Positions 1 to 64,000 of a stretch of DNA of 64,000 nucleotides are shown piece by piece. The notes beneath the pieces were generated by a model. It was not told where the DNA came from. It did no database searches and was given only the letters and a program-made list of their open reading frames with translations. Made by a program: the position numbers and the translations under genes. The DNA comes from a virus. The stretch lies in IMG/VR virus record IMGVR_UViG_3300028025_003409, positions 1 to 64,000 of that record, one strand, 5' to 3'. The stretch's first letter is position 1; every line of letters starts with the position of its first letter.

Positions 1-203
1 TATCCTTCTAGACCTAGAATTGGCTTAATGCCCTTTGCTTTTGCAATACGGTGCAGTTCCCTATGCCCAGATAAAGTACCGTGGTCAGTGATGGCAATTG
101 CTGGCATCCCTAACTCAACTGCACGGTCAACGTATTCTTCTGGAGTAGCAATCCCATCAAATAAACTAAAATGGGTGTGGACATGTAAGCCTACGTAATT
201 CAT
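1..203 (-). CDS. dnaE: DNA polymerase III alpha subunit, N-terminal PHP domain (truncated by window edge)
   Basis: Manual translation from ATG at 203: MNYVGLHVHTHFSLFDGIATPEEYVDRAVELGMPAIAITDHGTLSGHRE...GIKPILGLEG, with the HxH, SLxDG, TDHG and GxE PHP motifs of DnaE. Confidence 0.9.
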   Translation of the reverse strand, partial: MNYVGLHVHTHFSLFDGIATPEEYVDRAVELGMPAIAITDHGTLSGHRELHRIAKAKGIKPILGLEG

Positions 204-206
204 CTA

Positions 207-854
207 TTACCAGTCAGTATTTGTGCTGGTAACGGATGGGCTGTCAAAGCCAAGGTAGAACGCTTCTTGTTCTGCATAAGGAACCTTACGAAGAGCAGAC
301 TCTAGTGGATATGGCTCTGTGCCTGTCCAATCAAATGGCTCCTTGTCTGGTGCAGATGGAATAAGTGTGTAGTTGGTTTCAGTTCCCTGACCATTACGCT
401 TTAACTTCCAGACAACATTTGAAATGCTTCCAGTCTCCATTGCGTATTCCTTGATTGTGTTAAATGATGATTGCTTGCTGATACCCATTGACCAGATAGC
501 AACATATGGTGGCTCTAGGCCATCGTCTACAAGTACATTGCAGTAGAAACGAAGACGGGCTCTCCAGCCAGCCTTTGGATCTTTGCGGTGCATCTCTTCT
601 GCCCAGTCACGACCTTCTGTATCCATTGTGTCTACAGCCTTACGCTTGTAGTCCTTTGGGTTTGTGTGTTCCTTGACAACTAGTGCAAGTCCACGACCTT
701 CGTTATAGTTTGCAGAGTCTTCGTCAAGTTCTTCAATAAAACGAATCTTTGCTGATTGTCCGTCTGCTAACTTTAGCCAACGAACCTTTGGTCCATCTGA
801 TTTTGGTTTGTCGAGCAGGGCATTGATTGCTTTTAGTCCCTTTACTACGCTCAT
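207..854 (-). CDS. single-stranded DNA-binding protein (gp32-like phage SSB)
   Basis: LKLADGQSAKIRF start and KRNGQGTETNY motif; located between primase and polymerase. Confidence 0.65.
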   Translation of the reverse strand: MSVVKGLKAINALLDKPKSDGPKVRWLKLADGQSAKIRFIEELDEDSANYNEGRGLALVVKEHTNPKDYKRKAVDTMDTEGRDWAEEMHRKDPKAGWRARLRFYCNVLVDDGLEPPYVAIWSMGISKQSSFNTIKEYAMETGSISNVVWKLKRNGQGTETNYTLIPSAPDKEPFDWTGTEPYPLESALRKVPYAEQEAFYLGFDSPSVTSTNTDW

Positions 855-878
855 ATATTTCTCCTTTGTGTTGTTATA

Positions 879-1823
879 TTAGTTTAGCATAGAGTATATG
901 GATTTGTCAAACGAGAAGTCAAGTTCCTTAATTGATTTATCATCCATATCGCCTATGTCTTTATATTGTTTATCTAGTTTGATAACGGAGACACGAGATC
1001 CTAGTTTTTCAACTATCTTAGATTTCATATTTCCTCCTGCCTCATCATTATCAGCAATAACAATAATGTTATTGAAGTATTTCTGAAGCAATTCTATTTG
1101 TGTGTTTGATACATTGGCACCTAGCGTAGCAACAGCCGAAAGACCAACTTGATCCAGTCTGATAGCATCAAATGAAGACTCAACTACATACACGCTATCC
1201 AACATTTTTACTCTGTTTAAATTAAAAAGAGTTTTTGATTTTGGAAGTCCAGGAGTATTCTTAAACTCTTTTCCCTCAATGGATCTTCCTACAAACCCGA
1301 TTGGAATTCCATCTGGGCTATGAACTGGAACAGTTACCATGTCTTGTTTTTCTGAGTAGCCCAAAGAAAATTTTGACCAAGAAGAAAGTTCAATTTTACG
1401 ATACCTAAAATAATCTTTTGCTCTGTCTGATGAAACAAGATTATTATGCAAGCGCTTAAGAATAAGTTCATCAAATAAAACAAACTCTGGCTTTTGATAG
1501 AGAGCCTTATTAATATCTTGCTCTAGGTTTCCTTCTGACTCTTTGCTCTTAATAAATCTTTCAGACTCAAAGTAGGTTCTTCCAGAAACATGCATTACGA
1601 ACTCTGTTAAATTTGAAACATGCTGACAAGAAAAACAAAAGAATGTCCCGCTATACTTGTCTATTTCTCCTGCTGGTGTTCGGGTGTTGTTGTGATATGG
1701 ACAAAAAATTATATAATCGGAATCAATTTCTGACTCAACATCTATACCTGCTCCTGTGAGAACTCTCTTGATCTGTTCTTTGGTATACCTATTGGTTTGG
1801 TTCCGTCTATTCCTGCTATCCAT
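879..1823 (-). CDS. dnaG: DNA primase (zinc finger + TOPRIM)
   Basis: CPYH...CFSC Zn finger, GFVGRSI, VVESSFDA, ATLGA, DNDEAG and KDIGD TOPRIM motifs. Confidence 0.9.
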   Translation of the reverse strand: MDSRNRRNQTNRYTKEQIKRVLTGAGIDVESEIDSDYIIFCPYHNNTRTPAGEIDKYSGTFFCFSCQHVSNLTEFVMHVSGRTYFESERFIKSKESEGNLEQDINKALYQKPEFVLFDELILKRLHNNLVSSDRAKDYFRYRKIELSSWSKFSLGYSEKQDMVTVPVHSPDGIPIGFVGRSIEGKEFKNTPGLPKSKTLFNLNRVKMLDSVYVVESSFDAIRLDQVGLSAVATLGANVSNTQIELLQKYFNNIIVIADNDEAGGNMKSKIVEKLGSRVSVIKLDKQYKDIGDMDDKSIKELDFSFDKSIYSMLN

Positions 1824-2068
1824 TCGCTTTTCCTTTTCCCTACATATATTCCGTATATTGTTAATTCGAACTCAAAGTACTTCTTCTTTTCATTATAGTC
1901 TATCGTAAAATCTGGCTCTATGTCAAATCTTGGAACACACCCACTGATCTTCATTTCTGAGACAACCAGCCTGATGTATTCAGTCTTTAGCCTGCCTATG
2001 GCTGATTCATCGTGGATGACCCCATCTAAATTGAACTTCTTTATCTGCTTGTGATGATAACGAACCAT
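1742..2068 (-). CDS. hypothetical protein
   Basis: 108-aa ORF in the replication block; TATAAT 7 nt upstream of the ATG (leaderless). Confidence 0.7.
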   Translation of the reverse strand: MVRYHHKQIKKFNLDGVIHDESAIGRLKTEYIRLVVSEMKISGCVPRFDIEPDFTIDYNEKKKYFEFELTIYGIYVGKRKSEWIAGIDGTKPIGIPKNRSREFSQEQV

Positions 2069-2082
2069 AATTCATATTATAC

Positions 2083-3303
2083 CTACTTATCTTCAAAATC
2101 TTTGTATCTATAATATCCCTTGTCAAAATCACACTGGACTAAGAAGTCTCCCATAAAACCATTACGGTTCTTTCTAAAAGCGCATTCAATGATATCACTA
2201 TTTGTAGCACGGCCAAGTGCTAAAACCCAGTCTGCATCATATGCGATCTGTCTAGACCAAGCGGTTTGCCCCAGAGTAGGAACTCCGCTAAGATCATTAA
2301 CATCATCTGGTGTTGCAGATGAAATAGCAATAATAGGAACCTCTTCACCAATAGCCATTAGTTTAAGTTCTCTTGAAAGGTTCTTCATTCGTACCGTTTC
2401 ATTGTCTGACTTCTGGTTAGGAGCCATCAATTGTAGATAGTCGACAATTACAAAGTCTGGCTTGTACTGGTCAATCTTTCCACGAAGCACTGATGGATTA
2501 ATTTCTCCACCCTGATCATTTGAGATGATGTGGAACTCTGGCTTACCTTGTAGATGCTTTGCATGCCACATCTTTAGGGTTTCCATTTCAACTTCACCAT
2601 TACTGAGTTTTCTATGTGACCAAAGCCCCTCACCCATAATTGTGAATACACGATTACGAACTTCTGTTTCTGACATCTCAAGTGAGATTACAAGTGGGCT
2701 CTTGCCCTGTTTCCAGGCCTGTACAGCAAAGTATAGAGCCATCCAAGACTTTCCTATACCTGGGTATGCTAGAAAGACTCCCAAGTGCCCTGGCATAATT
2801 CCAGAAGGAAGATAGTTATCAAAACCTGGAAGATTGGTTTTGATTCCAACATGACCTGCTGCTTGCTGAATTTTTAAATTCTCAAAGTATGCAACTGCTG
2901 ACTCAAGATCAGTTACATCAATATCACGAATTGCTGAAGTGTTTTTCTTTAACTCTGATGTCTGAGTAATTAGATTATCTAACGCCTTGTTGCCTTGTCC
3001 CTGCTGAACATCTCCTGCTGCTGATCTAAGAATATCCTTAAGGCTATCATTTAAGTATTCAGTCTGCAACTCTTCAAGGTGGTGCTTTGTTGAACCAACT
3101 CCTGCTACTGGTTCAAAGTCACGAAACTTTTCAACAACAAGATTTACTGGAGGAACAGAACTGTTGTGCTCAAAGTAATTTCTGATGAACTCCCAAAGAT
3201 CTGTATGAGTTCTAAGAAGATTATCAATATTTGCTTGGAGAAGAACATGCACCTGCTTATCTTGCAAGACTGCAGATATTACCTTTGCCTCAGTGTTATT
3301 CAC
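2083..3303 (-). CDS. dnaB: replicative DnaB-like helicase
   Basis: Walker A AYPGIGKS, SLEMS, Walker B VIVDYLQLM, DAD and KNRNG motifs. Confidence 0.92.
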   Translation of the reverse strand: MNNTEAKVISAVLQDKQVHVLLQANIDNLLRTHTDLWEFIRNYFEHNSSVPPVNLVVEKFRDFEPVAGVGSTKHHLEELQTEYLNDSLKDILRSAAGDVQQGQGNKALDNLITQTSELKKNTSAIRDIDVTDLESAVAYFENLKIQQAAGHVGIKTNLPGFDNYLPSGIMPGHLGVFLAYPGIGKSWMALYFAVQAWKQGKSPLVISLEMSETEVRNRVFTIMGEGLWSHRKLSNGEVEMETLKMWHAKHLQGKPEFHIISNDQGGEINPSVLRGKIDQYKPDFVIVDYLQLMAPNQKSDNETVRMKNLSRELKLMAIGEEVPIIAISSATPDDVNDLSGVPTLGQTAWSRQIAYDADWVLALGRATNSDIIECAFRKNRNGFMGDFLVQCDFDKGYYRYKDFEDK

Positions 3304-3604
3304 TTAGCCACTCCTTAGCCATTTGTCTACGCTCTGCTCTCTCTTCGTCGTCTTTCTTTTTATCTTTTTGTGCCTGCAATATTTTTTCTGCGTTATATGC
3401 AAAGTGGTTCCAAGAAGGATTCTCTGCAACCTTAAAGTAATATTCAAGTATATCGTAACACCCAGACAAAGTATATGATTCAACAAGAGCATCGGATGCC
3501 CACTGTTCTACATTTAGATTAAGGGATGGCTTTGATTCGTACCTTGCGGTATGATACTTGCTGTATCTTGAAAGCAAAGCCATACGGTCTTTGCGTTCGG
3601 CCAT
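3296..3604 (-). CDS. hypothetical protein (possible helicase-associated factor)
   Basis: 102-aa ORF overlapping the dnaB start. Confidence 0.6.
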   Translation of the reverse strand: MAERKDRMALLSRYSKYHTARYESKPSLNLNVEQWASDALVESYTLSGCYDILEYYFKVAENPSWNHFAYNAEKILQAQKDKKKDDEERAERRQMAKEWLSE

Positions 3605-3804
3605 TACTCGTTTATTTCAGACTTTGCTTCGTTAATTTTCTGAGCAAGTTTATCTTCAACAAACTTATAGACCCTCTCAAATGCCTGATCTGTATTTTCT
3701 CCATCACGCTTTGAATCAACTACTCCAAGATCCAATCGAAGAGATTGAAAATTTCCTAGGTTAAGCGTGTATCCCAATGTTACTGATACCTTTGTTTCTT
3801 CCAT
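3604..3804 (-). CDS. hypothetical protein
   Basis: Probable start MEETKV at 3804 after a GAAAGG SD; TLNLGNFQSLRLD motif typical of small phage proteins. Confidence 0.65.
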   Translation of the reverse strand: MEETKVSVTLGYTLNLGNFQSLRLDLGVVDSKRDGENTDQAFERVYKFVEDKLAQKINEAKSEINE

Positions 3805-3817
3805 TTGATGCCTTTCG

Positions 3818-4360
3818 TTAAATAGATTCGCCCCACACTGGAACAAATCTCCCATCTTCAGTCTTTACATATGTAAGTATACCGTCTCCCATTCGCCTTG
3901 TCAACTCTTGAGCGCTTGGTGTCATATCATTTGTTATTAAATTGTCTTTTCTTGGTCTTCCAATATGGTATGTAGCAAGTATATCACGGATCTCTTTTAC
4001 TTGCGATTCTGAATAATATGATCTTACTTGAAATCCTCTTGCCCCACCTTTTTGAGATCCCGTTGGAAATGGAATGACTCCTCGTTTCATTAATGATGGC
4101 ATATATTTTTTATGACGATTAACTAAATCAGCAGTCTCTCTAACAGTATAGGCTCTCTGCCTTTTCTTTTTAAAGTCACCGATTAGACAACTTTCTATTC
4201 TGTCCTGAGTTATATTGTATACAGACATGATTCCATTAGAACGATTGAGGTGATGAACTCTTACAAGATCACCATTTAAAAACCAAACTTTTTTGTTACC
4301 AGGAATTACAGGGGCGAGATTGTAGCCTTCGCTTTCAATGCTTCCTTTTTTAAAAGCCAT
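3818..4360 (-). CDS. HTH DNA-binding protein (MerR/excisionase-like)
   Basis: YTVRETADLVNRH...KRGVIP...RSYYSESQV winged-HTH pattern. Confidence 0.6.
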   Translation of the reverse strand: MAFKKGSIESEGYNLAPVIPGNKKVWFLNGDLVRVHHLNRSNGIMSVYNITQDRIESCLIGDFKKKRQRAYTVRETADLVNRHKKYMPSLMKRGVIPFPTGSQKGGARGFQVRSYYSESQVKEIRDILATYHIGRPRKDNLITNDMTPSAQELTRRMGDGILTYVKTEDGRFVPVWGESI

Positions 4361-4497
4361 TTCCCCTCCAATGAATCGTTTGGTGGATTAAAAAATTTTC
4401 TATTTCCGCAAAGCATGCAATATGTTTCTAAATGCATAGGAGAACTATACTGTCTATCAACAAACATTCTTCCCTTGCATCTTGAGCATCTAAGCAT
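4306..4497 (-). CDS. small zinc-ribbon protein
   Basis: CxxC...CxxC (CSRCKGRM, CMLCG). Confidence 0.65.
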   Translation of the reverse strand: MLRCSRCKGRMFVDRQYSSPMHLETYCMLCGNRKFFNPPNDSLEGKWLLKKEALKAKATISPL

Positions 4498-4937
4498 TAG
4501 TTAGGAATTCCTACCACTATAATATTTAATGCAACGGTTACATCTCCAGTTTCATTAAAAATTACTACACCCTCAACTTTTGAAGTAGTCACAGTTTTTA
4601 GAACAACTGAAACATTCTTTCCAGCAGAGGTATTGGCAATGTTTAGCGGTGTAGCAACAGCGATAGGTGTATATTTAAAACTAGTGTTAAAGTCATAAGA
4701 GAATGCAACCGAGTCTCCCTTTGTCTTACTTGCGCTATTTACGATCTCCTTGTAGCCACCAATAATCTTCGCATCAGATGTTCTAACGCTTTGCTGACCA
4801 ATTCCTGGAACATCTATTGTTACATATTTTGATGTAGATAGTGGTGTCTGTGCAATTAATTTATTTAAAGACTCTACAATTGTGTATATGTATCCAACAT
4901 CTAGTGGTTGGCCACGCTCAGGTAATGGAATAGTCAT
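4497..4937 (-). CDS. putative tail-tip/structural protein
   Basis: Beta-rich; end of tail gene run; leaderless promoter TGGTATAAT-6nt-ATG. Confidence 0.55.
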   Translation of the reverse strand: MTIPLPERGQPLDVGYIYTIVESLNKLIAQTPLSTSKYVTIDVPGIGQQSVRTSDAKIIGGYKEIVNSASKTKGDSVAFSYDFNTSFKYTPIAVATPLNIANTSAGKNVSVVLKTVTTSKVEGVVIFNETGDVTVALNIIVVGIPN

Positions 4938-4944
4938 ACTACTA

Positions 4945-5400
4945 TTATACCACTAGGCTAATCGAATTAGATTCAAAAATTTTGGCATGCTCAAACTTCT
5001 TGTTTGGGAATGTTGGAATCTGAACACAAACCTTTACAGATGTTGCTCCAGCCTTTGCCAATACTGTATATGATGGAGTTAAAACTCTCTTTTCAAATAC
5101 CCAATCAGCACTATCCCACTTTAGGTATACATCAAACTCATTATTGATATCTGGTGTTGGAGTCCACGCTATAGATATAATTTTCTTAGTTGCATCTAGC
5201 CCTATGGCAAAATTTACTGCTGGAGTATCATTATCTATATAAGCAGGGATTGGCAACTTATACTGTGGAGACCAGTGAGAGTTTCTGTTTCTATCTTCTG
5301 ATACTATCCTGTATCTTACAACATATGCCTGATCATTTCCACTATATGCAGGAAGTTTTGACTTTGGAATAATTACTCTTTTTATTTTTTCTGTTGCCAT
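4945..5400 (-). CDS. minor tail protein (FnIII-like)
   Basis: YVVRYRIVSED..SHWSP and beta-sandwich pattern; tail operon. Confidence 0.55.
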   Translation of the reverse strand: MATEKIKRVIIPKSKLPAYSGNDQAYVVRYRIVSEDRNRNSHWSPQYKLPIPAYIDNDTPAVNFAIGLDATKKIISIAWTPTPDINNEFDVYLKWDSADWVFEKRVLTPSYTVLAKAGATSVKVCVQIPTFPNKKFEHAKIFESNSISLVV

Positions 5401-6563
5401 TACACAACACCAATATTAAACCTAAACTCAACAAAGTTTGTGCTGTTAGCAGATTTTAAAATTGGTCTGGCTTGTACATTTTTTATAACAGAATATCCTA
5501 CCAAACCATAAAGGATATTGAGATCGTCTGTATTTTCAATTCTTAATGCATCTAGGGCTACAAAAAAATCAGATGATGGATTATCGTTTTGATCAAGGAT
5601 ACAAACGCTGATCTTAACAGTGTTAACTGCGCTCCAAGAAAAAGATGTAGCCTTTGTTAATTCTTCAAGTTTTTTATTAATAACAAAATATCTATTGGTA
5701 GTAAAATCGTTAGAAGCATGTCCTGCTGCGTGTGTTATATCTACCTCAAACCTAGCGTACTGACCAGTATTGTGAGCATCTGCAGAGTCAAACTCTAAAA
5801 GAAGCATAACCCTTTTTGGATTGACTGAAGCATTTCCATCTCTATTTACTACTGAGAATGCTAGTCTTAACTCATCCTTTGGTGACTGTCTATTTAGATC
5901 AATGTTATTACCGTTTAAGTGTATGTGCTCGGACTTGTATGTTGTTTGACCTACTGTCCACTGTGGAAGAATAGATAGTTTTCCGCTTGTTGATTGAATT
6001 TTTGAAGAGTTTCCAGACATAAGAATTATATTATTTAAAAATCTACATCTTTCGTTTCTGTCAAGTCTCGTGTCGTCCGTAAAGACTCTGTTGTCTGCAT
6101 TTGTCTGAAAAACATTTTCTGTCTCATTAATAACATTGTCTGCGTCGTTTCCATCTAGTGGATCATAAACAATCTTAATAGATGTTGCTGCTGTCTCTTT
6201 ATGATATTCCCAGTTCTCTGTTTGGGTAAAAGAAAATAGCGCTCTACTGTCTAGCGATCCTGCAGATGAGTTTGATCCTGCTGAGTAAACTCCAACCTCT
6301 GTAATTTCATATCTTTCATCAGATGGTAGTTCTGCTGTTAGGACAATCTTATCATCGCCATCTTCGTTGACAAATCCCCTGGAAATAATAGGAACTCTTA
6401 GCATCTCGAAATCAAGAGATTTTTGTTCTGAATAGTCTCCAAATACTCCAGTTGACTGATCAAGTGGTTTAGCCCCACAGCCTACAGCAATATAAGATGC
6501 GTATGCAGGAGCCTGGCCAATAAGATATTTGGCTATAATAGACTTTCCTTTTTCTGTAATCAT
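5400..6563 (-). CDS. minor tail/baseplate protein
   Basis: MITEKGK...IAVGCG...ITEVGVYS resembles a tail-collar/fibre-base N-terminus. Confidence 0.6.
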   Translation of the reverse strand: MITEKGKSIIAKYLIGQAPAYASYIAVGCGAKPLDQSTGVFGDYSEQKSLDFEMLRVPIISRGFVNEDGDDKIVLTAELPSDERYEITEVGVYSAGSNSSAGSLDSRALFSFTQTENWEYHKETAATSIKIVYDPLDGNDADNVINETENVFQTNADNRVFTDDTRLDRNERCRFLNNIILMSGNSSKIQSTSGKLSILPQWTVGQTTYKSEHIHLNGNNIDLNRQSPKDELRLAFSVVNRDGNASVNPKRVMLLLEFDSADAHNTGQYARFEVDITHAAGHASNDFTTNRYFVINKKLEELTKATSFSWSAVNTVKISVCILDQNDNPSSDFFVALDALRIENTDDLNILYGLVGYSVIKNVQARPILKSANSTNFVEFRFNIGVV

Positions 6564-7057
6564 TAAATTGTCCCCTCATATATTGTACCATTAAGTCGTT
6601 CTCCAGAAATCAAAATCTGCACATCTAGTTGTTCGTCTGGCTCAAGATTTACTACCTCTATCACAAGATCCCCATCAGCGTTTATATATACAGTTTTTCC
6701 ACCAGGACCAGTTCCTACTGCAGGCAAAGACTTTTCAATCTTAATAGGAAAATTCTTAAATATCGTAACTGATGTATCCTGTAGGTTTAGAATGTTTTGT
6801 GGATTGTATTGTAGGTAAAGGCTACTTATGTTTTTAATTGGTTGGTATGAAATTGTTTGACCAGAGATTAAATCATTTCTAGATAAGGTAATTAGTTCAT
6901 GTCCCCCGATGTCTTCAAATATTAAATCTATCATTAACTGTTCAGGGATAACATCATCCTTAAAAATAAATAAGTCTGGGGTTGCCACCTTGACTGCTGG
7001 ATACGCTGTTGAAGTACTGTTATTTGATGGTTGTGGAGAAGTTGCTTCTGTTGACAT
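6563..7057 (-). CDS. minor tail protein
   Basis: Translationally coupled within the tail operon. Confidence 0.55.
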   Translation of the reverse strand: MSTEATSPQPSNNSTSTAYPAVKVATPDLFIFKDDVIPEQLMIDLIFEDIGGHELITLSRNDLISGQTISYQPIKNISSLYLQYNPQNILNLQDTSVTIFKNFPIKIEKSLPAVGTGPGGKTVYINADGDLVIEVVNLEPDEQLDVQILISGERLNGTIYEGTI

Positions 7058-10000
7058 TAGACCACCTCACTTAAGTATAGTGTCATATCTGGACCCTTAT
7101 CTGATTTTGAATACTGGATGCTGTAAACAATAAATCTATTATTTCCACCCTTGTTAATTCCATTTTCAAAATATTCAACTTTGACAATATCTCCAAGTTG
7201 AACTGTTGGCAATGCAAAAACCTTCACACCAATACTTCTTCTTGGTTTCATTATTTTTGATATTGTCCATTTCATTAAATCATTAGCATCGTCTTCTGTT
7301 TGAACATAAGGAACATTTAAATTAAAATCCTTATTACCATAGGTAAGTCGACTAACTTTTATGTCTTCATAGTCTTTCTTTGCTTTAAGTGGAGAAGTAA
7401 TGACTACACCATTACTAATATTTGGATCTGCTAGATTAGAAACTTTAGAAAAATATTCGTCTACACTCAAGGAGCCTTCCGACTGCTGCGTAAATGTTAC
7501 ACCCTGAATTCTTAAATAGTTTCCAGACTCAGATGAAAGACTAAGCGCTGTATCTGTTGAATTAAATATCATAAACTCTGCTCCATAAGAACCTGCTCTA
7601 AATCCAGAGACCGTGTATCCCTTTAAACTATTAAATGTTGGAGACATCTTTGCGTATAGTGCAGGCCAAGCCTTGTCATATCTTACATTAAACAAGGATG
7701 CTTCACGCATAATTGTTCCGAATTCTTCAAAATATATATTGTGGGATGGAGAGTCTGAAGATTCTATCCCAGATAAATATGTTGACTGAACAATTCCACT
7801 CATAGAATATTTTCTAAAAGATTCATTTACCGTTATTTCTCCATCATCAAAGATTGAGTTTACTGGTGTGCTTAGCGCATAGGCTGTGTTTTTTGAATAA
7901 TTATTTGAAATAGCAAACACATTCTCAAACATCAATCTTGATCCACCTCGCACAAAGAGTGCCATATTGTTATAGATTGGAAGAGGAGATATGTCGTCTA
8001 CAGTTTTAATTAGTGTGTTGTTGATATATAGGAAAAATCTTCTGATTGATCCAATATCTTGATACTCTACAGAAAGATCGTATACTGTTGGATTTTCTTC
8101 TGCTGCAACTCTGTATTGACCAACAAAGTTTCCGTCGTCTACAGTTATACTTGTTAGCCCCTCCCAAAGTTTTACTGGTACGGCATTGTTTAAATTGTCT
8201 TTTAATATTTTATAAAAGAAAACATTGTTTACATTTGAATTTTCTTTGTTAGTAAGTCCAGAAGATCCCAATGCAGCAATCTCAAAATAATAACCATTGT
8301 TTGTTTCTGGGTTTATCAATACTGCCATGCCTCCACCGCCACCTGCGATGCTTATGCTTTTTGAAGGATCATCTCCTGGGATAACATAGTATGTCGAATT
8401 TCCAACAGCGCTTTGCCCAGAGTCAGTGTTATTTTCTATCTTACCAACAATCCTTACTCTTGTTCCAAAGTGTGTGAATTTGTTTGATAGTTTTTTATAT
8501 ACATAAGAAACAAACTGGTTTGCAGTTGGATAGGTTGTAAGAACTGGCCCACTAACAACTAGGGCTGAAGACTGAACTGCTCCAGCCTGTGTGCTTTGTA
8601 GGGTATTTGTGGTGGATTGATCTAGATAGGTAGATGCCAAGAAGTTTCTAATGATTCCATTTCTTGTTGTTTTTTTAGCAAGTTCATTACTTGTCAATGG
8701 TGTCTCAACTGGGGGTGTTCCAAGATTAACAAATGCAGTTAGACCTGCAGCACCTTGTGACAAACCTGCTGCGCTAGTTGGAAGTTCTGAGGCGGATGAA
8801 TTAAACAAGACATCTGACTTCATAGTTACTCCACGAAGATTTGCGTTGTCAGACCAGTAGGGGCTTAGTCCTGCACTATGAGCAACAACTGGTGTTCCAA
8901 ATTGACCTCTTCCGTGCTTTGCTACTGCTCCATTCTTTAATCTTAAAACTCCACTTACTTCCTCATAGTTTGGCTCAGCATAGATTCTTACAGACCCTGT
9001 AGGATACATTTTTCCATTAAAAGGAACCTTGGAAAGGTAAGAAGAATACTCCTGAACATCTGTAATCCAAACATTTCCAACTCCAGCAACACTGTATTCT
9101 ATTGCGTCATACTTTACTATTTCTCCACCCGCATAGAAGTATCCATTGTACCTTGATAGCCAATATACGGCCTCTCCAAAATTCATTGTGTTATTTTGTA
9201 AAACATTGTTAACAACTGTTGGAACTGATGCTGAAAGATTAGAGTTTAGCGGTATAGCAGATAGAAGATAGTTTGACTGGTTTCCAACCTGACCATTTGA
9301 AGACTTTAGATTATCCTCTCCAGTAACTTCCCATAAAAGAACTGGCTTATATATATATGTTCTATCATTATCAATAAGCATTGCCTGGCTAGTAGATGCT
9401 ATAGATCTTTGAATTGATCTTGATGTATAGGTAATCTTTCCATCGTTATATGGCTTAGTATCGTTGGTAGTAAATTCAATGATATTGGCAAGTTTGTTGT
9501 TTGTATGGAAATTATTTACAATACCGCTTTTTGTTTGATCTTTTGTGCCATACAGAGTTATATCTGTCTCTCTTTCAGTCAGAGATGGCATAATGTAATT
9601 TTTACTCATTGTTATAAAATTATTGTACTCATCAAAGAACATTGCTGTTTGTGTGGATATTGCTATGTCTTCTAATACTTCTGCAACACTCGTGTCTGGT
9701 GGAATAAAGAAATATGGAATGGTCATTTCTTTTTCTCCAGGAATTCTTTTAAATGTATAGTTCGAAAATCCAGTAGAATCTAAAAGCAGGGAGATTGCAG
9801 AACTTGTAGAAACATTTGTCAATAACATTTCTGGAGCAATAGAAGACTCTAAATGAAAGAACATGTCTCTAAGACTAATATCTGCAATCTTGTCTGAGTT
9901 TGAAACTTCTGGAGATGACTCTGAGTACATTGTTTTGATTGGTATGTAATAGTCATATCCACCCAAGTCAACAACAATATCATAGAACTTAAACTGAATA

Positions 10001-11394
10001 TTTCTAGAAAGATAATTTCTAATTATACTGTTTGGATTTATCTCAGAAAAAGAATCATCATAGTCAAATATCTTAATCTTTCCTGTAGATGCCAGAAGTT
10101 GTCCTACGGGTAATCCGCTAATGCCCAGATCTGATGCACTCTTTGTAACTGAGAAATCCATTACCATATTAGTAATGTTTGATGCAAGTCTAGGAGATAT
10201 TTCAATTAGGTCAAAGGTTGTGTCTACTTTTGTCATGGTATCTACAACAATTCTGATACCACGAACATTTTCAAATTCACGGAACTTCTTAACACCTTCT
10301 GATGCAGAATTATAAAAACTTGGGTTGGTAAAGTCTGTAACAAAATTTGTCAGCCTTGATGTTTCCTCTTCTGCAAGTTGCCATCCATAGGTTGGAACAA
10401 ATGTTTCGTATATCCCATCATTCCAAATATAGAACCTTCCAATTTCATTTTCATTCTCAATAAGAAGATAGGCATATCCATCAATATTTTTATCTGGAAG
10501 AACAACTGTAGATGATATTGTCTCAGCAAAAGAAAATATCTTTTTGTATTTATCTGGCACCTTTAGACCATACATTAATTCTACATAACCGTCAGAACCA
10601 ATGATCGGAGTTCCATCTGGCCTTGTAGAGTTTGCATTAAAAGAAATTGTGTCTACCCAGTTATTATTTTTTAATGTTTGAATCTTCCACTTCTTGGGAG
10701 TTGCTTTATTTGAATCACCGTAAAATGGGTCTAAGAATGTTTTGCCATCCCAAGTAAATGAGCCTAGGTTTACATCTCCCGTATGTGTTTGCATCTTAAT
10801 AACAATTCTATTGGTTGGAATATCTTTTTTATAAACCACAAATGGAACTGTATCTTCTATAGAGTTTTGACTATTAACTAGTTTGTTTGCAACTCCATAC
10901 TCTATGCTATCTTCTTTTCTGTAGGATGTCCAATACTTAAATGGATCTTTTCTATCCGCCATGTAATATCTTGGTCTGTTAGCCATCGTCACATTTGCGT
11001 GATGAGTATAGGACTTTCCAATAAATCGTGCTTTATTGATTCCAGACCTTGGTCTAAATTGCTTGAAACAATCTTCTAAAGAATATATAGTATTAAATTT
11101 TTCTTTCTTTGTTAAGATAGTTGTTGGAATGTTCTCATTCTCTTCATCTAGCCCACCATCAATTTTTACATCTGAGTCAGTTGCCCCTGTGTAATATTGA
11201 CCATCATCATTCATATCAAATGTGTTTGGTAGTAAAAAGAACTTTGATTCTGGCTGTGTGGGTCTGTATCTATAGTTTCCAATTTTTTCTATGTTCTCAG
11301 GTATGTTCATATTCCATTCAGCAATCACTGCAGAACGGCTTCTGATTGTTTGAGACTCTTCTAGGTGTTTCTGGAGTTCTTCATTTTTGAACAT
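7057..11394 (-). CDS. large minor tail / tail-tip hub protein
   Basis: 1445 aa, second gene after the tape measure; C-terminal PTVQLGDIVKV hub-like motif. Confidence 0.7.
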   Translation of the reverse strand: MFKNEELQKHLEESQTIRSRSAVIAEWNMNIPENIEKIGNYRYRPTQPESKFFLLPNTFDMNDDGQYYTGATDSDVKIDGGLDEENENIPTTILTKKEKFNTIYSLEDCFKQFRPRSGINKARFIGKSYTHHANVTMANRPRYYMADRKDPFKYWTSYRKEDSIEYGVANKLVNSQNSIEDTVPFVVYKKDIPTNRIVIKMQTHTGDVNLGSFTWDGKTFLDPFYGDSNKATPKKWKIQTLKNNNWVDTISFNANSTRPDGTPIIGSDGYVELMYGLKVPDKYKKIFSFAETISSTVVLPDKNIDGYAYLLIENENEIGRFYIWNDGIYETFVPTYGWQLAEEETSRLTNFVTDFTNPSFYNSASEGVKKFREFENVRGIRIVVDTMTKVDTTFDLIEISPRLASNITNMVMDFSVTKSASDLGISGLPVGQLLASTGKIKIFDYDDSFSEINPNSIIRNYLSRNIQFKFYDIVVDLGGYDYYIPIKTMYSESSPEVSNSDKIADISLRDMFFHLESSIAPEMLLTNVSTSSAISLLLDSTGFSNYTFKRIPGEKEMTIPYFFIPPDTSVAEVLEDIAISTQTAMFFDEYNNFITMSKNYIMPSLTERETDITLYGTKDQTKSGIVNNFHTNNKLANIIEFTTNDTKPYNDGKITYTSRSIQRSIASTSQAMLIDNDRTYIYKPVLLWEVTGEDNLKSSNGQVGNQSNYLLSAIPLNSNLSASVPTVVNNVLQNNTMNFGEAVYWLSRYNGYFYAGGEIVKYDAIEYSVAGVGNVWITDVQEYSSYLSKVPFNGKMYPTGSVRIYAEPNYEEVSGVLRLKNGAVAKHGRGQFGTPVVAHSAGLSPYWSDNANLRGVTMKSDVLFNSSASELPTSAAGLSQGAAGLTAFVNLGTPPVETPLTSNELAKKTTRNGIIRNFLASTYLDQSTTNTLQSTQAGAVQSSALVVSGPVLTTYPTANQFVSYVYKKLSNKFTHFGTRVRIVGKIENNTDSGQSAVGNSTYYVIPGDDPSKSISIAGGGGGMAVLINPETNNGYYFEIAALGSSGLTNKENSNVNNVFFYKILKDNLNNAVPVKLWEGLTSITVDDGNFVGQYRVAAEENPTVYDLSVEYQDIGSIRRFFLYINNTLIKTVDDISPLPIYNNMALFVRGGSRLMFENVFAISNNYSKNTAYALSTPVNSIFDDGEITVNESFRKYSMSGIVQSTYLSGIESSDSPSHNIYFEEFGTIMREASLFNVRYDKAWPALYAKMSPTFNSLKGYTVSGFRAGSYGAEFMIFNSTDTALSLSSESGNYLRIQGVTFTQQSEGSLSVDEYFSKVSNLADPNISNGVVITSPLKAKKDYEDIKVSRLTYGNKDFNLNVPYVQTEDDANDLMKWTISKIMKPRRSIGVKVFALPTVQLGDIVKVEYFENGINKGGNNRFIVYSIQYSKSDKGPDMTLYLSEVV

Positions 11395-12050
11395 TATACT
11401 TCTTCCAAAGAAAGAGATACATTCCAGAAATCATGCTTCTGTCCTCTTTTTGCAATTGTATAGTCAAACTTTGAAATATATACTTCTACAATTTCATTGT
11501 ATTGATTTAGGTGTCCATAGGCTGCATTATCACTACCAAAATTATTATACTTGTCGTAGGCTAAGAACATCCAGAATGATCCAGTATGGTTTTCATACCA
11601 GTCAAGAAGTTCTCCTCCGCCTGCCCCGCCATCCACGGTGTACTGCTGCGGTGGTGCTGATGGGGTCCCTGATGGCCCTATAAGCGTACTTTTCCCTGTA
11701 CTGGTGTTAAAGTCTGGCCTCAATGCAAAAGCCCTTGATGGCAGTTCGTCCCATGAAAAATCAAAGTTCATTTTATCAGCAATATGGTATGAACGCATAT
11801 GCCCATTAATCATTCTTTCTCTTTTTTCTATTCGGTTTGGGGTAACCTTAATCTCAGATCTATTGTGGTCTGAAAGAATTAAAAATTCATCTAATATCGA
11901 TGGGTCAATTGTAGACCCTGGGTCTTGACCAATTTCAAAACCATTCGGAACATAAAGACCATTAACAAGAGTGCCAGGATTATTAGAGAATAGAACAGCC
12001 TGTGGACGATTATACTTTCGTCTTCCTGTCATGTATGCTGAAGTAGCCAT
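11394..12050 (-). CDS. distal tail protein-like
   Basis: Directly after the tape measure; RMINGHMRSY and C-terminal WNVSLSLEEV. Confidence 0.65.
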   Translation of the reverse strand: MATSAYMTGRRKYNRPQAVLFSNNPGTLVNGLYVPNGFEIGQDPGSTIDPSILDEFLILSDHNRSEIKVTPNRIEKRERMINGHMRSYHIADKMNFDFSWDELPSRAFALRPDFNTSTGKSTLIGPSGTPSAPPQQYTVDGGAGGGELLDWYENHTGSFWMFLAYDKYNNFGSDNAAYGHLNQYNEIVEVYISKFDYTIAKRGQKHDFWNVSLSLEEV

Positions 12051-15000
12051 TAGATTCTAGTCCCCCTCATTCTTTGTGAGTCTATCTGCTTAATTTGTGC
12101 CATAATGGTCTTGGCAATTTCATTTGGATTTGCATCAGACTTAACATTAACACTTAGGTTATAATTATACACTGAATCTCCTACGCTTGCTCCTGAATTA
12201 ATTGCCTTCATTTTATCTGTGCCGTGGGTATTTACTGCGTATCGACTCATTACAAATTCTCCAGGAGTTAGCATTGCTGGTACAGTATCTGATCCGCCTG
12301 GCCTCATTCCAATCATACCTCCAGAATATTTGTAGACTGGGTCTACAAGTCTTCCGTTAACTACAACACCAGTTCCTGCAACCAGTCTTTGAGTTACTGG
12401 AGGAATGAACATTGATCCAAGATACATACCCGTTCCTGGCTTTGTTCTTGATTTTGGAATTGCTGCTGCTCTTGCCTGCAACTCTGCTAAAAGTTTTCTG
12501 TTATTTGCATTTGCTGCATCAATCTTTGCTTGGGCTGCAGCCTTGGCTGCTGCTGCTGCTTTTGCTTCTGCTGCTGCTCTTGCAGCATCTGCTGAGGCTG
12601 CGGTTGTTGTTGTATTTGAATTACCTGTTCCACTAGTACTATTACCAGTGCTGCCAGTGCTGCCAGTGCTGCCAGTGCTGCCATTTCCAGGCTTAGGGTT
12701 TGGTCCCATTCCAAGCAATGCTCTTTCTTCATCAGTCATTGCTTGTCCAGATGTTAACTTTCTAAGGGCTGCTGCTATGGCTGCATCTCTTGCAGCCTTG
12801 GCTGCGTCTGGATCTGCTCCTGGATCATCTGCCCCTGGATCATCTGCTCCTGCTGGCATAGGGCTATAGACTCTATTAATATATTCAGTTATTTGAATAG
12901 ACTTAGTTTTAATTGCGTCATAGGCTTCTCTTATCTTTTCCCATGAGCCCTTCATCTTTGCAGATTCAGTGCTTGCTGCAGCGATTGCTAGGGCTAAATC
13001 TCCTGCTGCAAGTTTTTGAAGAGCCTCTGCTTCTTTCTTTGTTAACTCCCAATCTTTTCTAGTCTTTTCACCAATTATTCTATTGCTGTCATTTGCCTTA
13101 ATTAGTTTAGCAAGCAAATCACTTTGTGTTTGTAATGGAAGAATTTTGTCTTGAATTGCTTTAAGATCATTTTGTTGATCTAGTAATGTTCCAAAAGTAA
13201 TCTTAGCAATTGCATCTGTCTTAACTTGAATTGCGTCAGTTGCTGCTATCTTAAGTTGTTCTAGAGCATATATTGAATCTTGTATTCCAAGTATTTCTTT
13301 ATCTACCGCAGCCTTTTTAAGTTCAAGGTCATAAGTTTTTTGACTAATATCCCATTGCTCTGCTTCAATTTCTTTCTGAGACTTTCCACTTACTCCTCCA
13401 CGAAGACCCCCTACTTCGTTTTCTCTTGCTTTTTGTAAAGCGTCCTGGGCGCTGGTGGCGTAGTTTGCTGCGTTGGTGGATCGAATATCTTGAACTGCCT
13501 TGGCTGCTGCTGAAATATCTCCCTGAGAAAGCGCATCTGCTAAACCAAGTTGCTGCTGCTGTTGATTGATAATCTGCTGATTTATTTCCGCAACCTTTGT
13601 AAGCGCTTCTTGCTGCTTATCATATTTCTCATTGATTGCTTCTGCAGCCTTATTCATAACCTCTAAGTCATGGGATAGTACAGCAGATCTTTCTTGTAAT
13701 GCCTGGATTGGTCTAGTAAAGTTAAGTTCAGCACTTCTTGTTAACTTTTCAATATCTCTTTGTTTCTTTTCTATTGGTCTAGTAAAGTTTGTTTCAATGG
13801 CCCTTTGGTCTGCATCAACTTCTTTTTGCATCGTATCGATTTGAGATTGAGTTTGATTAATAGCATTTTGTGCAATCTTGGCATCATTATTTAGATCTTC
13901 TATCATTACTTGAAGACCAGCAAAAGTATTTCCTTCTTTATTTTTTAAAGTATTTTCGTCAATCTCTTTGTAAACATCAAGCATTTCAAGTGCAGCATCA
14001 GCAGCCTTAATGTTTTTTTCTTCCTTTGTTTGAGTAAATACAATTTCAATAATTTTTCTTTCTGGTATTTCATTAATCTGTGAAAGCAAATGGTTAAACT
14101 CATCCTGGGCATCTTTTGCAAGAGTACTAAAGTTGTCCATACCATTAATTAATGTATCTAGCATTTCTGGGTCAGATATTGCTGCACGAATTGCTTCTGC
14201 GCTCATGCCACCTTGTTGCATCATTGCTACAACTTCTGGAATTCTCTTTTGATTTGCTGTAATCTTTTGCAAATCCTTTTGTCCTGCAACGGCCCCATTA
14301 ATCTGGTTTCTAATTCTTTGTTGTTTTGTAAGGGCAGCATTTGTTTCTAGTTCTTGCTTTGTTACCTTGCCTGTGGCAATAAGAGTTTTATAGTTTTCAT
14401 CTGCAAGCATTGTCTTAATATCTACTTCATCAAATCCAAGGGCAAGGAGTTTTCCTCTTGCTGCAATTTCTTGTTTAGCAAGAGTAACAGACTTAAGTTG
14501 CTCCTTATTGTAATCTCCAATAATAGCCTTCTTGTATCCCTGCTCCATATCCCTACCAGTTTGAGTAAGGACAGTGTCTCCTGCCTTAAACTTTTGATAC
14601 TTGGTAACCATCTTTCCAGTTTCGGGATCTACCTGAGTGTATTTTTGCTTACCCTTTTTCTTTTTTACATCCGCAGCAGTTGCTGTATAAGCAAACTTCT
14701 TTAGTTCTTTTGTATCAAGGCCTGAAAGATAATCTGTGAATTGGCTAGTCTGGCCCATATTAATTAACTGCTGCTCAAGACCTTTAAACTTGTTTCCAAT
14801 AGCCTTGCTTCCAGTTGCTGCGATGGCCCTTTGTAGTTCTTTTAATCCCCCTGCTGCATCAATTGCAGAGTTACGAACATTTCTAAGACGCTTGTTTAGT
14901 TCATCATATGTTGCGTCTCTTTCTTTTTTAGTTCCATCGCCATCACCTGTTCCATCATTAACAACTATTGGGTCTGGAACTACTCGTGGAAGAAGGTCTA

Positions 15001-18000
15001 CTGATCTTTGTCCTGAAGTTTTAAGGCCATAAAGTCTTTCAAATTCTGCTTTTGCAGCAATATATTCTTTTGATCGACTATCCAACATTCTTGTATCTTC
15101 ACTAGTCATAAGTTGTAGATTAACCCAGGCATCTCTTTGTGCTTTAAGTTGATCGTCTGTTATAGTATTTTGTTGTGCATAGGTTATAACTAAATCTTGT
15201 ACATATTCTATTTGCGATTCTCTTGACATTTTAACAAATTCTGCCATTGCAACGGGATCGTTTCTTAGCGCATCAAATGCATTCTTTGATGCAGAGTCGG
15301 CCTTGCTTGCCCTATCCAAAACATCATTTGCTGATTCTTCCTCAGTCTTTGGCTTCTTTTTATCTTTTTTGTCTTGTTTGTCTTGCTTTTCTATATCTGC
15401 TTTAATTCCTTCAATAGCCTCAACTCTTCTTGCTATTTCTTCTAGTACTGGTCCACCACCCTTTAATAAAAGTTCCATATCAATTGACAGACCGTCTAGA
15501 GACTTAATGTTTGAAATAGTCTCCATAATAGCATCAAACTTTGCTGGGTCTTTTTTATTTAAAACAACATAGCGAACAAGATCTGCACCTAGATCTTTGT
15601 CTTTAAACTGTGTAAACATATTAAATAACTCTTTTGTTTTTCCAGTTCCATGTTCTTTAATTGACAAAGTTAAAACTTGAGTTAATTCTCCAAGCCTTGA
15701 TCCAAATAGATCAAGCATTGAGTTTGCCTCATCTGGTGAAAGAACTTTTCCTCCAACAAGAAGTTCCATGGTTGCTTGTAGTTCTTGCGCTTGGAATTGT
15801 CCTTCAAGGCCATTTGATTTAAATAAGCCAGTTTCTTTATCGGTAGATCCAAGATCACCAAATGCTTCTGTTCTATTTAAGAAATCTTCTGAAGCCTTTT
15901 CTTGTCCTGTTCCTTTGTATGCATTCTGAACAACTGCTCTTGATGAATCAAAAAATGCATCTTCTTTTTCTGCTCCAGTACCAAATGAAAGGCTACTATA
16001 GTTTTTCTTAAAGTCTGCTTGTGCTGCAAATATTTCATTAACTATAGCATTGTTCATTACCTCTGTATCTACTTTTTCCTTATCCTTTAGTATGCCAAGT
16101 TGAGTTTGTAGTTTTAATTTTTTCTCTAGGTTTGTAGTAGATGCTATCTCTGCTTCTAGTTTTTTCTTTTGTGTTTCGTACTCTATAGCAACTTGATCTG
16201 CCAGCATACTTGCCATTTCAACATTGTTTATGTTGTATGCTGCTAGAGCAGCAATATCTTTTCTTCTTTGGGTAAAAGATGTGTCCTTTGATTCAGCGCT
16301 CTTGCTTGCTTTCATGCTTCTGTTTCTTGCATTTGCCAACAATAAAAGCCTTGCCTTTACTGGTTCTTTTTTAAGATTTTCTCCATTTGGACCAATCATG
16401 GTTTTCATTTGTCCAATTACTTGGACTCCAACACTTTGCTTGCCTAGTGAAATTCCTAGGGCTTGAGCAATGCTGTCTGCTTGATCTCCAGTCAATACAC
16501 CATCTGCCACTTGTGTTGCTAACTTTAGCGCAAGATCATCAACGGCTTTTTGATCACCAAACTTTTCAATATTTTCTTTAAATGTTTTCTTTGCTTCTTT
16601 TCCAAGATCTGAAGACATAAACTTTTTACCAAATGTGCTTGGTGTTTTATATGACTCATTATATTTGTTATACTGAGATCCCTGTCTTCTCCTGTCCATA
16701 ATCTGAGAGGCACCAACTTTTCCAGTTAGTTCTCCCATCTTCTTCATGCTTTCTCTTGTAGCCGATGTTTGAATTGCAAACTTTCCTGCAGCCTTAGCCA
16801 TATCACCAAAGTGCTTATTAAGCATGTATGCTCCAGCGCCTACTGCCATGATTCCTGCTGCTGCCCAACCAACTGGACCCATACCTGCAAGCATTGGAGC
16901 AAATTGTGCTACCGTAGTTGCTGTACCCAGTGCTGCTGTTACCTGTGGTGGTGCTCCTAGGGCTCCTGCTGCCATCGTTGCAACTCCAAGAGCGCCAGTT
17001 GCTTTACCAGAATACTTTGAAACCTTTTCTCTACGCATACCACGCTTCTTCTTTTTAATCTGTTTCTCAGTCATGGTTGTTGGTTGCTTCTTACCGTTTT
17101 CATCTAACTCTGGATCAAATAGTAAGTGCCCATTCTTGTCCATTGTATACCCTGGGTTTTCTGCTGTTCCATCACCGTATGCTTCAGCAAGTGCTTGTTT
17201 TTCGGTATATCTCTTCTTACCTGTTTGGCTAAGATCGCTACCTGCTGCAAGAGCAGAATTTTGTTTTGCAAGGTTACTATTTAGTTGCTCTCTTAAAAAC
17301 TTTTCTTGTTCTTGTAGTTCATTTATATCTTCTTGAGACATTGCTGTATCTATTGTAGATCCGTGTATGTCTCCAGTGGCTCCCACAATTGCATCATTTA
17401 GGTTTGCTGTTGTTATTACGTTATCCAAGTTGTCTGTTTGTACTGGAATACCTTCTCCAATTACTGTTGCAAGTTCATCTGTTTTATCTGCAACTAAAAC
17501 AGTTGAGTCTACGGTATCTTCTGTTCCTTCAACAATTCTTCTTAGACCATCGCCTTGTTCTTGAGTACCACTAACAATTTCCTCTTGAACATCATCTTGA
17601 ATCTTTTGAACTTTACCTGGAGTTTTGACATCTTCGTCAGAAATAACAAGAGTCTTTCCTTCAAGTTCTGCTGCTGCAAGTTCTGCATCTGCTGCTTTTA
17701 TTCTTGCTTCTGCTGCTCTAATTTCTGCTTCATCAGCCAATTTTTTAAGGTCTTTCGCATTCTCGGCAGTTTGCATGTTCTTGCCTTTTTCACGGGCAGC
17801 AATTTCTTCCCATTTTGCTGCTTCAGTTCTAATCTTTGCTGCTGCTGCCTCAGCATCTGCTGCTTCTTTTTCTAATTGTTTTGCTTTCTGGCGAGCAGCC
17901 TTTACTGCAGACATATCAGACATAAGTGCCTTAGGATCAACATCTACTGTTAAAGATGTCTCTGTTGATTCACTTGCGGTTGGAACTGAAACCTTCTTAG

Positions 18001-21000
18001 AACCAAACTTATCTCTATAGTGTCTGTCAATAGACTTCTGGATTTGTCTTTGTTCTGGGTCATTCTTTAGAGCATCATACTTTGCCTGATTAGCAGTATC
18101 TACCTTTGGAATTGATGCCTCTGCAAGTTGGTCTGCTTGAGACTTTACTTCTTTTGTTTTTCTTTCAAGACCAATTCTTAGTCCTTCTCCAATATTGACT
18201 CCAAGCCTTTCAGTTCTCTTTGATGGAGACTTTGTTTCTGCAATTGTTTCTGCTTCTGTTAAATCATCTGATACTGTTTCAGAGAATCTTCCCAATCCTT
18301 CTGGTGTTCTTCTTTCTGTACCGCCTGCCTGATATGTCGAACGGCCTTCATCATACTTTGGATTTTCAGCACTATAGGCCACACCCTTAGAGTTCTTTTC
18401 TCCTCTTGCTACAGCATCTGCATTAGCGATATCTCTCTGCTCTTGAGTCATATGTAGTCTAATTCCTGTAACGACCTCTTTTGCCTTTGCAAGAACTTGA
18501 CCAAGTTCAGTATCTATTCCAGCAACTTGAGTACGCACAGTCTGTTCGATAGACTGAAAGTCTGCATCTGTAAATGTTTTTCCTGGATTATTTTGCTTCC
18601 ATTCTTGAACTGCTGATAGTAGACGATCATCATACTCTTTAATTGCTCCAGATAATCTTTCAAAATTTCCACCGCCAATTTTAACTGAGTCTGCCCATTT
18701 TGTAACACCCTTGTCTTGAAAATCTTCAAGAAATGCGTCAACAGTTGAAACTGTTCTACCCTTTTCTCCCTTAAAGTTTTCAATCTCTGGAGCACCGTCA
18801 GCCATGGCTTTATTTACTTGGCCTTGAAGAGAATAACCAAATCCACTAACTGGGGATGCTGTAGGCATTGGAACATTTGTTCCATTCTTTTTATTGCTTG
18901 CATCAATTGCTCTTTGAATATTTAAAAGGTCTGACTGTGTTTTTTCATGTGTGATTGTTACTGTTTTAGAGAGTTGGTCAATTGGTACAGAACTAGATGT
19001 TTCTGCATGTGCAAATTGTGATCCTAGTTGTTGTTTTGCTCTAGGATTATAGAACTCGTGAACACTCGAATCTGGACCAGCAGTTCCTTCTTTTTTAGTT
19101 GCAGCCTTTACTGCAGCAACAGTTAATGTTTTTCCTTTTTCTCTTGCTGCGGTTGCAACAGTGGTAAATATTTCTTTTACGCTTGCTACAAGAGATCTTC
19201 TTATTTCTGCAAGTGATTCTTCACTAGCATCTGTTACTGTTCTTCCTGTTGCTCTTGCATATGCAAGTAGGTTTTCTGAAGAAGTCTTATTAATAAATTC
19301 TAACTGCTTAGCCATTTCATCAGCAACGCCTGGTTGCGATGGAGTAATTCTTGATGTTTGTGTAACAAATGAGTCTTGGTCAGCAGTAAGAGATCTTTTT
19401 CCTTTTATAAATCCTGGAAGATTGTCTCCCATGATTGCTTTCAAAAGTGGAGCATATTTCTTTGAAAGTGCTGTAGGGACAATTGTTTCTCCTGGTGCAA
19501 CTAGTGCAAGGATGCTATCTCCTTCAGATTCGTTACCTGGAACTTTTCCATCTGCAAATTTTGGCAAACCAGATACTGCACCCTTTGGTCCTGGAACAGC
19601 ATTAAACAGTGCTGGTGAACCTGATGCAAGTGCTCTAGCCTGTGATGCTGCATTCTGGTATGCTGCTGCCAAAAGATCTACAGATGTTTTTTCAACATTA
19701 AATGTTGATATTAGGTCTGTGTGTGACACATGGAGTGCGTTAGTCTGTGCAAGATTTTCTGTCTCTGCCTGAGTTAAATAATCAAATCCACCGCCAAGAA
19801 CATTGTTCTGTCCATTAAGTTTGGCAATACCACCACGAAGTTTTGCAAAGAAAGCAATAAGGTTTGCAACACCGTTAGCAACAAGACCAACTGTCATAAG
19901 AACTACTGGGGCAATTCCACCAATAACTCCAACAAATCCAACCACAAACTTTTTTGTTCCATCGCTAAGGTTGTTAAACTTTTCTAGCATCTTTGCAGCA
20001 AACTGAACAACTGGAGTTATTGCTTCTAGAAATGCTTTTCCAATTGGCATAAGTTGTATTTTTAAGTTCTCAAGTTGCTTCTGGAATTTTACGCCAACCG
20101 CATTTTCTACTTTTCCAAGTTCTCGCTCAGATAAGATTGCTAATTCTTCAACTGATGCACCTGCAAGACCAAGCGCTCTAGATGCTTGACTTCCATCTTT
20201 TGAAACATTTTGAAATAGTGTAGATAGACGAGCAAACTGGAACTTACCAAACATCTGCTCAATTGCTCTAGCACGGTTAAGCGGATCTAGTGTATCAAGT
20301 GCTCTTGAAAATCCTATTATGGTTGCCTTTAGATCTCCAGCATTAGCATTAACAATTCCCTTAATATTAATTCCAAGTCCCGCTAAAAATTCACTTGCTT
20401 TCTTTGAAGGGTTGATCATAGAAGCAAGACCAGACTTAAGTGCGTTAGCACCTTCTGATGCGTTGATTCCACCTTCCTTCATTGCTGTCATAAAGAATGC
20501 AAGATCTTCTACAGATCCACCAAGTTGTTTTACAACTGGGCCAGCCTTTGGAATAGCAATTGTCAAATCTTCAATAGATAGAACGGTTTGGTTTTCTACT
20601 GCGTTAAGATAGTTAATCTTTGCTGCAAGTTGATCTGCAGAAATACCAAAAGCATTCTGAAGAGATATAGTCGTTTCAAGTGCTTGCTGTTGTTCTACCT
20701 GACCAAGTACGGCAAGTCTTGTTGCATTTGTAACTTGTGCTTGAAGGTCAGCGCCAGTAAGACCCATTGCTGCAGCCTTGGCTGCCATTTCCATTGTGTC
20801 TTTAGCAGCAATACCAAATTTTGTAAACTCTTTTGCAAGCAACTGAATTTCTGCAACTGCCTTGTCAGTATCTCCAACAGTAGTAGTCATGTCTCCATAA
20901 ACTCTTGTAAATCTTACAGTAGCCTCTTCCATTTCCCTAAAGACCTTGGCTGCTGTTGATCCAAGGATTGAAAGAGGAATGGTTAAACCAACCATCAACT

Positions 21001-21601
21001 GGCGACCTGCCCACTGAGTGTTCTTACCAAAATTTAGAAGTTGAGTAGAGCCTTGCTTGAGAAGTTGATTAAGGAACTGCTGTCTTTGAGCAGCCATTTG
21101 TGTTCTTGTTGCGTAGTCAGCGTACTGACCATTTACCATCTTAAGATGTTTTGGAACTACCTGCAAAACCTTGACAAATTCGCCACTAGCATTTGTTAGT
21201 TGAACGTATTGAGTTTGTAGAGTTTTAACTCTATCCTTCATTGCTCTCTTTAAAACATCTTTTTCTTGTGCAAAAAGACCTTTTAAGGTTTTGCTATTTA
21301 GTGTGGCAGCAGCAGCGGTATACCTAAAGTACTGACCCATGCTCAACTTGTTCTTTTCTAGAGCATTAGTAAATGATGTAGTGCTTGTAGCAATTGTCTT
21401 TTGTGATGCCACAAACTTTCCAGTCGAATTAATAGACTGGATAAGTTGTGAGTTTAAACCTTTTTGTGCATTTGCTGCAGCAACATTGCCTTCTGTTAAG
21501 GCTTGATTGAATTTACTAAGTCCAGCCTGAAGCCTTCTTAGTTGAGCGAGAGCATCACTAGTGTCAAAATGTATACCAATATTAGCATTTACATCAGACA
21601 C
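12050..21601 (-). CDS. tail tape measure protein
   Basis: 3183 aa, Ala/Lys/Gln-rich helical; TP901-type core (EGGINASEGANALKS), hydrophobic segments, GSDTVPAMLTPGEFVM motif. Confidence 0.93.
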   Translation of the reverse strand: MSDVNANIGIHFDTSDALAQLRRLQAGLSKFNQALTEGNVAAANAQKGLNSQLIQSINSTGKFVASQKTIATSTTSFTNALEKNKLSMGQYFRYTAAAATLNSKTLKGLFAQEKDVLKRAMKDRVKTLQTQYVQLTNASGEFVKVLQVVPKHLKMVNGQYADYATRTQMAAQRQQFLNQLLKQGSTQLLNFGKNTQWAGRQLMVGLTIPLSILGSTAAKVFREMEEATVRFTRVYGDMTTTVGDTDKAVAEIQLLAKEFTKFGIAAKDTMEMAAKAAAMGLTGADLQAQVTNATRLAVLGQVEQQQALETTISLQNAFGISADQLAAKINYLNAVENQTVLSIEDLTIAIPKAGPVVKQLGGSVEDLAFFMTAMKEGGINASEGANALKSGLASMINPSKKASEFLAGLGINIKGIVNANAGDLKATIIGFSRALDTLDPLNRARAIEQMFGKFQFARLSTLFQNVSKDGSQASRALGLAGASVEELAILSERELGKVENAVGVKFQKQLENLKIQLMPIGKAFLEAITPVVQFAAKMLEKFNNLSDGTKKFVVGFVGVIGGIAPVVLMTVGLVANGVANLIAFFAKLRGGIAKLNGQNNVLGGGFDYLTQAETENLAQTNALHVSHTDLISTFNVEKTSVDLLAAAYQNAASQARALASGSPALFNAVPGPKGAVSGLPKFADGKVPGNESEGDSILALVAPGETIVPTALSKKYAPLLKAIMGDNLPGFIKGKRSLTADQDSFVTQTSRITPSQPGVADEMAKQLEFINKTSSENLLAYARATGRTVTDASEESLAEIRRSLVASVKEIFTTVATAAREKGKTLTVAAVKAATKKEGTAGPDSSVHEFYNPRAKQQLGSQFAHAETSSSVPIDQLSKTVTITHEKTQSDLLNIQRAIDASNKKNGTNVPMPTASPVSGFGYSLQGQVNKAMADGAPEIENFKGEKGRTVSTVDAFLEDFQDKGVTKWADSVKIGGGNFERLSGAIKEYDDRLLSAVQEWKQNNPGKTFTDADFQSIEQTVRTQVAGIDTELGQVLAKAKEVVTGIRLHMTQEQRDIANADAVARGEKNSKGVAYSAENPKYDEGRSTYQAGGTERRTPEGLGRFSETVSDDLTEAETIAETKSPSKRTERLGVNIGEGLRIGLERKTKEVKSQADQLAEASIPKVDTANQAKYDALKNDPEQRQIQKSIDRHYRDKFGSKKVSVPTASESTETSLTVDVDPKALMSDMSAVKAARQKAKQLEKEAADAEAAAAKIRTEAAKWEEIAAREKGKNMQTAENAKDLKKLADEAEIRAAEARIKAADAELAAAELEGKTLVISDEDVKTPGKVQKIQDDVQEEIVSGTQEQGDGLRRIVEGTEDTVDSTVLVADKTDELATVIGEGIPVQTDNLDNVITTANLNDAIVGATGDIHGSTIDTAMSQEDINELQEQEKFLREQLNSNLAKQNSALAAGSDLSQTGKKRYTEKQALAEAYGDGTAENPGYTMDKNGHLLFDPELDENGKKQPTTMTEKQIKKKKRGMRREKVSKYSGKATGALGVATMAAGALGAPPQVTAALGTATTVAQFAPMLAGMGPVGWAAAGIMAVGAGAYMLNKHFGDMAKAAGKFAIQTSATRESMKKMGELTGKVGASQIMDRRRQGSQYNKYNESYKTPSTFGKKFMSSDLGKEAKKTFKENIEKFGDQKAVDDLALKLATQVADGVLTGDQADSIAQALGISLGKQSVGVQVIGQMKTMIGPNGENLKKEPVKARLLLLANARNRSMKASKSAESKDTSFTQRRKDIAALAAYNINNVEMASMLADQVAIEYETQKKKLEAEIASTTNLEKKLKLQTQLGILKDKEKVDTEVMNNAIVNEIFAAQADFKKNYSSLSFGTGAEKEDAFFDSSRAVVQNAYKGTGQEKASEDFLNRTEAFGDLGSTDKETGLFKSNGLEGQFQAQELQATMELLVGGKVLSPDEANSMLDLFGSRLGELTQVLTLSIKEHGTGKTKELFNMFTQFKDKDLGADLVRYVVLNKKDPAKFDAIMETISNIKSLDGLSIDMELLLKGGGPVLEEIARRVEAIEGIKADIEKQDKQDKKDKKKPKTEEESANDVLDRASKADSASKNAFDALRNDPVAMAEFVKMSRESQIEYVQDLVITYAQQNTITDDQLKAQRDAWVNLQLMTSEDTRMLDSRSKEYIAAKAEFERLYGLKTSGQRSVDLLPRVVPDPIVVNDGTGDGDGTKKERDATYDELNKRLRNVRNSAIDAAGGLKELQRAIAATGSKAIGNKFKGLEQQLINMGQTSQFTDYLSGLDTKELKKFAYTATAADVKKKKGKQKYTQVDPETGKMVTKYQKFKAGDTVLTQTGRDMEQGYKKAIIGDYNKEQLKSVTLAKQEIAARGKLLALGFDEVDIKTMLADENYKTLIATGKVTKQELETNAALTKQQRIRNQINGAVAGQKDLQKITANQKRIPEVVAMMQQGGMSAEAIRAAISDPEMLDTLINGMDNFSTLAKDAQDEFNHLLSQINEIPERKIIEIVFTQTKEEKNIKAADAALEMLDVYKEIDENTLKNKEGNTFAGLQVMIEDLNNDAKIAQNAINQTQSQIDTMQKEVDADQRAIETNFTRPIEKKQRDIEKLTRSAELNFTRPIQALQERSAVLSHDLEVMNKAAEAINEKYDKQQEALTKVAEINQQIINQQQQQLGLADALSQGDISAAAKAVQDIRSTNAANYATSAQDALQKARENEVGGLRGGVSGKSQKEIEAEQWDISQKTYDLELKKAAVDKEILGIQDSIYALEQLKIAATDAIQVKTDAIAKITFGTLLDQQNDLKAIQDKILPLQTQSDLLAKLIKANDSNRIIGEKTRKDWELTKKEAEALQKLAAGDLALAIAAASTESAKMKGSWEKIREAYDAIKTKSIQITEYINRVYSPMPAGADDPGADDPGADPDAAKAARDAAIAAALRKLTSGQAMTDEERALLGMGPNPKPGNGSTGSTGSTGSTGNSTSGTGNSNTTTTAASADAARAAAEAKAAAAAKAAAQAKIDAANANNRKLLAELQARAAAIPKSRTKPGTGMYLGSMFIPPVTQRLVAGTGVVVNGRLVDPVYKYSGGMIGMRPGGSDTVPAMLTPGEFVMSRYAVNTHGTDKMKAINSGASVGDSVYNYNLSVNVKSDANPNEIAKTIMAQIKQIDSQRMRGTRI
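12645..12680. repeat. 4 x 9-bp tandem repeat (CCAGTGCTG) encoding GST repeats in the tape measure C-terminus
   Basis: Four perfect copies seen; GADDP repeats lie nearby (~12808-12850). Confidence 0.9.
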
Positions 21602-21629
21602 TGTTCATGACACCCCTATTCATTTTTTA

Positions 21630-21941
21630 TTATTTTGATGTAAGCAATGCTGTAGGATCTGTAAGTTGGATACCAGATGCTGCATCGATTACTGCGTATA
21701 CTGTAGGCAAGTCGATATTATCTTCTAATTGCTCACGAGTAACTTCTTCCTTTACGTACTGCTTAAATGCAATTTCAACACAGTCTAGAAGTACGTTCAT
21801 TGACTCATCGTTATTGTCTGACACATCTGAAAGTTCCTGGAACCTCTTCATAAAAGGCTTAAGCAAAGAAATCTTTAGCGGTCTAACATCAATGGTTGTG
21901 CCATCGATGAGAGTAATCTTTTTAGTTGTTTGTTCTGACAT
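21630..21941 (-). CDS. tail assembly chaperone (short, G-like)
   Basis: Between major tail and tape measure; start MSEQ after a GGAGG SD; paralogue of the N-terminus of 21994..22677. Confidence 0.75.
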   Translation of the reverse strand: MSEQTTKKITLIDGTTIDVRPLKISLLKPFMKRFQELSDVSDNNDESMNVLLDCVEIAFKQYVKEEVTREQLEDNIDLPTVYAVIDAASGIQLTDPTALLTSK

Positions 21942-21993
21942 TCTTTCCTCCAATAGGTTTGTTAATTAATTATACCATAGCGATAGGCGTATT

Positions 21994-22677
21994 TTAGTCT
22001 ATTTTTTCGTAGTCTAGACCCATTCCAATACCAAATCCAGCACTTGATGCATTCTGACCTTGAAGAGCAAGAATATCTCTTGAGTTATTTGCTTGCCCAC
22101 GACTAAACACTCTGGCCTTCATATCTTCCCAGGCATTACTCTTTTGAGCATTCTTGTCTAGGTCGACTCCCTGCATTGCTGCCATAAATTTTTTCTTAGC
22201 GTAATCTTCTTCTCTTTTTATATTTAGTATTGCAGTTATTTCTTGCATTGACAAAGATCGTTCTAGTTCATCAAAGTCTTTCCAAATACCCAGCAAAAAA
22301 ACTTCTGACTCTAGTTTTGCCAAATCAAGATCTTCCCAAGTCGCACCAGACTTAACTGCTTGATCTTTTACACCTTCATCAGATTTTGCATCTACTTTAA
22401 TTCCTGCAGCATAATCTAATAGTCTATAGATATTTTTTAAATCTATTGCATCTTCAAAATCTTCAATTGATTTTGAAATCTTTGGCATATACTGTTTCAT
22501 GCAATTCATTCCGCAAATAGCAAGAGCAGATATAGCCTCAATGTCCCCTTTAGCGTTTCTGACACCTTCAAAGTCATTCATAAACTTTCTTAAATATTTA
22601 ATCTTAAGAGGAGATATTTCTAACTCAGTCCCGTCAACTAAATAAATAATTCCAGTGTTGTATATTTCTGTAGCCAT
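21994..22677 (-). CDS. tail assembly chaperone (long, GT-like)
   Basis: Position; N-half homologous to the 21630 ORF; C-half WEDLDL...GIWKDFDELE. Confidence 0.75.
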   Translation of the reverse strand: MATEIYNTGIIYLVDGTELEISPLKIKYLRKFMNDFEGVRNAKGDIEAISALAICGMNCMKQYMPKISKSIEDFEDAIDLKNIYRLLDYAAGIKVDAKSDEGVKDQAVKSGATWEDLDLAKLESEVFLLGIWKDFDELERSLSMQEITAILNIKREEDYAKKKFMAAMQGVDLDKNAQKSNAWEDMKARVFSRGQANNSRDILALQGQNASSAGFGIGMGLDYEKID

Positions 22678-22703
22678 TATACAAGTATATCAAATAGAAA
22701 CAG

Positions 22704-22732
22704 AAAAGCCCAGACTTTCAAGGGTCTGGGCT
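22704..22732 (-). terminator. intrinsic terminator after the major tail gene
   Basis: AGCCCAGAC/GTCTGGGCT stem followed by a T-run on the minus strand. Confidence 0.75.
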
Positions 22733-22751
22733 AATCTTATATTTAGTTGTA

Positions 22752-23375
22752 TTATGCGCCAACGCCAACAGTACGATCTACGATCTTACCGTATGATGCA
22801 TTGTCGTTTGGAAGAAGACGGAATGATACTTCGAACATTGTCGCTTCGTCACGCTTTGCTGATACTGATACGCTCTCAATTGAAAGTGCACGGTATGCAA
22901 CGTAGACACGCTCAATATTTTCTGTAGCGTCTCCAGTTCCTGGACCAACTGCAACCAAACCACGCTCTACTGGCACATCGCCAATATCGCCTGCTGAAAG
23001 ATTAAGTGTTGGGTTTCCTGCTGTTGTTGCTAGAGATGAATCCTTACCTGCTAATGCAAATAGGAGATTCTCTAGTGTTGATTCTGCGAATGTAGTATTT
23101 AGGTTTACCTGCATGCCTTGCTTAAACAACTTAGCAACGTCAAGAACCTGATCTACTGCAACTTCACCGAAATCTGGCTGGAATTGAATTTCCAAACCAT
23201 TCATTGTGTATCCAACATTACGAAATTCTGGAGTTTCACCTGCAAGGGTTTCCTTGTATGATGTTCCTGATACGTATGCTGGTAGTGCTGCATCTGTTAG
23301 TGCGCCATCTTCGTATGTGAAGAGTGCTGCTGCTCCAACGATAATATCGTTAGAACTACCACGTGTATATGCCAT
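22752..23375 (-). CDS. major tail tube protein
   Basis: IIVGAA...VGYTMNG..FQPDF..VAVDQ..TTFAESTLENL siphovirus tail-tube pattern; ATG at 23375 after AGAGGTG. Confidence 0.85.
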   Translation of the reverse strand: MAYTRGSSNDIIVGAAALFTYEDGALTDAALPAYVSGTSYKETLAGETPEFRNVGYTMNGLEIQFQPDFGEVAVDQVLDVAKLFKQGMQVNLNTTFAESTLENLLFALAGKDSSLATTAGNPTLNLSAGDIGDVPVERGLVAVGPGTGDATENIERVYVAYRALSIESVSVSAKRDEATMFEVSFRLLPNDNASYGKIVDRTVGVGA

Positions 23376-23445
23376 GTATTTCACCTCTTTTTTCTTTATG
23401 TAGATTAAAGGGCTTGTTTCCTCATGATAATTATATCATCCCTTT

Positions 23446-23997
23446 TTAGGGGGCTATTGACTCAATAATGTCTTGCATCTGGTGGTAGTCGTAGTCTATG
23501 ATTATCTTGTTACCGCCGTAAGTTCGTGCTGTTCCAAAATCGACAATATCTCTAACTTCTTCTAGTTGATATATCTTAAAGTTATGGAAGTAGAACTTAC
23601 AGGTCATGCCACCAATTGGTTCGTGGTTTCTAGCCCATATGTTTATGTCTTCAGCAGTCTCGTCTCCACGATCCATGAGCCTTAGAACTGCTTCTTGAAC
23701 CTCTATCATGCTTTCTGTTACATTGTTTTGAGTAGCATAGAAATAATATAAAAGTTGTTCACACTTGATGTGTGGGAAGGGAGATCTTCTCATTCTAATT
23801 AATCTATCATACACTGCAACGACTCCTTGATATGAGGCTCTTTCATCATTGATAGTAACCCACTGATCTGTTAAATCATCTAATGTGTTTGGGAGCGTAG
23901 GGAAAAATGGTATAGCAATCTCTGCACCTGCATAAATTTTTTCCTGCAAATACTTATTTATCCATAGACCTGGAGTGTTCAATGTTGATGTTGACAT
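23446..23997 (-). CDS. tail terminator-like protein
   Basis: Position just upstream of the major tail gene. Confidence 0.55.
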   Translation of the reverse strand: MSTSTLNTPGLWINKYLQEKIYAGAEIAIPFFPTLPNTLDDLTDQWVTINDERASYQGVVAVYDRLIRMRRSPFPHIKCEQLLYYFYATQNNVTESMIEVQEAVLRLMDRGDETAEDINIWARNHEPIGGMTCKFYFHNFKIYQLEEVRDIVDFGTARTYGGNKIIIDYDYHQMQDIIESIAP

Positions 23998-24671
23998 TAT
24001 GATATCATCCCCGCACTTGCTACCCAGCGAGATCCAACAGACATTCCCTTTGATCTACCAGCCTTTTTGCCAGCAGCCAAGTTTCTCTTATATACTGTTG
24101 GATTAGCAAAATGTTTGTCAATACCACTTGATCTTAAAAATGCTTGAGTAAAATATCTTCCAAAGAACATATCCCATACATTCTCAAACTGTCCCTGTGT
24201 ATTTCCTCCAGGGTTTTCAACTAATACTGGTCTCTTTGTATACACAACTTGTCCGCCAACCTCAAACCTTAAAGTCTCTCCATTAATTGGCTTAATAACA
24301 ACTGGCTGCCCTAGTTCCATAACTTTTGCTTTGTTTTCAAAAGGAACTCTAGAACCATCCTGAATAGTTCTTGACTGCTTAAAGTCTGACATAAACGATA
24401 GACCAAGATTACTTATAGTAAATTTAATATCAAACAGTCTTGCTGAGGAACTTCCTGATTGACCCCATTCATAAACATGATGAAGTGTATCGTAACCTAC
24501 TCTTGCGTTTGCATCAATAAACTGTGACGCTTGCTCTGCTACTGTTGGACCAACATTCTTAAAGAAAGCAGTCTTACCAGCCTGCACTCCATCTACAAAG
24601 CCAAAAGAATATTCCATAATGTTTTCCATGTCTTTACGAAACTTTACACTATCCATTCTTACTTTAATCAT
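23997..24671 (-). CDS. neck/tail-completion protein
   Basis: Position in the head-tail block; LHHVYEW motif. Confidence 0.55.
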   Translation of the reverse strand: MIKVRMDSVKFRKDMENIMEYSFGFVDGVQAGKTAFFKNVGPTVAEQASQFIDANARVGYDTLHHVYEWGQSGSSSARLFDIKFTISNLGLSFMSDFKQSRTIQDGSRVPFENKAKVMELGQPVVIKPINGETLRFEVGGQVVYTKRPVLVENPGGNTQGQFENVWDMFFGRYFTQAFLRSSGIDKHFANPTVYKRNLAAGKKAGRSKGMSVGSRWVASAGMIS

Positions 24672-25114
24672 ACATCTACCGCCTGATTCTCAGATCTACG
24701 GATTACAAGATTGTAATATTCGATACCGCCGAATGGTCCTACGAATGGCTCCTGTGTAGCAATTTCGAATATAGTGGACTTGCCTGCTCTTGGTCCTGCT
24801 GTTTCTGTATAAATATGATTGCAGTTCTTGTCACGAATATTAGTTATAAGAATATTTGTTACGGAGTTCTGTGCGTCTAAACTTGAAATTCTTATGTCTG
24901 TCTTTACTCTTCCGATAAGAGATGTCTTCTGGGTTATGTTAACATTTGGTGTTACTTCTTCTTTACCAGCGCCACCTACTGAGTTAAAGTTACCAGCAAT
25001 AGTTTTATCTAATATCCAAGTCTTTTTGACATTACCGTAAACACCCTGATCAACGACTGGGTAATATACATCTGCTTGCATTGGGAAGATGAAGTCTGGC
25101 TCTTCGCATATCAT
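24668..25114 (-). CDS. head-closure (stopper) protein
   Basis: Beta-rich, 148 aa, follows the adaptor; GVYGNVKKTW. Confidence 0.6.
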   Translation of the reverse strand: MICEEPDFIFPMQADVYYPVVDQGVYGNVKKTWILDKTIAGNFNSVGGAGKEEVTPNVNITQKTSLIGRVKTDIRISSLDAQNSVTNILITNIRDKNCNHIYTETAGPRAGKSTIFEIATQEPFVGPFGGIEYYNLVIRRSENQAVDV

Positions 25115-26028
25115 TAAATTATCCCTGGCTTGGTAATAGTCTTAACATACTTCTCCAGTATCTTATCTACCAAGAAGTTACCAGTACCGTTGAACATTGT
25201 CTTATCAAACTGAATTCTAAATTGATCTGTATTATATGCAGTTACATATCTCTTGTAGTAGTCTAACTTACCGCACTTAAGATCTTCAATTAAAAGTTTT
25301 GATGCATACTCAATGTCTGCAGGAACTGTTAAGTATCCTTGATCTACTACAATTGTATAATCATAGTTTGATGGAAACCCTGTTCCTTCGTATCCGTAGT
25401 ATCCAAGATCTCCTCTTCCAGCAATGAGGTTTGGACCTGTTGACTCATATCTATTTAGTTGTCCAGGATAAACTTTTTGAATTGCAGTCTTGTCTGCTGT
25501 TATTACATATTCGTATTTGTTTGTATTTGGAGTCGATCTGTCATAGACCAGTTCGTTATTCTCATATACCTTAAATACTCTGTAGGCTTTGTCCCATAAA
25601 GAAAAATAGTCTGAACCATTTCCAGTGCCTACGATTGTAATCTTTTTATTGTAAAAACCTTCTGCTACGAATGTATCAATAATTGATCTTGCCACTAACT
25701 CTAAAACTGTGTACTCTGAAATATCTGATGCTGTTGTTCCTAATGTGTTTGGGTCTACATATGGTCTAATTAGTTCGTAGTATTCTTCGTGAATTAATTC
25801 TTCACCCTCGCTAATTGTAAAAATCTCAACTCTGTAGTTGTTGTCGTATCTTCCAGGAAGTTGAATATTAATATTATCTCCTGTAGACCATTCTAAAAAT
25901 TCTAAAACCTCTACTGAAAGGTCCGCCATATCTGTTACTCTTGCATAGATATCTGCATCGCTGTATCCTGAAGGAACAACAAAATTTACTATGATGTCAT
26001 CATATGGCGGAACTCTCAATATCTCCAT
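25114..26028 (-). CDS. head-tail adaptor protein
   Basis: ARSIIDTF...GYLTVPADIEYA...TGNFLVDKILEKY adaptor motifs. Confidence 0.7.
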   Translation of the reverse strand: MEILRVPPYDDIIVNFVVPSGYSDADIYARVTDMADLSVEVLEFLEWSTGDNINIQLPGRYDNNYRVEIFTISEGEELIHEEYYELIRPYVDPNTLGTTASDISEYTVLELVARSIIDTFVAEGFYNKKITIVGTGNGSDYFSLWDKAYRVFKVYENNELVYDRSTPNTNKYEYVITADKTAIQKVYPGQLNRYESTGPNLIAGRGDLGYYGYEGTGFPSNYDYTIVVDQGYLTVPADIEYASKLLIEDLKCGKLDYYKRYVTAYNTDQFRIQFDKTMFNGTGNFLVDKILEKYVKTITKPGII

Positions 26029-26031
26029 GAA

Positions 26032-26466
26032 TTACTTACCGAATTCCTTGGCAACTTCTTCTGGGCTTGCTGAGCGTATGTGCGAACGAGTTAGCCACTT
26101 TTCTGCTGCATCCTTTTCAACAATGTTATAGCCACGGTATACCTTACCTACTTCTGGCCATGTAACATTCTTTGTTGAGTAAATCGCAACTGTTTCTTTC
26201 TTTTCTTCTGGCTTTGCGCTCTTCTTTCTTGGAGAAGCCTTTGCTGCTGTAGTAGCACCAATGACTCCGTCTGCTACTGATCCAAGTGCCTGAACTTCTT
26301 CAGGTGCCTCGTATGCAGGCGCTTCAACTACTGCCTGAACAGGCTCTTCTACAACTGGAGTTTCTACAATAGTTTCTTCAACTGGCTCTTCGACAACTGG
26401 TGCCTCGTAAACTGGTGCTTCAAATACTGTTTCTTCTTCAATTGGATTATTATTCATATTTTCCAT
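26032..26466 (-). CDS. hypothetical protein with acidic Pro/Val/Glu-rich N-terminus
   Basis: Strong SD and own TGATATAAT promoter; follows the capsid gene. Confidence 0.7.
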   Translation of the reverse strand: MENMNNNPIEEETVFEAPVYEAPVVEEPVEETIVETPVVEEPVQAVVEAPAYEAPEEVQALGSVADGVIGATTAAKASPRKKSAKPEEKKETVAIYSTKNVTWPEVGKVYRGYNIVEKDAAEKWLTRSHIRSASPEEVAKEFGK

Positions 26467-26501
26467 GATTCCTCCTTGTTAGTATTATATCATTATAAAT
26501 T

Positions 26502-26540
26502 TATAAGGGGAGTAGGAGAACTAACTCCCACTCCCCCTAA
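26502..26540 (-). terminator. terminator after the major capsid gene
   Basis: AGGGGAGT-GGAG / CTCC-ACTCCCCCT imperfect hairpin. Confidence 0.65.
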
Positions 26541-26556
26541 ATTTTACTGTTACAGA

Positions 26557-27702
26557 TTATGCATCTGATGCAGCGTCAGCGTATGCGATAGCATCTTGCT
26601 CTTCCCATTGAATACCGAAGCGAACGAAGACTGTGTATTCTACAGTATCCTTCTTTGGCTTGTATTCACGGTTTACAGTGATATCACGCTGGAAGCCCCA
26701 TACACGGTTCTGTGGGAATGTCAAGTCGACATATCCTGCAGGGTAGTAAGGAACTTCTTGTACGTCGATTCCTAGGACACGAGTTGTACGTGCTCCACCG
26801 AATGTCTGTGCTCCACCGTCAAGATATGCTTGACGATTTGTTGGAGTACCGCCAGCCTGAGAAGCGAATGCTTCTGCGACTGCGTCTGCTAGAGTACCGT
26901 TATTCTTAACGATTCCCTGGAATGCGTCTGTACCAGCATAGAACTTCAAGTTAGACTTGATAGCACGATACTTACGTGGCATTGCAAGGATGATGTTCTG
27001 CATTACATCTGTTGTCCAGGCGTTATTAGCGACTGTTACAACTGACTCATGAGCATCTCCGTCTGTCTTTACACGGTTTACGAATCCGTCCATAATTGAA
27101 AGGAATGAACCAGTTGCTCCATCGCCGTTGATTGCAAGGTCTTCGATATCATTACCGAAAGCGTTTGTCATCAAGCGTACAATGTGATCTTCTAGTGCTG
27201 CACCTTCGATATTATCTTCTAGTGATTCTGCAGATACTTCCCAGTCAAGACGAATCTTCTTTGTAGTCAATTCAACCTTTGAGAATGTTGCACCTGCGTT
27301 TGTGTAATCGCCAACTGCTTGCGCTGCTGCACGGATTACACGCTCTCCGACGTTTACCTTTTCGAGTTCCATTGTATTGGCTCTCATAGTAACGCGACGG
27401 CCATCTTTGGCGAGGATTGTAGCATCCCACACGTAGTCGATAAAACGACGTGCTTGCTCTGGGCGGAGAATTCCGCTGCCAGCCTCACCTGAAGGATTTA
27501 CTGCATTTGGTCCAGAGTTAACACCTGATAGGGCTGTTGGGATATTTCCCAATACACCACCATCGGTATAATTACCTGGTACGTTTGAACCTGCATCTGA
27601 TCCAGATGCGAATGCGCCCTGACCCTGATAGAGTCCTGGTGCTGTTCCACCAAGGTTACCTGAGGTACCTGGCTGGTTCTTTTCTATATTTTGTTCCGAC
27701 AT
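26557..27702 (-). CDS. major capsid protein (HK97 fold)
   Basis: GILRPEQARRFI, EDNIEG, DIEDLAINGD motifs; follows the protease; strong SD. Confidence 0.9.
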   Translation of the reverse strand: MSEQNIEKNQPGTSGNLGGTAPGLYQGQGAFASGSDAGSNVPGNYTDGGVLGNIPTALSGVNSGPNAVNPSGEAGSGILRPEQARRFIDYVWDATILAKDGRRVTMRANTMELEKVNVGERVIRAAAQAVGDYTNAGATFSKVELTTKKIRLDWEVSAESLEDNIEGAALEDHIVRLMTNAFGNDIEDLAINGDGATGSFLSIMDGFVNRVKTDGDAHESVVTVANNAWTTDVMQNIILAMPRKYRAIKSNLKFYAGTDAFQGIVKNNGTLADAVAEAFASQAGGTPTNRQAYLDGGAQTFGGARTTRVLGIDVQEVPYYPAGYVDLTFPQNRVWGFQRDITVNREYKPKKDTVEYTVFVRFGIQWEEQDAIAYADAASDA

Positions 27703-27723
27703 ATTGTCACCTCCTGTGATTTT

Positions 27724-29070
27724 CTAACTTAATAGATCGGCTGTTTTGAGGAAACTACCGCCCCATAGGGATTTTTCAACCATTTCAGGTTGATCCTGTA
27801 CAATCTCGCCGAGATCGCCAGACTTTCGGAAAGCAGTATCGGCTTCCACAGCGTCAACTCTCTTTCCAAACTTATCAAATTCATTCTTTGCTGCAGCAAT
27901 ATCTTTTGCTACTTCTGTGAATGACTCTTTTACTACTTCAATGTCAACCTTTGAAGACTTAAGCATTTCTACTTCTGCCTGCAAAGACTTAACTGTTAAT
28001 ACTAGATCGCTAAAGGCTTTTTCAAGATCGTCATTTGTTTCTGTGACTGACTCTTGAATTACTTCATCTGACTTTGGAGCCATAGGCTTTTTCTTAGCCT
28101 CTGCCTCTTCATCGGCTGGAGTTTCTGCAGCATCTTCTTCAGTATCTTCTTCTTCAGCGACTGGTGCTTTCGCAGCCTTCTCTGTTTCAGTTTCTTCTAC
28201 TGCAGTTTCTACTGCATCTGCTTTCACATCTGCCTCTGGAGCGACCTCTGACTTTGTTACTTCTACTGATGCTTCTGTTTCAATAACTTCTGCAACTGCT
28301 TCTGTGTTTTCTGTCATAGGTTGTACCTCCTTGTTAATCTTAGAAGTATTAATGCCTTTAGCACTATCAACTAAGAATTTTATCATTGTTGTTTTTTCAC
28401 TATCCGTTTTTTCAACGAACCCTATATTTTTCATTGGCTCTCCTGAGATTGGGCTATTCTCGGATTCATTTTCTGATACAGTAACAATTCCAGACTCTGT
28501 ATCCCAAAAAACATTTTCAATTATTGTGTTGTCACCTTTAACCATACTTACACCATCAACTTTTTCTACGGAAATAATATTTGCAAACTGATTTGCTGGG
28601 GAATCTACAAGACTCAACTCAACTAAATCGTATTCTTTAATAATTCTAATTTGTGTATCTGACTTCTCATCGTAACCGTCATCCCACTTGTTCATTCTTC
28701 CGCCAATAGAAAAACCTGTAAGAGTTCCATCTAGAACCTTCTCCCAAGTATCCTGTGCGCCCTTTGAAACATATGCAGATACATATACTCCATTATAAAA
28801 CTTCTTTGATTCTGGATCAAAGTACTTCTCTGCTTTAAAATTAACCATCTTACCAACTGCTAATGGTTGGTGCATTTCTCTAATATTCCCTCGGAATTTT
28901 GCAAATGCTTCCATTGAGGCTTCTGCTGTAACAATGTCCATCTGCTTGTCTAGGTTGTCAAGGGATGCAAAACCAGATACGGTACGACGCTCTTTATCTA
29001 CCTTACTGAAAGGCAGAGAAAATCTGATGTTGTCGCCTTCGGAATTCCAATTTGCTTTAGAGATAGTCAT
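27724..29070 (-). CDS. prohead protease fused to acidic scaffold
   Basis: HK97-type protease motifs (IREMH, GFSIGG, ELSLVDSPAN) plus an acidic/coiled-coil C-half; likely start MTISK at 29070. Confidence 0.85.
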   Translation of the reverse strand: MTISKANWNSEGDNIRFSLPFSKVDKERRTVSGFASLDNLDKQMDIVTAEASMEAFAKFRGNIREMHQPLAVGKMVNFKAEKYFDPESKKFYNGVYVSAYVSKGAQDTWEKVLDGTLTGFSIGGRMNKWDDGYDEKSDTQIRIIKEYDLVELSLVDSPANQFANIISVEKVDGVSMVKGDNTIIENVFWDTESGIVTVSENESENSPISGEPMKNIGFVEKTDSEKTTMIKFLVDSAKGINTSKINKEVQPMTENTEAVAEVIETEASVEVTKSEVAPEADVKADAVETAVEETETEKAAKAPVAEEEDTEEDAAETPADEEAEAKKKPMAPKSDEVIQESVTETNDDLEKAFSDLVLTVKSLQAEVEMLKSSKVDIEVVKESFTEVAKDIAAAKNEFDKFGKRVDAVEADTAFRKSGDLGEIVQDQPEMVEKSLWGGSFLKTADLLS

Positions 29071-29110
29071 GGTAGTATATATTATATGCCCTTTTTTGAA
29101 CATATCTCAA

Positions 29111-30694
29111 TTATTGAGATGATCGCCCTTCGCCTTTTGGATTCCTTCCAGAGACGGTTGCAGAACCATCTGACTGATTGTTAACTCTTTCTGTATCCCT
29201 CTGTCGTTCTGCTGGATTGTTTTCTTGCTCTGGCTTTGCTGAAAAAATCTCATCTCCACCTTCTCGTTGTGGCATTCCCAAGATTGTTCTTGCCTCATTA
29301 GGAAGCATGACCTGAGACTTGATATATCTTTCAATAATCTGAGACTGAGCAATTTCATCTGTCAGTGTAAGTTCGTTGAACTTGAAATCTAGGATATCTG
29401 TCTTTTCACGAATGATCTTGTTGATCATCTTGTTCAACTTATCTTGTGCTGGTCTTGATACCTGTTCTTTAAATGTTCTGTCTTGTGCTAATGCTGCTGC
29501 GATGTTTGATGAATCTCCACCGCCAAGTTTAGAAAGTGGAACCTGGTGAGCAACTAAAATGTCATCACGGTTTTGCTTACGGTACTCTTTAAATGAGCCT
29601 TCCTGAATTCCATTCTCAATTGGTTCCATCTTAAACTCAACCTTGTTACCATCTGAATCTCCTGGCAATGGGATGTAAAGAGTTCTGTGGTTTTGTCCCT
29701 TTAGGCCTGTCTGCAAGAATCTAAACATCTTGTCTTCTGCCTCTGAAGATAACTTTGCACCCTTAAGAGTTACAACATATCTTGGAACAGCCTTGTTACT
29801 AAAGAAATCAATATTATATTGTGATGCAAGTGCGTCACCATAAAGAGAGTTTATTGCTGCAAGAATGTCAGGTACTCCATAGAAAGTATTTAGTGGAGAG
29901 TATGACTTAAAGTGAATAATCTCGTTTGGTCTTGGATCAGTTCCAAGTGGGTTAGGGTTTGTTGCTCCGAAGTTACGGAAATAAATAACCTTGTTTCCAA
30001 TTACCTGAACAAAGCCATCACGCAGTCTTCTTATTCTAATTGTTGTTGATGGGATGTGGCCAACGTAACCAATCTCTCCCTTGATAGTTCTTCCAACCTC
30101 TAGATATGCATTTCCAGTAGACTGAAGATCTGTATAGATTTTTTCCATTGTAGATGTAAAAGAATCTTCTGTATTTAAAGACTCTAACCAATCTCTAACT
30201 TCAATCTTTGCTCTTTCAATTCTTTTTCTTGCTCTACCAATTGCATCATTATCTGAAGATGATTCTAACTTCAGCATTGTTCTTGCAGATACCTCAAAGT
30301 CATATCCAAGACCAACAATGTTTTCGACCTTAGCATCAATGGCTGCATGGTTAGCAAATGATGTGTCATAGTAACTTGCTAATTCATATAGGTTCCATGG
30401 TGGAGTGATAACATCAAATAGTCCATAGCCATTTCGATAGACTGTTCCTGGGTTGATTTCTTTTGATCTTGCACCATTAATACCAGTACTCTCTGCTCTA
30501 GATGAGTCAATGTATCCTTGTGTTACTTCTGTCTTTGATATTCTGTTTGCTCTACGCTTAAAGTTATTTTCTAATCCCTCAAAAACTTTGAGATCATCCC
30601 AAGACTTATTAAATGGATCTTGTTTAGAAAAAGTATCATCTGCTGGTGCAAGTTCATCAATTCTTGCTGGAATTCTGTATTCGTGGTCTGACAT
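29111..30694 (-). CDS. portal protein
   Basis: TGNAYLEV, EIIHFK, YGVP, FFSNKAVP and PNEARTILGM portal motifs. Confidence 0.9.
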   Translation of the reverse strand: MSDHEYRIPARIDELAPADDTFSKQDPFNKSWDDLKVFEGLENNFKRRANRISKTEVTQGYIDSSRAESTGINGARSKEINPGTVYRNGYGLFDVITPPWNLYELASYYDTSFANHAAIDAKVENIVGLGYDFEVSARTMLKLESSSDNDAIGRARKRIERAKIEVRDWLESLNTEDSFTSTMEKIYTDLQSTGNAYLEVGRTIKGEIGYVGHIPSTTIRIRRLRDGFVQVIGNKVIYFRNFGATNPNPLGTDPRPNEIIHFKSYSPLNTFYGVPDILAAINSLYGDALASQYNIDFFSNKAVPRYVVTLKGAKLSSEAEDKMFRFLQTGLKGQNHRTLYIPLPGDSDGNKVEFKMEPIENGIQEGSFKEYRKQNRDDILVAHQVPLSKLGGGDSSNIAAALAQDRTFKEQVSRPAQDKLNKMINKIIREKTDILDFKFNELTLTDEIAQSQIIERYIKSQVMLPNEARTILGMPQREGGDEIFSAKPEQENNPAERQRDTERVNNQSDGSATVSGRNPKGEGRSSQ

Positions 30695-31098
30695 TAGTCA
30701 TCACTTCCATACTTTGCAATAGTATCCTTGGCTGCCTGCACTGCTCCAAGGTCGTTCATTGAAGGGATCAGTCCCTCTGCTAGTCTTTGCTTTTGTTCTG
30801 AATATTCTTCTTCTGAGATTCTAGTTAATCCTGGTACGAAGATGCATTCGCCATCTCCTTCATCCCCGTAATATTTTGCTGCTTCTTTTAGTTTGGATAT
30901 CTGCATAATGTCGCCACGCATAGATTCAATGTTTAAAACAGAGCCAGTTCCATCTGTAAACCATTTCCCATTAGACTTTTTATAAACATATAGGCCCCAC
31001 TCATAATGCTTTTCAATAATCTTTGCACGGGATTCGCCTACTTGACCCTTCATTTTTGGAAGAGCCTTACGCTTTTTCTTTGGATTTTCCATATTCAT
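30694..31098 (-). CDS. hypothetical protein preceding portal
   Basis: ORF coupled to portal; TGGTATACT lies 7 nt before the ATG at 31098. Confidence 0.65.
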   Translation of the reverse strand: MNMENPKKKRKALPKMKGQVGESRAKIIEKHYEWGLYVYKKSNGKWFTDGTGSVLNIESMRGDIMQISKLKEAAKYYGDEGDGECIFVPGLTRISEEEYSEQKQRLAEGLIPSMNDLGAVQAAKDTIAKYGSDD

Positions 31099-31116
31099 AA
31101 CCATAAGTATACCATA

Positions 31117-34100
31117 TTATACTGGTGTGGCGGTGCTTTGTTGCCAGCCGATTGCCTGATAAAAATTATATTCATATCCTTTTAGAGTAACTTTTTTATC
31201 TGTATCAATGATTATCTTATTAGTTCCAGTATAACTCTTGTAAATTGTGTCTGGATCTACCCCATAAAAACTCTTGGTTGACAAGACCAGCATACCTCCC
31301 CAGCGATAGGCTGGTGTCCAAAAGTCCCAATCAAGTGTGTCTGATCCAGCATACTTAACTCTGAACCACTTTCTAAAAGATGTTTGCTGAATCTCTTGTA
31401 GGCTTGTTGATTGATAATATGAGATAACATTAAATGTCAGGGGTCCTGTAATTCTTATCGCCCCAGAAGTGTTATTAAAGTTTAATACTCTTGAGAAGGA
31501 TATTCCTAAGAATGCCCATTCTTTTACAGTCAATACTGGATCCTTTACTATTTTGCCATTAAAATAGAATAAAATTCCGTTTTCGTATTGTCCAGTTTTT
31601 GCATTGATAGCATAGATAGTTCCTCGCTTACCGTCTGAACTGTTTGCCACAATAAAAAATTTAAGATACTGATCTTTAGACTCTACTTCAAATATTGGTG
31701 TTGGGCTGTATGGGAAAAAGTCTTGATCAAAACGAACTGCTGATTGCATTGCTATAACGCTATACTTATCTGAAAGACCTTGATTAATTGGAATAGATAG
31801 TCCACGGTTTACTGCTGAGTTAAACGTTCCCTTAAGTGTAATTCCGCTATTTCGAGTTAAGAATAAGTAAGGGCTGCTCTTCTTGTATATTGAGAAAGGA
31901 TTTTTTGCTTTGTAATTATAATAGTATCCTGATTTTCTATATGGGTAAATGGATGTTCCAAATCTTGTACCAACTGGGTTTGGAGATGTATCGTTAAATG
32001 CTTGCGAAGAATATTCTAAAGTTTTTATTTTAACATCGTGTGTTAAAATTCCGTCAATCTCAAACTCTAGCCTTGTCACCATTGCAATCTTTGAAGTGTC
32101 TTCCTGTGGTGGATAAATAACCATACTATCTACAACCTCATACTTTGTCCTTAGCCAATCTGATGCTGGAGATACAACCCCATCAGTTGATGCAGGAACA
32201 AACTTTGTAAAATATAAATCTGAAGTATTTATACCAGAAGAAACATACTCAAAGTTAATGTAAGATTTTACGTATGAAGAAGATGTGTCAAACTTGTAAG
32301 TCTTAGAGACCTTGTTTTTTAAATCTTCGTAATCGTTGTATCCAGTAAAAAGTTGGTTACCTAGTGCATCATAATTTCGCTGTATTGGATAAGAATACTC
32401 TCCAGAAAGAGATGGAATAACTTCTTCATTGCTTTGTCCAGGATTGATTACAGTTGGCACACCATATTTCCAAGACACTGGAACTGCTGGAACTTCTAGA
32501 TACCTAGATGGTGCTGGGTAATCAATATTAAACTGGATAAAGTCTAGGTCATAGTAATCTTCGTCGTTTGCATCTTTAACATATTCTGATAAATACGATA
32601 GTGGCAAATAGTCTTTCCATGAGGACTTTACAGCAATATCAAAATAGTAATTATTGAAATATTCTTTAACAATAAGGGTATAACTTGCTATATGGTTTAC
32701 CATTCTGTAAACTGGATATCCGTTTGGGGTCCCGCCATCTAAAAAGTATTGCCAGAAATTTTCATCATTTCCAGTATACTCTCCAGCGTCAATATCTATG
32801 TTTGAATAATATAAATCAAAAACATCCTCGTATTCTAAGAAACATCCTTTAAAATTAAATAGTGTTTTTATTGACTCTAAATTGGTTGCATTGCAAAGAC
32901 CAACTTTATAAATTTTTCCATGGAAACTTTTTGCAAAATCTTTTGTTCCACCTATATACAATTTTAAGGAAGACCTATTACCAAAAAATGATAGACTGTT
33001 TCTGCCAAAGAAGTCTGTAAATCTTTCTATGTCCATTCCTACAGGGAAAGATTCTCCAACCTGAATCCCTTGCATAGAATATATTGTTTCTAGTTCTCCA
33101 TTATAGAATAAATTATATTTTATATTTGATCCATTGAGAATAATTGAAAAATAGTTTGAAGTGTTCTCTTGCTCAATATAAAGGATTGTTTCATCTACAG
33201 AAGGAAGAACTGTTGGCTTTATAACAAGATAAAAAGCCTTTAAATCTTCTTGTAGCAGATTAAAACCGTCAAACTTTAAATATCCGTTATTAGACCAAGA
33301 ATTTGATGGCTTGAAAGTAAAGAAGTTATCTGCCTCTGTTTGAAATTCAGAAGAAAAAACAATGTCAGTTAAAGATTTTGCTGTTGAATTATTTATAACA
33401 AGTTCTGGAACCTTATAGTCAGGAACAGATAACTTATTGTTTTTAACTATTAAGTTGTTTAGAACTCCCTGATTCCATTTTCCAAGATCTGGGTATGTGT
33501 AATTATTTGTATAGTCTGCATAGTTGTAATCAATGAATACAGACGAACCACTATATGCTGTATTTATATTTTCTGGAAAGTCTACTCCCTGACCATAAAT
33601 AAATCTTCTTTTTGCTACTACTGATGGAACTTTATAAGAGTATATTGCGACTGCATCAATTTCTATTGGTGACACATCCTCATAAGAATAAAAACATAAA
33701 ATTTCATCGCTCCCAGATTGTGGGAAGTCTAGTTCATAGGCATCAAATGATATAGAGCAAACCTCTTCTCCGTTGATCAGAAGACTTGCACCTTTTGATC
33801 CATACACAATATCTATTAGCATGGGCTTGCCCCATTCTCCAACATAATGTGTAGCAATATTATTATTAATTTTTAAAATAAGTGATGTGCCATCAATCCA
33901 CAAACCATCATCAGAATTGGGCTTTCCTAAAATCTTTCTTGGGGAAACTGAGTCGCTATTTACCCTTAACCACATTTCAAAAGTATAATCTTTGTATTTT
34001 CCACTTTCATGTAGAAATCCTTTTGCTGGTATTACTAAACACGGTTCTCCATTGTTGTCAATTAGTTTAGTTATACCACTTGCACCGTATACTAACGGTA

Positions 34101-34833
34101 TTCCAGTATTCTTAGCCATAAGGGATCCATTATTTATAATGTAGTATCCATAGTCGCTTGTTAGTCCATAAGAGTCTGCTGCTACTCCATACTTGCCTGG
34201 CAAAATAGGTACTGGAACTTTTGAAACACCTAAAGATGTAGAATTGAATTCCTCTGACCACTGACCAACAGTTAAACCGTTAAGACTAAAGTTATACTCA
34301 TTTTCAAAGTCGTCAGTAAAGAAATAGTTTATCTTAATAACAATTCTCATTGTGGTATTTTGTTTTGGTATGTCAAATGTCTCTGATATAAAACTCCATT
34401 CTTTGCTTACTGGAGATAAGAAAGATTTTAGGTGCTGTATTGTTTTTCCAGAAGAAGTATCGTAATATTCATACCCAATCTTAATTCCAGAGATTGCTGC
34501 TGTGTTTGAATAAAAATATGACCCAATAGAAAATGTTTTTAGGTCTTGATTCATTTCAGAAAAGTTAATGATGTCGTCAGTCACACAAACAATTTCACTA
34601 AATGCTTCATTGCTAATTCTTGCATTAAGAATGTTTGTTACACTATTTGGAAATGGAGAGGTTTTTAAAAATATTTGTTCTGCCACAGCCCCAATTGGTG
34701 TTGGCCAATTTGCAGAAGATCTTTGGCTTTCTGTAATTAGAGAAAGGTAGTCTGCTTTATCATCCAGTGCCCAAAGAGCAATGGGGTGTTCTGAAAACAC
34801 TTTTTCTGCATACAGATTTGATGAAGTAGACAT
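31117..34833 (-). CDS. large virion protein with LamG/ConA-like domains
   Basis: 1238 aa; P(I)ALWALDD start, YTFEMWLRV and IDAVAIY LamG-like motifs. Confidence 0.65.
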   Translation of the reverse strand: MSTSSNLYAEKVFSEHPIALWALDDKADYLSLITESQRSSANWPTPIGAVAEQIFLKTSPFPNSVTNILNARISNEAFSEIVCVTDDIINFSEMNQDLKTFSIGSYFYSNTAAISGIKIGYEYYDTSSGKTIQHLKSFLSPVSKEWSFISETFDIPKQNTTMRIVIKINYFFTDDFENEYNFSLNGLTVGQWSEEFNSTSLGVSKVPVPILPGKYGVAADSYGLTSDYGYYIINNGSLMAKNTGIPLVYGASGITKLIDNNGEPCLVIPAKGFLHESGKYKDYTFEMWLRVNSDSVSPRKILGKPNSDDGLWIDGTSLILKINNNIATHYVGEWGKPMLIDIVYGSKGASLLINGEEVCSISFDAYELDFPQSGSDEILCFYSYEDVSPIEIDAVAIYSYKVPSVVAKRRFIYGQGVDFPENINTAYSGSSVFIDYNYADYTNNYTYPDLGKWNQGVLNNLIVKNNKLSVPDYKVPELVINNSTAKSLTDIVFSSEFQTEADNFFTFKPSNSWSNNGYLKFDGFNLLQEDLKAFYLVIKPTVLPSVDETILYIEQENTSNYFSIILNGSNIKYNLFYNGELETIYSMQGIQVGESFPVGMDIERFTDFFGRNSLSFFGNRSSLKLYIGGTKDFAKSFHGKIYKVGLCNATNLESIKTLFNFKGCFLEYEDVFDLYYSNIDIDAGEYTGNDENFWQYFLDGGTPNGYPVYRMVNHIASYTLIVKEYFNNYYFDIAVKSSWKDYLPLSYLSEYVKDANDEDYYDLDFIQFNIDYPAPSRYLEVPAVPVSWKYGVPTVINPGQSNEEVIPSLSGEYSYPIQRNYDALGNQLFTGYNDYEDLKNKVSKTYKFDTSSSYVKSYINFEYVSSGINTSDLYFTKFVPASTDGVVSPASDWLRTKYEVVDSMVIYPPQEDTSKIAMVTRLEFEIDGILTHDVKIKTLEYSSQAFNDTSPNPVGTRFGTSIYPYRKSGYYYNYKAKNPFSIYKKSSPYLFLTRNSGITLKGTFNSAVNRGLSIPINQGLSDKYSVIAMQSAVRFDQDFFPYSPTPIFEVESKDQYLKFFIVANSSDGKRGTIYAINAKTGQYENGILFYFNGKIVKDPVLTVKEWAFLGISFSRVLNFNNTSGAIRITGPLTFNVISYYQSTSLQEIQQTSFRKWFRVKYAGSDTLDWDFWTPAYRWGGMLVLSTKSFYGVDPDTIYKSYTGTNKIIIDTDKKVTLKGYEYNFYQAIGWQQSTATPV

Positions 34834-34858
34834 TATAAGTCTATTTTACCACAGAAGA

Positions 34859-36892
34859 CTACTTGTTTATTTTTATTTCACAGTAGTCTGTTGTGCAGTA
34901 TGCTTCGCCCTGAGCCTCAAGATTATCTACACCGTCGTAAATGGCAGCAAAATCAATGTGCTTTAACTTACCAATATATGACTCATATTGCTCTTCAGTG
35001 ATCTGAGTATATGGCTGTTGTGGATATGTGTGATTTCCCATTGGTAGGAATGAGACTGCCTTTAGTTGCCCCTCGTACATGTGAAGTGCAGGAACAACAT
35101 GCTTTGACTCTGTTTCCTTGTCAAATGAAAGTGTTACAGAAACACCATTATCAGACCAGTACTTCTGAGCAGTTGCAGCAAGTGCAATCTTTTCAAACAA
35201 TGTAACATCCTTTTCAGATCTTGGATGGCCTGACTTGATTGGGAAATATACAACTGATGTGTTTGCTGATACCACATCGTCTTCAATTGTGTACCCTGCT
35301 GCTTTGAACAAATGCATCATTGGATCTGTATTTCCAAATCGAACTGCACGAAGGAAGAAGTTTCCTCCAGGTCCCCAGTGAACTCCAGGAGTTGCACCAG
35401 ACAAGATTGAAACTGATCCTGATGGCTTAACTGTTGTTACACGAATTGATTCACGAACACATAGCCACTCAGAGTACTGGTGGTCATAGTGACGAATCTT
35501 GTTATACCCTTCATCCATCCACTCACGAACTACTGGCAAACCCTTTTGATCTGCAAAAGATGCAATACCAGTAAGTGATGTACCAATACGACGGTTGCGT
35601 TGCATGATACCGTTTGTTTGTGGCCAGTGTGTTGGAACAAGTGTTACAGTCTTTCCATAAAGGTATGCAAACTTAAGGGTACGCAGGAAGTCCTCCTTAG
35701 ATTCATGACGATTCAAGTGCACTTCTACAAGTGTGCATAATTCGTATGATTCCAATGGCTGCTCCGCACATGGGTTGAATCCCATCACACGATAATCCTT
35801 ACCGTCTGGCGCATCCTTTAGTCGTCCATAATTACGAGCAACATCAAGCCAGATAAAACCTGGTTCTCCGTTTTCTGTAATTAAATCTACATAGTCTTCG
35901 TACCTTGTTCCTACTTCTGCTGAAATAGAATTATTAGACATCCAAGCCCAACCTGGATTCTCTGGATCAAATGAGTTACGCTCTGGGAACATCTCTGAGT
36001 TCTTTAGATTCATAAATGTTTCATCCCCTGCATTACCCAAAGCAAGAGTCGCTGATCGTCTTACGTTGCCTGATACTACGCAGGTACCAATAAGGTTTAC
36101 AAGGTCTACGATAGCACGAGAATCTAGTGTTTCTCCGCCTCTGGAGCCGATTACACGGTCTATCTGGTCGTGTAACTTAATAAGAGGTGCAGGTCCTGAA
36201 GCAACGCCTCCAAAGCCCTTGATAGGGGCTCCAAGAGGTCTAATTAAATCGTAGTTAAACTTCTGAATACTCTGGTTTGCTCTCAAGTAAGAATTAATTA
36301 AAAGTCGTACTGACTCTACCCAGCCTTCACGAGTGTCTGGAATTTCGAACACCTGTTCTGGTTCTGTAGGGGTATAGATTGAGAAATTCTTATCCTGTCC
36401 CACTGTATCAAACCCTACACCAATGCCAAGCATTAATGCATCCATCACCCAAGCAAAAAGGGCTCCTGGATCATTTTTGTCAAGGTCCTTTGTTGAAACC
36501 ATTGCACAGTTTTGTAGTGCTGCTGAGTTCTTCTTCTCCATGGTCATAGGGGTTCCAAATGCCCACATGCCTCGACCTGGTGGTGTCCACTTCAATTCAA
36601 ACATTCTTTGGAATGCTTCTTGTGCTGACTTCTGAGCCTTGTAGTCATTCCATGGCAAACGGTTTTCTTTAGCATGATTCTTTTGAACTGAATACATACC
36701 CTCGATTACACGACGACAAACTTCGTGCCACCTTTCCTTAGTTCCATCTTCCTTCATACGGGAATATGTTCGAATAAAAGTAATTTCTCCAAGTGAGTTT
36801 TCTGCTGCATCCTTAAACCCAAATGGGCTTTCTTGGCTCTTGTACTTTTCTACGAAGTCCTCTGGAAGTTTAAAACTAAAGAAATCTGACAT
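34859..36892 (-). CDS. nrdJ: class II (adenosylcobalamin-dependent) ribonucleotide reductase
   Basis: PPGRG, NCAM, GNVRRSA, NPCAEQPL, TTVKPSG and C-terminal CTTDYC. Confidence 0.92.
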   Translation of the reverse strand: MSDFFSFKLPEDFVEKYKSQESPFGFKDAAENSLGEITFIRTYSRMKEDGTKERWHEVCRRVIEGMYSVQKNHAKENRLPWNDYKAQKSAQEAFQRMFELKWTPPGRGMWAFGTPMTMEKKNSAALQNCAMVSTKDLDKNDPGALFAWVMDALMLGIGVGFDTVGQDKNFSIYTPTEPEQVFEIPDTREGWVESVRLLINSYLRANQSIQKFNYDLIRPLGAPIKGFGGVASGPAPLIKLHDQIDRVIGSRGGETLDSRAIVDLVNLIGTCVVSGNVRRSATLALGNAGDETFMNLKNSEMFPERNSFDPENPGWAWMSNNSISAEVGTRYEDYVDLITENGEPGFIWLDVARNYGRLKDAPDGKDYRVMGFNPCAEQPLESYELCTLVEVHLNRHESKEDFLRTLKFAYLYGKTVTLVPTHWPQTNGIMQRNRRIGTSLTGIASFADQKGLPVVREWMDEGYNKIRHYDHQYSEWLCVRESIRVTTVKPSGSVSILSGATPGVHWGPGGNFFLRAVRFGNTDPMMHLFKAAGYTIEDDVVSANTSVVYFPIKSGHPRSEKDVTLFEKIALAATAQKYWSDNGVSVTLSFDKETESKHVVPALHMYEGQLKAVSFLPMGNHTYPQQPYTQITEEQYESYIGKLKHIDFAAIYDGVDNLEAQGEAYCTTDYCEIKINK

Positions 36893-36929
36893 AATATGTA
36901 TCGTCCTTTCAAAAACGGATTAAGCGTTA

Positions 36930-36962
36930 AGTATAGCAGAGTTTTATAAAAAGTAAAACTCT
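36930..36962 (-). promoter_or_regulatory. nrdJ extended -10 (TGCTATACT) with an adjacent 9-bp inverted repeat
   Basis: AGTATAGCA at 36930-36938; AGAGTTTTA-N7-TAAAACTCT at 36938-36962. Confidence 0.55.
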
Positions 36963-37005
36963 ACCTAAAGTATTAGTTGATAGTTGTTGTTTTTTATAAA
37001 TAGTA

Positions 37006-37740
37006 TTACTTAAAAACTTTTTTTTGCCAGAATTTTAGTCTATATCCATTCTGAAACATTGACCTAACAACTCTTCTTTGTAGATTGGTTTTTTCTGGAT
37101 CAAACTCTTTGTCAATTTCCATTTCCCACTCATCACGCCTAAAAGGAAATACTTGTGCTAATGGAGTTCCTTGTTTAATTATGCCTTTAAAGTTTTTCTG
37201 TATAAAAAATGATAGATGACCATCGGACCAAAACTTATCAGTATCAATAATTGCTTCAACTGCTCTGAGTGGCGAAGGTGGTTGATGAATTGGTTGCATA
37301 AATAAAGTACTAAAGCCTTCTGGAGTGCTGACCATCCATGTTGGATGAATTCTTAATATCTGATTACAGTAAAGATTTTGATCTAATGGCAAATGAGAAA
37401 CTTGTTCTGTTGAGTGATGAGCAATTAATTCTGCTTTAAATCTTTGCATTTCTGCTGGAAGTTGAACATCAAATCTTCCTTCTGTGGTATCAATATATAT
37501 ATCTACAGGAACCTTTAGCATATATCCCATAGACATGGAGTCAAAGAAAGCCTGACACTTTTTTACTGTAAGTCTAAAACTACCATTTTCTGGAATTTCT
37601 GGATTTGGGCCAGTAATACTTGGTTGATGTCTATACCAGTCTGGAACATTTTTAGTTCCTGGTTCTGGCAAAGGAAACACATCTACTAGATGAGGGTATG
37701 CCTGAAGAAACTTAATTTTATTAAATGGTATTTTTTTCAT
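37006..37740 (-). CDS. hypothetical protein (dUTPase-like beta-fold family seen in aquatic phages)
   Basis: PDWY..TVKKC..DSMSMGY..TPEGFSTLF..IIKQGTPLAQVFPFRR; leaderless promoter. Confidence 0.55.
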   Translation of the reverse strand: MKKIPFNKIKFLQAYPHLVDVFPLPEPGTKNVPDWYRHQPSITGPNPEIPENGSFRLTVKKCQAFFDSMSMGYMLKVPVDIYIDTTEGRFDVQLPAEMQRFKAELIAHHSTEQVSHLPLDQNLYCNQILRIHPTWMVSTPEGFSTLFMQPIHQPPSPLRAVEAIIDTDKFWSDGHLSFFIQKNFKGIIKQGTPLAQVFPFRRDEWEMEIDKEFDPEKTNLQRRVVRSMFQNGYRLKFWQKKVFK

Positions 37741-37779
37741 AATACAAGTATATCACTAATGGATAGTTCTTGCAAAATA

Positions 37780-39147
37780 TTATACCTTGGAGTTGTGGAC
37801 TACCATGTTACCAGCGATAATAGTATCGACAGGGAATGCATTAAACTTGAATACATTTCTTGTTTCTTCGATATATTCTACGCTTGTTACAGGTGTTGCT
37901 GTCATGCCAAATTCTTCTGCTTCAAAGATAAAGTCACTTGTCAATACCTTTTCTGCCTCAAGGAACATATGAGTATTGTCTCTCTTAATAAGAACCTTTT
38001 CTCCTTCAGTAAATCTCTTGCCCTTGTCACCGTTAAAGAATAGTGTTTTTTCTTTAACAGATGGCTCGATAGCGATAATTTCTGAGTTAACTCTTGAGAC
38101 TTGTTCAAGAACTGCTGGGTAAATTGTTGATGCTGATGGATCAACTGATTCATCTAGCAATCCATCCCAACTGATAGACCAGATTTTTTCTCCAACAACA
38201 ATGTCTTTTGCTGCCTTAAACTCTATTGAATTATCTTCACCAATAACTTGAATCAGTGTGTCTTCATCAATACAATATCTCAGTGGTACGAATGAGTAAG
38301 GTCCTGGTGTAAATGAAAATGTTGGTGTGAATGAATATGTTGGTGTAAAAGAATATGGTGTAAAAGAATAAGGTGTAAATGAATATGTTGGTGTAAATGA
38401 ATACGGTACAAATGAATATGGCACGAATGAGTAAGGTACGAATGAATATACTGGTGTAAATGAATAGGGTACGAATGAATAAGGTGTAAATGAGAATGGT
38501 ACAAATGAAAACGGTGTAAATGAGAATGTTGTTACTGATGCAGATGGAGAAGAAACTGCAGAGTTACCATTAGCATTTGTTGCATAAACTGTATATGTTT
38601 GTGCTGTTCCGCCTTCTTGTGATACTGAAACAGATGTTCCTGCTTGTGTTGCACCCTTTCCATCTGAAGATGCCCAAGTATAAGAAGTAATTGCAGATCC
38701 ACCATTTGCTGGTGCAGTCCAAGATACAGAGTCTGTTGTTGATCCCGCTACGTTAGCACCAGCAGAAGGTGTTGGGGATGATACTGACGGAGCAGCAGGC
38801 GCTGCAGGAACTGTTGTTACAGTCACAGAAGCAGAGGCAGTAGATACAGGAGATATGCCTGCAGCATTTGTTGCCCGAACTGTAAATGTTGGTGTTGCTT
38901 CTGATGCAATGCCAGTCACAATAATTGGAGAGGATGCTCCAGTTGCTGTCTGTCCTGTGCTTGCTGTTACTGTATAAGATGTGGCAGCAGGCGATAGTGC
39001 TGGTAAGGCAAATGCTACAGAAACTGCACCATTATTAAAAGCCCGTCCTGTTCCTACGTTTGTTCCAGTAACACCTGTTGGTGCTAATGGCTCCAAAAAG
39101 TCATTTGACGCTTGAGACTTCTTACCTATCTTCTTACCTGCTGCCAT
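37780..39147 (-). CDS. FnIII-domain protein with 15 (Y/F)SF(T/V)P repeats and a C-terminal Hint domain
   Basis: TFTVRATNAAG and VSWTAPANGGSAITSY FnIII motifs; repeats at 38284-38526; Hint CIDEDTLI...VVHN-SKV. Confidence 0.8.
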   Translation of the reverse strand: MAAGKKIGKKSQASNDFLEPLAPTGVTGTNVGTGRAFNNGAVSVAFALPALSPAATSYTVTASTGQTATGASSPIIVTGIASEATPTFTVRATNAAGISPVSTASASVTVTTVPAAPAAPSVSSPTPSAGANVAGSTTDSVSWTAPANGGSAITSYTWASSDGKGATQAGTSVSVSQEGGTAQTYTVYATNANGNSAVSSPSASVTTFSFTPFSFVPFSFTPYSFVPYSFTPVYSFVPYSFVPYSFVPYSFTPTYSFTPYSFTPYSFTPTYSFTPTFSFTPGPYSFVPLRYCIDEDTLIQVIGEDNSIEFKAAKDIVVGEKIWSISWDGLLDESVDPSASTIYPAVLEQVSRVNSEIIAIEPSVKEKTLFFNGDKGKRFTEGEKVLIKRDNTHMFLEAEKVLTSDFIFEAEEFGMTATPVTSVEYIEETRNVFKFNAFPVDTIIAGNMVVHNSKV

Positions 39148-39179
39148 GTCTATCTCCTAATTTCTTATTGAATTTTGTA

Positions 39180-40691
39180 TTACGCTGTCAAGTCGCCGTA
39201 GACAACCCATGTATTTGCTGCTCTCTTAAAGAGAGTACAAGATGACCAGGTTGTACGAAGTTTCAAGCCAGGTGTTGCATTTACTGTGACTGTTCCTGAT
39301 ACTGGGGCGATTGTTACTTGTCCCGCTCCTGTTTGAAGAATGTCAATAGATGTTCCGATTGGGAAATCCAGTGTTGCATCTGTTGGGATTGTTAGTGTCA
39401 TTGCTGATGCTGAACCCATCTCAATTAAATCATCTCTTTCGGTTAGTGATGAAAGTGTGTATGATGCTGTCTTTTGTGAAATTGGTGTTAAAGAATCTAC
39501 CTTTAGTCCAAGGTTTGTTGTTACTGATGCTGCAAAGTTTGCGTCATCACCAAGTGCTGCAGCAAGTTCATCAAGGGTATTAAGTGCTGCTGGAGCACCA
39601 GTTAGAAGTGCGTTTACCTGTGATGTTGCATCTGCAATTGCTTCTGCCTTTGCTGTTGCGATTGCTGTAGACTGTGCTGTTGATACTGGCTTTGATGCAT
39701 CTGCTGTGTTATCAACATTTCCAAGACCAAGTGAAGTCTTTGTAACTGCTGCTACATCTGCTGTAGTTGCAAGTAGAGAAGTATCTGCAATTCCGTGAAC
39801 ATTTGTTGTTATTGCATTCTGTGTAGATATCTTTGTATCTGCTGCTAGTCCTGCTGCAGTGATTGCTGCTGTTTCTGCTGCATCTGCTGCATCATCTGCA
39901 TACGCTTTTGTTGCTAGAAGTGCTGTGTCAACAATTCCGTGAACATTTGTTGTATCATCATTATGTGTTGATACTAAACCACTTGCATATGACTGTGTTG
40001 CTAGAAGTGCTGTGTCTGCAATCCCATGTACATTTGTTGTGTCTGTGTTATGAGTATCTAGCATTGTTGTGGTAACTAGAAGACTTGTATCTTGAATTCC
40101 GTGAACACTTGTCGTGTCTGCACTATGTGTGTCTACTGCGTTATCAGAATATTGCTTAGTAGCAAGAAGTGATGTATCTGCAATGCCGTGAACGCCAGTA
40201 GTGTCACCTGTGTGACCATCTAAAACTGTCTGTGTTACCAAAAGGCTTGTATCTGCAATACCATGCACATCTGTTGTGTCTGAATTATGTGTTGAAATGT
40301 TTGCTGTGGTTGCAAGTAGTGAAGTATCTACAATCCCATGAACATTTGTTGTGTCTAGATTGTGTGTGTTAATTGCTGTTGTTGTAAAAGTGTTTGATTC
40401 GTCAACTGATGTATTAATTGACATTTCTATGGCTGTTCCAAAATTGGCGTCGTCGCCAATTGCTGCTGCCAATTCGTTTAAAGTATTAAGTAGTTCTGGA
40501 GCACCGTCTACAAGGGCAGCAATCTCAGATGCAGAAGCATAATATGTCAGAGAAGACCATGTGTTTACTCCGTCACCAATCTTAAACTTGTTTGTTCCGC
40601 TTTCAAAGCCAATTTCTCCTGCTGCTAGAATTGGGTTTGCAGTAGTCCACTGCTGTGCAGTTCCTCTGCGCTGTTGCATTCTTGTTGCCAT
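39180..40691 (-). CDS. tail fibre (Mtd/hyaluronidase-type N-terminus, 7 His repeats, C-terminal GDLTA domain)
   Basis: MQQRRGTAQQW..NPILAAGEIGFE; HxxDTTxVHGIxDTxLL repeats; APELLNTLNELAAA. Confidence 0.8.
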   Translation of the reverse strand: MATRMQQRRGTAQQWTTANPILAAGEIGFESGTNKFKIGDGVNTWSSLTYYASASEIAALVDGAPELLNTLNELAAAIGDDANFGTAIEMSINTSVDESNTFTTTAINTHNLDTTNVHGIVDTSLLATTANISTHNSDTTDVHGIADTSLLVTQTVLDGHTGDTTGVHGIADTSLLATKQYSDNAVDTHSADTTSVHGIQDTSLLVTTTMLDTHNTDTTNVHGIADTALLATQSYASGLVSTHNDDTTNVHGIVDTALLATKAYADDAADAAETAAITAAGLAADTKISTQNAITTNVHGIADTSLLATTADVAAVTKTSLGLGNVDNTADASKPVSTAQSTAIATAKAEAIADATSQVNALLTGAPAALNTLDELAAALGDDANFAASVTTNLGLKVDSLTPISQKTASYTLSSLTERDDLIEMGSASAMTLTIPTDATLDFPIGTSIDILQTGAGQVTIAPVSGTVTVNATPGLKLRTTWSSCTLFKRAANTWVVYGDLTA

Positions 40692-40745
40692 ATTTTATTT
40701 CTCCTTATGGGTGCTGCCCATTTATCTTATTATAACATCAATTTT

Positions 40746-41195
40746 TTAATTGAAATTATCTACTACACTACCGCCATCAAATACAACTGTCCAAACTGAT
40801 GTGTCTGGGCCACCTGCATCTAAACCTACACCCAATGGGCTGTTGAATGATCCACCTTCATAGAACTGAGATACAATGAAACCAGTTCCATCAATTGCGG
40901 TATCGTGAATGTGCTGTGGTAAATTATTTGTATCATCAATAGTTGCTTGGGTATACCAAGATCCATTGTAATAGAAATTAACTCTATTTGTTACGGTGTC
41001 TAACCACTGTGTTCCGTTTGTTGGTGAAGAGGGAGCAATTGAGTCAACAGTCATTGATCTTGAATCAACATACTCCTTAGTTGCTGCATGTGAGTTTGTT
41101 GTAGGTGTTCCTACTGTCACTGCATCTCCGAATGTACCGCCGTTAGTTACGACTAAGCCATTCTTGACCTTGAAGTCTTTATTCTCTGTTGTCAT
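40746..41195 (-). CDS. small fibre-associated protein
   Basis: FKVKNGLVV start shared with the 41226 ORF; AATKEYVD and APSSPTNGTQWLDT fibre motifs. Confidence 0.65.
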   Translation of the reverse strand: MTTENKDFKVKNGLVVTNGGTFGDAVTVGTPTTNSHAATKEYVDSRSMTVDSIAPSSPTNGTQWLDTVTNRVNFYYNGSWYTQATIDDTNNLPQHIHDTAIDGTGFIVSQFYEGGSFNSPLGVGLDAGGPDTSVWTVVFDGGSVVDNFN

Positions 41196-41225
41196 TTATT
41201 GCTCCCTTTTCCACACAAATTTTTA

Positions 41226-43589
41226 TTACTTAAGAAGTGTTCCAGTTACCTTGATTGTTGAATCATTTACTGGATCTACTCTTACTTCTACATTTGCACC
41301 AGATACTCGTGCTGTAATGCTTCCTCTTGTACCATTTGTTCCAACGATTGCATATTCTGTGATTGCAATGTTGTCTGATGAGTCTAGAGTAAGAAGTATT
41401 TCAGAAACTTCATTATCTGTTGCGTTGTCAATCTTAACCATTAGTTTTGCTGAACGATAGTCAGCCTTTGGCCATGAATATGCAGTTACTACAACTGATC
41501 CAAGTGATGAAGAAGTTGCTGCAATCTGCTTAGCCTCAGAGTTTACATTTATTTCTGTAAATGCTGTTGTTCCAGCAAGAACATCATCAAGTGCTTCTTG
41601 GGCTGTGGCCTCTGCTGCTGACTGGGCAGTTGATGCTGAACCTGCTGCATCGTATGATGCTGCGGTTGCTGATACTGCTGCTGCATTAAAGTCTGAGATA
41701 TCTGCTGCATCAAGACCAGTTACAGAGATTGTTGCCCCTGTAATGTCAATGTTTGATCCTGCAGTTAGTGCATCTTGCTTTCCTGCTGCAATACCCTGAA
41801 GTGAGTTAAGTGCATCTGGGTCATTGTCAAGTGCTGCTGCCAACTCCTGAAGTGTATTCAAAAGTTCTGGTGCTGAACCAACAAGGTTTCCAACTGCAGT
41901 ATCTGTGTAATCCTCTGCTGCTGAAATTGCCTCTGACTTTGCGGTTGCAATAGCAGAGTTACGATCTGTAACCTCTGTTGAGATTGCAGTTGAAAGTGCT
42001 CCTGCTGCAGTTGCTTCTGCTGCTGCTTGTGCAGCATTTGCCTTTGAAGTAGCATCTGCTGAGGCAGTTGCTTCTGCACCTGACTTAGCGTTATTAGCCT
42101 TAGTTGTGGCATCTGACGCTGCTGCTGCGACTGCATCTGAGTATGCTGTGTTTGCTGAACCTGCTGCATCGTAGTTGATTGCAAGGCCGTCTGCGTAGTC
42201 TTCTGCTGCTTCTTGTGCTGCTGCTGCTGCACCATACATATCGTATGCTGCTGATGTTGCATCAAGTGCTCTTTGGTTTGTGAAGTAAAGGTTTGAACCT
42301 TCTTCAATATCATCTGTATCAAGAAGGTTTATCTGATCCCCAATTGTTCCACCCACAGCATCAATTGCTCGCTGGTTAGTGAAGTATAGGTTTGTTCCTT
42401 CTTCAATGTCTGTTGTGCTTATGTCATTTACCGCAGATGTAATTGCAGAGTTTCTATCTGCTACTTCTTGAGTAATTGCTGCTCCGATTGCAGTGTTACG
42501 GTTTGTAACTTCTGTATCGATAGCAGTTGAAATTGCAGAGTTTCTATCTGCTACTTCTTGTGTAATCTTTCCATCTGTAGCAAGGTTTGATGCTGCTTCT
42601 GCTGCATTCGCCTTAGATGTCGCATCAAGGGCTGCGGTTGCTTCTGCTGCTGCTCGTGCAGCATTTGCCTTTGAAGTTGCATCTGCTGAGGCTGTTGCTT
42701 CGGCTGCAGTCTGTGCTGCTGAAGCGTATCCCTGTGCTGCTGTGTCAAGATCAGAAATTTCTGAGTCAACATATGATGTAGCAGCCTTTGTTCCAACAAG
42801 AGTTGTAAGGTTTGTAATTGTATCTGGTGCATCACCAAGTGCTTGTGCCAACTCATCAAGAGTATTTAGAAGTTCTGGTGCTCCATTAACAAGTGCTGAC
42901 ACTGCAGAGTCTGTATATCCTTCTGCTGCAGAGATTGCTTCTGCCTTTGCTGTAGAGATATCTCCAGTTACTGTTGTATAAAGTGTTGAGTTTGCATTTG
43001 ATGCAGTCAACTCTGCTGCTGCTTGGGCTGCATTTGCCTTTGAAGTAGCATCTGCTGAAGCGGTTGCTTCTGCTGCAGATTGTGCAGCATTTGCCTTTGA
43101 AGTAGCGTCTGCTGCTGCTGTAGTTATAGCATCTGCTTCTGCTTGATCAGCATAAGCCTTAAGTGAAAGATCGAGTAATGATACTTCATCGTCTGTGTAT
43201 GAGTTTGCTGAAGCCTCTGCTGCATCTGCTTTAGATGTTGCATCTGTTGCTGCTGCAGAAATTGCCTGAGACTTTGCTGTTGCAATGTCTGATGTTACTG
43301 TGGTGTACAAAGATGTATCTGCTGCTGTAGCAAAATCTTGTGCTGCAGTCTGTGCTGCTGCTGCTGCGCCTGATTCATCAAATACGCCTGACTTAATATT
43401 TAGTTCGCCAGCAATAACTTCCATCTGTGTTGCTTCAACAGATGTTACAAGTGTTTCTCCACCAATCAAATTAATAATATATTGATCTGATGTATCCTCT
43501 GTAAGTATTTGCTTTCCTGCTACTGTAGCGATTGATCCTTCAACTACCAGGCCATTTTTGACCTTAAAGTTTTTATTTACTGTTGCCAT
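41226..43589 (-). CDS. long Ala-rich tail fibre
   Basis: DATSKANAA coiled-coil repeats, DIEEGxNLYFTNQRA x2, APELLNTLxELA x2. Confidence 0.75.
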   Translation of the reverse strand: MATVNKNFKVKNGLVVEGSIATVAGKQILTEDTSDQYIINLIGGETLVTSVEATQMEVIAGELNIKSGVFDESGAAAAAQTAAQDFATAADTSLYTTVTSDIATAKSQAISAAATDATSKADAAEASANSYTDDEVSLLDLSLKAYADQAEADAITTAAADATSKANAAQSAAEATASADATSKANAAQAAAELTASNANSTLYTTVTGDISTAKAEAISAAEGYTDSAVSALVNGAPELLNTLDELAQALGDAPDTITNLTTLVGTKAATSYVDSEISDLDTAAQGYASAAQTAAEATASADATSKANAARAAAEATAALDATSKANAAEAASNLATDGKITQEVADRNSAISTAIDTEVTNRNTAIGAAITQEVADRNSAITSAVNDISTTDIEEGTNLYFTNQRAIDAVGGTIGDQINLLDTDDIEEGSNLYFTNQRALDATSAAYDMYGAAAAAQEAAEDYADGLAINYDAAGSANTAYSDAVAAAASDATTKANNAKSGAEATASADATSKANAAQAAAEATAAGALSTAISTEVTDRNSAIATAKSEAISAAEDYTDTAVGNLVGSAPELLNTLQELAAALDNDPDALNSLQGIAAGKQDALTAGSNIDITGATISVTGLDAADISDFNAAAVSATAASYDAAGSASTAQSAAEATAQEALDDVLAGTTAFTEINVNSEAKQIAATSSSLGSVVVTAYSWPKADYRSAKLMVKIDNATDNEVSEILLTLDSSDNIAITEYAIVGTNGTRGSITARVSGANVEVRVDPVNDSTIKVTGTLLK

Positions 43590-43602
43590 TTTTTATATCT
43601 CC

Positions 43603-44049
43603 TTAAGCCTTTAGTCCAATTCGTGCAAAACGAACTGTTATAGGTGTTAAACCGCCTACTGGAGTGACTGATAAAGCCACGGTATTTCCAGAGCGGGAGA
43701 CATTAATGGTGCCAATATTCCCATCAGTGTCGACTGTTCCGTATTCGGTTACATTTATGTTTGTACCGTCAACAAGAACAGTTAATTCTGTTGCATAAAA
43801 TTTATTATCGCCTTGCGATGTCTTTGATATTGAAACAATATACTTGACCATACGAAAAACCGTTGCATCGAAGTTGTCAACGACTGTAGTCATCTCAATT
43901 CCGTTTACTGTTGTTTCGTTATTACCTGCTGTACCCAAATCTGTTGCTTGGGATGACAGAGTGTCGATGAGATCTACGTAATCTTCTTGGGTAGGACGAT
44001 CACCAGTTTGAAACTTTAACTTAACATTCGGAATTGTGAGTTTGGCCAT
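43603..44049 (-). CDS. fibre-associated structural protein
   Basis: FQTGDRPTQEDYVDLIDTL; C-terminal domain (TEYGTV) similar to the end of the 41226 ORF (TEYAIV). Confidence 0.65.
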   Translation of the reverse strand: MAKLTIPNVKLKFQTGDRPTQEDYVDLIDTLSSQATDLGTAGNNETTVNGIEMTTVVDNFDATVFRMVKYIVSISKTSQGDNKFYATELTVLVDGTNINVTEYGTVDTDGNIGTINVSRSGNTVALSVTPVGGLTPITVRFARIGLKA

Positions 44050-44082
44050 GCTGTAATTATAACATGCTTTTTAATAGGATAA

Positions 44083-44307
44083 TTAGAGAATATAGTTGCT
44101 GTAGCCAATAACCTGAAGTGGAATTGCGGGGGTATTTCCTAAACCAATAGCCTGAATCTGAATGGCTGTAAACTTAACCCTAAAAGGAAGTATTTCAGTT
44201 ATTAAAGTATTTATTGCTATATCTTCTATCTTAACCAATGAGTATTCTATTGGAAAGATTCGCTCTGTTTTATTGTTTAGTTCATCAAGAATTAATGCTG
44301 TGGCCAT
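44083..44307 (-). CDS. hypothetical structural protein
   Basis: Coupled ORF in the fibre block. Confidence 0.55.
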   Translation of the reverse strand: MATALILDELNNKTERIFPIEYSLVKIEDIAINTLITEILPFRVKFTAIQIQAIGLGNTPAIPLQVIGYSNYIL

Positions 44308-44717
44308 TAATCTGTTACATCTTCAAGAATCTTCATGCTACCCTGGCAAACTGTCCATACTCTTGTTGGATCACTAACCTGGATATCAAAGATGTCTCCT
44401 GTCTGTAAAACATTAGATTCTTCTGCTGTAAGCCAAACCGTAAACTCTCCGACTAGGTCATCTTCATCTGCAACTGGATGCAGAGCCATAATTGTTGTAG
44501 CGTCATCTGTAATAACTCCAGGCTTTGATGTGGGTCTTTTAATTTTCATAGCAATGTCCCACTCAGATCCTTCGCCTTTTAGAACTAAAGGCTGCTTTGC
44601 ATCATCTGTTACATAAACTTTAAATCCAGACGTGTCTCCACGAACAACAGTCCAAATAACTGTAGGAGGTTTATTTCCTATGTCGTATGATGTTTGAGAT
44701 CCTCTTAAAGTTGCCAT
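44307..44717 (-). CDS. BppU-N-like baseplate protein
   Basis: WTVVRGDT...FDIQV...GSMKILEDVT; paralogue of the 49262 and 50436 ORFs. Confidence 0.6.
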   Translation of the reverse strand: MATLRGSQTSYDIGNKPPTVIWTVVRGDTSGFKVYVTDDAKQPLVLKGEGSEWDIAMKIKRPTSKPGVITDDATTIMALHPVADEDDLVGEFTVWLTAEESNVLQTGDIFDIQVSDPTRVWTVCQGSMKILEDVTD

Positions 44718-44735
44718 TGTTTTATTATATCACTA

Positions 44736-45257
44736 TTAAGACAAACCGTCTTTAAGTGCTCCCCATGTTCCGTTTCCTTTTGCCTCTACAATAATTACTC
44801 CTGTGTTTGATGCATGTGCAACAACTCCAACTGCCCCTGAGCCACCTGTAGGTCTAACATTTGTTAACCCACCAGATGTTCCAACATACAGCACATCACC
44901 ATTTTCAAATCCAGATGTATTTATATTTTCCATAACCCCTGCAACTACTGCAATCCCATCAGATCCGTTTGCTACTGGAGTTTTTAATAATCCCAATATT
45001 GGAGATTCGGTCAAAGGCAGTGCCTTTGCAATTGTAGTTTTTGTTGTATGACCAGTCGCATATACTGGTGTTCCTGCAGGTAAATTTTCTCCGCTATTAT
45101 TTAAAATTCCAAGTTGAAATTGAGATAATCCAAGTGGTGGCAAGATAACCATTAATCTATCTACAAGTGATTCAATATCCTCGTGTACATTTACTGGGTC
45201 ATTTGCAAGCGGGTATGGTAATTTAAATAACGCATCATTAGTATTTCCAGTAGCCAT
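44736..45257 (-). CDS. virion structural protein (capsid-cement/DUF2190-like)
   Basis: LPYP start; GTPVY...INTSGFENGDVLYV..GGLT. Confidence 0.5.
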   Translation of the reverse strand: MATGNTNDALFKLPYPLANDPVNVHEDIESLVDRLMVILPPLGLSQFQLGILNNSGENLPAGTPVYATGHTTKTTIAKALPLTESPILGLLKTPVANGSDGIAVVAGVMENINTSGFENGDVLYVGTSGGLTNVRPTGGSGAVGVVAHASNTGVIIVEAKGNGTWGALKDGLS

Positions 45258-45285
45258 AGTATATTTATTATACCACCTTCTAAAG

Positions 45286-45315
45286 TTGACTTTTGGTAAA
45301 ATTTTGTGTTATACT
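45286..45315 (+). promoter_or_regulatory. sigmaA-type promoter
   Basis: TTGACT-18nt-TATACT with TG extension. Confidence 0.75.
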
Positions 45316-45362
45316 AGGTGTAGACACCTACCAGGGTGTTATTGTTTTCTAAGGAGGAAACT

Positions 45363-45926
45363 ATGATTAAATTTATCGAAAGAAACAAAGAGATCATTAG
45401 CACACTCAGTATTGTATTGTTAGTAGCGATATCTTCTAATGCTGCTAATGCTGCTCCAGAACTAAATACGAAAAATAATCTTAGCCTTGAACAGGCTCAG
45501 ACATCGGAAACCGCCTCGAAAGAGGTTTTTTTGGTTTCTAAGACAAAAAAACTAGAGAGTTTTGAGAATAAGGTTTCTCTAACTGATTTAGAACTAAAAG
45601 AACTACTTTCGCTAGTAGGCTTCAAGGGCAAAGACCTTGTTGTTGCTTGGGCAGTGGCTAAGAAAGAGTCCAATGGGCGACCATTGGCTTTTAATGGCAA
45701 TCACAAGACTGGTGACTCATCTTATGGTATGTTCCAAATCAATATGATTGATACCCTTGGTCCTGATCGTAGAACCAAGTTTGATCTTGACTCTAACGCT
45801 GAACTATTCAATCCCGTCAAAAACGCAGAGATTGCATACTACATGACTAACGGTGGAGAAGATTGGTCCTCATGGAAAGGCATTACTCCAAGAACCAAAT
45901 CCTGGATGGCTAAATTTCCTAAGTAG
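45363..45926 (+). CDS. secreted lysozyme-like lytic transglycosylase
   Basis: AAGGAGG SD; signal peptide ending ANA; AKKESNG catalytic Glu, SYGMFQIN, LFNPVKN, WSSW. Confidence 0.8.
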   Translation: MIKFIERNKEIISTLSIVLLVAISSNAANAAPELNTKNNLSLEQAQTSETASKEVFLVSKTKKLESFENKVSLTDLELKELLSLVGFKGKDLVVAWAVAKKESNGRPLAFNGNHKTGDSSYGMFQINMIDTLGPDRRTKFDLDSNAELFNPVKNAEIAYYMTNGGEDWSSWKGITPRTKSWMAKFPK

Positions 45927-45938
45927 TTTATTAAAAGA

Positions 45939-45968
45939 TAGGGGGCCTTTATTGGCCCCTTATTTTTT
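45939..45968. terminator. bidirectional terminator
   Basis: GGGGCC/GGCCCC stem with flanking A/T runs between convergent genes. Confidence 0.75.
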
Positions 45969-46210
45969 TACCATTTTTTAATTGGACATTCTGCATACTT
46001 TAAGTGTGTCTTTAGTTTCATGAAGCAGCCACACTGTTTACATGTTGCTGTTAATTTTATTAATTCTGGACAAGATTTGCAAATATCTAGTCTTTCAAAA
46101 GCAATGTCTTCAGATACTCTGTTTCCAGGCTTTATGATGTCCCAAGGCTTAACTTCTCCCATATTTTTTCTAAATCTGTCCCATATTTTTTCATCTGAGT
46201 TTTCTTCCAT
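45968..46210 (-). CDS. small Cys-rich protein
   Basis: RLDICKSC...CKQCGCFMKLK..L..AECPIKKW; leaderless promoter. Confidence 0.7.
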   Translation of the reverse strand: MEENSDEKIWDRFRKNMGEVKPWDIIKPGNRVSEDIAFERLDICKSCPELIKLTATCKQCGCFMKLKTHLKYAECPIKKW

Positions 46211-46228
46211 ACTACAATTTTATCACAA

Positions 46229-47497
46229 CTAGACCTTAGAGTTGTGTACTACCATATTTCCAGCAATAATAGTGTCTACTGGGAAAGCGTTAAACTTAAA
46301 GACATTTCTTATTTCTTCAATATAGTCAAGTGAAGATACTGGAGTTGCTACCATTCCAGAATCTGTTGGCTCAAAAATAAAGTCATTTTCTGTCACTGTT
46401 TTTGCCTCAACAAATATATGTGAATCTAGGCGTTTAATAAGAACTTTTTCTTCTGGGGTAAATCTCTTTGTTTTATCACCATTAAAGTATAAGGTTGTAT
46501 CTTTTGTTGATGGGCTAATCTGTACAATTTCAGATTGAACCCTTTTAACATTTTTAAGATTTTCTGGGTAAATTGTTGATGCTCCAGGGTCTTGCAGATC
46601 ATCAAGTAGTCCATCCCAAGTGATAGACCAAATTTTATCTCCAAGGACAATATCTTTTGCTGCCTTAAACTCAACAGAGTTTTCATATCCAACAATCTGA
46701 ATAAGTGTATCTTCATCAATACATACTGTGAGTGGTACGAAGGAGTATGTTGGTGTAAAGGAGTAAGGAGTAAAAGTATAAGGAGTAAATGTATACGCAG
46801 GTGTTGGTGTGAATGTGTAAGTAGGTGCTGTTGGTGTAAAGGTATAGGCAGTTGGAGTAAATGTGTAAGCAGGTGTTGGAGTAAATGAATACGGAGTAAA
46901 TGAATAAACTGGACTACAAGTTGCTGCAGCAATTGGGGATGGGCCTTCTTCTGGACCTGGTGCACAATTAAAGTTGTTTCCAGGACCAAGTTCTCCCATT
47001 TGTGTAAGCAATTGCTGAACTTGTGAACAAGTCTTATTTGGCCAGAAGTAAGGACCAACCACTGATCCATCTGCACCAGATGCTGGGTTGGAACAGTGTG
47101 TGTACCATACACCAGTTGCGGCAACTGGAGTAAATGAGTATGGAGTAAATGAGTATGGAGTAAATGTATATGCGGTTGGAGTAAATGTATATGCGGTTGG
47201 AGTAAATGTGTATGCAGTTGGAGTAAAAGAATAAGGAGTAAAAGAATAAGGAGTAAAAGAAAAATTATAGTATGTATAAGAAACATTTGTTTCGTAGTCT
47301 ACAAGAGAATCAAATGATGGATTTTGAGATGCAATTTTTTGATTTAAAGAATCATCTGCCGTATCTGTTGAACCAGTCTCCAGTGGAACAAGTCCATTAC
47401 TAACAATTGATGATGAGGCAGTTGTTCTAGTCAAACCAGAAAGATTAGGTACTTTTACCATACCCTTTAAAGATGACCAAAAACCAAAATTTAGCAT
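46229..47497 (-). CDS. PASTA-like domain protein with 17 (Y/F)(S/T)F(T/V)P repeats and a C-terminal Hint domain
   Basis: VKVPNLSGLT...IASQNP PASTA-like; two repeat blocks around a 4-Cys insert; Hint CIDEDTLI...VVHN-SKV. Confidence 0.8.
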   Translation of the reverse strand: MLNFGFWSSLKGMVKVPNLSGLTRTTASSSIVSNGLVPLETGSTDTADDSLNQKIASQNPSFDSLVDYETNVSYTYYNFSFTPYSFTPYSFTPTAYTFTPTAYTFTPTAYTFTPYSFTPYSFTPVAATGVWYTHCSNPASGADGSVVGPYFWPNKTCSQVQQLLTQMGELGPGNNFNCAPGPEEGPSPIAAATCSPVYSFTPYSFTPTPAYTFTPTAYTFTPTAPTYTFTPTPAYTFTPYTFTPYSFTPTYSFVPLTVCIDEDTLIQIVGYENSVEFKAAKDIVLGDKIWSITWDGLLDDLQDPGASTIYPENLKNVKRVQSEIVQISPSTKDTTLYFNGDKTKRFTPEEKVLIKRLDSHIFVEAKTVTENDFIFEPTDSGMVATPVSSLDYIEEIRNVFKFNAFPVDTIIAGNMVVHNSKV

Positions 47498-47504
47498 CTT
47501 TAAC

Positions 47505-48137
47505 CTAAGCCGTCAGGTCACCAAGAAGTAGCCAGGTGTTAGTGTCAACTTTTGTAAGAACTGCACCAGAGTACCTAGAGGATATCTTTTTGTTTGAGTT
47601 TTTGCTGTTAATAATTACACCTGGTGTTGCACCTGCAAAAGAAACTGCCCCAGTTCCATACCGAATAAACTCAATTTTTTGCCCTATAGAAAAGGCTGCA
47701 ACACTGTTTAATGGAATGGTTATAACAATATCTGAAGAAGACTCTACAGAAATAGTTTTTCCTGAATCAGATTTTGCAACGGTATAGTCAGAAGTCTTTG
47801 TAACAAATGTTGCAGAATCGTTTACATATCTCCAAGCAGATCCAGAATAATACTGGACTTGGTCTATTGGTGTTCCATCATCTTCTTGTCTAACAAAACA
47901 AACTAAGCCTGCTGTTGGAGATGTTAAAACAGCGTCTCTTGCTGTTGGGTTTTGAAAATTATTAATTCCGCCCTTGGCTTTAATAACATTATTAAATGTA
48001 GTTGCTGCGGAGAATGTTTGCTCGGCTGACCAAGTATATTCTTGATTTGTATTTACTGATCCACCAATAGCGTACCAAGTATCGTCAGATTCGTTGTATA
48101 TATAAGCATTCTTTCCATCAGTATTAATTGTTGCCAT
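47505..48137 (-). CDS. fibre protein with C-terminal GDLTA domain
   Basis: C-terminal domain paralogous to the end of the 39180 ORF (F.IG..I....G.G.V...NTW...GDLTA). Confidence 0.7.
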   Translation of the reverse strand: MATINTDGKNAYIYNESDDTWYAIGGSVNTNQEYTWSAEQTFSAATTFNNVIKAKGGINNFQNPTARDAVLTSPTAGLVCFVRQEDDGTPIDQVQYYSGSAWRYVNDSATFVTKTSDYTVAKSDSGKTISVESSSDIVITIPLNSVAAFSIGQKIEFIRYGTGAVSFAGATPGVIINSKNSNKKISSRYSGAVLTKVDTNTWLLLGDLTA

Positions 48138-48249
48138 CTGAAGTTATCCCCAATGCTCTTAGTTCTGCTTCTGTAAAACCTAGTGCAACAAATTTTGCAA
48201 TAGCATTTTCCTTAAATTCTTGATCTATTGTCTTTTCTTTTTTAGCCAT
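48124..48249 (-). CDS. 41-aa protein, possible fibre-assembly chaperone
   Basis: Manual translation MAKKEKTIDQEFKENAIAKFVALGFTEAELRALGITSDGNN; TAATG-coupled. Confidence 0.6.
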   Translation of the reverse strand: MAKKEKTIDQEFKENAIAKFVALGFTEAELRALGITSDGNN

Positions 48250-48677
48250 TATGCACCAATCTCTTTCCACTCGGTTCCACTGTAAACATATATTTTAAGT
48301 GGAGAAGAATCTGAGTCAACCCATAATGTACCAGTTGATGGAGATGCAGGAGATGTTGTAGAATATTGTGCTTGAGCATATTGAACTGATGCAGAGATGC
48401 CAGAATCTGAGTCTAGCCAAACATACCCATTTCCAATACCAGTTGGCTGGGTTGTTGAAACGGTGGATCCAAGTCCACGATTGTTAATAACAGTAATATC
48501 TGCTTCAATTCTTTTTAAGTTACCAGCCAAAGAAGTTGATAATATCTCTGACTGATTAGAAGGTGGTGTTGTGGTTCCATATAAAAATAATTTTAAAGCC
48601 TCTTGAATATCTGCAGACTCATTGTAGGATGGCACTTTAGTGTCATAAGGTCCGTTAAGATTGATATTATCTGCCAT
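48249..48677 (-). CDS. fibre-associated structural protein
   Basis: Two P...G..WxDSD fibre repeats. Confidence 0.6.
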   Translation of the reverse strand: MADNINLNGPYDTKVPSYNESADIQEALKLFLYGTTTPPSNQSEILSTSLAGNLKRIEADITVINNRGLGSTVSTTQPTGIGNGYVWLDSDSGISASVQYAQAQYSTTSPASPSTGTLWVDSDSSPLKIYVYSGTEWKEIGA

Positions 48678-48695
48678 TATTCATCTCCCCCAAAA

Positions 48696-49259
48696 TTATA
48701 CCACAGAAATAAGTAGTTCTACTACTTTCTGTCCGACCACTTCTACCCAGTTGGAGTTGTTTAGTTCGATTGCATTGACAATAATCTTAAGCGCTCTGAC
48801 CTGATTGTCTGTAATGATCTCTAAAGATTTCACGGTAGTTATGATTGGCAAATCATTGACAATAGACTTTTGAACATTGATCTTATCAATAGTGACGGTT
48901 GCAACAAGGTCTTCTGGGACAATGCTAATAAGTGGAATAATAATCTGAGCATTACCGCCTATAAAGTCAGAAACAACGCTCTTACTAGTAAAGTTTGGGA
49001 TAATCTTTAAGATCTGTCTCCAACTGTTTACTCCATCAGCATTCTGATACTGGTACAAAAACAGGTAAGACTCATCTTGTGGATCTACATTTATATACAT
49101 GTCTAAAAGGTTTGGACTTAGTTCTGCTGTATTTGGAAAACCATTTCCAACAAACCAATAACTTCCTCTTTTCCCTGTTGGACCAATATCAAGATCTACT
49201 GAAATTTTAGAAGGACCACCTAAAACAGTTATATCGTCTGTAGAATAAATCTCAGGCAT
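48696..49259 (-). CDS. structural protein
   Basis: GPTGKRGS..GNGFP..DMYIN collagen-adjacent motif. Confidence 0.55.
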   Translation of the reverse strand: MPEIYSTDDITVLGGPSKISVDLDIGPTGKRGSYWFVGNGFPNTAELSPNLLDMYINVDPQDESYLFLYQYQNADGVNSWRQILKIIPNFTSKSVVSDFIGGNAQIIIPLISIVPEDLVATVTIDKINVQKSIVNDLPIITTVKSLEIITDNQVRALKIIVNAIELNNSNWVEVVGQKVVELLISVV

Positions 49260-49261
49260 AT

Positions 49262-49621
49262 TTAGACTCCTTGAGTTACGTCTGCTGTAACAGTAACTGT
49301 TCCAGTTAGGATTGTATATACAAGTGGGTATGGCGTTGCGCTTTTGCTAATCTGAATATCATAAACATACTGTGTACCAGCAGTTAATTGTGCTCCATCT
49401 GCTGGTCTAATCGCACAGATTGCTTTTGTAGGGTCATCTGCACTGACTACAGCGTAGCACTCTACTGGAGTTGTTCCAGATCCTCTTTGTGTAGATATCG
49501 AAAACTTGATTGTGTAGCCAGACATGATAAAAGCGGATCCATCGCTTTGTTTTGGGTAGATAGAAAAATCTTGAGTATCACCCTTGTAGTATGTTAAGTT
49601 TAGTTCTCCTGGAAATGCCAT
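49262..49621 (-). CDS. BppU-N-like baseplate protein
   Basis: LTYYKGDT...YVYDIQI...ILTGTVTVTADVT. Confidence 0.65.
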   Translation of the reverse strand: MAFPGELNLTYYKGDTQDFSIYPKQSDGSAFIMSGYTIKFSISTQRGSGTTPVECYAVVSADDPTKAICAIRPADGAQLTAGTQYVYDIQISKSATPYPLVYTILTGTVTVTADVTQGV

Positions 49622-49627
49622 ACTTTA

Positions 49628-50329
49628 TTATACCACGCCGACATAAATAGAATTGAGGATAATTGATGATTCGTGATCAGTTCTAAACTGAGGAATAGCC
49701 CCTTCGCTCCAAGACCACTTATCTTCTATAAATATTTGCTGGGTTACTGACATTGGGTAGGTAGTTTGATATTTAAAGGATCCCAAAAATTGACAAATAT
49801 TCTGTTTTGATTTTGAAGAATATGTCCTTGCCCACAATTCTGTTCCTGTTTGAAAGGTAGTTACCTCAAAATTATATGTAACAAAAACTTGTGCTCCTAC
49901 GTTAAGCCCAAGAAAATTAATTCTTCTTGAATCTTGATTCCAAAGACTAGTGCATCCTTTTGGCAAAAATTTTTCATCTGCTTCCTTTTGATTTGACAAA
50001 AATACATCTACCCAACCGTCTACACCTTTGTCTGCCCCCAAGCGTATTTCTTTTCCTTGTCCTGAGTAGTAACTTGCCCAACCAGACTGCTGTCCAGAAG
50101 AAGACACTGATGATGCTCCGTCTTTTCCTTTGGGCCCTTGTTCTCCCCTAGGTCCTTGAGGTCCTTCTGGCCCCTGCTTTCCTGGCTCACCCCTTGGACC
50201 TTCTGGTCCTGGAAGTGGAAGAAATACTTGATTGCTTTCTGAATTTTCAGTTGCCTGCATCTGTTGAACTTGTGCAGCATATGAGGATTTTCTTGCGTTT
50301 GGAAAGTCCATAGATTTAGAAGAGGCCAT
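49628..50329 (-). CDS. collagen-like (GXY) protein
   Basis: About 11 GXY triplets, GPEGPRGEPGKQGPEGPQGPRGEQGPKGKDG. Confidence 0.8.
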   Translation of the reverse strand: MASSKSMDFPNARKSSYAAQVQQMQATENSESNQVFLPLPGPEGPRGEPGKQGPEGPQGPRGEQGPKGKDGASSVSSSGQQSGWASYYSGQGKEIRLGADKGVDGWVDVFLSNQKEADEKFLPKGCTSLWNQDSRRINFLGLNVGAQVFVTYNFEVTTFQTGTELWARTYSSKSKQNICQFLGSFKYQTTYPMSVTQQIFIEDKWSWSEGAIPQFRTDHESSIILNSIYVGVV

Positions 50330-50349
50330 AACAGCATTATCTCACTATT

Positions 50350-50436
50350 TTATTTATTTACTTTAAAAACTTTATCTTTGATTTTAATTACTGGTGGCAA
50401 CTCAGGTCTAGGAGTTGTAACTTTTACTACAGCCAT
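50350..50436 (-). CDS. 28-aa basic peptide
   Basis: MAVVKVTTPRPELPPVIKIKDKVFKVNK, TAATG-coupled to the upstream gene. Confidence 0.5.
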   Translation of the reverse strand: MAVVKVTTPRPELPPVIKIKDKVFKVNK

Positions 50437-50816
50437 TATAGACTTCCTGTAATATCACCAATGACCGAAATAGTTCCAATCAAAGGTGTCCAGATTGTTT
50501 CTCCATCAATGGTTACTTGAAGATCAAAAGTTAATTCTGTTACAACTGATTTAAATCCAATACCCCAAAACTGAGTAATTGATGCTGGGGCCATAATGTC
50601 GACATATCCAACTCCTGGTGTAATTTCCAGGGAATCAAGAAAATCAGACTGAGGATCATAAGAGGTAGCCTCATAGGTCCAATCGGAGGTATCAAAATAT
50701 GTTGCTTCGTCATCCTGCAAGAATTCAACACGAAGCGGAGAGGTATCTCCTCTAACGATATTCCATTTGATACGAGCAGGGTCTGCTCCAAAAATCTCAG
50801 GTGCACAAAGAGTCAT
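50436..50816 (-). CDS. BppU-N-like baseplate protein
   Basis: WNIVRGDT...FDLQV...GTISVIGDIT. Confidence 0.6.
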   Translation of the reverse strand: MTLCAPEIFGADPARIKWNIVRGDTSPLRVEFLQDDEATYFDTSDWTYEATSYDPQSDFLDSLEITPGVGYVDIMAPASITQFWGIGFKSVVTELTFDLQVTIDGETIWTPLIGTISVIGDITGSL

Positions 50817-51044
50817 AGTAATAAGATTATACCATAAAAAAACAAATATTTAGAGTCAGCGTAAAAGTCATAGAATTAAGAGATTATATTTAAAGTTATC
50901 AAATCGTTATAATAGACAATGTCCGTTTTGTCATAAAAAGTCTTAAAGGTCAGGATCTTCGTAGTGTATACTAAATATATATAAGAAAAAAGAACTATCT
51001 TGAAGGTTTGTATATAGAAGATATCTTATATATAGTATATAGAG

Positions 51045-51317
51045 TTACTTTGGTTTGGCAATATACTCAATCAGAATATCATACATATGGTCAAGTTTAT
51101 TCTTCATAACCTTATGATCTTCTTTCATCTGAGTTCTAGTAGCATCGGCTTCGTTAATTCTCATTTCTAGTCTCGAAATTTGATCCTTCATCGATGATCC
51201 AGAATTGGGTTTAAGTTCTGCCAAATAATGTTTGACTAGCCACTTGATTGCAAAAGCAATAGATGATACAATTGTAAGTATGGCTACAATTAGGGAAGCC
51301 CAGTCTTGGATTGTCAT
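51045..51317 (-). CDS. membrane protein, holin-like
   Basis: Start MTIQDW; one TM helix, ELKPNSGSSMKD motif, coiled coil. Confidence 0.6.
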   Translation of the reverse strand: MTIQDWASLIVAILTIVSSIAFAIKWLVKHYLAELKPNSGSSMKDQISRLEMRINEADATRTQMKEDHKVMKNKLDHMYDILIEYIAKPK

Positions 51318-51343
51318 AACTAGATTATTATAAGGGGTGTTTT

Positions 51344-52177
51344 GTGAAAAATAGAACTGAGTTCTCTTCAGCAGCATTTCTTTTTAGAGAAAAACCATTT
51401 ATCAATAGCATATCAAGTAGCAATTTAGAATATATTAAAGGCGAGTCTTATTCTTACTATATTAATGACCAGCCAAGTAAAAAAACAAAAGACGATATTG
51501 AGTATAAACTAAATAATTATCTTTTTAGATCTGATGATTTTTGCAAAGAAGATTCTGGAGATAACTTTTTATTTGCTGGATGCTCACAAACTGTCACATT
51601 AGGGCTACCACTAGAGTTAAGTTGGGCTAACAAAGTTAATTCTAATTTTGATAAAAATAAGTATATTAACATATCTGGAGTTGGTCTTGCCATTGATGCA
51701 ATAGTTAGCAATATAGTTCACTACATTGACTTGTTTGGAAAACCTAAGGCAATTATTGCTTTATTCCCAGATCACTACAGGGTTACAGAAATAAAGCATG
51801 ACACAATAACAACAGACTGGCTAGATCCAAGAGAATATGATAAAAATGTTGATAGAATAGAAGATGCAATATTTAAAGACTATCTTTCTTTTAAAAATTT
51901 AGAAATGATATGCAAAGCAAATGGGATACCCTTGGTCTATTCTAGTTGGCAGCCACATACTGCTAAGGTAATAAAGAAGTTAACAGAAAAGTCTTTCTTG
52001 GAAAATGGATTTGATATATATGAAAACATTGATATAGATCTAAAACTTTTTTCAAAGAAAAATAGCAAGTATCCTCATTACTGGGAATATGCAAGAGATG
52101 GTGTCCATTACGGAGAAAGAGACAATCTTATGTTTGCTCAATCATTTACCAATAAACTAAAAGAGTTAGGTTTCTAA
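51344..52177 (+). CDS. SGNH/GDSL-like hydrolase
   Basis: FLFAGCSQT block I and RDGVHYG (DxxH) block V. Confidence 0.55.
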   Translation: MKNRTEFSSAAFLFREKPFINSISSSNLEYIKGESYSYYINDQPSKKTKDDIEYKLNNYLFRSDDFCKEDSGDNFLFAGCSQTVTLGLPLELSWANKVNSNFDKNKYINISGVGLAIDAIVSNIVHYIDLFGKPKAIIALFPDHYRVTEIKHDTITTDWLDPREYDKNVDRIEDAIFKDYLSFKNLEMICKANGIPLVYSSWQPHTAKVIKKLTEKSFLENGFDIYENIDIDLKLFSKKNSKYPHYWEYARDGVHYGERDNLMFAQSFTNKLKELGF

Positions 52178-52947
52178 TGATTCAAGATATATTAGACACT
52201 ATCGAGTATTCAAAACAACTTATCATATCCCCCGATATGGATGGGTTTATGACGGCAAAATTATTAGAGCGTTTTAACGGTTCGAAAATAGTAGGTTCTT
52301 ATGATAAGAATCTTTTATGTCTCGCCGACGGGATCAACCCAGAGGAATGCTTGTTCGTCGATTGCGATATGAATAGGCAAGAGTATGTTTCTCTCGGAAA
52401 TCATATGCGCTTGCTTGAGGACAATATGTCGGTTGAATCATTTAATCCAAATGTGCACTTCGGCGTTTCGATATATAGCGACAAGTTTCCCTTCGCCACT
52501 GCGTTTTTAATTTCGTTCGCAACAGAGGCCCAAACCTCCGAAGAAGACCTTATCCGCATGGCTTTCGCTGATTCTACATTACGCAATATGGAAAAATATA
52601 GCGACAACATGCGAAATTGGTCTACACGGATGGATCATCCTGCAGTTAAGTACATAGTGGACAATTCGGACATTGCAAAAAGAAATGATGCACAAGCAAG
52701 GTTTGATTATGTAGACCAATCATTTACATCTAAAAGATACGGCAAGGCAAGATATCTGGATACCCTTAATAAGGCCCTAGAAGGCCAGGGGATGAAGTTT
52801 GAACCACTTACCAGGGGTAGCAAGTACATCTGCGACAAAGTTGGCAAAGAAACCGTTATGCGGTATAATAGAGATATCATATCTTACGCAGAGATCTTTA
52901 CAGGAGAATACTCTGTTACCTATGACCAAGAGACGGAATGGAAGTAA
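52177..52947 (+). CDS. DHH-like phosphoesterase (tentative)
   Basis: IISPDMDG and LFVDCD resemble DHH motifs I and II; no canonical DHH motif seen. Confidence 0.4.
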   Translation: MIQDILDTIEYSKQLIISPDMDGFMTAKLLERFNGSKIVGSYDKNLLCLADGINPEECLFVDCDMNRQEYVSLGNHMRLLEDNMSVESFNPNVHFGVSIYSDKFPFATAFLISFATEAQTSEEDLIRMAFADSTLRNMEKYSDNMRNWSTRMDHPAVKYIVDNSDIAKRNDAQARFDYVDQSFTSKRYGKARYLDTLNKALEGQGMKFEPLTRGSKYICDKVGKETVMRYNRDIISYAEIFTGEYSVTYDQETEWK

Positions 52948-52948
52948 T

Positions 52949-53554
52949 ATGTTTACATGGGGAAAACACCTTATCAGAGTTGTTCATAATTTTGCTACGC
53001 CAGATGAGTTGTCTATCCTAGATGACTACTTAAAGTCACTTCCAGATTTTCATACAAAATCAGTCTCATGGCTAGATTTTATTGAAGCCGAGCATTTGCC
53101 AGAGTATAAAATTGATGATCCAAACGTAGAAAAGGTTATGCGTGAATTAAATACACGAACTAACAAATACATAACAGAAGTCTATTTCCCCGAATCAGAG
53201 TTAAGTGTCATCAGAGATAATGGAAATAGAGAGTTGGAACTTGTTAGATGGAGTGCTATGTCACACCTTGCTCCTCATTCAGACTGGAGACTTGCAGATG
53301 GATCTCCTTATCCATTAACACTGCCACAATTTACAATTGGATCTCTTATATATATCAATAAAGACTATGCAGGCGGAGAGATTAACTTTCCAGATTATGA
53401 TTTTAAGTTAGATCCCCAACCTGGAGATTTAATTTTGTTTCCCTGCCAATATATGCATGAAGTTCTACAAGTACTTCCACTTAAAGGAAAAGAAAAAGCA
53501 AACAGATATACCATGCCAGTATTTTACTGGTTTGACTTAGAGGAAAAGGAATAA
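52949..53554 (+). CDS. 2OG-Fe(II) oxygenase, prolyl-4-hydroxylase-like
   Basis: HSD...YINKDYAGGEINF...PQPGDLILFP...HEV...R. Confidence 0.85.
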   Translation: MFTWGKHLIRVVHNFATPDELSILDDYLKSLPDFHTKSVSWLDFIEAEHLPEYKIDDPNVEKVMRELNTRTNKYITEVYFPESELSVIRDNGNRELELVRWSAMSHLAPHSDWRLADGSPYPLTLPQFTIGSLIYINKDYAGGEINFPDYDFKLDPQPGDLILFPCQYMHEVLQVLPLKGKEKANRYTMPVFYWFDLEEKE

Positions 53555-53558
53555 TACA

Positions 53559-53753
53559 ATGCCACAAAAACAAGATGTAGTTAACTTAATGACAAATGTC
53601 ATCAATGATCTAAATTTTCAGAAAGCCATGCAAGATGGTGTTGACGAAATGCAGATTCGTAATTCGATTGCCCAGCATCAGGATGAACTTAATTTCATCA
53701 ATGGTATTTTAGTTGATGCGCTAAAGGCAAACAACCTTATTAATGTAGACTAA
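53559..53753 (+). CDS. hypothetical protein
   Basis: 64-aa ORF with SD. Confidence 0.6.
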   Translation: MPQKQDVVNLMTNVINDLNFQKAMQDGVDEMQIRNSIAQHQDELNFINGILVDALKANNLINVD

Positions 53754-53756
53754 AAC

Positions 53757-54521
53757 TTAGTCGACAATAGTTTCTCTAGAACCAGGTTTATTGGCTTCAA
53801 AACCAAATATAAGGTTTGCTCTAGGCCCTATAGCAGACACTTCATGCCATAGTTCTTTAGGTATAAAGATTACATCTCCTGGCTCTAGGATAAACTCTGT
53901 AGGTTCTGAATCATACGCTTCTGATGTACGCCATCTTGTTTTGCCCAAACACTGAAGGTTAAGCACATCAGCGTTATCTCTATGCCTTGTTGAAGACTTG
54001 TCCCAATCGGTTACAGAAAATACAGAATTAATGTCTGTTAGTTCGCCATCATAGATTTCTGTCAATTCTCTAATATAGAAGTCTTTGTTTCTATAGTGAT
54101 CGGATGTCTTAGGCGATACTAAATTGAATTCCCCCCAAAATTGTAAAATACCTATAACCTTCTTGCCAGCCTTCTCAAATGCTTCATTTCTAAACATTGG
54201 ATCATCATCATGTGCACAGGAGTTTACGTTATTTAAGAATTCTTCCCAATATGGAAGCATGTCTTTTGGGATAGCCCCTCTTAGAACTGTTCCAGTGTTT
54301 GTTAGTACTGCGTTTAGGATCTGATTATGATATAAGTCTTTTTTGTTGCAATCCTTACATACCGTTTCTGAAAAAATTTTTACAGACAGGTTTTCTGGAT
54401 CAGGCCTACCTAGGTCTTCCCAAAATTGTTCTCTACCCATGGAGTCAGTGTTAGGCATTGCTTTTGATTCGAACTGGAATTCACTGTCCCAGGCATTTTC
54501 TAGATTGTCCAAAATTCCCAT
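53757..54521 (-). CDS. JmjC/cupin-4-type oxygenase with N-terminal extension
   Basis: HRD...QCLGKTRW...LEPGDVIFIPKELWHEV. Confidence 0.8.
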   Translation of the reverse strand: MGILDNLENAWDSEFQFESKAMPNTDSMGREQFWEDLGRPDPENLSVKIFSETVCKDCNKKDLYHNQILNAVLTNTGTVLRGAIPKDMLPYWEEFLNNVNSCAHDDDPMFRNEAFEKAGKKVIGILQFWGEFNLVSPKTSDHYRNKDFYIRELTEIYDGELTDINSVFSVTDWDKSSTRHRDNADVLNLQCLGKTRWRTSEAYDSEPTEFILEPGDVIFIPKELWHEVSAIGPRANLIFGFEANKPGSRETIVD

Positions 54522-54668
54522 ATCTCATTCTACCATAAATCTGAATATTTTTACTAGATGTATGATACAAGAAATAAAAAAATAAAACATAAAAATATAG
54601 TGAGCACTTTTACAGGTGATGATGTGTATTTATTTAATCACACCACCACCCGCAAAGTGATCTGGGTA

Positions 54669-54959
54669 CTACCCCGACTTACTTAGTATGGGTACCACCT
54701 TGCGATCCAAAAAGTTTTTCATCTTTTCGGTATCTTTCTTTTGCTTGATGTCTATGTTAGTAATACCTAAATCTCTAACTACCTTGCTAGTTTCTACTAC
54801 AATAGTTTTAGCGAATGCAACACCTAAAAGTTTTAGACCTAAAGGAATTGCAACCACCGCACCGATTGTTAGCACTAGCATCATGATAGCCATAAAAATA
54901 AGTGAGTACTGTACTACATTAGCAAACCACTCGAATGGTGCAGAAATAAAATCAAACAT
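54669..54959 (-). CDS. membrane protein
   Basis: AGGAG SD; long hydrophobic N-terminal segment. Confidence 0.65.
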   Translation of the reverse strand: MFDFISAPFEWFANVVQYSLIFMAIMMLVLTIGAVVAIPLGLKLLGVAFAKTIVVETSKVVRDLGITNIDIKQKKDTEKMKNFLDRKVVPILSKSG

Positions 54960-54968
54960 TTATTCTCC

Positions 54969-55178
54969 TTAGTCTGATGTAGTGAGTGTTGATGTGGGGG
55001 TGAGTGAGTCTAGGTAATCTTGGCGTACCTTAGACATAACTCTATCTATCTGTGCATAAGCATTAGCACACTTATAGCAATAGGTTTCTGTGTTGATGCC
55101 TAGCATAAAGGCATCTGTTCCACTATAGACTAACTCTGTTGAGTCGCAGTTAATTACCTTGCATGTATTTGTGTTCAT
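54969..55178 (-). CDS. small Cys-containing protein
   Basis: C-x4-C...CxxC. Confidence 0.6.
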   Translation of the reverse strand: MNTNTCKVINCDSTELVYSGTDAFMLGINTETYCYKCANAYAQIDRVMSKVRQDYLDSLTPTSTLTTSD

Positions 55179-55182
55179 TTAT

Positions 55183-55287
55183 TTATCTCTTTTCTGTAGT
55201 GCATGAGCAGGGGTTGATTGTTATTTGTTTTCCTTTTTGTGTAACTACCGCTAGGGTGTTACATGATGAGCATAGGTATAGGTGCAT
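55183..55287 (-). CDS. 34-aa Cys peptide
   Basis: MHLYLCSSCNTLAVVTQKGKQITINPCSCTTEKR, TAATG-coupled. Confidence 0.55.
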   Translation of the reverse strand: MHLYLCSSCNTLAVVTQKGKQITINPCSCTTEKR

Positions 55288-55379
55288 TAGAATTCACTTT
55301 CCTTATCTAGCATGGTGGGGACTAGTACAATTATAGTGCATAGCACTGACAAAACTAGGATGATAATAGGTAGGCTCAT
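55287..55379 (-). CDS. 30-aa membrane peptide
   Basis: MSLPIIILVLSVLCTIIVLVPTMLDKESEF, TAATG-coupled. Confidence 0.55.
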   Translation of the reverse strand: MSLPIIILVLSVLCTIIVLVPTMLDKESEF

Positions 55380-55555
55380 TAGATACACTCCTCACATGGG
55401 CATTGTGGGAATTCTGCATCTTGCTTAATGCGATTAGCAAGGGCAATAACCTTTTTATAGGTATCGGCAGACGCACCCCTAAAGGATACTACCTTACCCT
55501 CGGCTACTAATTGAGCAGCCTTATTTATTTTTTGTTCTAGTGTTAATGTAGTCAT
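55379..55555 (-). CDS. 58-aa protein
   Basis: GAAAGGTGG SD; MTTLTLEQKINKAA...CPCEECI. Confidence 0.65.
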   Translation of the reverse strand: MTTLTLEQKINKAAQLVAEGKVVSFRGASADTYKKVIALANRIKQDAEFPQCPCEECI

Positions 55556-55703
55556 TTGATGACCACCTTTCTTTTTAATGCGATATCTATTTGATACCTT
55601 TTTCCTTGACCTAGGTTATTTGCTCTTATTTGCTACGCTCACCCGATAATCGGTTTATTTGGTAGGCTCAGAGGCTCACTAGGATTTTTCTTTATTTAAT
55701 TTT

Positions 55704-55801
55704 TCTTACTATGTAAGTCTAGCAAAAAATCTAATAAATATCAACTTACTAGCCAGTATTCTCATATAATGAGACGCTTGGGCTATGTGATTTAGGTCAC
55801 T
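55704..55801 (-). promoter_or_regulatory. leftward promoter module (CRP-like site, TACTGGCTAGTAA, TTGATA...TAGACT)
   Basis: Inverted homologue of 59038-59134. Confidence 0.7.
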
Positions 55802-55886
55802 TATTTGCTAGGCTCATATAACTTTTTGTTATCTTATTTGCTAGGCTCATAACCTTTTATCTCTATTTAATTTTTCTTATACTAGT

Positions 55887-55915
55887 ATAATAACACATCT
55901 ACCCCTAAAAGTCAA
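55887..55915 (-). promoter_or_regulatory. leftward sigmaA promoter
   Basis: TTGACT-17nt-TATTAT. Confidence 0.7.
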
Positions 55916-56007
55916 GTCCTAGCACGGCGTGTCGTGTGTGATATGCGTCACATGGGGACGTGCATGATCTACCCCCTATACAGGTACCCCCTATCTAGGA
56001 CGTGCCC

Positions 56008-56027
56008 TGTGGATAACCTGTGTATAA
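56008..56027. promoter_or_regulatory. tandem DnaA boxes
   Basis: TGTGGATAA (56008) and TGTGTATAA (56019) match TTWTNCACA. Confidence 0.7.
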
Positions 56028-56096
56028 CTATAGTGGTATACATCACATGTGTGCTACATCACAATGTCCAATTTATACCTTTTATACCCTCGTAAA

Positions 56097-56118
56097 TGTC
56101 AGACCCCCCTGTTATACT
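56097..56118 (+). promoter_or_regulatory. PafBC/RecA-NDp-type promoter
   Basis: TGTCAG-N10-TATACT. Confidence 0.7.
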
Positions 56119-56170
56119 TACTAGTATAAAGAAAGTCAGAAAAGGTTTCTGAACTAGAAAGGACAATAAA

Positions 56171-56344
56171 ATGTCAAACAGTATTTTCGGTCAAGGTTTC
56201 GCTAAGGTTAGCGATTACCCTAAAGGTCTAATGAACCTCTGCCCTTGTGGGCAGGTAGTCTTAGCACCTGCTAAGTATCACGCAGGTCAGCCTTGGTGGG
56301 ATAACCCCAACAAGTGTAAAGAATTATTCGAAGGAGTAAAATAA
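56171..56344 (+). CDS. 57-aa protein
   Basis: GAAAGGA SD; MSNSIFGQGF...CPCG...ELFEGVK. Confidence 0.65.
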   Translation: MSNSIFGQGFAKVSDYPKGLMNLCPCGQVVLAPAKYHAGQPWWDNPNKCKELFEGVK

Positions 56345-56473
56345 ATGAACTTAGATGAATACAAGCAAATGATAGAGGCTCAACGCCTCACCTCTTTAGC
56401 AATAGCGTTAGACGCTCTACGCAAATCCAATGCCATAATGGAAAACACTTTCAATTTAGAGGAGAATGAATAA
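56345..56473 (+). CDS. 42-aa protein
   Basis: AAGGAG SD; MNLDEYKQMIEAQR... Confidence 0.6.
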   Translation: MNLDEYKQMIEAQRLTSLAIALDALRKSNAIMENTFNLEENE

Positions 56474-56740
56474 ATGAAAACACTTCAAGAAAAATTAGAC
56501 CTTGCTGCAAAAGCAGTTGAGCCAGTTTTAGCAGAATTGCTAAATGAGGTTGATGAAAAAACCGACTATGAATTAGAACAAGAATTGCAAGAGCAATTTG
56601 ATGAATACATAAATGATTCGCATGACCCAGTAATGATTGCAGGAATTTTATTTTATCCTGCTGACATTCTAAAAGAATGCGACCCAATCGCTTATCGTGT
56701 TTTTCTAAATGATTTTGAATCGTATTTAGAAAACGAATAA
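56474..56740 (+). CDS. acidic hypothetical protein
   Basis: GAGGAG SD; FDEYIND...ILKECDPIAYR. Confidence 0.7.
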   Translation: MKTLQEKLDLAAKAVEPVLAELLNEVDEKTDYELEQELQEQFDEYINDSHDPVMIAGILFYPADILKECDPIAYRVFLNDFESYLENE

Positions 56741-56829
56741 ATAAAAACCAAGATCGCAGAAATAAAACTCTGCGATTTTTTGGGACGTCCCGTGTGATGC
56801 GAATCACATTCAAAATACGGCGTGTCGTC

Positions 56830-56858
56830 TTGACTTTTTGAGATTTCTCTGCTATACT
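56830..56858 (+). promoter_or_regulatory. sigmaA promoter with GTGTC 3 bp upstream of -35
   Basis: TTGACT-17nt-TATACT. Confidence 0.8.
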
Positions 56859-56907
56859 TCTAGTATAAAGAAAATTGAGAAAGGTTCTCAAATTGAAAGG
56901 AGTCCAA

Positions 56908-57012
56908 ATGGACTATAACGAATACTATGATGAAATTTATCTAGAAATCTATGAGGAGTTTGGCGCTGAAAGCGTATCAGACCCAGCCTACGCTGAATCT
57001 CTAAAAAAGTGA
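56908..57012 (+). CDS. 34-aa acidic Tyr-rich peptide
   Basis: GAAAGGAG SD; MDYNEYYDEIYLEIYEEFGAESVSDPAYAESLKK. Confidence 0.65.
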   Translation: MDYNEYYDEIYLEIYEEFGAESVSDPAYAESLKK

Positions 57013-57044
57013 TGTAAATCACACAACGCCTACGGCGTGTCGCC

Positions 57045-57073
57045 TTGACTTTTCAGGGTATGTGTGATAGTCT
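57045..57073 (+). promoter_or_regulatory. sigmaA promoter with GTGTC 3 bp upstream of -35
   Basis: TTGACT-17nt-TAGTCT. Confidence 0.7.
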
Positions 57074-57175
57074 TACTACATAAGAAAAACTAAATAAAGG
57101 ACAAATTGGCTAATGAGCCTAAGCAAATAAATGTGATACAAATCACAGTGAGCCTTAGCGAATAAGTAGCCGAAA

Positions 57176-57197
57176 TGTCAGCCCCCAATGGTAAGAT
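57176..57197 (+). promoter_or_regulatory. PafBC/RecA-NDp-type promoter
   Basis: TGTCAG-N10-TAAGAT. Confidence 0.65.
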
Positions 57198-57230
57198 AGT
57201 CTTATCAAACAAACGAAAGGAAGTCTAAAA

Positions 57231-57428
57231 ATGACTTACACTATAACACTAGAAACCTTTTCAGGTTCTACAAAAAAAATCAACCTTGCCTCTAAGGGTG
57301 CGGTTGCTCAATTCATCTCAACTTATCCAACTCAACTACCTGTTGGCGTTGCTGTAAAAATCGCTTGCGATACCCTCGGAATTAGTGGCACACTTCGTGG
57401 CACTTCTACACTTACAAAATCAAACTAA
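57231..57428 (+). CDS. hypothetical protein
   Basis: GAAAGGA SD. Confidence 0.65.
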   Translation: MTYTITLETFSGSTKKINLASKGAVAQFISTYPTQLPVGVAVKIACDTLGISGTLRGTSTLTKSN

Positions 57429-57447
57429 AGAATAGGAAATAAAATAA

Positions 57448-57654
57448 ATGACTAAAGTAGAACACTCTCTAAAGTTCGTAACCGAGTTCGATGAAACTCA
57501 CCCAGTAGCACTACAAGCACTATCTATCCCTCACTCAGATTTGGTTGCTATGCTTGAAGGAATGCTAAAAGATTTGCTAGTGCCTGCCCTCGGTCCTGTA
57601 CTTGATGAAATAAATGCTCGTGGCACTTATGCAATTCTAAAGGTGGCCGAGTAA
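57448..57654 (+). CDS. hypothetical protein
   Basis: ORF in early module. Confidence 0.65.
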   Translation: MTKVEHSLKFVTEFDETHPVALQALSIPHSDLVAMLEGMLKDLLVPALGPVLDEINARGTYAILKVAE

Positions 57655-57833
57655 TGATGACACGCAAGGACTATGTTGCAACTGCTGAAATTCTTTCATC
57701 ATTCAAAGATTTGATAGGTGATGAATTTACTTTTCACGACTTAGTTGATGAATTTGGTTCAATGTTTGAAGCAGATAATCCAAGATTTGATTCAACTAAA
57801 TTTTTTGAAGCGTGTAACAAAGACACTTACTAA
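57654..57833 (+). CDS. 59-aa phage protein with MTRKDY...DNPRFD..KF..AC motif
   Basis: Manual translation; TAATG-coupled; motif recognised as common among small phage proteins. Confidence 0.7.
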   Translation: MMTRKDYVATAEILSSFKDLIGDEFTFHDLVDEFGSMFEADNPRFDSTKFFEACNKDTY

Positions 57834-58006
57834 ATAAAAAAATCCTGAGCAAGATTTAAAACTGCTCCACACTCAAAATTTTGGGACGTCGCGTTCGGGC
57901 GTGTCGTCCACATGACGCAGATCACATTCAGAATTGAGCGTGAGTTATCCACATGACCTACATCACATTTCAAAATGTCCGATTTGTGGCATTACTGGTC
58001 AGTAGA

Positions 58007-58028
58007 TGTCAGACCCCCCTGCTATACT
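58007..58028 (+). promoter_or_regulatory. PafBC/RecA-NDp-type promoter
   Basis: TGTCAG-N10-TATACT, near-identical to 56097. Confidence 0.7.
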
Positions 58029-58079
58029 TACTAGTATAAAGAAAGTCAATCAAGGTGATTGAACTAGAAAGGAATTCAA

Positions 58080-58256
58080 ATGAATTCAACAATTATCAAG
58101 TGTGTAGAACACACACCCTTCAAGTCTGCTATCTCAGAGGTTGCAGATACACAATTTACTTTTTGTGAAATTTGTGAAAATAACATTGAGCGTTGGTATA
58201 ACGATACCGACCCTGAGCGTCTACCAATGTGGACAGATTGGAAGGTATCTAAATGA
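58080..58256 (+). CDS. 58-aa protein
   Basis: GAAAGGA SD; MNSTIIKCVEH...CEICE...WKVSK. Confidence 0.65.
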   Translation: MNSTIIKCVEHTPFKSAISEVADTQFTFCEICENNIERWYNDTDPERLPMWTDWKVSK

Positions 58257-58363
58257 TAGACTTCGTAAAACAATTAGAATTAGAAAACTATCTTGCAGAC
58301 GAGCAAGTAGACCCACTAGCAAAAATGCTAGATGAACTAATAAAGAAAGGAGAATACAAATGA
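58253..58363 (+). CDS. 36-aa protein
   Basis: ATGA-coupled; MIDFVKQLELENYLADEQVDPLAKMLDELIKKGEYK. Confidence 0.55.
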   Translation: MIDFVKQLELENYLADEQVDPLAKMLDELIKKGEYK

Positions 58364-58596
58364 GTCTATCCCTTGCTAATAAAATCGCAAAAGATAAATT
58401 CTTTCTGCCCCCTTCAAAATACATAAACCACAAAGTCGTGGAGATTGTATCTTTAAATGAGGATAGCGGTATCGCTACTGTAATCCTAGAAAAATACACA
58501 ATAGGCAGAAATGCTAATGTGTATAAAAATAATAATGTGTTCACAATTGAATTGCCTTATTCCGAATTTCAAAATCTAAATGGTTGGAGTGAATAA
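58360..58596 (+). CDS. hypothetical protein
   Basis: AAGGAG SD. Confidence 0.65.
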   Translation: MSLSLANKIAKDKFFLPPSKYINHKVVEIVSLNEDSGIATVILEKYTIGRNANVYKNNNVFTIELPYSEFQNLNGWSE

Positions 58597-58761
58597 ATGA
58601 GTACCTATGTACCAATTAAATCTGTATGTGGTGCAGTAACTACCACAATTGACATCTATGACATTGAGTTAAATCCTCACGGAGTAATCTGTTGCGATAA
58701 CTGCAAGTCAATCATTCTATGCCGTAAGGCTTGGGATTTTCTATACAAGGAGAATAAGTAA
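58597..58761 (+). CDS. 54-aa Cys-rich protein
   Basis: MSTYVPIKSVCG...CCDNCK...CRKAW. Confidence 0.6.
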   Translation: MSTYVPIKSVCGAVTTTIDIYDIELNPHGVICCDNCKSIILCRKAWDFLYKENK

Positions 58762-58901
58762 TGCCACTATTTGAATTTACAACATTTATAAATGTTGAAG
58801 CAGAAGACTATGACTCTGCTATTGCTATGTTTGACTCTAATTTAGAGTATGGTGGAATTCGCAGAAGCGATGTTTATGTCGCAGAAATTGAGGAAAAGTA
58901 A
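58761..58901 (+). CDS. 46-aa acidic protein
   Basis: AAGGAG SD; MPLFEFTTFINVEAEDYDSA... Confidence 0.6.
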   Translation: MPLFEFTTFINVEAEDYDSAIAMFDSNLEYGGIRRSDVYVAEIEEK

Positions 58902-58902
58902 A

Positions 58903-59001
58903 ATGAGTTTTTATCAAACCTTTTTTGAAAGTGGCAACGCATTGTTTTGGTTTTCAATGATCTGCTTAGCAAGTGGATTTTATTTATTTGTAAAAGAGTA
59001 G
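58903..59001 (+). CDS. 32-aa membrane peptide
   Basis: GAGGA SD; MSFYQTFFESGNALFWFSMICLASGFYLFVKE. Confidence 0.55.
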   Translation: MSFYQTFFESGNALFWFSMICLASGFYLFVKE

Positions 59002-59037
59002 AAAAACGGGACGTCGCGTTCGGGCGTGTCGCCACGC

Positions 59038-59134
59038 TGTGAGATTTATCACATGGCTTGAGCGTCTCAGTATTTGGACTTACTGGCTAGTAACTTGATA
59101 ATTTGTGAGTAATAGGCTAGACTTACATAGTAAG
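59038..59134 (+). promoter_or_regulatory. promoter module (CRP site, TTACT-N4-AGTAA palindrome, TTGATA-17nt-TAGACT)
   Basis: Seen directly; homologous to 55704-55801. Confidence 0.7.
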
Positions 59135-59185
59135 TAAAAATAAATAAAAGAAAGTCTATCCCACTACGGCGTGTCTAACCGAAAA

Positions 59186-59207
59186 TGTCAGACCCCTATG
59201 GTAGGAT
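59186..59207 (+). promoter_or_regulatory. PafBC/RecA-NDp-type promoter
   Basis: TGTCAG-N10-TAGGAT. Confidence 0.65.
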
Positions 59208-59239
59208 AGAATTATCAACAAAAAGAAAGAGGTTGGCAA

Positions 59240-59446
59240 ATGTCAGCAAATGTCTATACAATAGAACACCTACTTGTAGGAACACAATACCGCTCACGAA
59301 CACTATCGGGAGAAATTATCTCAGCAGAGAAACACCCTAACGCAGTTTGGTATCAGGGTTGCGAAAGTTATCTAGTGGAAGTGCGCCCTAGTAATTTTGG
59401 AAAAGTCGTATGTCGCACAGTAGCAGTAAAGGTAGAAAATAACTAA
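59240..59446 (+). CDS. hypothetical protein
   Basis: AGAGGT SD. Confidence 0.65.
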   Translation: MSANVYTIEHLLVGTQYRSRTLSGEIISAEKHPNAVWYQGCESYLVEVRPSNFGKVVCRTVAVKVENN

Positions 59447-59568
59447 TGGGATACATAGAGATTTTTAGAATTGACAATGAGGGTGCAGGTTGGATAGACT
59501 TGGACAATGCAACACCTAGCGAATTGCTAGACCTAGAAATTGGCTTATTTCAGGAAGGGGCTATCTAA
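59446..59568 (+). CDS. 40-aa acidic protein
   Basis: TAATG-coupled; MGYIEIFRIDNEGAGWIDLD... Confidence 0.55.
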   Translation: MGYIEIFRIDNEGAGWIDLDNATPSELLDLEIGLFQEGAI

Positions 59569-59720
59569 TGGGAGTAATGAAAGAATTGCACTTAGAGATA
59601 ACTACTTGCGACCTATGCTATGGCACAGGTTGGCTATACTTTGGCAATAGCGAGGACTTTGATACAGAGTCTTGCGATTGTAACCCACACCAACTATTTA
59701 TAACTAAGGAGAATAACTAA
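59568..59720 (+). CDS. 50-aa Zn-finger-like protein
   Basis: CDLCYGTGW...CDC; TAATG-coupled. Confidence 0.6.
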   Translation: MGVMKELHLEITTCDLCYGTGWLYFGNSEDFDTESCDCNPHQLFITKENN

Positions 59721-59938
59721 TGAACGAATACCTATACTCAGTAACAACAACTAATGACGGAGAGGCTAAGCCGAATTGGATTGGTCGCTACTCAGACGCA
59801 CTAAGTGCCGTTGAAGTTTATCAGAGATTTATTGACCACGGATTTGCTAACGAATTCCGTACAGTAAATTTATCAGAGCCTAGTGGCAAAATGCATACAA
59901 AAATTTTGTATCGCAGTGGAATTGTGGGAGGTAAGTAA
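59720..59938 (+). CDS. hypothetical protein
   Basis: AAGGAG SD. Confidence 0.65.
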   Translation: MNEYLYSVTTTNDGEAKPNWIGRYSDALSAVEVYQRFIDHGFANEFRTVNLSEPSGKMHTKILYRSGIVGGK

Positions 59939-60100
59939 ATGGACATAACTACTTTTGCAAAAGGAATGAGCAAGATTGCTCCGAATTATGGCATAGGGTA
60001 TGATAACTATGGTCAGGTTATTATTTATACTAACCTAAAAGAAACTGAAAATAATCAGTATGCAGAAATGTCAGATAACGATTTTGAGGAGAATAAATAA
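59939..60100 (+). CDS. 53-aa protein
   Basis: GGAGGT SD; DNYGQVIIYTNL. Confidence 0.6.
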   Translation: MDITTFAKGMSKIAPNYGIGYDNYGQVIIYTNLKETENNQYAEMSDNDFEENK

Positions 60101-60387
60101 TGGGATCAGTTACAGCAATTGGATTAGCGGATAGCGTATTGGATTTAGAAACTCAATTGGCGTATCACTTACAGGGTAATCACTATCCACCCGTACCACT
60201 TTCTATGGTTCAGCCTTGCATAGAAGCAATTGACGCATACTATGATGAGGACTATGACCGATTTATTGCTATGCCTGAAGGCGTATTCTATAAGGGAATG
60301 AGCCACGCACCTGCCCACGCAATTGTAGACCAACACCACTTGTCTTGGTTTATTGACCCAGTAGACGAATTTGAAGATGAGGAATAA
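60100..60387 (+). CDS. hypothetical protein
   Basis: GAGGAG SD; HLQGNHYPPVP...IVDQHHL. Confidence 0.7.
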   Translation: MGSVTAIGLADSVLDLETQLAYHLQGNHYPPVPLSMVQPCIEAIDAYYDEDYDRFIAMPEGVFYKGMSHAPAHAIVDQHHLSWFIDPVDEFEDEE

Positions 60388-60388
60388 A

Positions 60389-60631
60389 ATGAATGCTACA
60401 ATGAGCGACATGGAACTAATCGAGGCAGATACACTTGCACCAGACCAACTAATGATTGGTGATTTAATAAAAGTAAACAATGACATTCTTGAAGTTATTT
60501 TTATTGAAAGTGATTCTACTGGAGATAACTACGATGTACAAGTAAAAAATGAATTTGATGAATTAGAAATAATTCAATTTGCTTATACTGATTCTATTCC
60601 ATTGTATGTTTTTATTGACTACGATGAATAA
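60389..60631 (+). CDS. acidic hypothetical protein
   Basis: Start MNATM after GAGGA; QLMIGDLI SH3-like motif. Confidence 0.6.
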   Translation: MNATMSDMELIEADTLAPDQLMIGDLIKVNNDILEVIFIESDSTGDNYDVQVKNEFDELEIIQFAYTDSIPLYVFIDYDE

Positions 60632-60820
60632 GTAAAACTATTTTTATGCACTTCCCCGCATAAAAATGGGACGTCCCGCAGTCGGGCGTGTCTGTGTATA
60701 TCCTGTGGATAACTATGTGCTACTCATGAGTAACCCTTTAAATATTTCTTTAAGATAGTTTATTTTATTTTCCCCGATTCTGGGCAAAATTTTTTGTGAT
60801 TTTTATCACACGATCAGGAT

Positions 60821-60850
60821 TTGACATTTTTATGATATGTGTGTTAGTAT
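60821..60850 (+). promoter_or_regulatory. sigmaA promoter (leaderless)
   Basis: TTGACA-18nt-TAGTAT, ATG 6 nt downstream; perfect CRP site at 60795-60810. Confidence 0.75.
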
Positions 60851-60856
60851 TGTTAT

Positions 60857-61003
60857 ATGAAAAAAACAAATGAGGAACTCCGCAGGCTTATGGAACTACG
60901 CCGTAGCAACGCTGCCTCTGCCGTGCCTTCTAAAAGGGCTTACAATCGAAAGAAATGTCAGTCCGAACTGTTACAATATAAATATCAACAAAAAGGAGAA
61001 TAG
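60857..61003 (+). CDS. 48-aa basic peptide
   Basis: MKKTNEELRRLMELRRSNAASAVPSKRAYNRKKCQSELLQYKYQQKGE. Confidence 0.6.
   Translation: MKKTNEELRRLMELRRSNAASAVPSKRAYNRKKCQSELLQYKYQQKGE
60956..60977 (+). promoter_or_regulatory. PafBC/RecA-NDp-type promoter (inside ORF)
   Basis: TGTCAG-N10-TACAAT, upstream of an AAGGAG SD. Confidence 0.65.
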
Positions 61004-61006
61004 CCC

Positions 61007-61183
61007 ATGACCTACGAAAACGATGAAATGCTAGATGAATACTATGCAACTGTATGCCCCTCATGCAAAGAAAATGCGGTAGACGCATATGAAGATAAAT
61101 GCACTCATTGCTTACTAGAAGAAATGTCTGTCCACTATAACGAAGACATTGCTCTAGAAATGAGTCTTGGCCTTGACTACTGA
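61007..61183 (+). CDS. 58-aa acidic CxxC...CxxC protein
   Basis: AAGGAG SD; CPSC...CTHC. Confidence 0.65.
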   Translation: MTYENDEMLDEYYATVCPSCKENAVDAYEDKCTHCLLEEMSVHYNEDIALEMSLGLDY

Positions 61184-61907
61184 TACACTTAAACTTAAAC
61201 GCTCTAATGATAGAAAGGTGGCTAATCTTGTCACAAAAAATGGAAAGCAAGCCGCAATCGCAAATACCTTTGGACTACCTGCTGGAAAGGCTTTCTCGTG
61301 CCCTGGTGCCACTAGCGTATGTGAAAGCGTGTGCTATGCAGGAAAACTCGAAAAACTCTTCAAAGGCGTAAAGGCTAACCTCTTACACAATTGGACCTTA
61401 CTTAAGGACGCCGATCAATTAACTATGGAGACACTGTTAACTGAAATGATTAACGATTTCCGTGCAGACTGTGTAAAGAAAGACGCCCCTATGCTATTCC
61501 GTATCCATTGGGACGGAGATTTCTTTAATGATATATACACTCATGCATGGAAGAATGTAATCAATAACAATCCTGATATTCAATTCTGGGTATATACCCG
61601 TGTTAAGTCTGCTGCACTTATACTTAAGGATGTATCTAATCTATCATTGTACTTCTCTGCAGATAGTGAGAATGTAAAAACCGCCGTTGACTTAAAAATT
61701 AATAGTGGCGTACGTATGGCATACCTTGCTAAGAACTTTGCTATTGGTCAAGCCGATGTAAAAGAAATGATAGGCAGACCTGCTGCTAAGTGTCCTGAGA
61801 ATAATAAACAAATTCCACTTATCTCAACTAACGGTAGCGCTTGCGTTTCATGCTCACTTTGTGTATACTCTAAGAGTGATATCATATTCTCTGCGAGTAA
61901 AAAATAA
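61167..61907 (+). CDS. GP88-family protein (radical-SAM-related, Cys-rich)
   Basis: FGLPAG..SCPGATSVCESVCYA, FRIHWDGDFF, FWVYTR, CP...CVSCSLC. Confidence 0.75.
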   Translation: MALTTDTLKLKRSNDRKVANLVTKNGKQAAIANTFGLPAGKAFSCPGATSVCESVCYAGKLEKLFKGVKANLLHNWTLLKDADQLTMETLLTEMINDFRADCVKKDAPMLFRIHWDGDFFNDIYTHAWKNVINNNPDIQFWVYTRVKSAALILKDVSNLSLYFSADSENVKTAVDLKINSGVRMAYLAKNFAIGQADVKEMIGRPAAKCPENNKQIPLISTNGSACVSCSLCVYSKSDIIFSASKK

Positions 61908-61979
61908 ATGAGCACTGCATTCTATTTTTGGATAATGCTAATACTACTAATAAGTTTATTAGGTGGTGGTGGTTGGTGA
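61908..61979 (+). CDS. 23-aa membrane peptide
   Basis: MSTAFYFWIMLILLISLLGGGGW. Confidence 0.4.
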   Translation: MSTAFYFWIMLILLISLLGGGGW

Positions 61980-62153
61980 TGATCCCCTGAAAAATGGGGA
62001 CGTCGCAAAATCTTTGATTTGTCAAATTACGACACGCATAAAAAATGTGGGGTTTATCACACTAGAAAATGTCATTTGGATTAGGATTTATGACATTTTT
62101 ATGCTAAAATTATACTATAAGCAAAACCCCCACAACAGAAAGGCAAGACCCAA

Positions 62154-62324
62154 ATGACACTAGGCGGATACACTTACCAAATTGGTGATTTATTCACAAC
62201 CAGCAAAACAGGCATTACGGGACGCATTAGCGATTTCACCCCTGTCAATGCTAAACTAACTAGAGTTTCATTACGCTTGGCAAACGGCGCACACCGATTT
62301 GCTATGGTAAAGACCTCTAAGTAA
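62154..62324 (+). CDS. 56-aa SH3/KOW-like basic protein
   Basis: GAAAGG SD; TYQIGDLFTTSKTGITGRI. Confidence 0.7.
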   Translation: MTLGGYTYQIGDLFTTSKTGITGRISDFTPVNAKLTRVSLRLANGAHRFAMVKTSK

Positions 62325-62355
62325 TCTCAAAATGTGAGAAAATGTCGAAATGGAT

Positions 62356-62385
62356 TTGACATTTCTACAAGCAAAATGTTATACT
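62356..62385 (+). promoter_or_regulatory. sigmaA promoter
   Basis: TTGACA-18nt-TATACT. Confidence 0.75.
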
Positions 62386-62431
62386 TAGGTATAACCAAAT
62401 AACAACCCCTAACAGAAAAGAGAAAAAACAA

Positions 62432-62596
62432 ATGGCAGTAAATACAGCAACATACAAGGTCGGCGATACTTTCACGACACAGAAGTCAAAGGTTAGCGGA
62501 GTAATCACAGAGATTACACCACAGGCTAACGGAAATGTCCGAGTAAAGTTAGATGTAGATGGCAAGCCACGCTACACAACTTGGACGGCTAAGTAA
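62432..62596 (+). CDS. 54-aa SH3/KOW-like protein, paralogue of 62154
   Basis: TYKVGDTFTTQKSKVSGVI. Confidence 0.7.
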   Translation: MAVNTATYKVGDTFTTQKSKVSGVITEITPQANGNVRVKLDVDGKPRYTTWTAK

Positions 62597-62709
62597 TCTA
62601 ATTACTAAGTGTCGGGCGTACAGGCACTATAAATAAGGGGCGAGAACGAACCTGAGCAAGTTCCAAAAAGGCTCAACACCCCCACTAACAGAAAAGGAAA
62701 CAAAAACAA

Positions 62710-63132
62710 ATGGCAAGAGGCAAAGCAATCTCAGTAAAAATCCCTACTCAACGAGTAATCACCGCACTAGAGTCTGCACTAGCAAAACTAGAGTCAGACT
62801 ACGCATCACAAGAACAAAAGGAAGCACAGTACCAACTTCTATACAAGGCTTGGCAGAAAGAGTTAGCAGATTTCGCTATTGCTAATTTCTCAAAGGCTGA
62901 GAACATTAGAACAAACTTCCGTTCTTGGAACAAGACCCTCAACATTGACTTCGACATTATTGGTAGCGAAAGCAATTTCCCTGCTGAACCTGAGAAGCAA
63001 CACGAAACTATCCATCAGCACACTTATCGTGAGCAAAAAGAGGAAATGCAAAATGCAATTCGTATCCTCAAAATGACAGATGAGGAAGTTGTAAATACTT
63101 CCACATACAATGCGGTTGCTCGCTATCTCTAA
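62710..63132 (+). CDS. hypothetical protein
   Basis: AAAGGA SD; 140 aa, coiled-coil. Confidence 0.75.
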   Translation: MARGKAISVKIPTQRVITALESALAKLESDYASQEQKEAQYQLLYKAWQKELADFAIANFSKAENIRTNFRSWNKTLNIDFDIIGSESNFPAEPEKQHETIHQHTYREQKEEMQNAIRILKMTDEEVVNTSTYNAVARYL

Positions 63133-63134
63133 GT

Positions 63135-63321
63135 GAGATTGGGTGGGGTGTAAAAGCCCCACTCATTATCCCCTGAGTTCCACGCTATTTATAGCAAGTG
63201 TCCCCTGGGGATCCTTCGCCAGGCTGATTAGGGCGATAACAGAAATACTATAGAGCCAGTTCACACCAACTGCAAGAAGTGTAACTACCTGAGTAAGTAT
63301 CAAAACTGCTCCCCGCAAGGG
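63135..63321 (+). ncRNA. candidate structured RNA (multi-hairpin intergenic tract)
   Basis: Stems GGGTGGGG/CCCCACTC, ATCCCC/GGGGAT, TCGCC/GGCGA, AGTT.ACAC/GTGTAACT, plus the CCTGAG..CTGCTC element. Confidence 0.45.
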
Positions 63322-63324
63322 TCC

Positions 63325-63354
63325 TTGACAAATGTCAGTGGTCTCGTGTACAAT
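63325..63354 (+). promoter_or_regulatory. dual promoter: TTGACA-18nt-TACAAT with embedded TGTCAGTG-N8-TACAAT
   Basis: Exact RecA-NDp geometry. Confidence 0.75.
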
Positions 63355-63386
63355 TAAATTAAACAAACTAACAGAAAGAGGCCCCC

Positions 63387-63806
63387 ATGGACCAAACAAC
63401 AAACACAGTAGTGAATGCCACAGAAGACTTTCTTCGTGACTCACTAGCCAAAGCAACATTGCGTGTTACAGAATTAGAGGAGCACATCTCTAAGGTTACG
63501 CAGCGCTCATATGCAGAGTCTGCAGATAAGAATCGTATCGTTGAAGCAATGCAAGAGTGGACCCTTGGGGCCCTTGAGCACGGCACCATTGATGAATCAG
63601 ATGCAGAAGAAATTGCAGACATCTGTGGATTTGAACTAACGAAAGAATTCGAAGTTGAAGTCACAGTCATGTATTCGGTTACCGTAAATGCTCGCACTGA
63701 AGAGGATGCACAGAATGCAATTCATGATATTGATTTTGATACTGTAGACTACAATTCAGATTCAATTTCATATCTATCATCCTCAATTGATAGAGTTGAC
63801 ATTTAG
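63387..63806 (+). CDS. acidic hypothetical protein
   Basis: AGAGG SD; acidic C-half. Confidence 0.75.
   Translation: MDQTTNTVVNATEDFLRDSLAKATLRVTELEEHISKVTQRSYAESADKNRIVEAMQEWTLGALEHGTIDESDAEEIADICGFELTKEFEVEVTVMYSVTVNARTEEDAQNAIHDIDFDTVDYNSDSISYLSSSIDRVDI

Positions 63807-64000: not shown

Follow-up and report, generated by a model that had tools for sequence, protein, structure and literature searches.

Two fiber-linked genes of an uncultured lake phage encode repeat proteins capped by a C-terminal Hint domain with predicted self-processing activity

An uncultured lake phage with a complete 109-kb genome carries two modules in which a tail fiber gene is followed by the gene of a repeat protein ending in a Hint domain. 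Judged from the sequences, the most likely action of this domain is to cleave itself from the repeat protein or to pass that protein to another molecule. The window analyzed here is a stretch of 64,000 nucleotides (positions 1 to 64,000 of IMG/VR record IMGVR_UViG_3300028025_003409), and all coordinates refer to it. A first-pass annotation of this DNA had described a three-gene order that occurs twice and had read it as an interchangeable, autoprocessed virion appendage; the observation was partly confirmed and the interpretation partly supported. All six open reading frames that it listed are present on the minus strand at the coordinates it gave, and the succession of fiber and repeat-Hint gene held in both modules, but the third genes (P5 and P6) proved unrelated to each other.

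The two upstream genes are, by homology, genes of phage tail fibers or minor tail proteins. Fiber 1 (39180..40691, minus strand, 503 aa) matched Pfam Mtd_N (E value of 2.6e-11) and many PHROG tail-fiber families. It has an Mtd_N-type N terminus (about 40566-40676), repeats of ~20 aa ("T..DTT.VHGI.DTSLLAT") and a C-terminal tip domain, FIBC (39183-39527). Fiber 2 (47505..48137, minus strand, 210 aa) matched PHROG tail families and ends in a divergent FIBC (47508-47852). The relationship between the two fiber ends had been noted before and is real, with about 100 aa in common at 33% identity (E value of 8e-12). FIBC is also ~50% identical to the C termini of Gordonia phage minor tail proteins and, by this likeness, is a genuine minor-tail-protein end in those phages; it carries an invariant Lys and an invariant Ser and gave no significant match among PDB sequences. 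Using IMG/VR loci for the distant gene neighborhoods, we found a FIBC-tipped fiber directly upstream of the Hint gene at 38 of 41 distinct loci, separated from it by 0 to 41 nt, and the coupling of fiber and Hint genes was tight across 43 distinct pairs; the proposed succession of fiber and repeat-Hint gene is thus conserved. A strict co-variation of leader type and fiber-tip subtype was rejected, since two loci (L086 and L103) combine a PASTA-type leader with a standard tip.

Repeat-Hint protein 1 (37780..39147, minus strand, 455 aa) consists of a conserved leader (MAAGKKIGKKSQASNDFLEP), an fn3-like region (about 38533-39090), a tract of 15 [YF]SF[TV]P units (38284-38532), the Hint domain (Cys292 to Asn452; 37792-38274) and the tail SKV (37783-37791). 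Repeat-Hint protein 2 (46229..47497, minus strand, 422 aa) has a PASTA-like N terminus (about 47288-47458), two repeat arrays (A, 47126-47269; B, 46748-46912) separated by a Cys-containing insert of about 70 aa, the Hint domain (Cys259 to Asn419; 46241-46723) and again the tail SKV (46232-46240). The two proteins are 54% identical over their full length (E value of 2e-107), and both contain the junction YSFVPL..CIDEDTLIQ described in the annotation. The [YF][ST]F[TV]P repeats are likewise genuine (15 and 17 units); 13 to 14 DNA versions of the unit encode 4 peptide versions, and the tract is uncharged and of a Tyr/Phe-Ser/Thr-Pro type. Each Hint domain spans 161 residues from Cys1 to His-Asn, followed by SKV and the stop codon, and the two are 72% identical. 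The close similarity that had been claimed for them extends over the last 172 residues (72%), and the final 26, RNVFKFNAFPVDTIIAGNMVVHNSKV, are the same in both. Since the codons for these 26 residues, in blocks F/G, differ at 13 of 78 nucleotides, all of the differences being synonymous, the identity is held by purifying selection, and gene conversion was ruled out as its source.

The labels FnIII and PASTA-like, given earlier to the two N termini, are weak in the window copies (no Pfam fn3 match in protein 1; a Pfam PASTA match in protein 2 with an E value of 0.0016, under the cut-off) but are backed by relatives, as 13 of 62 family members have fn3 and 10 have PASTA. One Hint module stands behind differing N-terminal domains (fn3, PASTA, Ig), and the term interchangeable is therefore fair.

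According to its predicted structure, the C-terminal domain is a true Hint fold. The AlphaFold model had a pLDDT of 95.2, and the top ~50 PDB matches in Foldseek were all inteins, BIL domains or Hedgehog HhC domains (E values of ~1e-6, the best being 4.6e-7), which confirms the initial assignment. This identity emerged only via the family profile and the fold, because direct scans of both proteins against Pfam, PHROG and NCBIfam gave no Hint match and single-sequence phmmer against the PDB found nothing; neither protein matched any PHROG family. The family profile matched inteins and the 2lwy BIL domain (E values of ~1e-8), and 42 of 62 family members matched Pfam Intein_splicing. Over 100 clusters from uncultured phages make up the family, which has a layout of leader, binding domain, low-complexity Pro/aromatic linker and, at the extreme C terminus, a Hint domain starting with Cys1. 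Throughout the family as sampled, this domain (161 aa, without an endonuclease domain) is terminal, with a tail of 1 to 5 residues in 112 of 126 members. Megablast and tblastn searches with the region and protein 1 against 50,697 GenBank phages gave no match, and a contig scan of cellular genomes found no close relative.

Across the family, position 1 is Cys in 168 of 175 sequences and Ser in 6 (Cys292 and Cys259 in the window copies), and block B has Ser or Thr in 207 of 210. The block-B His position, set by alignment to THDH of the KlbA intein, is limited to Glu (81), Gln (68) and His (60). In the window copies, block B reads FTEGE and FTPEE, that is, Thr is present, Glu occupies the His site, and neither copy has Thr-x-x-His. 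Their blocks F/G are VFKFNAFPVDTIIAGNMVVHN, ending in His-Asn; His and Asn were each found in ~175 of ~187 sequences aligned at those columns, and in a separate count, the terminal His-Asn was absent from 45 of 171 distinct members. Strong purifying selection acts on Cys1, on the Thr/Ser of block B, on blocks F/G and on His-Asn. At related loci, members without His-Asn retain Cys1 or Ser1 in 22 of 24 cases, which argues for the N-terminal acyl shift as the common chemistry. The +1 residue is Ser or Thr in 20 of 126 members and never Cys; in the window copies, it is Ser, and the "extein" is SKV only. Given the rarity of this nucleophile and the frequent loss of His-Asn (the 45 members above), family conservation counts against the canonical splicing that the first-pass annotation had entertained. 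In 120 of 126 members, one of the two residues that follow His-Asn (+1 or +2) is Lys or Arg, and many members end in HNK.

A conserved third "partner" gene was not supported, as the positions of P5 and P6 are not kept in distant relatives. P5 (37006..37740, minus strand, 244 aa; DUF6065/phrog_7084) lies between Hint gene 1 and a class II RNR gene (34859-36892) and has a predicted dUTPase/dCTP-deaminase-like fold; its best fold matches were all dUTPases or dCTP deaminases (Z up to 10.4), with cupins at only Z ~2.5, and this fold makes a 2OG oxygenase improbable. Given also that it adjoins the RNR gene and is not homologous to P6, P5 is probably not a dedicated partner of repeat-Hint protein 1. 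P6 (45968..46210, minus strand, 80 aa; DUF6171, Cys rich) is the co-transcribed last gene of module 2, kept only in close relatives. A strong bidirectional terminator-like hairpin (45933..45968) closes this unit of fiber 2, Hint 2 and P6, and an SLT lysozyme gene (45336-45926, plus strand) is convergent to it. In relatives, arrays of 2OG-oxygenase genes follow the Hint gene, while in the source genome, oxygenase genes are dispersed, among them one at 52799-53554 of the window and others at genome positions 83044-83721, 84545-85090 and 88012-88683.

We favor, with somewhat more confidence than doubt, a module made of a fiber and a Hint-capped accessory protein or adhesin, in which self-processing of the BIL/Hog type frees the repeat as the C-terminal end. 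The repeat-Hint protein, encoded a few bases downstream of the fiber, would be associated with it, its fn3-like or PASTA-like domain would be of a carbohydrate- or cell-wall-binding type, and the Hint domain would be a domesticated autoprocessing module. A thioester would arise when Cys1 attacks the preceding peptide bond (Tyr291-Cys292 in protein 1, Val258-Cys259 in protein 2); once it was resolved, most simply by hydrolysis, an 18-kDa Hint "cap" would be released, and the mature protein would end in a free aromatic-proline repeat. This end might serve as a spacer or as a sticky tail, and the 2OG oxygenases of the phage may hydroxylate it. We infer the cleavage itself, the virion location of the product and the role of the repeat; synteny is what suggests that the repeat-Hint proteins associate with the virion. 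Because the block-B His normally activates the N-terminal scissile bond in inteins, with Glu at this site the reaction may run slowly, only under certain conditions or in another way. As for precedents, BIL domains without a +1 nucleophile mostly yield cleaved products, and HhC uses the first acyl shift only (PMC7664689).

Simple hydrolysis does not explain the near-universal Lys or Arg after His-Asn. This residue fits a different outcome, unlikely in our judgment, in which the epsilon-amine of a lysine, and not water, resolves the thioester. If the acceptor were a Lys in the protein's own tail, Asn cyclization would follow, leaving the repeat protein isopeptide linked to a tiny peptide, while capture by the invariant FIBC Lys would covalently fix the accessory protein to the fiber. 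It is doubtful that the Hint domain is a single-use, ATP-free ligase whose thioester is caught by either lysine, covalently welding an exchangeable binding module with a hydroxylatable aromatic-proline tail to the fiber. The invariance of the FIBC Lys and Ser and the close coupling of fiber and Hint genes agree with such a transfer, as does the fact that Tetrahymena BIL2 (6y75) is one of the top matches in structure; this domain builds a Lys-epsilon isopeptide bond to its N-extein, which it conjugates to substrates (PMC8616854, section 2.4). Tail ligation is nevertheless not universal, as the 45 of 171 members without His-Asn and the Lys tail still keep Cys1. Splicing of the BIL-A type, without a side-chain nucleophile, is very improbable. 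Here, Asn452 would cyclize and the alpha-amine of Ser-Lys-Val would attack the thioester, producing ...PLRY-SKV. Both window copies have His-Asn-Ser, and PMC7664689, with the references cited there, describes BIL domains that are convertible to efficient splicers and some that ligate without nucleophilic side chains; the scarcity of Ser/Thr at +1, the many HNK ends and the members without His-Asn all oppose it, and adding 1 to 5 residues has no obvious value.

Nor do we think it likely that the Hint domain of these copies has lost its catalytic activity, or is latent, and is retained in the mature protein as a structural, docking or oligomerization module at the tip. The Glu that replaces the block-B His in both copies, and the failure of Pfam Hint models to detect either protein, could be read in this way, but the block-B His is also missing in some active inteins, the site is confined to His, Gln or Glu without drift, and the catalytic positions are under strong purifying selection. 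It is also quite improbable that these are nonvirion proteins, made late for cell-wall binding or a lysis-related role or as precursors that release modified aromatic-Pro peptides. PASTA domains bind peptidoglycan, the SLT lysozyme gene lies 40 nt past module 2, modifying-enzyme arrays follow the Hint gene in relatives, and no PHROG structural family was matched. Against this, the Hint genes are coupled to fiber genes in the 43 distinct pairs, fn3 and Ig domains are typical features of the structural proteins of phages, and the homologs in Phage NCTB lie among collagen-like tail fibers and are themselves annotated as tail proteins.

The phage Hint caps would be a variant within known BIL/Hog-type autoprocessing. 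With BIL type A domains (Amitai et al. 2003, cited by PMC7664689), such as the Clostridium thermocellum BIL (2lwy), they share the Hint fold, Cys1, the C-terminal His-Asn without a conserved +1 nucleophile, a location in surface-type proteins that vary, and cleavage, not splicing, as the expected outcome. The combination by which type A is recognized (terminal His-Asn, no +1 nucleophile, variable nonessential proteins) was found; the 2lwy profile match (E value of 3.7e-8; Foldseek TM of 0.66/0.82) was no better than those to archaeal inteins. Unlike type A domains, the phage ones are always at the extreme C terminus with only 1 to 5 residues after them, are phage encoded beside fiber genes and always follow a low-complexity Pro/aromatic tract; Glu or Gln frequently replaces their block-B His, and a subgroup is devoid of His-Asn. 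Hedgehog/Hog proteins (1at0, 6tyy; Foldseek E values of 3 to 4e-6, TM of 0.67 to 0.79) have the same order of cargo, linker and C-terminal Hint, and the N-terminal acyl shift suffices in them. However, the phage proteins have no sterol/adduct recognition region, with only 3 residues after Asn, and no Gly-Cys-Phe junction, and a lipid or other acceptor would be hypothetical. In the structural neighbor BUBL BIL2 of Tetrahymena (6y75/6tmm; PMC8616854), the thioester is resolved on a lysine side chain, and the phage family similarly keeps a basic residue right after His-Asn. BIL2, in contrast, has a ubiquitin-like cargo and a real C-terminal domain bearing the acceptor Lys, where the phage tail has 1 to 5 residues and lysine transfer would be hypothetical. 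Set against canonical (class 1) inteins, the family as sampled has neither a conserved +1 residue on a functional C-extein nor an insertion inside a conserved host protein.

Within phages, the Peptidase S74 intramolecular chaperones of tail spikes and fibers are by analogy the nearest functional counterpart, being C-terminal self-cleaving modules on low-complexity fiber proteins, according to PMC7824862. The two have unrelated folds and chemistry (S74 uses a Ser-Lys dyad, Hint a predicted Cys thioester), and no S74 match was found for the repeat-Hint proteins in Pfam or PHROG. Three proteins of Phage NCTB (LT598654.1; BN7874_132, _135 and _136) belong to the same Hint family (HMM E value of 1e-36, TM of 0.79 to 0.85) and likewise have a Hint domain at the extreme C terminus, a low-complexity linker ahead of it and adjoining tail-fiber genes. 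They differ in their poly-Gly linker, the lack of a FIBC fiber partner and their jumbo phage background. Their database product name is "phage tail protein, contains intein domain," beyond which our literature search found no account of them. On Hint or BIL domains in phage tail proteins, the literature search returned nothing beyond classical inteins and Hint domains that release toxins, and no paper describing Hint-based maturation of phage fibers was found.

Selfish inteins, toxin-releasing peptidases and Hedgehog lipidation are the known settings of Hint domains, and a large phage-specific family would add to this list. Many 2OG oxygenases of phages are orphans, for which the aromatic-proline repeat is a candidate substrate, and the Hint cap, if active as predicted, would be a naturally occurring, compact self-cleaving tag. 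This genome's two paralogous modules, with differing binding domains and the same cap, offer a clean comparison pair. If the proposed self-processing is true, it would represent a new route by which the receptor-binding machinery of phages is matured or conjugated, and lysine capture, if it occurs, would bring Hedgehog/BIL2-style conjugation into virion assembly.

Both modules are encoded on the minus strand within a cluster of fibre genes, which lies upstream of the genes for RNR, portal, protease and major capsid protein. The phage genome, from IMG/VR, is complete at 109,057 bp and has terminal repeats; its first 64 kb form the window. In module 1, a fibre of 503 aa (39180-40691) is followed after 32 nt by the repeat-Hint protein P0001 (37780-39147, 455 aa) and by a third gene, P5 (37006-37740, 244 aa). 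Module 2 comprises a 210-aa fibre (47505-48137), P0002 after a 7-nt gap (46229-47497, 422 aa) and, as its last gene, P6 (45968-46210, 80 aa), followed by a strong bidirectional terminator (45933-45968). This terminator is shared with a convergent SLT-type lytic transglycosylase gene (45336-45926, plus strand) located inside the otherwise minus-strand fibre cluster. A single minus-strand ORF of 3183 aa (12050-21601), very large for a 109-kb phage, separates the head genes from the gene of a 1445-aa minor tail protein (7057-11394) and is a candidate tape measure or giant structural protein.

The paralogous fibre ends described in the first-pass annotation correspond to a C-terminal tip domain of ca. 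100 aa (FIBC; 33% identity, E 8e-12). The domain ends in G-D-L-x-A, and a Gly, a Ser, a Lys and a Trp within it are invariant. In Gordonia phages, annotated minor tail proteins have C-termini ca. 50% identical to FIBC, which supports a role in the tail. The shaft of the module 1 fibre (39800-40400, minus strand) contains about eight repeats of ca. 20 aa with the form T..DTT.VHGI.DTSLLAT. Several hundred records of Synechococcus and cyanophages were matched by this fibre in tblastn, probably through the shaft repeats or the Mtd_N end rather than the tip.

P0001 and P0002 have, as first noted, unrelated N-termini and very similar Hint ends: they can be aligned from the repeats onward (E 2e-107), with 72% identity and no gaps over the final 172 residues, the last 26 being identical. 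The codons for these 26 residues differ at 13 synonymous positions in 78 nt, indicating purifying selection on both C-termini; the same differences rule out recent gene conversion as the source of the identity. The [YF][ST]F[TV]P repeats also proved real, with 15 units in P0001 and 17 in P0002. Given that their four peptide versions are encoded by 13 to 14 DNA versions, the repeat peptide itself is under selection. The tract of P0001 (83 residues) is uncharged and consists only of F, P, S, T, Y and V plus one G, and the number of units varies among close relatives (15-18 and 18-23). In P0002, the tract is split into two arrays by a nonrepetitive insert of ca. 70 residues with four Cys (residues ca. 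125-195; 46913-47125, minus strand), which has no equivalent in P0001.

The Hint domain was missed when both proteins were scanned against Pfam, PHROGs and NCBIfam. An exhaustive HMMER search recovered 107 representative clusters carrying it, nearly always at the extreme C-terminus, and the family profile matched solved inteins and the Clostridium thermocellum bacterial intein-like (BIL) domain (E ~1e-8). Among single members, Pfam Intein_splicing was detected in 42 of 62 and PT-HINT in 10. The AlphaFold model built from the family alignment had a pLDDT of 95.2, and its top Foldseek PDB matches were all intein, BIL or Hedgehog autoprocessing domains (E 5e-7 to 1e-5). The assignment as Hint is solid. 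The blocks are canonical: C-[IVL]-x-x-D-T (A), [ST]-x-x-[H/Q/E]-P-h-L (B) and V-Y-x-F-x-x-E-P-x-D-x-x-I-A-G-x-x-V-H-N (F/G). Across 175-210 sequences, the first residue is Cys 168 times and Ser 6 times, and block B retains Thr/Ser in 207/210, its "His" site being E in 81, Q in 68 and H in 60 (Glu in both P0001 and P0002). Eight residues ahead of block B, an Asn within F-N-x-D (Asn372 in P0001) is nearly invariant (205/208); its column is not among the classical intein block residues.

In public databases, copies of the family are called "hypothetical protein", and any precomputed domains are limited to fn3 or PASTA. The nearest BFVD/UniProt entries (TM 0.83-0.93) all come from uncultured Caudovirales and were named automatically ("Fibronectin type III," "PASTA_pknB domain containing," "Hint domain containing protein"). 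In GenBank, the jumbo phage NCTB (LT598654.1: 96419-103678; locus L123) has three members among collagen-like tail fibres, labelled "putative phage tail protein, contains intein domain"; their linker is poly-Gly, and a FIBC partner is absent. They measure 1304, 506 and 153 aa, the smallest being essentially a stand-alone Hint domain without the N-terminal Cys region. They are not discussed in the papers examined that cite this phage, and literature searches on Hint/BIL domains in phages yielded only classical inteins (terminase and RNR genes) and toxin-releasing Hint domains.

Across about 120 IMG/VR loci, the fibre/repeat-Hint pair held up while the proposed third partner did not. Of the 41 distinct Hint genes whose upstream flank was covered, 38 have a FIBC fibre directly upstream on the same strand; the gap is 0-41 nt in the 43 distinct pairs. 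P5 and P6 are unrelated proteins. P6 (DUF6171) follows the Hint gene in close relatives only. P5 (DUF6065, phrog_7084; model pLDDT 84.7) folds like a dUTPase or dCTP deaminase (Z up to 10.4; the top 22 rows are all of this type) and in the window adjoins the class II RNR gene. Duplication is recurrent, several relatives having two Hint genes, arranged either in tandem or in separate fibre-Hint modules (L105:6923-8797, L107:2-1217, L057, L088, L104, L112 and L114), one often much longer (700-1020 aa). In most relatives, four to six genes (215-250 aa each) are arrayed behind the Hint gene and encode several 2OG-Fe(II) oxygenases (PF13640), proteins of the P5 family, a cupin resembling Asp/Asn hydroxylases and a sulfotransferase; a 2OG oxygenase occurs within 5 kb downstream in 34/43 loci. 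The genome studied here has four such oxygenase genes, dispersed (52799-53554, plus strand, in the window; the rest at genome positions 83044-88683, minus strand), the latter near a second P5 paralogue (86647-87387, minus) and another array-type gene (85961-86617, minus). Hydroxylation of the repeats by these enzymes is an attractive possibility, based on synteny in one phage lineage and weakest in the window genome.

In nearly every member, a low-complexity tract precedes Cys1 and always abuts the predicted cleavage junction (X|Cys1), with Pro at -4 nearly invariant. Its units are diverse (YSFTP, FGFSP, FFAPPGFFSPP, FFPPYFPYFP, PVAAPTAP, IIATP or poly-Gly). Two N-terminal types recur, a strongly conserved K-x-G-x-K-S-x-A-x-N-D-F-L-E-P leader followed by fn3 and a PASTA-type start (P-[DNS]-L-S-G-L-T).

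As for the chemistry, 126 of 171 distinct members end in His-Asn plus a tail, of 1-5 residues in 112. Splicing, one of the outcomes first envisaged, is nonetheless unlikely, and its canonical form is not the function of the family, since the +1 residue is never Cys and is Ser or Thr in only 20 of the 126 (Ser 19, Thr 1; Lys in 51), and since 45 members lack the terminal His-Asn (ending in ...IVIS or ...LTIA), Cys1 or Ser1 being kept in 22 of the 24 seen among related loci. Together, these counts point to the N-terminal N-to-S acyl shift as the common step, with putative autoprocessing at X|Cys1 as the best-supported mechanism. Hedgehog HhC and BIL domains use this shift, the BIL output being mostly cleavage products (PMC7664689). 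Among phage domains, the closest functional counterpart is the self-cleaving S74 chaperone domain found on fibres and spikes (PMC7824862), although it is unrelated to Hint. Lys or Arg occupies +1 or +2 in 120/126 members, and lysine is a thioester acceptor in Tetrahymena BIL2 (PMC8616854, section 2.4), also a structural neighbour of the phage domain. The sequences are compatible with either water or another nucleophile as the acceptor; conjugation would be one candidate outcome.

Follow-up and report, generated by a model that had tools for sequence, protein, structure and literature searches.

What is the short hairpin that recurs immediately before the SD in early leaders of an uncultured phage, and at which level of gene expression would it act? 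It lies in the window analysed here, a stretch of 64,000 nucleotides forming the first 64 kb of a phage genome of 109,057 bp, where a first-pass annotation had described three AAGGT hairpins with perfect but differing stems, each set between a fixed block and GAAAGGA. The sequence reads exactly so, since each of the three copies of this hairpin (hairpin A) is flanked by the exact block TAGTATAAAGAAA and by GAAAGGA, and the SD begins 4–5 nt 3' of each. The encoded WhiB points to an actinobacterial host for the phage, and the hosts of related contigs are most likely low-GC freshwater Actinobacteria, which are difficult to cultivate. Megablast of the region against GenBank phages returned no match, and the nearest GenBank phages are distant siphoviruses of Streptomyces, Vibrio, and Rhodococcus, with about 54% identity on the protease. 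The three leaders are organized as follows:

56097–56118, + strand: promoter of leader 1, TGTCAG (56097–56102), 10-nt spacer, TATACT (56113–56118)
56124–56126, + strand: predicted transcription start of leader 1, inferred from the spacing to the −10
56124–56135, + strand: predicted start and single-stranded purine-rich 5' segment, (A)UAAAGAAAG
56136–56152, + strand: hairpin A1, TCAGAA-AAGGT-TTCTGA
56157–56163, + strand: SD of leader 1, GAAAGGA, in the single-stranded linker between two hairpins
56171–56344, + strand: gene of leader 1, 57 aa, AUG at 56171–56173
56830–56858, + strand: promoter of leader 2, TTGACT, 17 nt, TGcTATACT; 10 of 12 consensus matches, TG present
56875–56891, + strand: hairpin A2, TTGAGA-AAGGT-TCTCAA; whole-leader z-score −2.5
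56895–56902, + strand: SD of leader 2, GAAAGGAG
56908–57012, + strand: gene of leader 2, 34 aa
58007–58028, + strand: promoter of leader 3, TGTCAG, 10-nt spacer, TATACT (58023–58028)
58046–58062, + strand: hairpin A3, TCAATC-AAGGT-GATTGA
58067–58073, + strand: SD of leader 3, GAAAGGA
58080–58256, + strand: gene of leader 3, 58 aa, Cys/His-rich

AAGGT occurs at 288 sites on the two strands of the genome, of which three have a perfect flanking stem of at least 4 bp; at all three the stem is 6 bp long, and the number of 6-bp stems expected by chance is about 0.07 (288 × 4^-6). The exact block TAGTATAAAGAAA is found three times in all 109,057 bp, and the pattern TATAAAGAAA-N6-9-AAGGT matches three times with 0.01 expected. 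The first A and the last U of the loop are able to pair, which gives a 7-bp stem closed by an AGG triloop, a fold predicted for the leaders at −6 to −12 kcal/mol.

Promoter geometry, as read in the sequence, is TGTCAG-N10-TAnnnT; in leaders 1 and 3 the last two letters of the 10-nt spacer are the TG of an extended −10. This element sits 17 nt 5' of the hairpin, and TTGACT is found at perfect spacing in one copy. As the leaderless genes of the same genome have the A of their ATG 6–8 nt (mode 7) after the −10, transcription is predicted to start about 10 nt 5' of the stem, near 56124–56126, 56864–56865, and 58034–58036 in leaders 1, 2, and 3, and not, as the first-pass annotation had cautioned, downstream of the hairpin. 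The hairpins would thus lie within transcripts initiated at host-type early promoters. A palindrome TATACT...AGTATA, linking the −10 to the +1 block, was rejected as a structure; it does not covary when the −10 is TAGACT or TACACT. The unpaired leader consists of 81% purine and 5% C, a makeup which suggests selection on the composition of the leader RNA. The avoidance of C is noted as such and is not decisive.

Trained on the three leaders, a covariance model gave 54 matches at E ≤ 1e-5 in related IMG/VR contigs, of which 32 are distinct. These relatives were reached through proteins, the IMG/VR scan for TATAAAGAAA-N6-9-AAGGT having given single chance matches only, among the matches listed. 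Across the 32 distinct sequences, all 217 of 217 pair cells hold standard pairs, five of the seven pairs change on both sides, and 55 cells are compensatory; the observed covariation was reached in none of 500 shuffles, and sliding the partner abolishes pairing. RNAalifold independently gives the same helix. The proposal that compensatory change reveals a real RNA structure is therefore strongly supported and holds in the larger alignment of related phages that the first-pass annotation had called for. The Rfam search suggested there yielded no family match on the hairpins: Rfam 15 gave no match at gathering score in the 64-kb window, and lax thresholds over 55500–59400 gave three chance-level matches (E 1.5–3), none on the hairpins.

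The loop had been called invariant, which is true of the three copies and of close relatives; across the family as a whole AAGGU is by far the most frequent, and AAAGU, AAAUA, and AAACU are found as well. AAGGU is carried by at least 13 distinct stems, and 26 distinct stem-loop combinations with AA-initial pentaloops were counted. In 22 of 31 sources a single genome carries more than one loop sequence. Stem sharing between hairpins of the same genome was not seen (0 observed, 2.5 expected); as a trend only (P ~0.055), this did not suffice for a rule of no shared stem, which was rejected. The gap to the SD is 3–15 nt in all family members, and the hairpin is always oriented as its gene is. Besides these three leaders, the window contains a fourth member, which has an AAAUA loop and serves a leftward gene:

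55379–55555, − strand: leftward gene
55548–55566, − strand: start-codon hairpin of the leftward gene, GUGGUCAU-CAA-AUGACUAC, 8 bp, with the entire AUG paired
55582–55598, − strand: fourth hairpin, GGUAUC-AAAUA-GAUAUC, 11 nt 5' of the SD
55744–55716, − strand: promoter of the leftward gene, more than 100 nt 5' of the fourth hairpin

The whole leftward leader has a z-score of −3.6, and the orthologous position in relatives shows AAGGU or AAAGU loops on stems that covary. Because its SD is 11 nt away and its promoter more than 100 nt, this copy indicates that the hairpin is tied to the SD and not to the promoter.

Could the repeat act in the DNA, as an operator, a cruciform, an N4-type hairpin promoter, an antisense promoter, or a PeSL-like recombination linker, its pairing being a by-product? 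A promoter-leader cassette of 64 bp is repeated at 86% mean column identity, and in relatives the same cassette and stem stand 5' of different gene families, which suggests that cassettes are shuffled among them. A 7-bp stem with a 3-nt loop also resembles N4 virion-polymerase promoters, and TTGAGA, 18 nt, TATACT can be read on the bottom strand of copy 2. However, this antisense −35 is limited to the TTGAGA stem, so that an antisense promoter was rejected as a feature of copy 2 only, and N4-type promoters use a phage virion RNA polymerase, none of which was found here. Among the ORFs, no phage RNA polymerase or sigma gene came to light by PF00940, PF04542, and inspection of the large ORFs: PF04542 had no match in the phage ORFs, and neither had PF00940, a weak search whose control was silent. 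The 3183-aa ORF matches tape-measure families, and no other ORF exceeds 1445 aa; the 1445-aa ORF matches a minor tail protein family, the 1238-aa ORF has no Pfam match, the 1023-aa ORF is DNA Pol III alpha, and RecA is also among the large ORFs.

The form of the repeat also speaks against a DNA element, as half-sites that differ fully around an asymmetric centre that is kept are the opposite of a dimeric operator, and the G-U pairs present in hairpin A variants such as GGTTGAGA/TCTTAACT and GGTTAA/TTAGCC would turn into A-C mismatches in the opposite strand. To tell sense from antisense, internal G-U pairs of hairpin A were weighed against its A-C mismatches, a test set aside for too few cases. 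There is a likeness to the PeSL cassettes of T4-type phages, in which a strong host-type early promoter, a stem-loop, and an SD precede small orphan genes, and different genes in related phages (PMC2839356); here, too, a repeated host-type early promoter and an SD precede genes of 34–58 aa without Pfam match. PeSL stem-loops are nonetheless GC-rich terminators that precede the transcription start, being situated inside the promoter or 5' of it (PMC2839356), whereas the present hairpin is AU-rich, without a U tract, and is found 17 nt 3' of the −10, inside what would be its own transcript. We regard action at the DNA level as barely credible, and the best reading of hairpin A is a sense-strand RNA stem-loop in the 5' leaders of early operons.

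Downstream of the SD, the leaders hold a second covarying hairpin, in which the spacer between SD and AUG pairs with (A)UG and codons 2–3:

56162–56175, + strand: start-codon hairpin of leader 1, GACA-AUAAAA-UGUC, with the UG of the AUG inside the stem
56901–56914, + strand: start-codon hairpin of leader 2, AGUCC-AAAU-GGACU
58072–58087, + strand: start-codon hairpin of leader 3, GAAUUC-AAAU-GAAUUC

Such hairpins of at least 6 bp occur at 28% of promoter-proximal starts and at 3.5% after shuffling, and the spacer covaries with codons 2–3, as in GAAUUCA/UGAAUUC, GAAAACA/UGUUUUC, and GUGGUCA/UGACUAC. G-U makes up 15% of their pairs, a clearer sense-strand signal than that of hairpin A. Their loops vary freely at the same evolutionary depth (AAA, AAAU, UAAAAU, UCAAAU, and others), while AAGGU is kept over its 13 stems and so appears to be under constraint. 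Hairpin A is enriched in leaders with the second hairpin, with an odds ratio of 3.1 from data that are not independent. Since the second hairpin engages the spacer, the (A)UG, and codons 2–3, the SD is left single-stranded between two helices; hairpin A itself occludes neither the SD nor the AUG.

The first-pass annotation had offered three options, namely, a binding site for a translational regulator, an antiterminator, or a stability element. Leader anatomy favours a role at the level of translation, because the hairpin always precedes the SD and is paired with a start-codon hairpin, and because one copy is over 100 nt away from its promoter; antitermination is disfavoured, and stability is a rival. 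From the observed structure, covariation, position, and second hairpin, we infer a translation-level leader module whose conserved loop would be read by a proposed factor, a reading to which we give a little less than an even chance. Host RNA polymerase would transcribe the early operons bearing these leaders, giving a purine-rich 5' tail of about 10 nt, then hairpin A (6–8 bp, AAGGU pentaloop), then a purine linker of 9–10 nt displaying the SD, and then the second hairpin. Hairpin A, presumably placed at the 5' edge of the 30S footprint, would act on translation initiation of the first gene of the operon: its loop would contact a reader setting whether or when the ribosome engages the SD, the start codon being locked in the neighbouring hairpin. 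Candidate readers are a phage or host RNA-binding protein, the 30S platform, and the 16S 3' tail.

Against this reading, hairpin A itself covers neither the SD nor the AUG; among early ORF families compared at 80 loci, none cleanly tracks the hairpin, the signals being partial and phylogenetically confounded, and a search of the genome for a complementary ACCUU kissing loop gave nothing beyond the trivial antisense strand. Two further readings were considered. AAGG is SD-like, and arm plus loop in the TTGAGA and ATCAAGA stems reads AGAAAGGU, resembling true SDs; an SD-mimic loop was, however, rejected as the main reading and kept as a sub-option, the variant loops AAAGU, AAAUA, and AAACU not being SD-like. 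Likewise rejected was a switch in which the 3' arm of the hairpin would pair alternatively with the SD, as this is possible in copy 1 only (UUUCU/AGAAA) and impossible in copy 3 (GAUUGA).

For antitermination, an early phage protein would bind the nascent hairpin as N binds boxB, and polymerase would read through the terminators at module ends. The hairpin does resemble a lambda-type nut in presenting a purine-rich pentaloop on a short stem directly after the promoters of several early operons, and a terminator-like hairpin at 56753–56776 closes the first early module. In lambda, nut consists of boxA and boxB and supports N-dependent antitermination. Yet every early module here has its own promoter, the element stands beside the SD and follows it rather than the promoter, and the AU-rich stems vary between copies; the loop is AAGGU, AAAGU, AAAUA, or AAACU, beginning with A, whereas the GNRA-like boxB loop begins with G (GAAAA or GAAGA). 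No boxA-like partner was recognized (the conserved upstream block reads AUAAAGAAA(G)), and no Arg-rich N-like peptide was found, Arg/Lys-rich windows being absent from ORFs of at least 30 aa in the 55–64 kb early region, where a divergent binder is possible. With no N-like peptide found, a promoter for each module, and a loop unlike boxB, antitermination has slim prospects.

A more serious rival is a factor-independent mRNA stabilizer, whose stem would block RNase J or 5'-end-dependent RNase E, directly or after upstream cleavage, so that the SD and gene persist early in infection; loop conservation would then be secondary. Stabilization by 5' stem-loops and by SD-like elements is well documented for E. 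coli ompA and in Bacillus, and the ompA hairpin and the SP82, aprE, and cryIIIA Stab-SD elements likewise place a stem-loop and/or AAGG near the 5' end. The distribution of the element bears on this reading. Hairpin A precedes the 57-aa MSNSIFG, 34-aa MDYNEYY, and 56–58-aa Cys/His-rich families and a few others, and is missing from other promoter-proximal families (0/86, 0/79, 0/63, 0/42, and 0/25 leaders). Orthologous genes are variously preceded by hairpin A, by another hairpin class (GAGA-AAC-UCUC; NGG-UAAAGAAAU-CCN), or by none. Such exchangeable classes, together with loops mixed within genomes, are easier to reconcile with a general structural function than with one specific binder, and the promoter-proximal position of three of the four copies and the purine-rich unpaired leader also accord with stabilization.

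On the other hand, known 5' stabilizers need to lie within a few nucleotides of the mRNA end, whereas the stem is predicted here about 10 nt from it, and more than 100 nt in the leftward leader, though a new end could arise by processing. Being AU-rich, the stems have little stability (about −4 to −8 kcal/mol), numerous further early leaders in these genomes do without the hairpin, and the variant loops are not SD-like as a Stab-SD would be. Pure stability moreover leaves unexplained why AAGGU is kept while the neighbouring loop drifts. We hold this explanation to be possible, with odds clearly against it.

For the favoured translation-level reading, the nearest parallels are the phage translational operators (T4 gp43 and RegA, the MS2/Qbeta replicase, Mu Com), whose short, loop-constrained hairpins likewise flank or cover the ribosome binding site. 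The sharing of one tag by several early messages recalls the RegA regulon, and the AUG in a hairpin's 3' arm recalls the MS2 operator, although the hairpin in question is here the second one. The present leaders differ from them: SD and AUG are left free by hairpin A, one genome may combine several loop classes, the host appears to be actinobacterial, no cognate protein was found, and none of these operators is similar in sequence. We know of no regulon of the RegA, gp43, or MS2 type in phages of actinobacteria.

Taken further, the anatomy allows the tentative and rather unlikely proposal that a large clade of whiB-encoding freshwater actinophages controls the translation of some early genes by a two-hairpin ribosome binding site in which AAGGU is the address tag of a dedicated RNA-binding regulator. 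If true, the early-gene regulon so formed would act post-transcriptionally and be comparable to those of T4 RegA/RegB or Mu Com; to our knowledge, none of this kind has been described for actinobacteriophages. The element itself, if it holds up, would add a cis-regulatory RNA motif that is new and covaries with unusual clarity, and many of the more than 500 related contigs of uncultured phages share it. Codons 2–3 that covary with the 5' UTR spacer would, in addition, constrain the evolution of the N-terminus of early proteins.

Re-reading of the sequence placed the three leader hairpins described by the first-pass annotation at exactly the positions it had reported, and a fourth member was found on the opposite strand.

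56136-56152 (+): copy 1 of hairpin A, a 6-bp leader hairpin with an AAGGT loop
56875-56891 (+): copy 2 of hairpin A
58046-58062 (+): copy 3 of hairpin A
55582-55598 (-): fourth member, GGUAUC-AAAUA-GAUAUC; in relatives, its orthologues show an AAGGU or AAAGU loop on a covarying stem

Of the 288 AAGGT sites that the whole genome contains on its two strands, just three are flanked by a perfectly paired stem of at least 4 bp (6 bp in each case), and the block TAGTATAAAGAAA flanking hairpin A occurs three times in the genome, always at these sites. Double changes are seen at 5/6 stem pairs among the three copies, and in the predicted minimum-energy fold a loop A-U closes a seventh pair to leave an AGG triloop. 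The fourth member lies more than 100 nt 3' of its promoter, yet 11 nt 5' of its SD, and the element therefore tracks the ribosome-binding site rather than the promoter.

The compensatory changes had been taken as support for a real RNA structure, and comparison with relatives upholds this. More than 500 related IMG/VR contigs were reached via two protein anchors, the head protease and a PF17338 gp88-like protein (61167-61907), and a covariance model built from the three leaders has strong matches in many of them. The matches at E <= 1e-5 (54, of which 32 are distinct in sequence) show standard pairs in 217/217 pair cells and double-sided change at 5/7 pairs (55 cells). None of 500 shuffles attains the pairing or the covariation score observed, pairing falls to 27-60% once the 3' partner is slid by 1-3 columns, and RNAalifold independently gives the same helix. 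Furthermore, an independent scan of the relatives for any AA-initial pentaloop ahead of an SD yielded 26 distinct stem-loop combinations, including 13 stems with AAGGU, 6 with AAAGU, 3 with AAAUA and 2 with AACU-type loops. Variants of hairpin A contain sense-strand G-U pairs, for example GGTTGAGA/TCTTAACT and GGTTAA/TTAGCC. Hairpin A is a real RNA structure of the sense strand, and a role exerted at the DNA level is extremely unlikely.

An extended -10 box (TGnTATACT) is found 17 nt upstream of each of the three hairpins; the promoter of copy 2 carries TTGACT at the ideal 17-nt spacing, and those of copies 1 and 3 carry TGTCAG, separated by 10 nt from the -10. At apparently leaderless late genes the ATG lies 6-8 nt (mode 7) past the -10; minus-strand TGnTATAAT boxes 6-8 nt ahead of an ATG, with no SD, were observed at many structural or late genes, of which the following are examples.

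49635 (-): TGnTATAAT, -10 box of an apparently leaderless gene
44732 (-): idem
44064 (-): idem
37755 (-): idem
22692 (-): idem
4952 (-): idem

Judging from this arrangement, these genes appear to give leaderless mRNAs, which is consistent with an actinobacterial host. Calibrated on their -10-to-ATG distance, the hairpin transcripts are predicted to start at 56124-56126, 56864-56865 and 58034-58036, about 10 nt upstream of the stem and not downstream of the hairpin, where a start would speak against the RNA structure proposed at first pass.

The window covers the first 64 kb of a 109,057-bp IMG/VR virus record, which is flagged for direct terminal repeats, and an exact 102-bp end repeat was found. 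The gene set is siphovirus-like (a tape measure protein of 3183 aa, a head protease and a major-capsid-like protein on the minus strand), with a plus-strand block of very small genes from about 56 kb on; the biggest ORFs otherwise encode DNA Pol III alpha, RecA, a carbamoyltransferase and similar proteins. A PF00940 search, whose control was silent, found no T7-like RNA polymerase in the phage genome, nor was a sigma factor found there. A WhiB gene, an actinobacteriophage marker (PMC10914622), lies beyond the window at 78118-78291 (-), and the closest GenBank phages are distant siphoviruses of Streptomyces, Rhodococcus and Vibrio. Because of these features, the host is most likely a low-GC actinobacterium whose polymerase most likely transcribes the phage. 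Also beyond the window are five tRNA genes (Asp, Met, Asn, Glu and Arg; 65107-65181 and 73460-73765 of the whole record) and the RecA and DNA Pol III alpha genes (104883-108954, minus strand).

Several other sequence features were observed around the early promoters. An inverted repeat made of the -10 box and the first bases of the transcript is present at 56113-56129, 58023-58039 and 57189-57207 (+), reading TATACT-N3/4-AGTATA or TGGTAAGA-TAG-TCTTATCA; it is probably not a selected structure, as relatives with TAGACT or TACACT keep the partner unchanged, and the +1 block TAT(A/C)AA is conserved. The bottom strand of copy 2 (56891-56862) bears a promoter-like TTGAGA-18-TATACT aimed back into the sense promoter, made of a hairpin arm and the +1 block and limited to the TTGAGA stem. 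The spacers between early modules (55925-59030) contain GGGACGTC, (C)GGCGTGTCG beside -35 boxes, TGTGA-N6-TCACA palindromes and TGTCAG-N10-TAnnnT promoters (56097, 57176 as a variant, 58007 and 59187). Repeats of (A/G)TGAGCCT(A)AGCAAATAA, at 55610-55880 (both strands) and 57100-57175 (+), may be small non-coding transcripts; they follow a second promoter family whose leader, TA(T)AAGAAAAATTAAATAAAG, is without hairpin.

55895 (-): second promoter family
55724 (-): second promoter family
57065 (+): second promoter family
59096 (+): second promoter family

When folding of the leaders was extended into the coding sequence, a second helix emerged, the start-codon hairpin, in which the post-SD spacer is base-paired to (A)UG and codons 2-3.

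56162-56175 (+): start-codon hairpin
56901-56914 (+): start-codon hairpin
58072-58087 (+): start-codon hairpin
57221-57237 (+): start-codon hairpin
55548-55566 (-): start-codon hairpin

Four cases in the window pair as GACA/UGUC, AGUCC/GGACU, GAAUUC/GAAUUC and GUGGUCAU/AUGACUAC, and whole-leader z-scores of the four window leaders range from -1.6 to -3.6. In related loci, a start-codon hairpin of at least 6 bp is present at 28% of promoter-proximal starts versus 3.5% with the first codons shuffled, its stem covaries within gene families (GAAUUCA/UGAAUUC, GAAAACA/UGUUUUC, GAGAACA/UGUUCUC, GUGGUCA/UGACUAC) and 15% of its pairs are G-U. The SD core GAAAGG is thus exposed in a purine linker, 9-10 nt long, with a helix on either side. 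While hairpin A is enriched in leaders with a start-codon hairpin (odds ratio 3.1, on non-independent data), the latter is much commoner and also occurs alone, as at the gene at 57231; the two are separable modules.

The loop, called invariant at first pass, is near-invariant only within the AAGGU class, and relatives have other loops, which co-occur within one genome in 22/31 sources, and other hairpin classes at the same position. These include GAGA-AAC-UCUC, GUGAGA-AAC-UCUCAC and a class with the invariant 9-nt loop UAAAGAAAU on a short, covarying GC stem of 3-5 bp (GCGG/CCGC, GAGG/CCUC, GUGG/CCAC), at the following loci of relatives, among others.

L243:2787-2853: other leader hairpin class
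L253:4122-4188: other leader hairpin class
L287:4117-4184: other leader hairpin class
L247:1439-1500: other leader hairpin class

Loci with an AAGGU/AAAGU-loop hairpin tend to lack the UAAAGAAAU class, and vice versa (27 loci with only the former, 27 with only the latter, 8 with both). A factor-independent stabiliser, the main rival explanation, would account for such interchangeable classes; it leaves unexplained the constraint on the loop and the distance from the predicted 5' end, and we consider it unlikely. Hairpin A is gene-family-specific, standing before the leading gene in a small number of early modules (57-aa MSNSIFG, 34-aa MDYNEYY, 56-58-aa Cys/His-rich and a few other families), and is absent from other promoter-proximal early families (0/86, 0/79, 0/63, 0/42 and 0/25 distinct leaders). 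Inside one family, neither the stem nor the hairpin class is constant, nor even the presence of a hairpin, and an identical stem is found ahead of different families. In the relatives, where 31 sources carry at least two hairpins (19 distinct multi-hairpin stem sets), no stem recurs among the leader hairpins of one genome, although 2.5 such repeats would be expected (P about 0.055); this hints weakly that repeated cassettes are kept dissimilar.

Hairpin A always lies a few nt 5' of the SD, and the footprint of the 30S subunit spans the region just 5' of the SD. Its loop is conserved while that of the neighbouring start-codon hairpin drifts. The element occurs at certain early genes only and is associated with structured start sites, its stem is weak, AU-rich and devoid of a U tract, and it leaves the SD and AUG unoccluded. 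These features favour, tentatively, a translation-level leader module whose loop would be read by a factor, be it a protein, the 30S platform or the 16S 3' tail. Of what the first-pass annotation had proposed, the structured RNA stands with translation as the favoured level of action and stabilisation as its rival, and the antitermination site is very unlikely. That hairpin A acts in cis as an RNA element on translation or mRNA fate at all is quite probable.

The Rfam check suggested at first pass gave no match to the leader hairpins in Rfam 15, and sequence look-up found no look-alike of the leader. Hairpin A fails those tests for boxB, the hairpin of the Lambda-type nut site, and for N4 promoters that could be run. 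With the promoter-early stem-loop (PeSL) cassettes it shares a sole trait, a repeated promoter-SD cassette ahead of small orphan genes; the stem-loops of PeSL cassettes are GC-rich terminators located before the transcription start (PMC2839356), whereas hairpin A is AU-rich, lacks a U tract and lies downstream of the predicted start. By analogy, its action would most resemble that of the phage translational operators. The initial observation is confirmed and much extended and its functional reading is partly supported, hairpin A being a variant within a known kind of element, the phage leader hairpin or translational operator.
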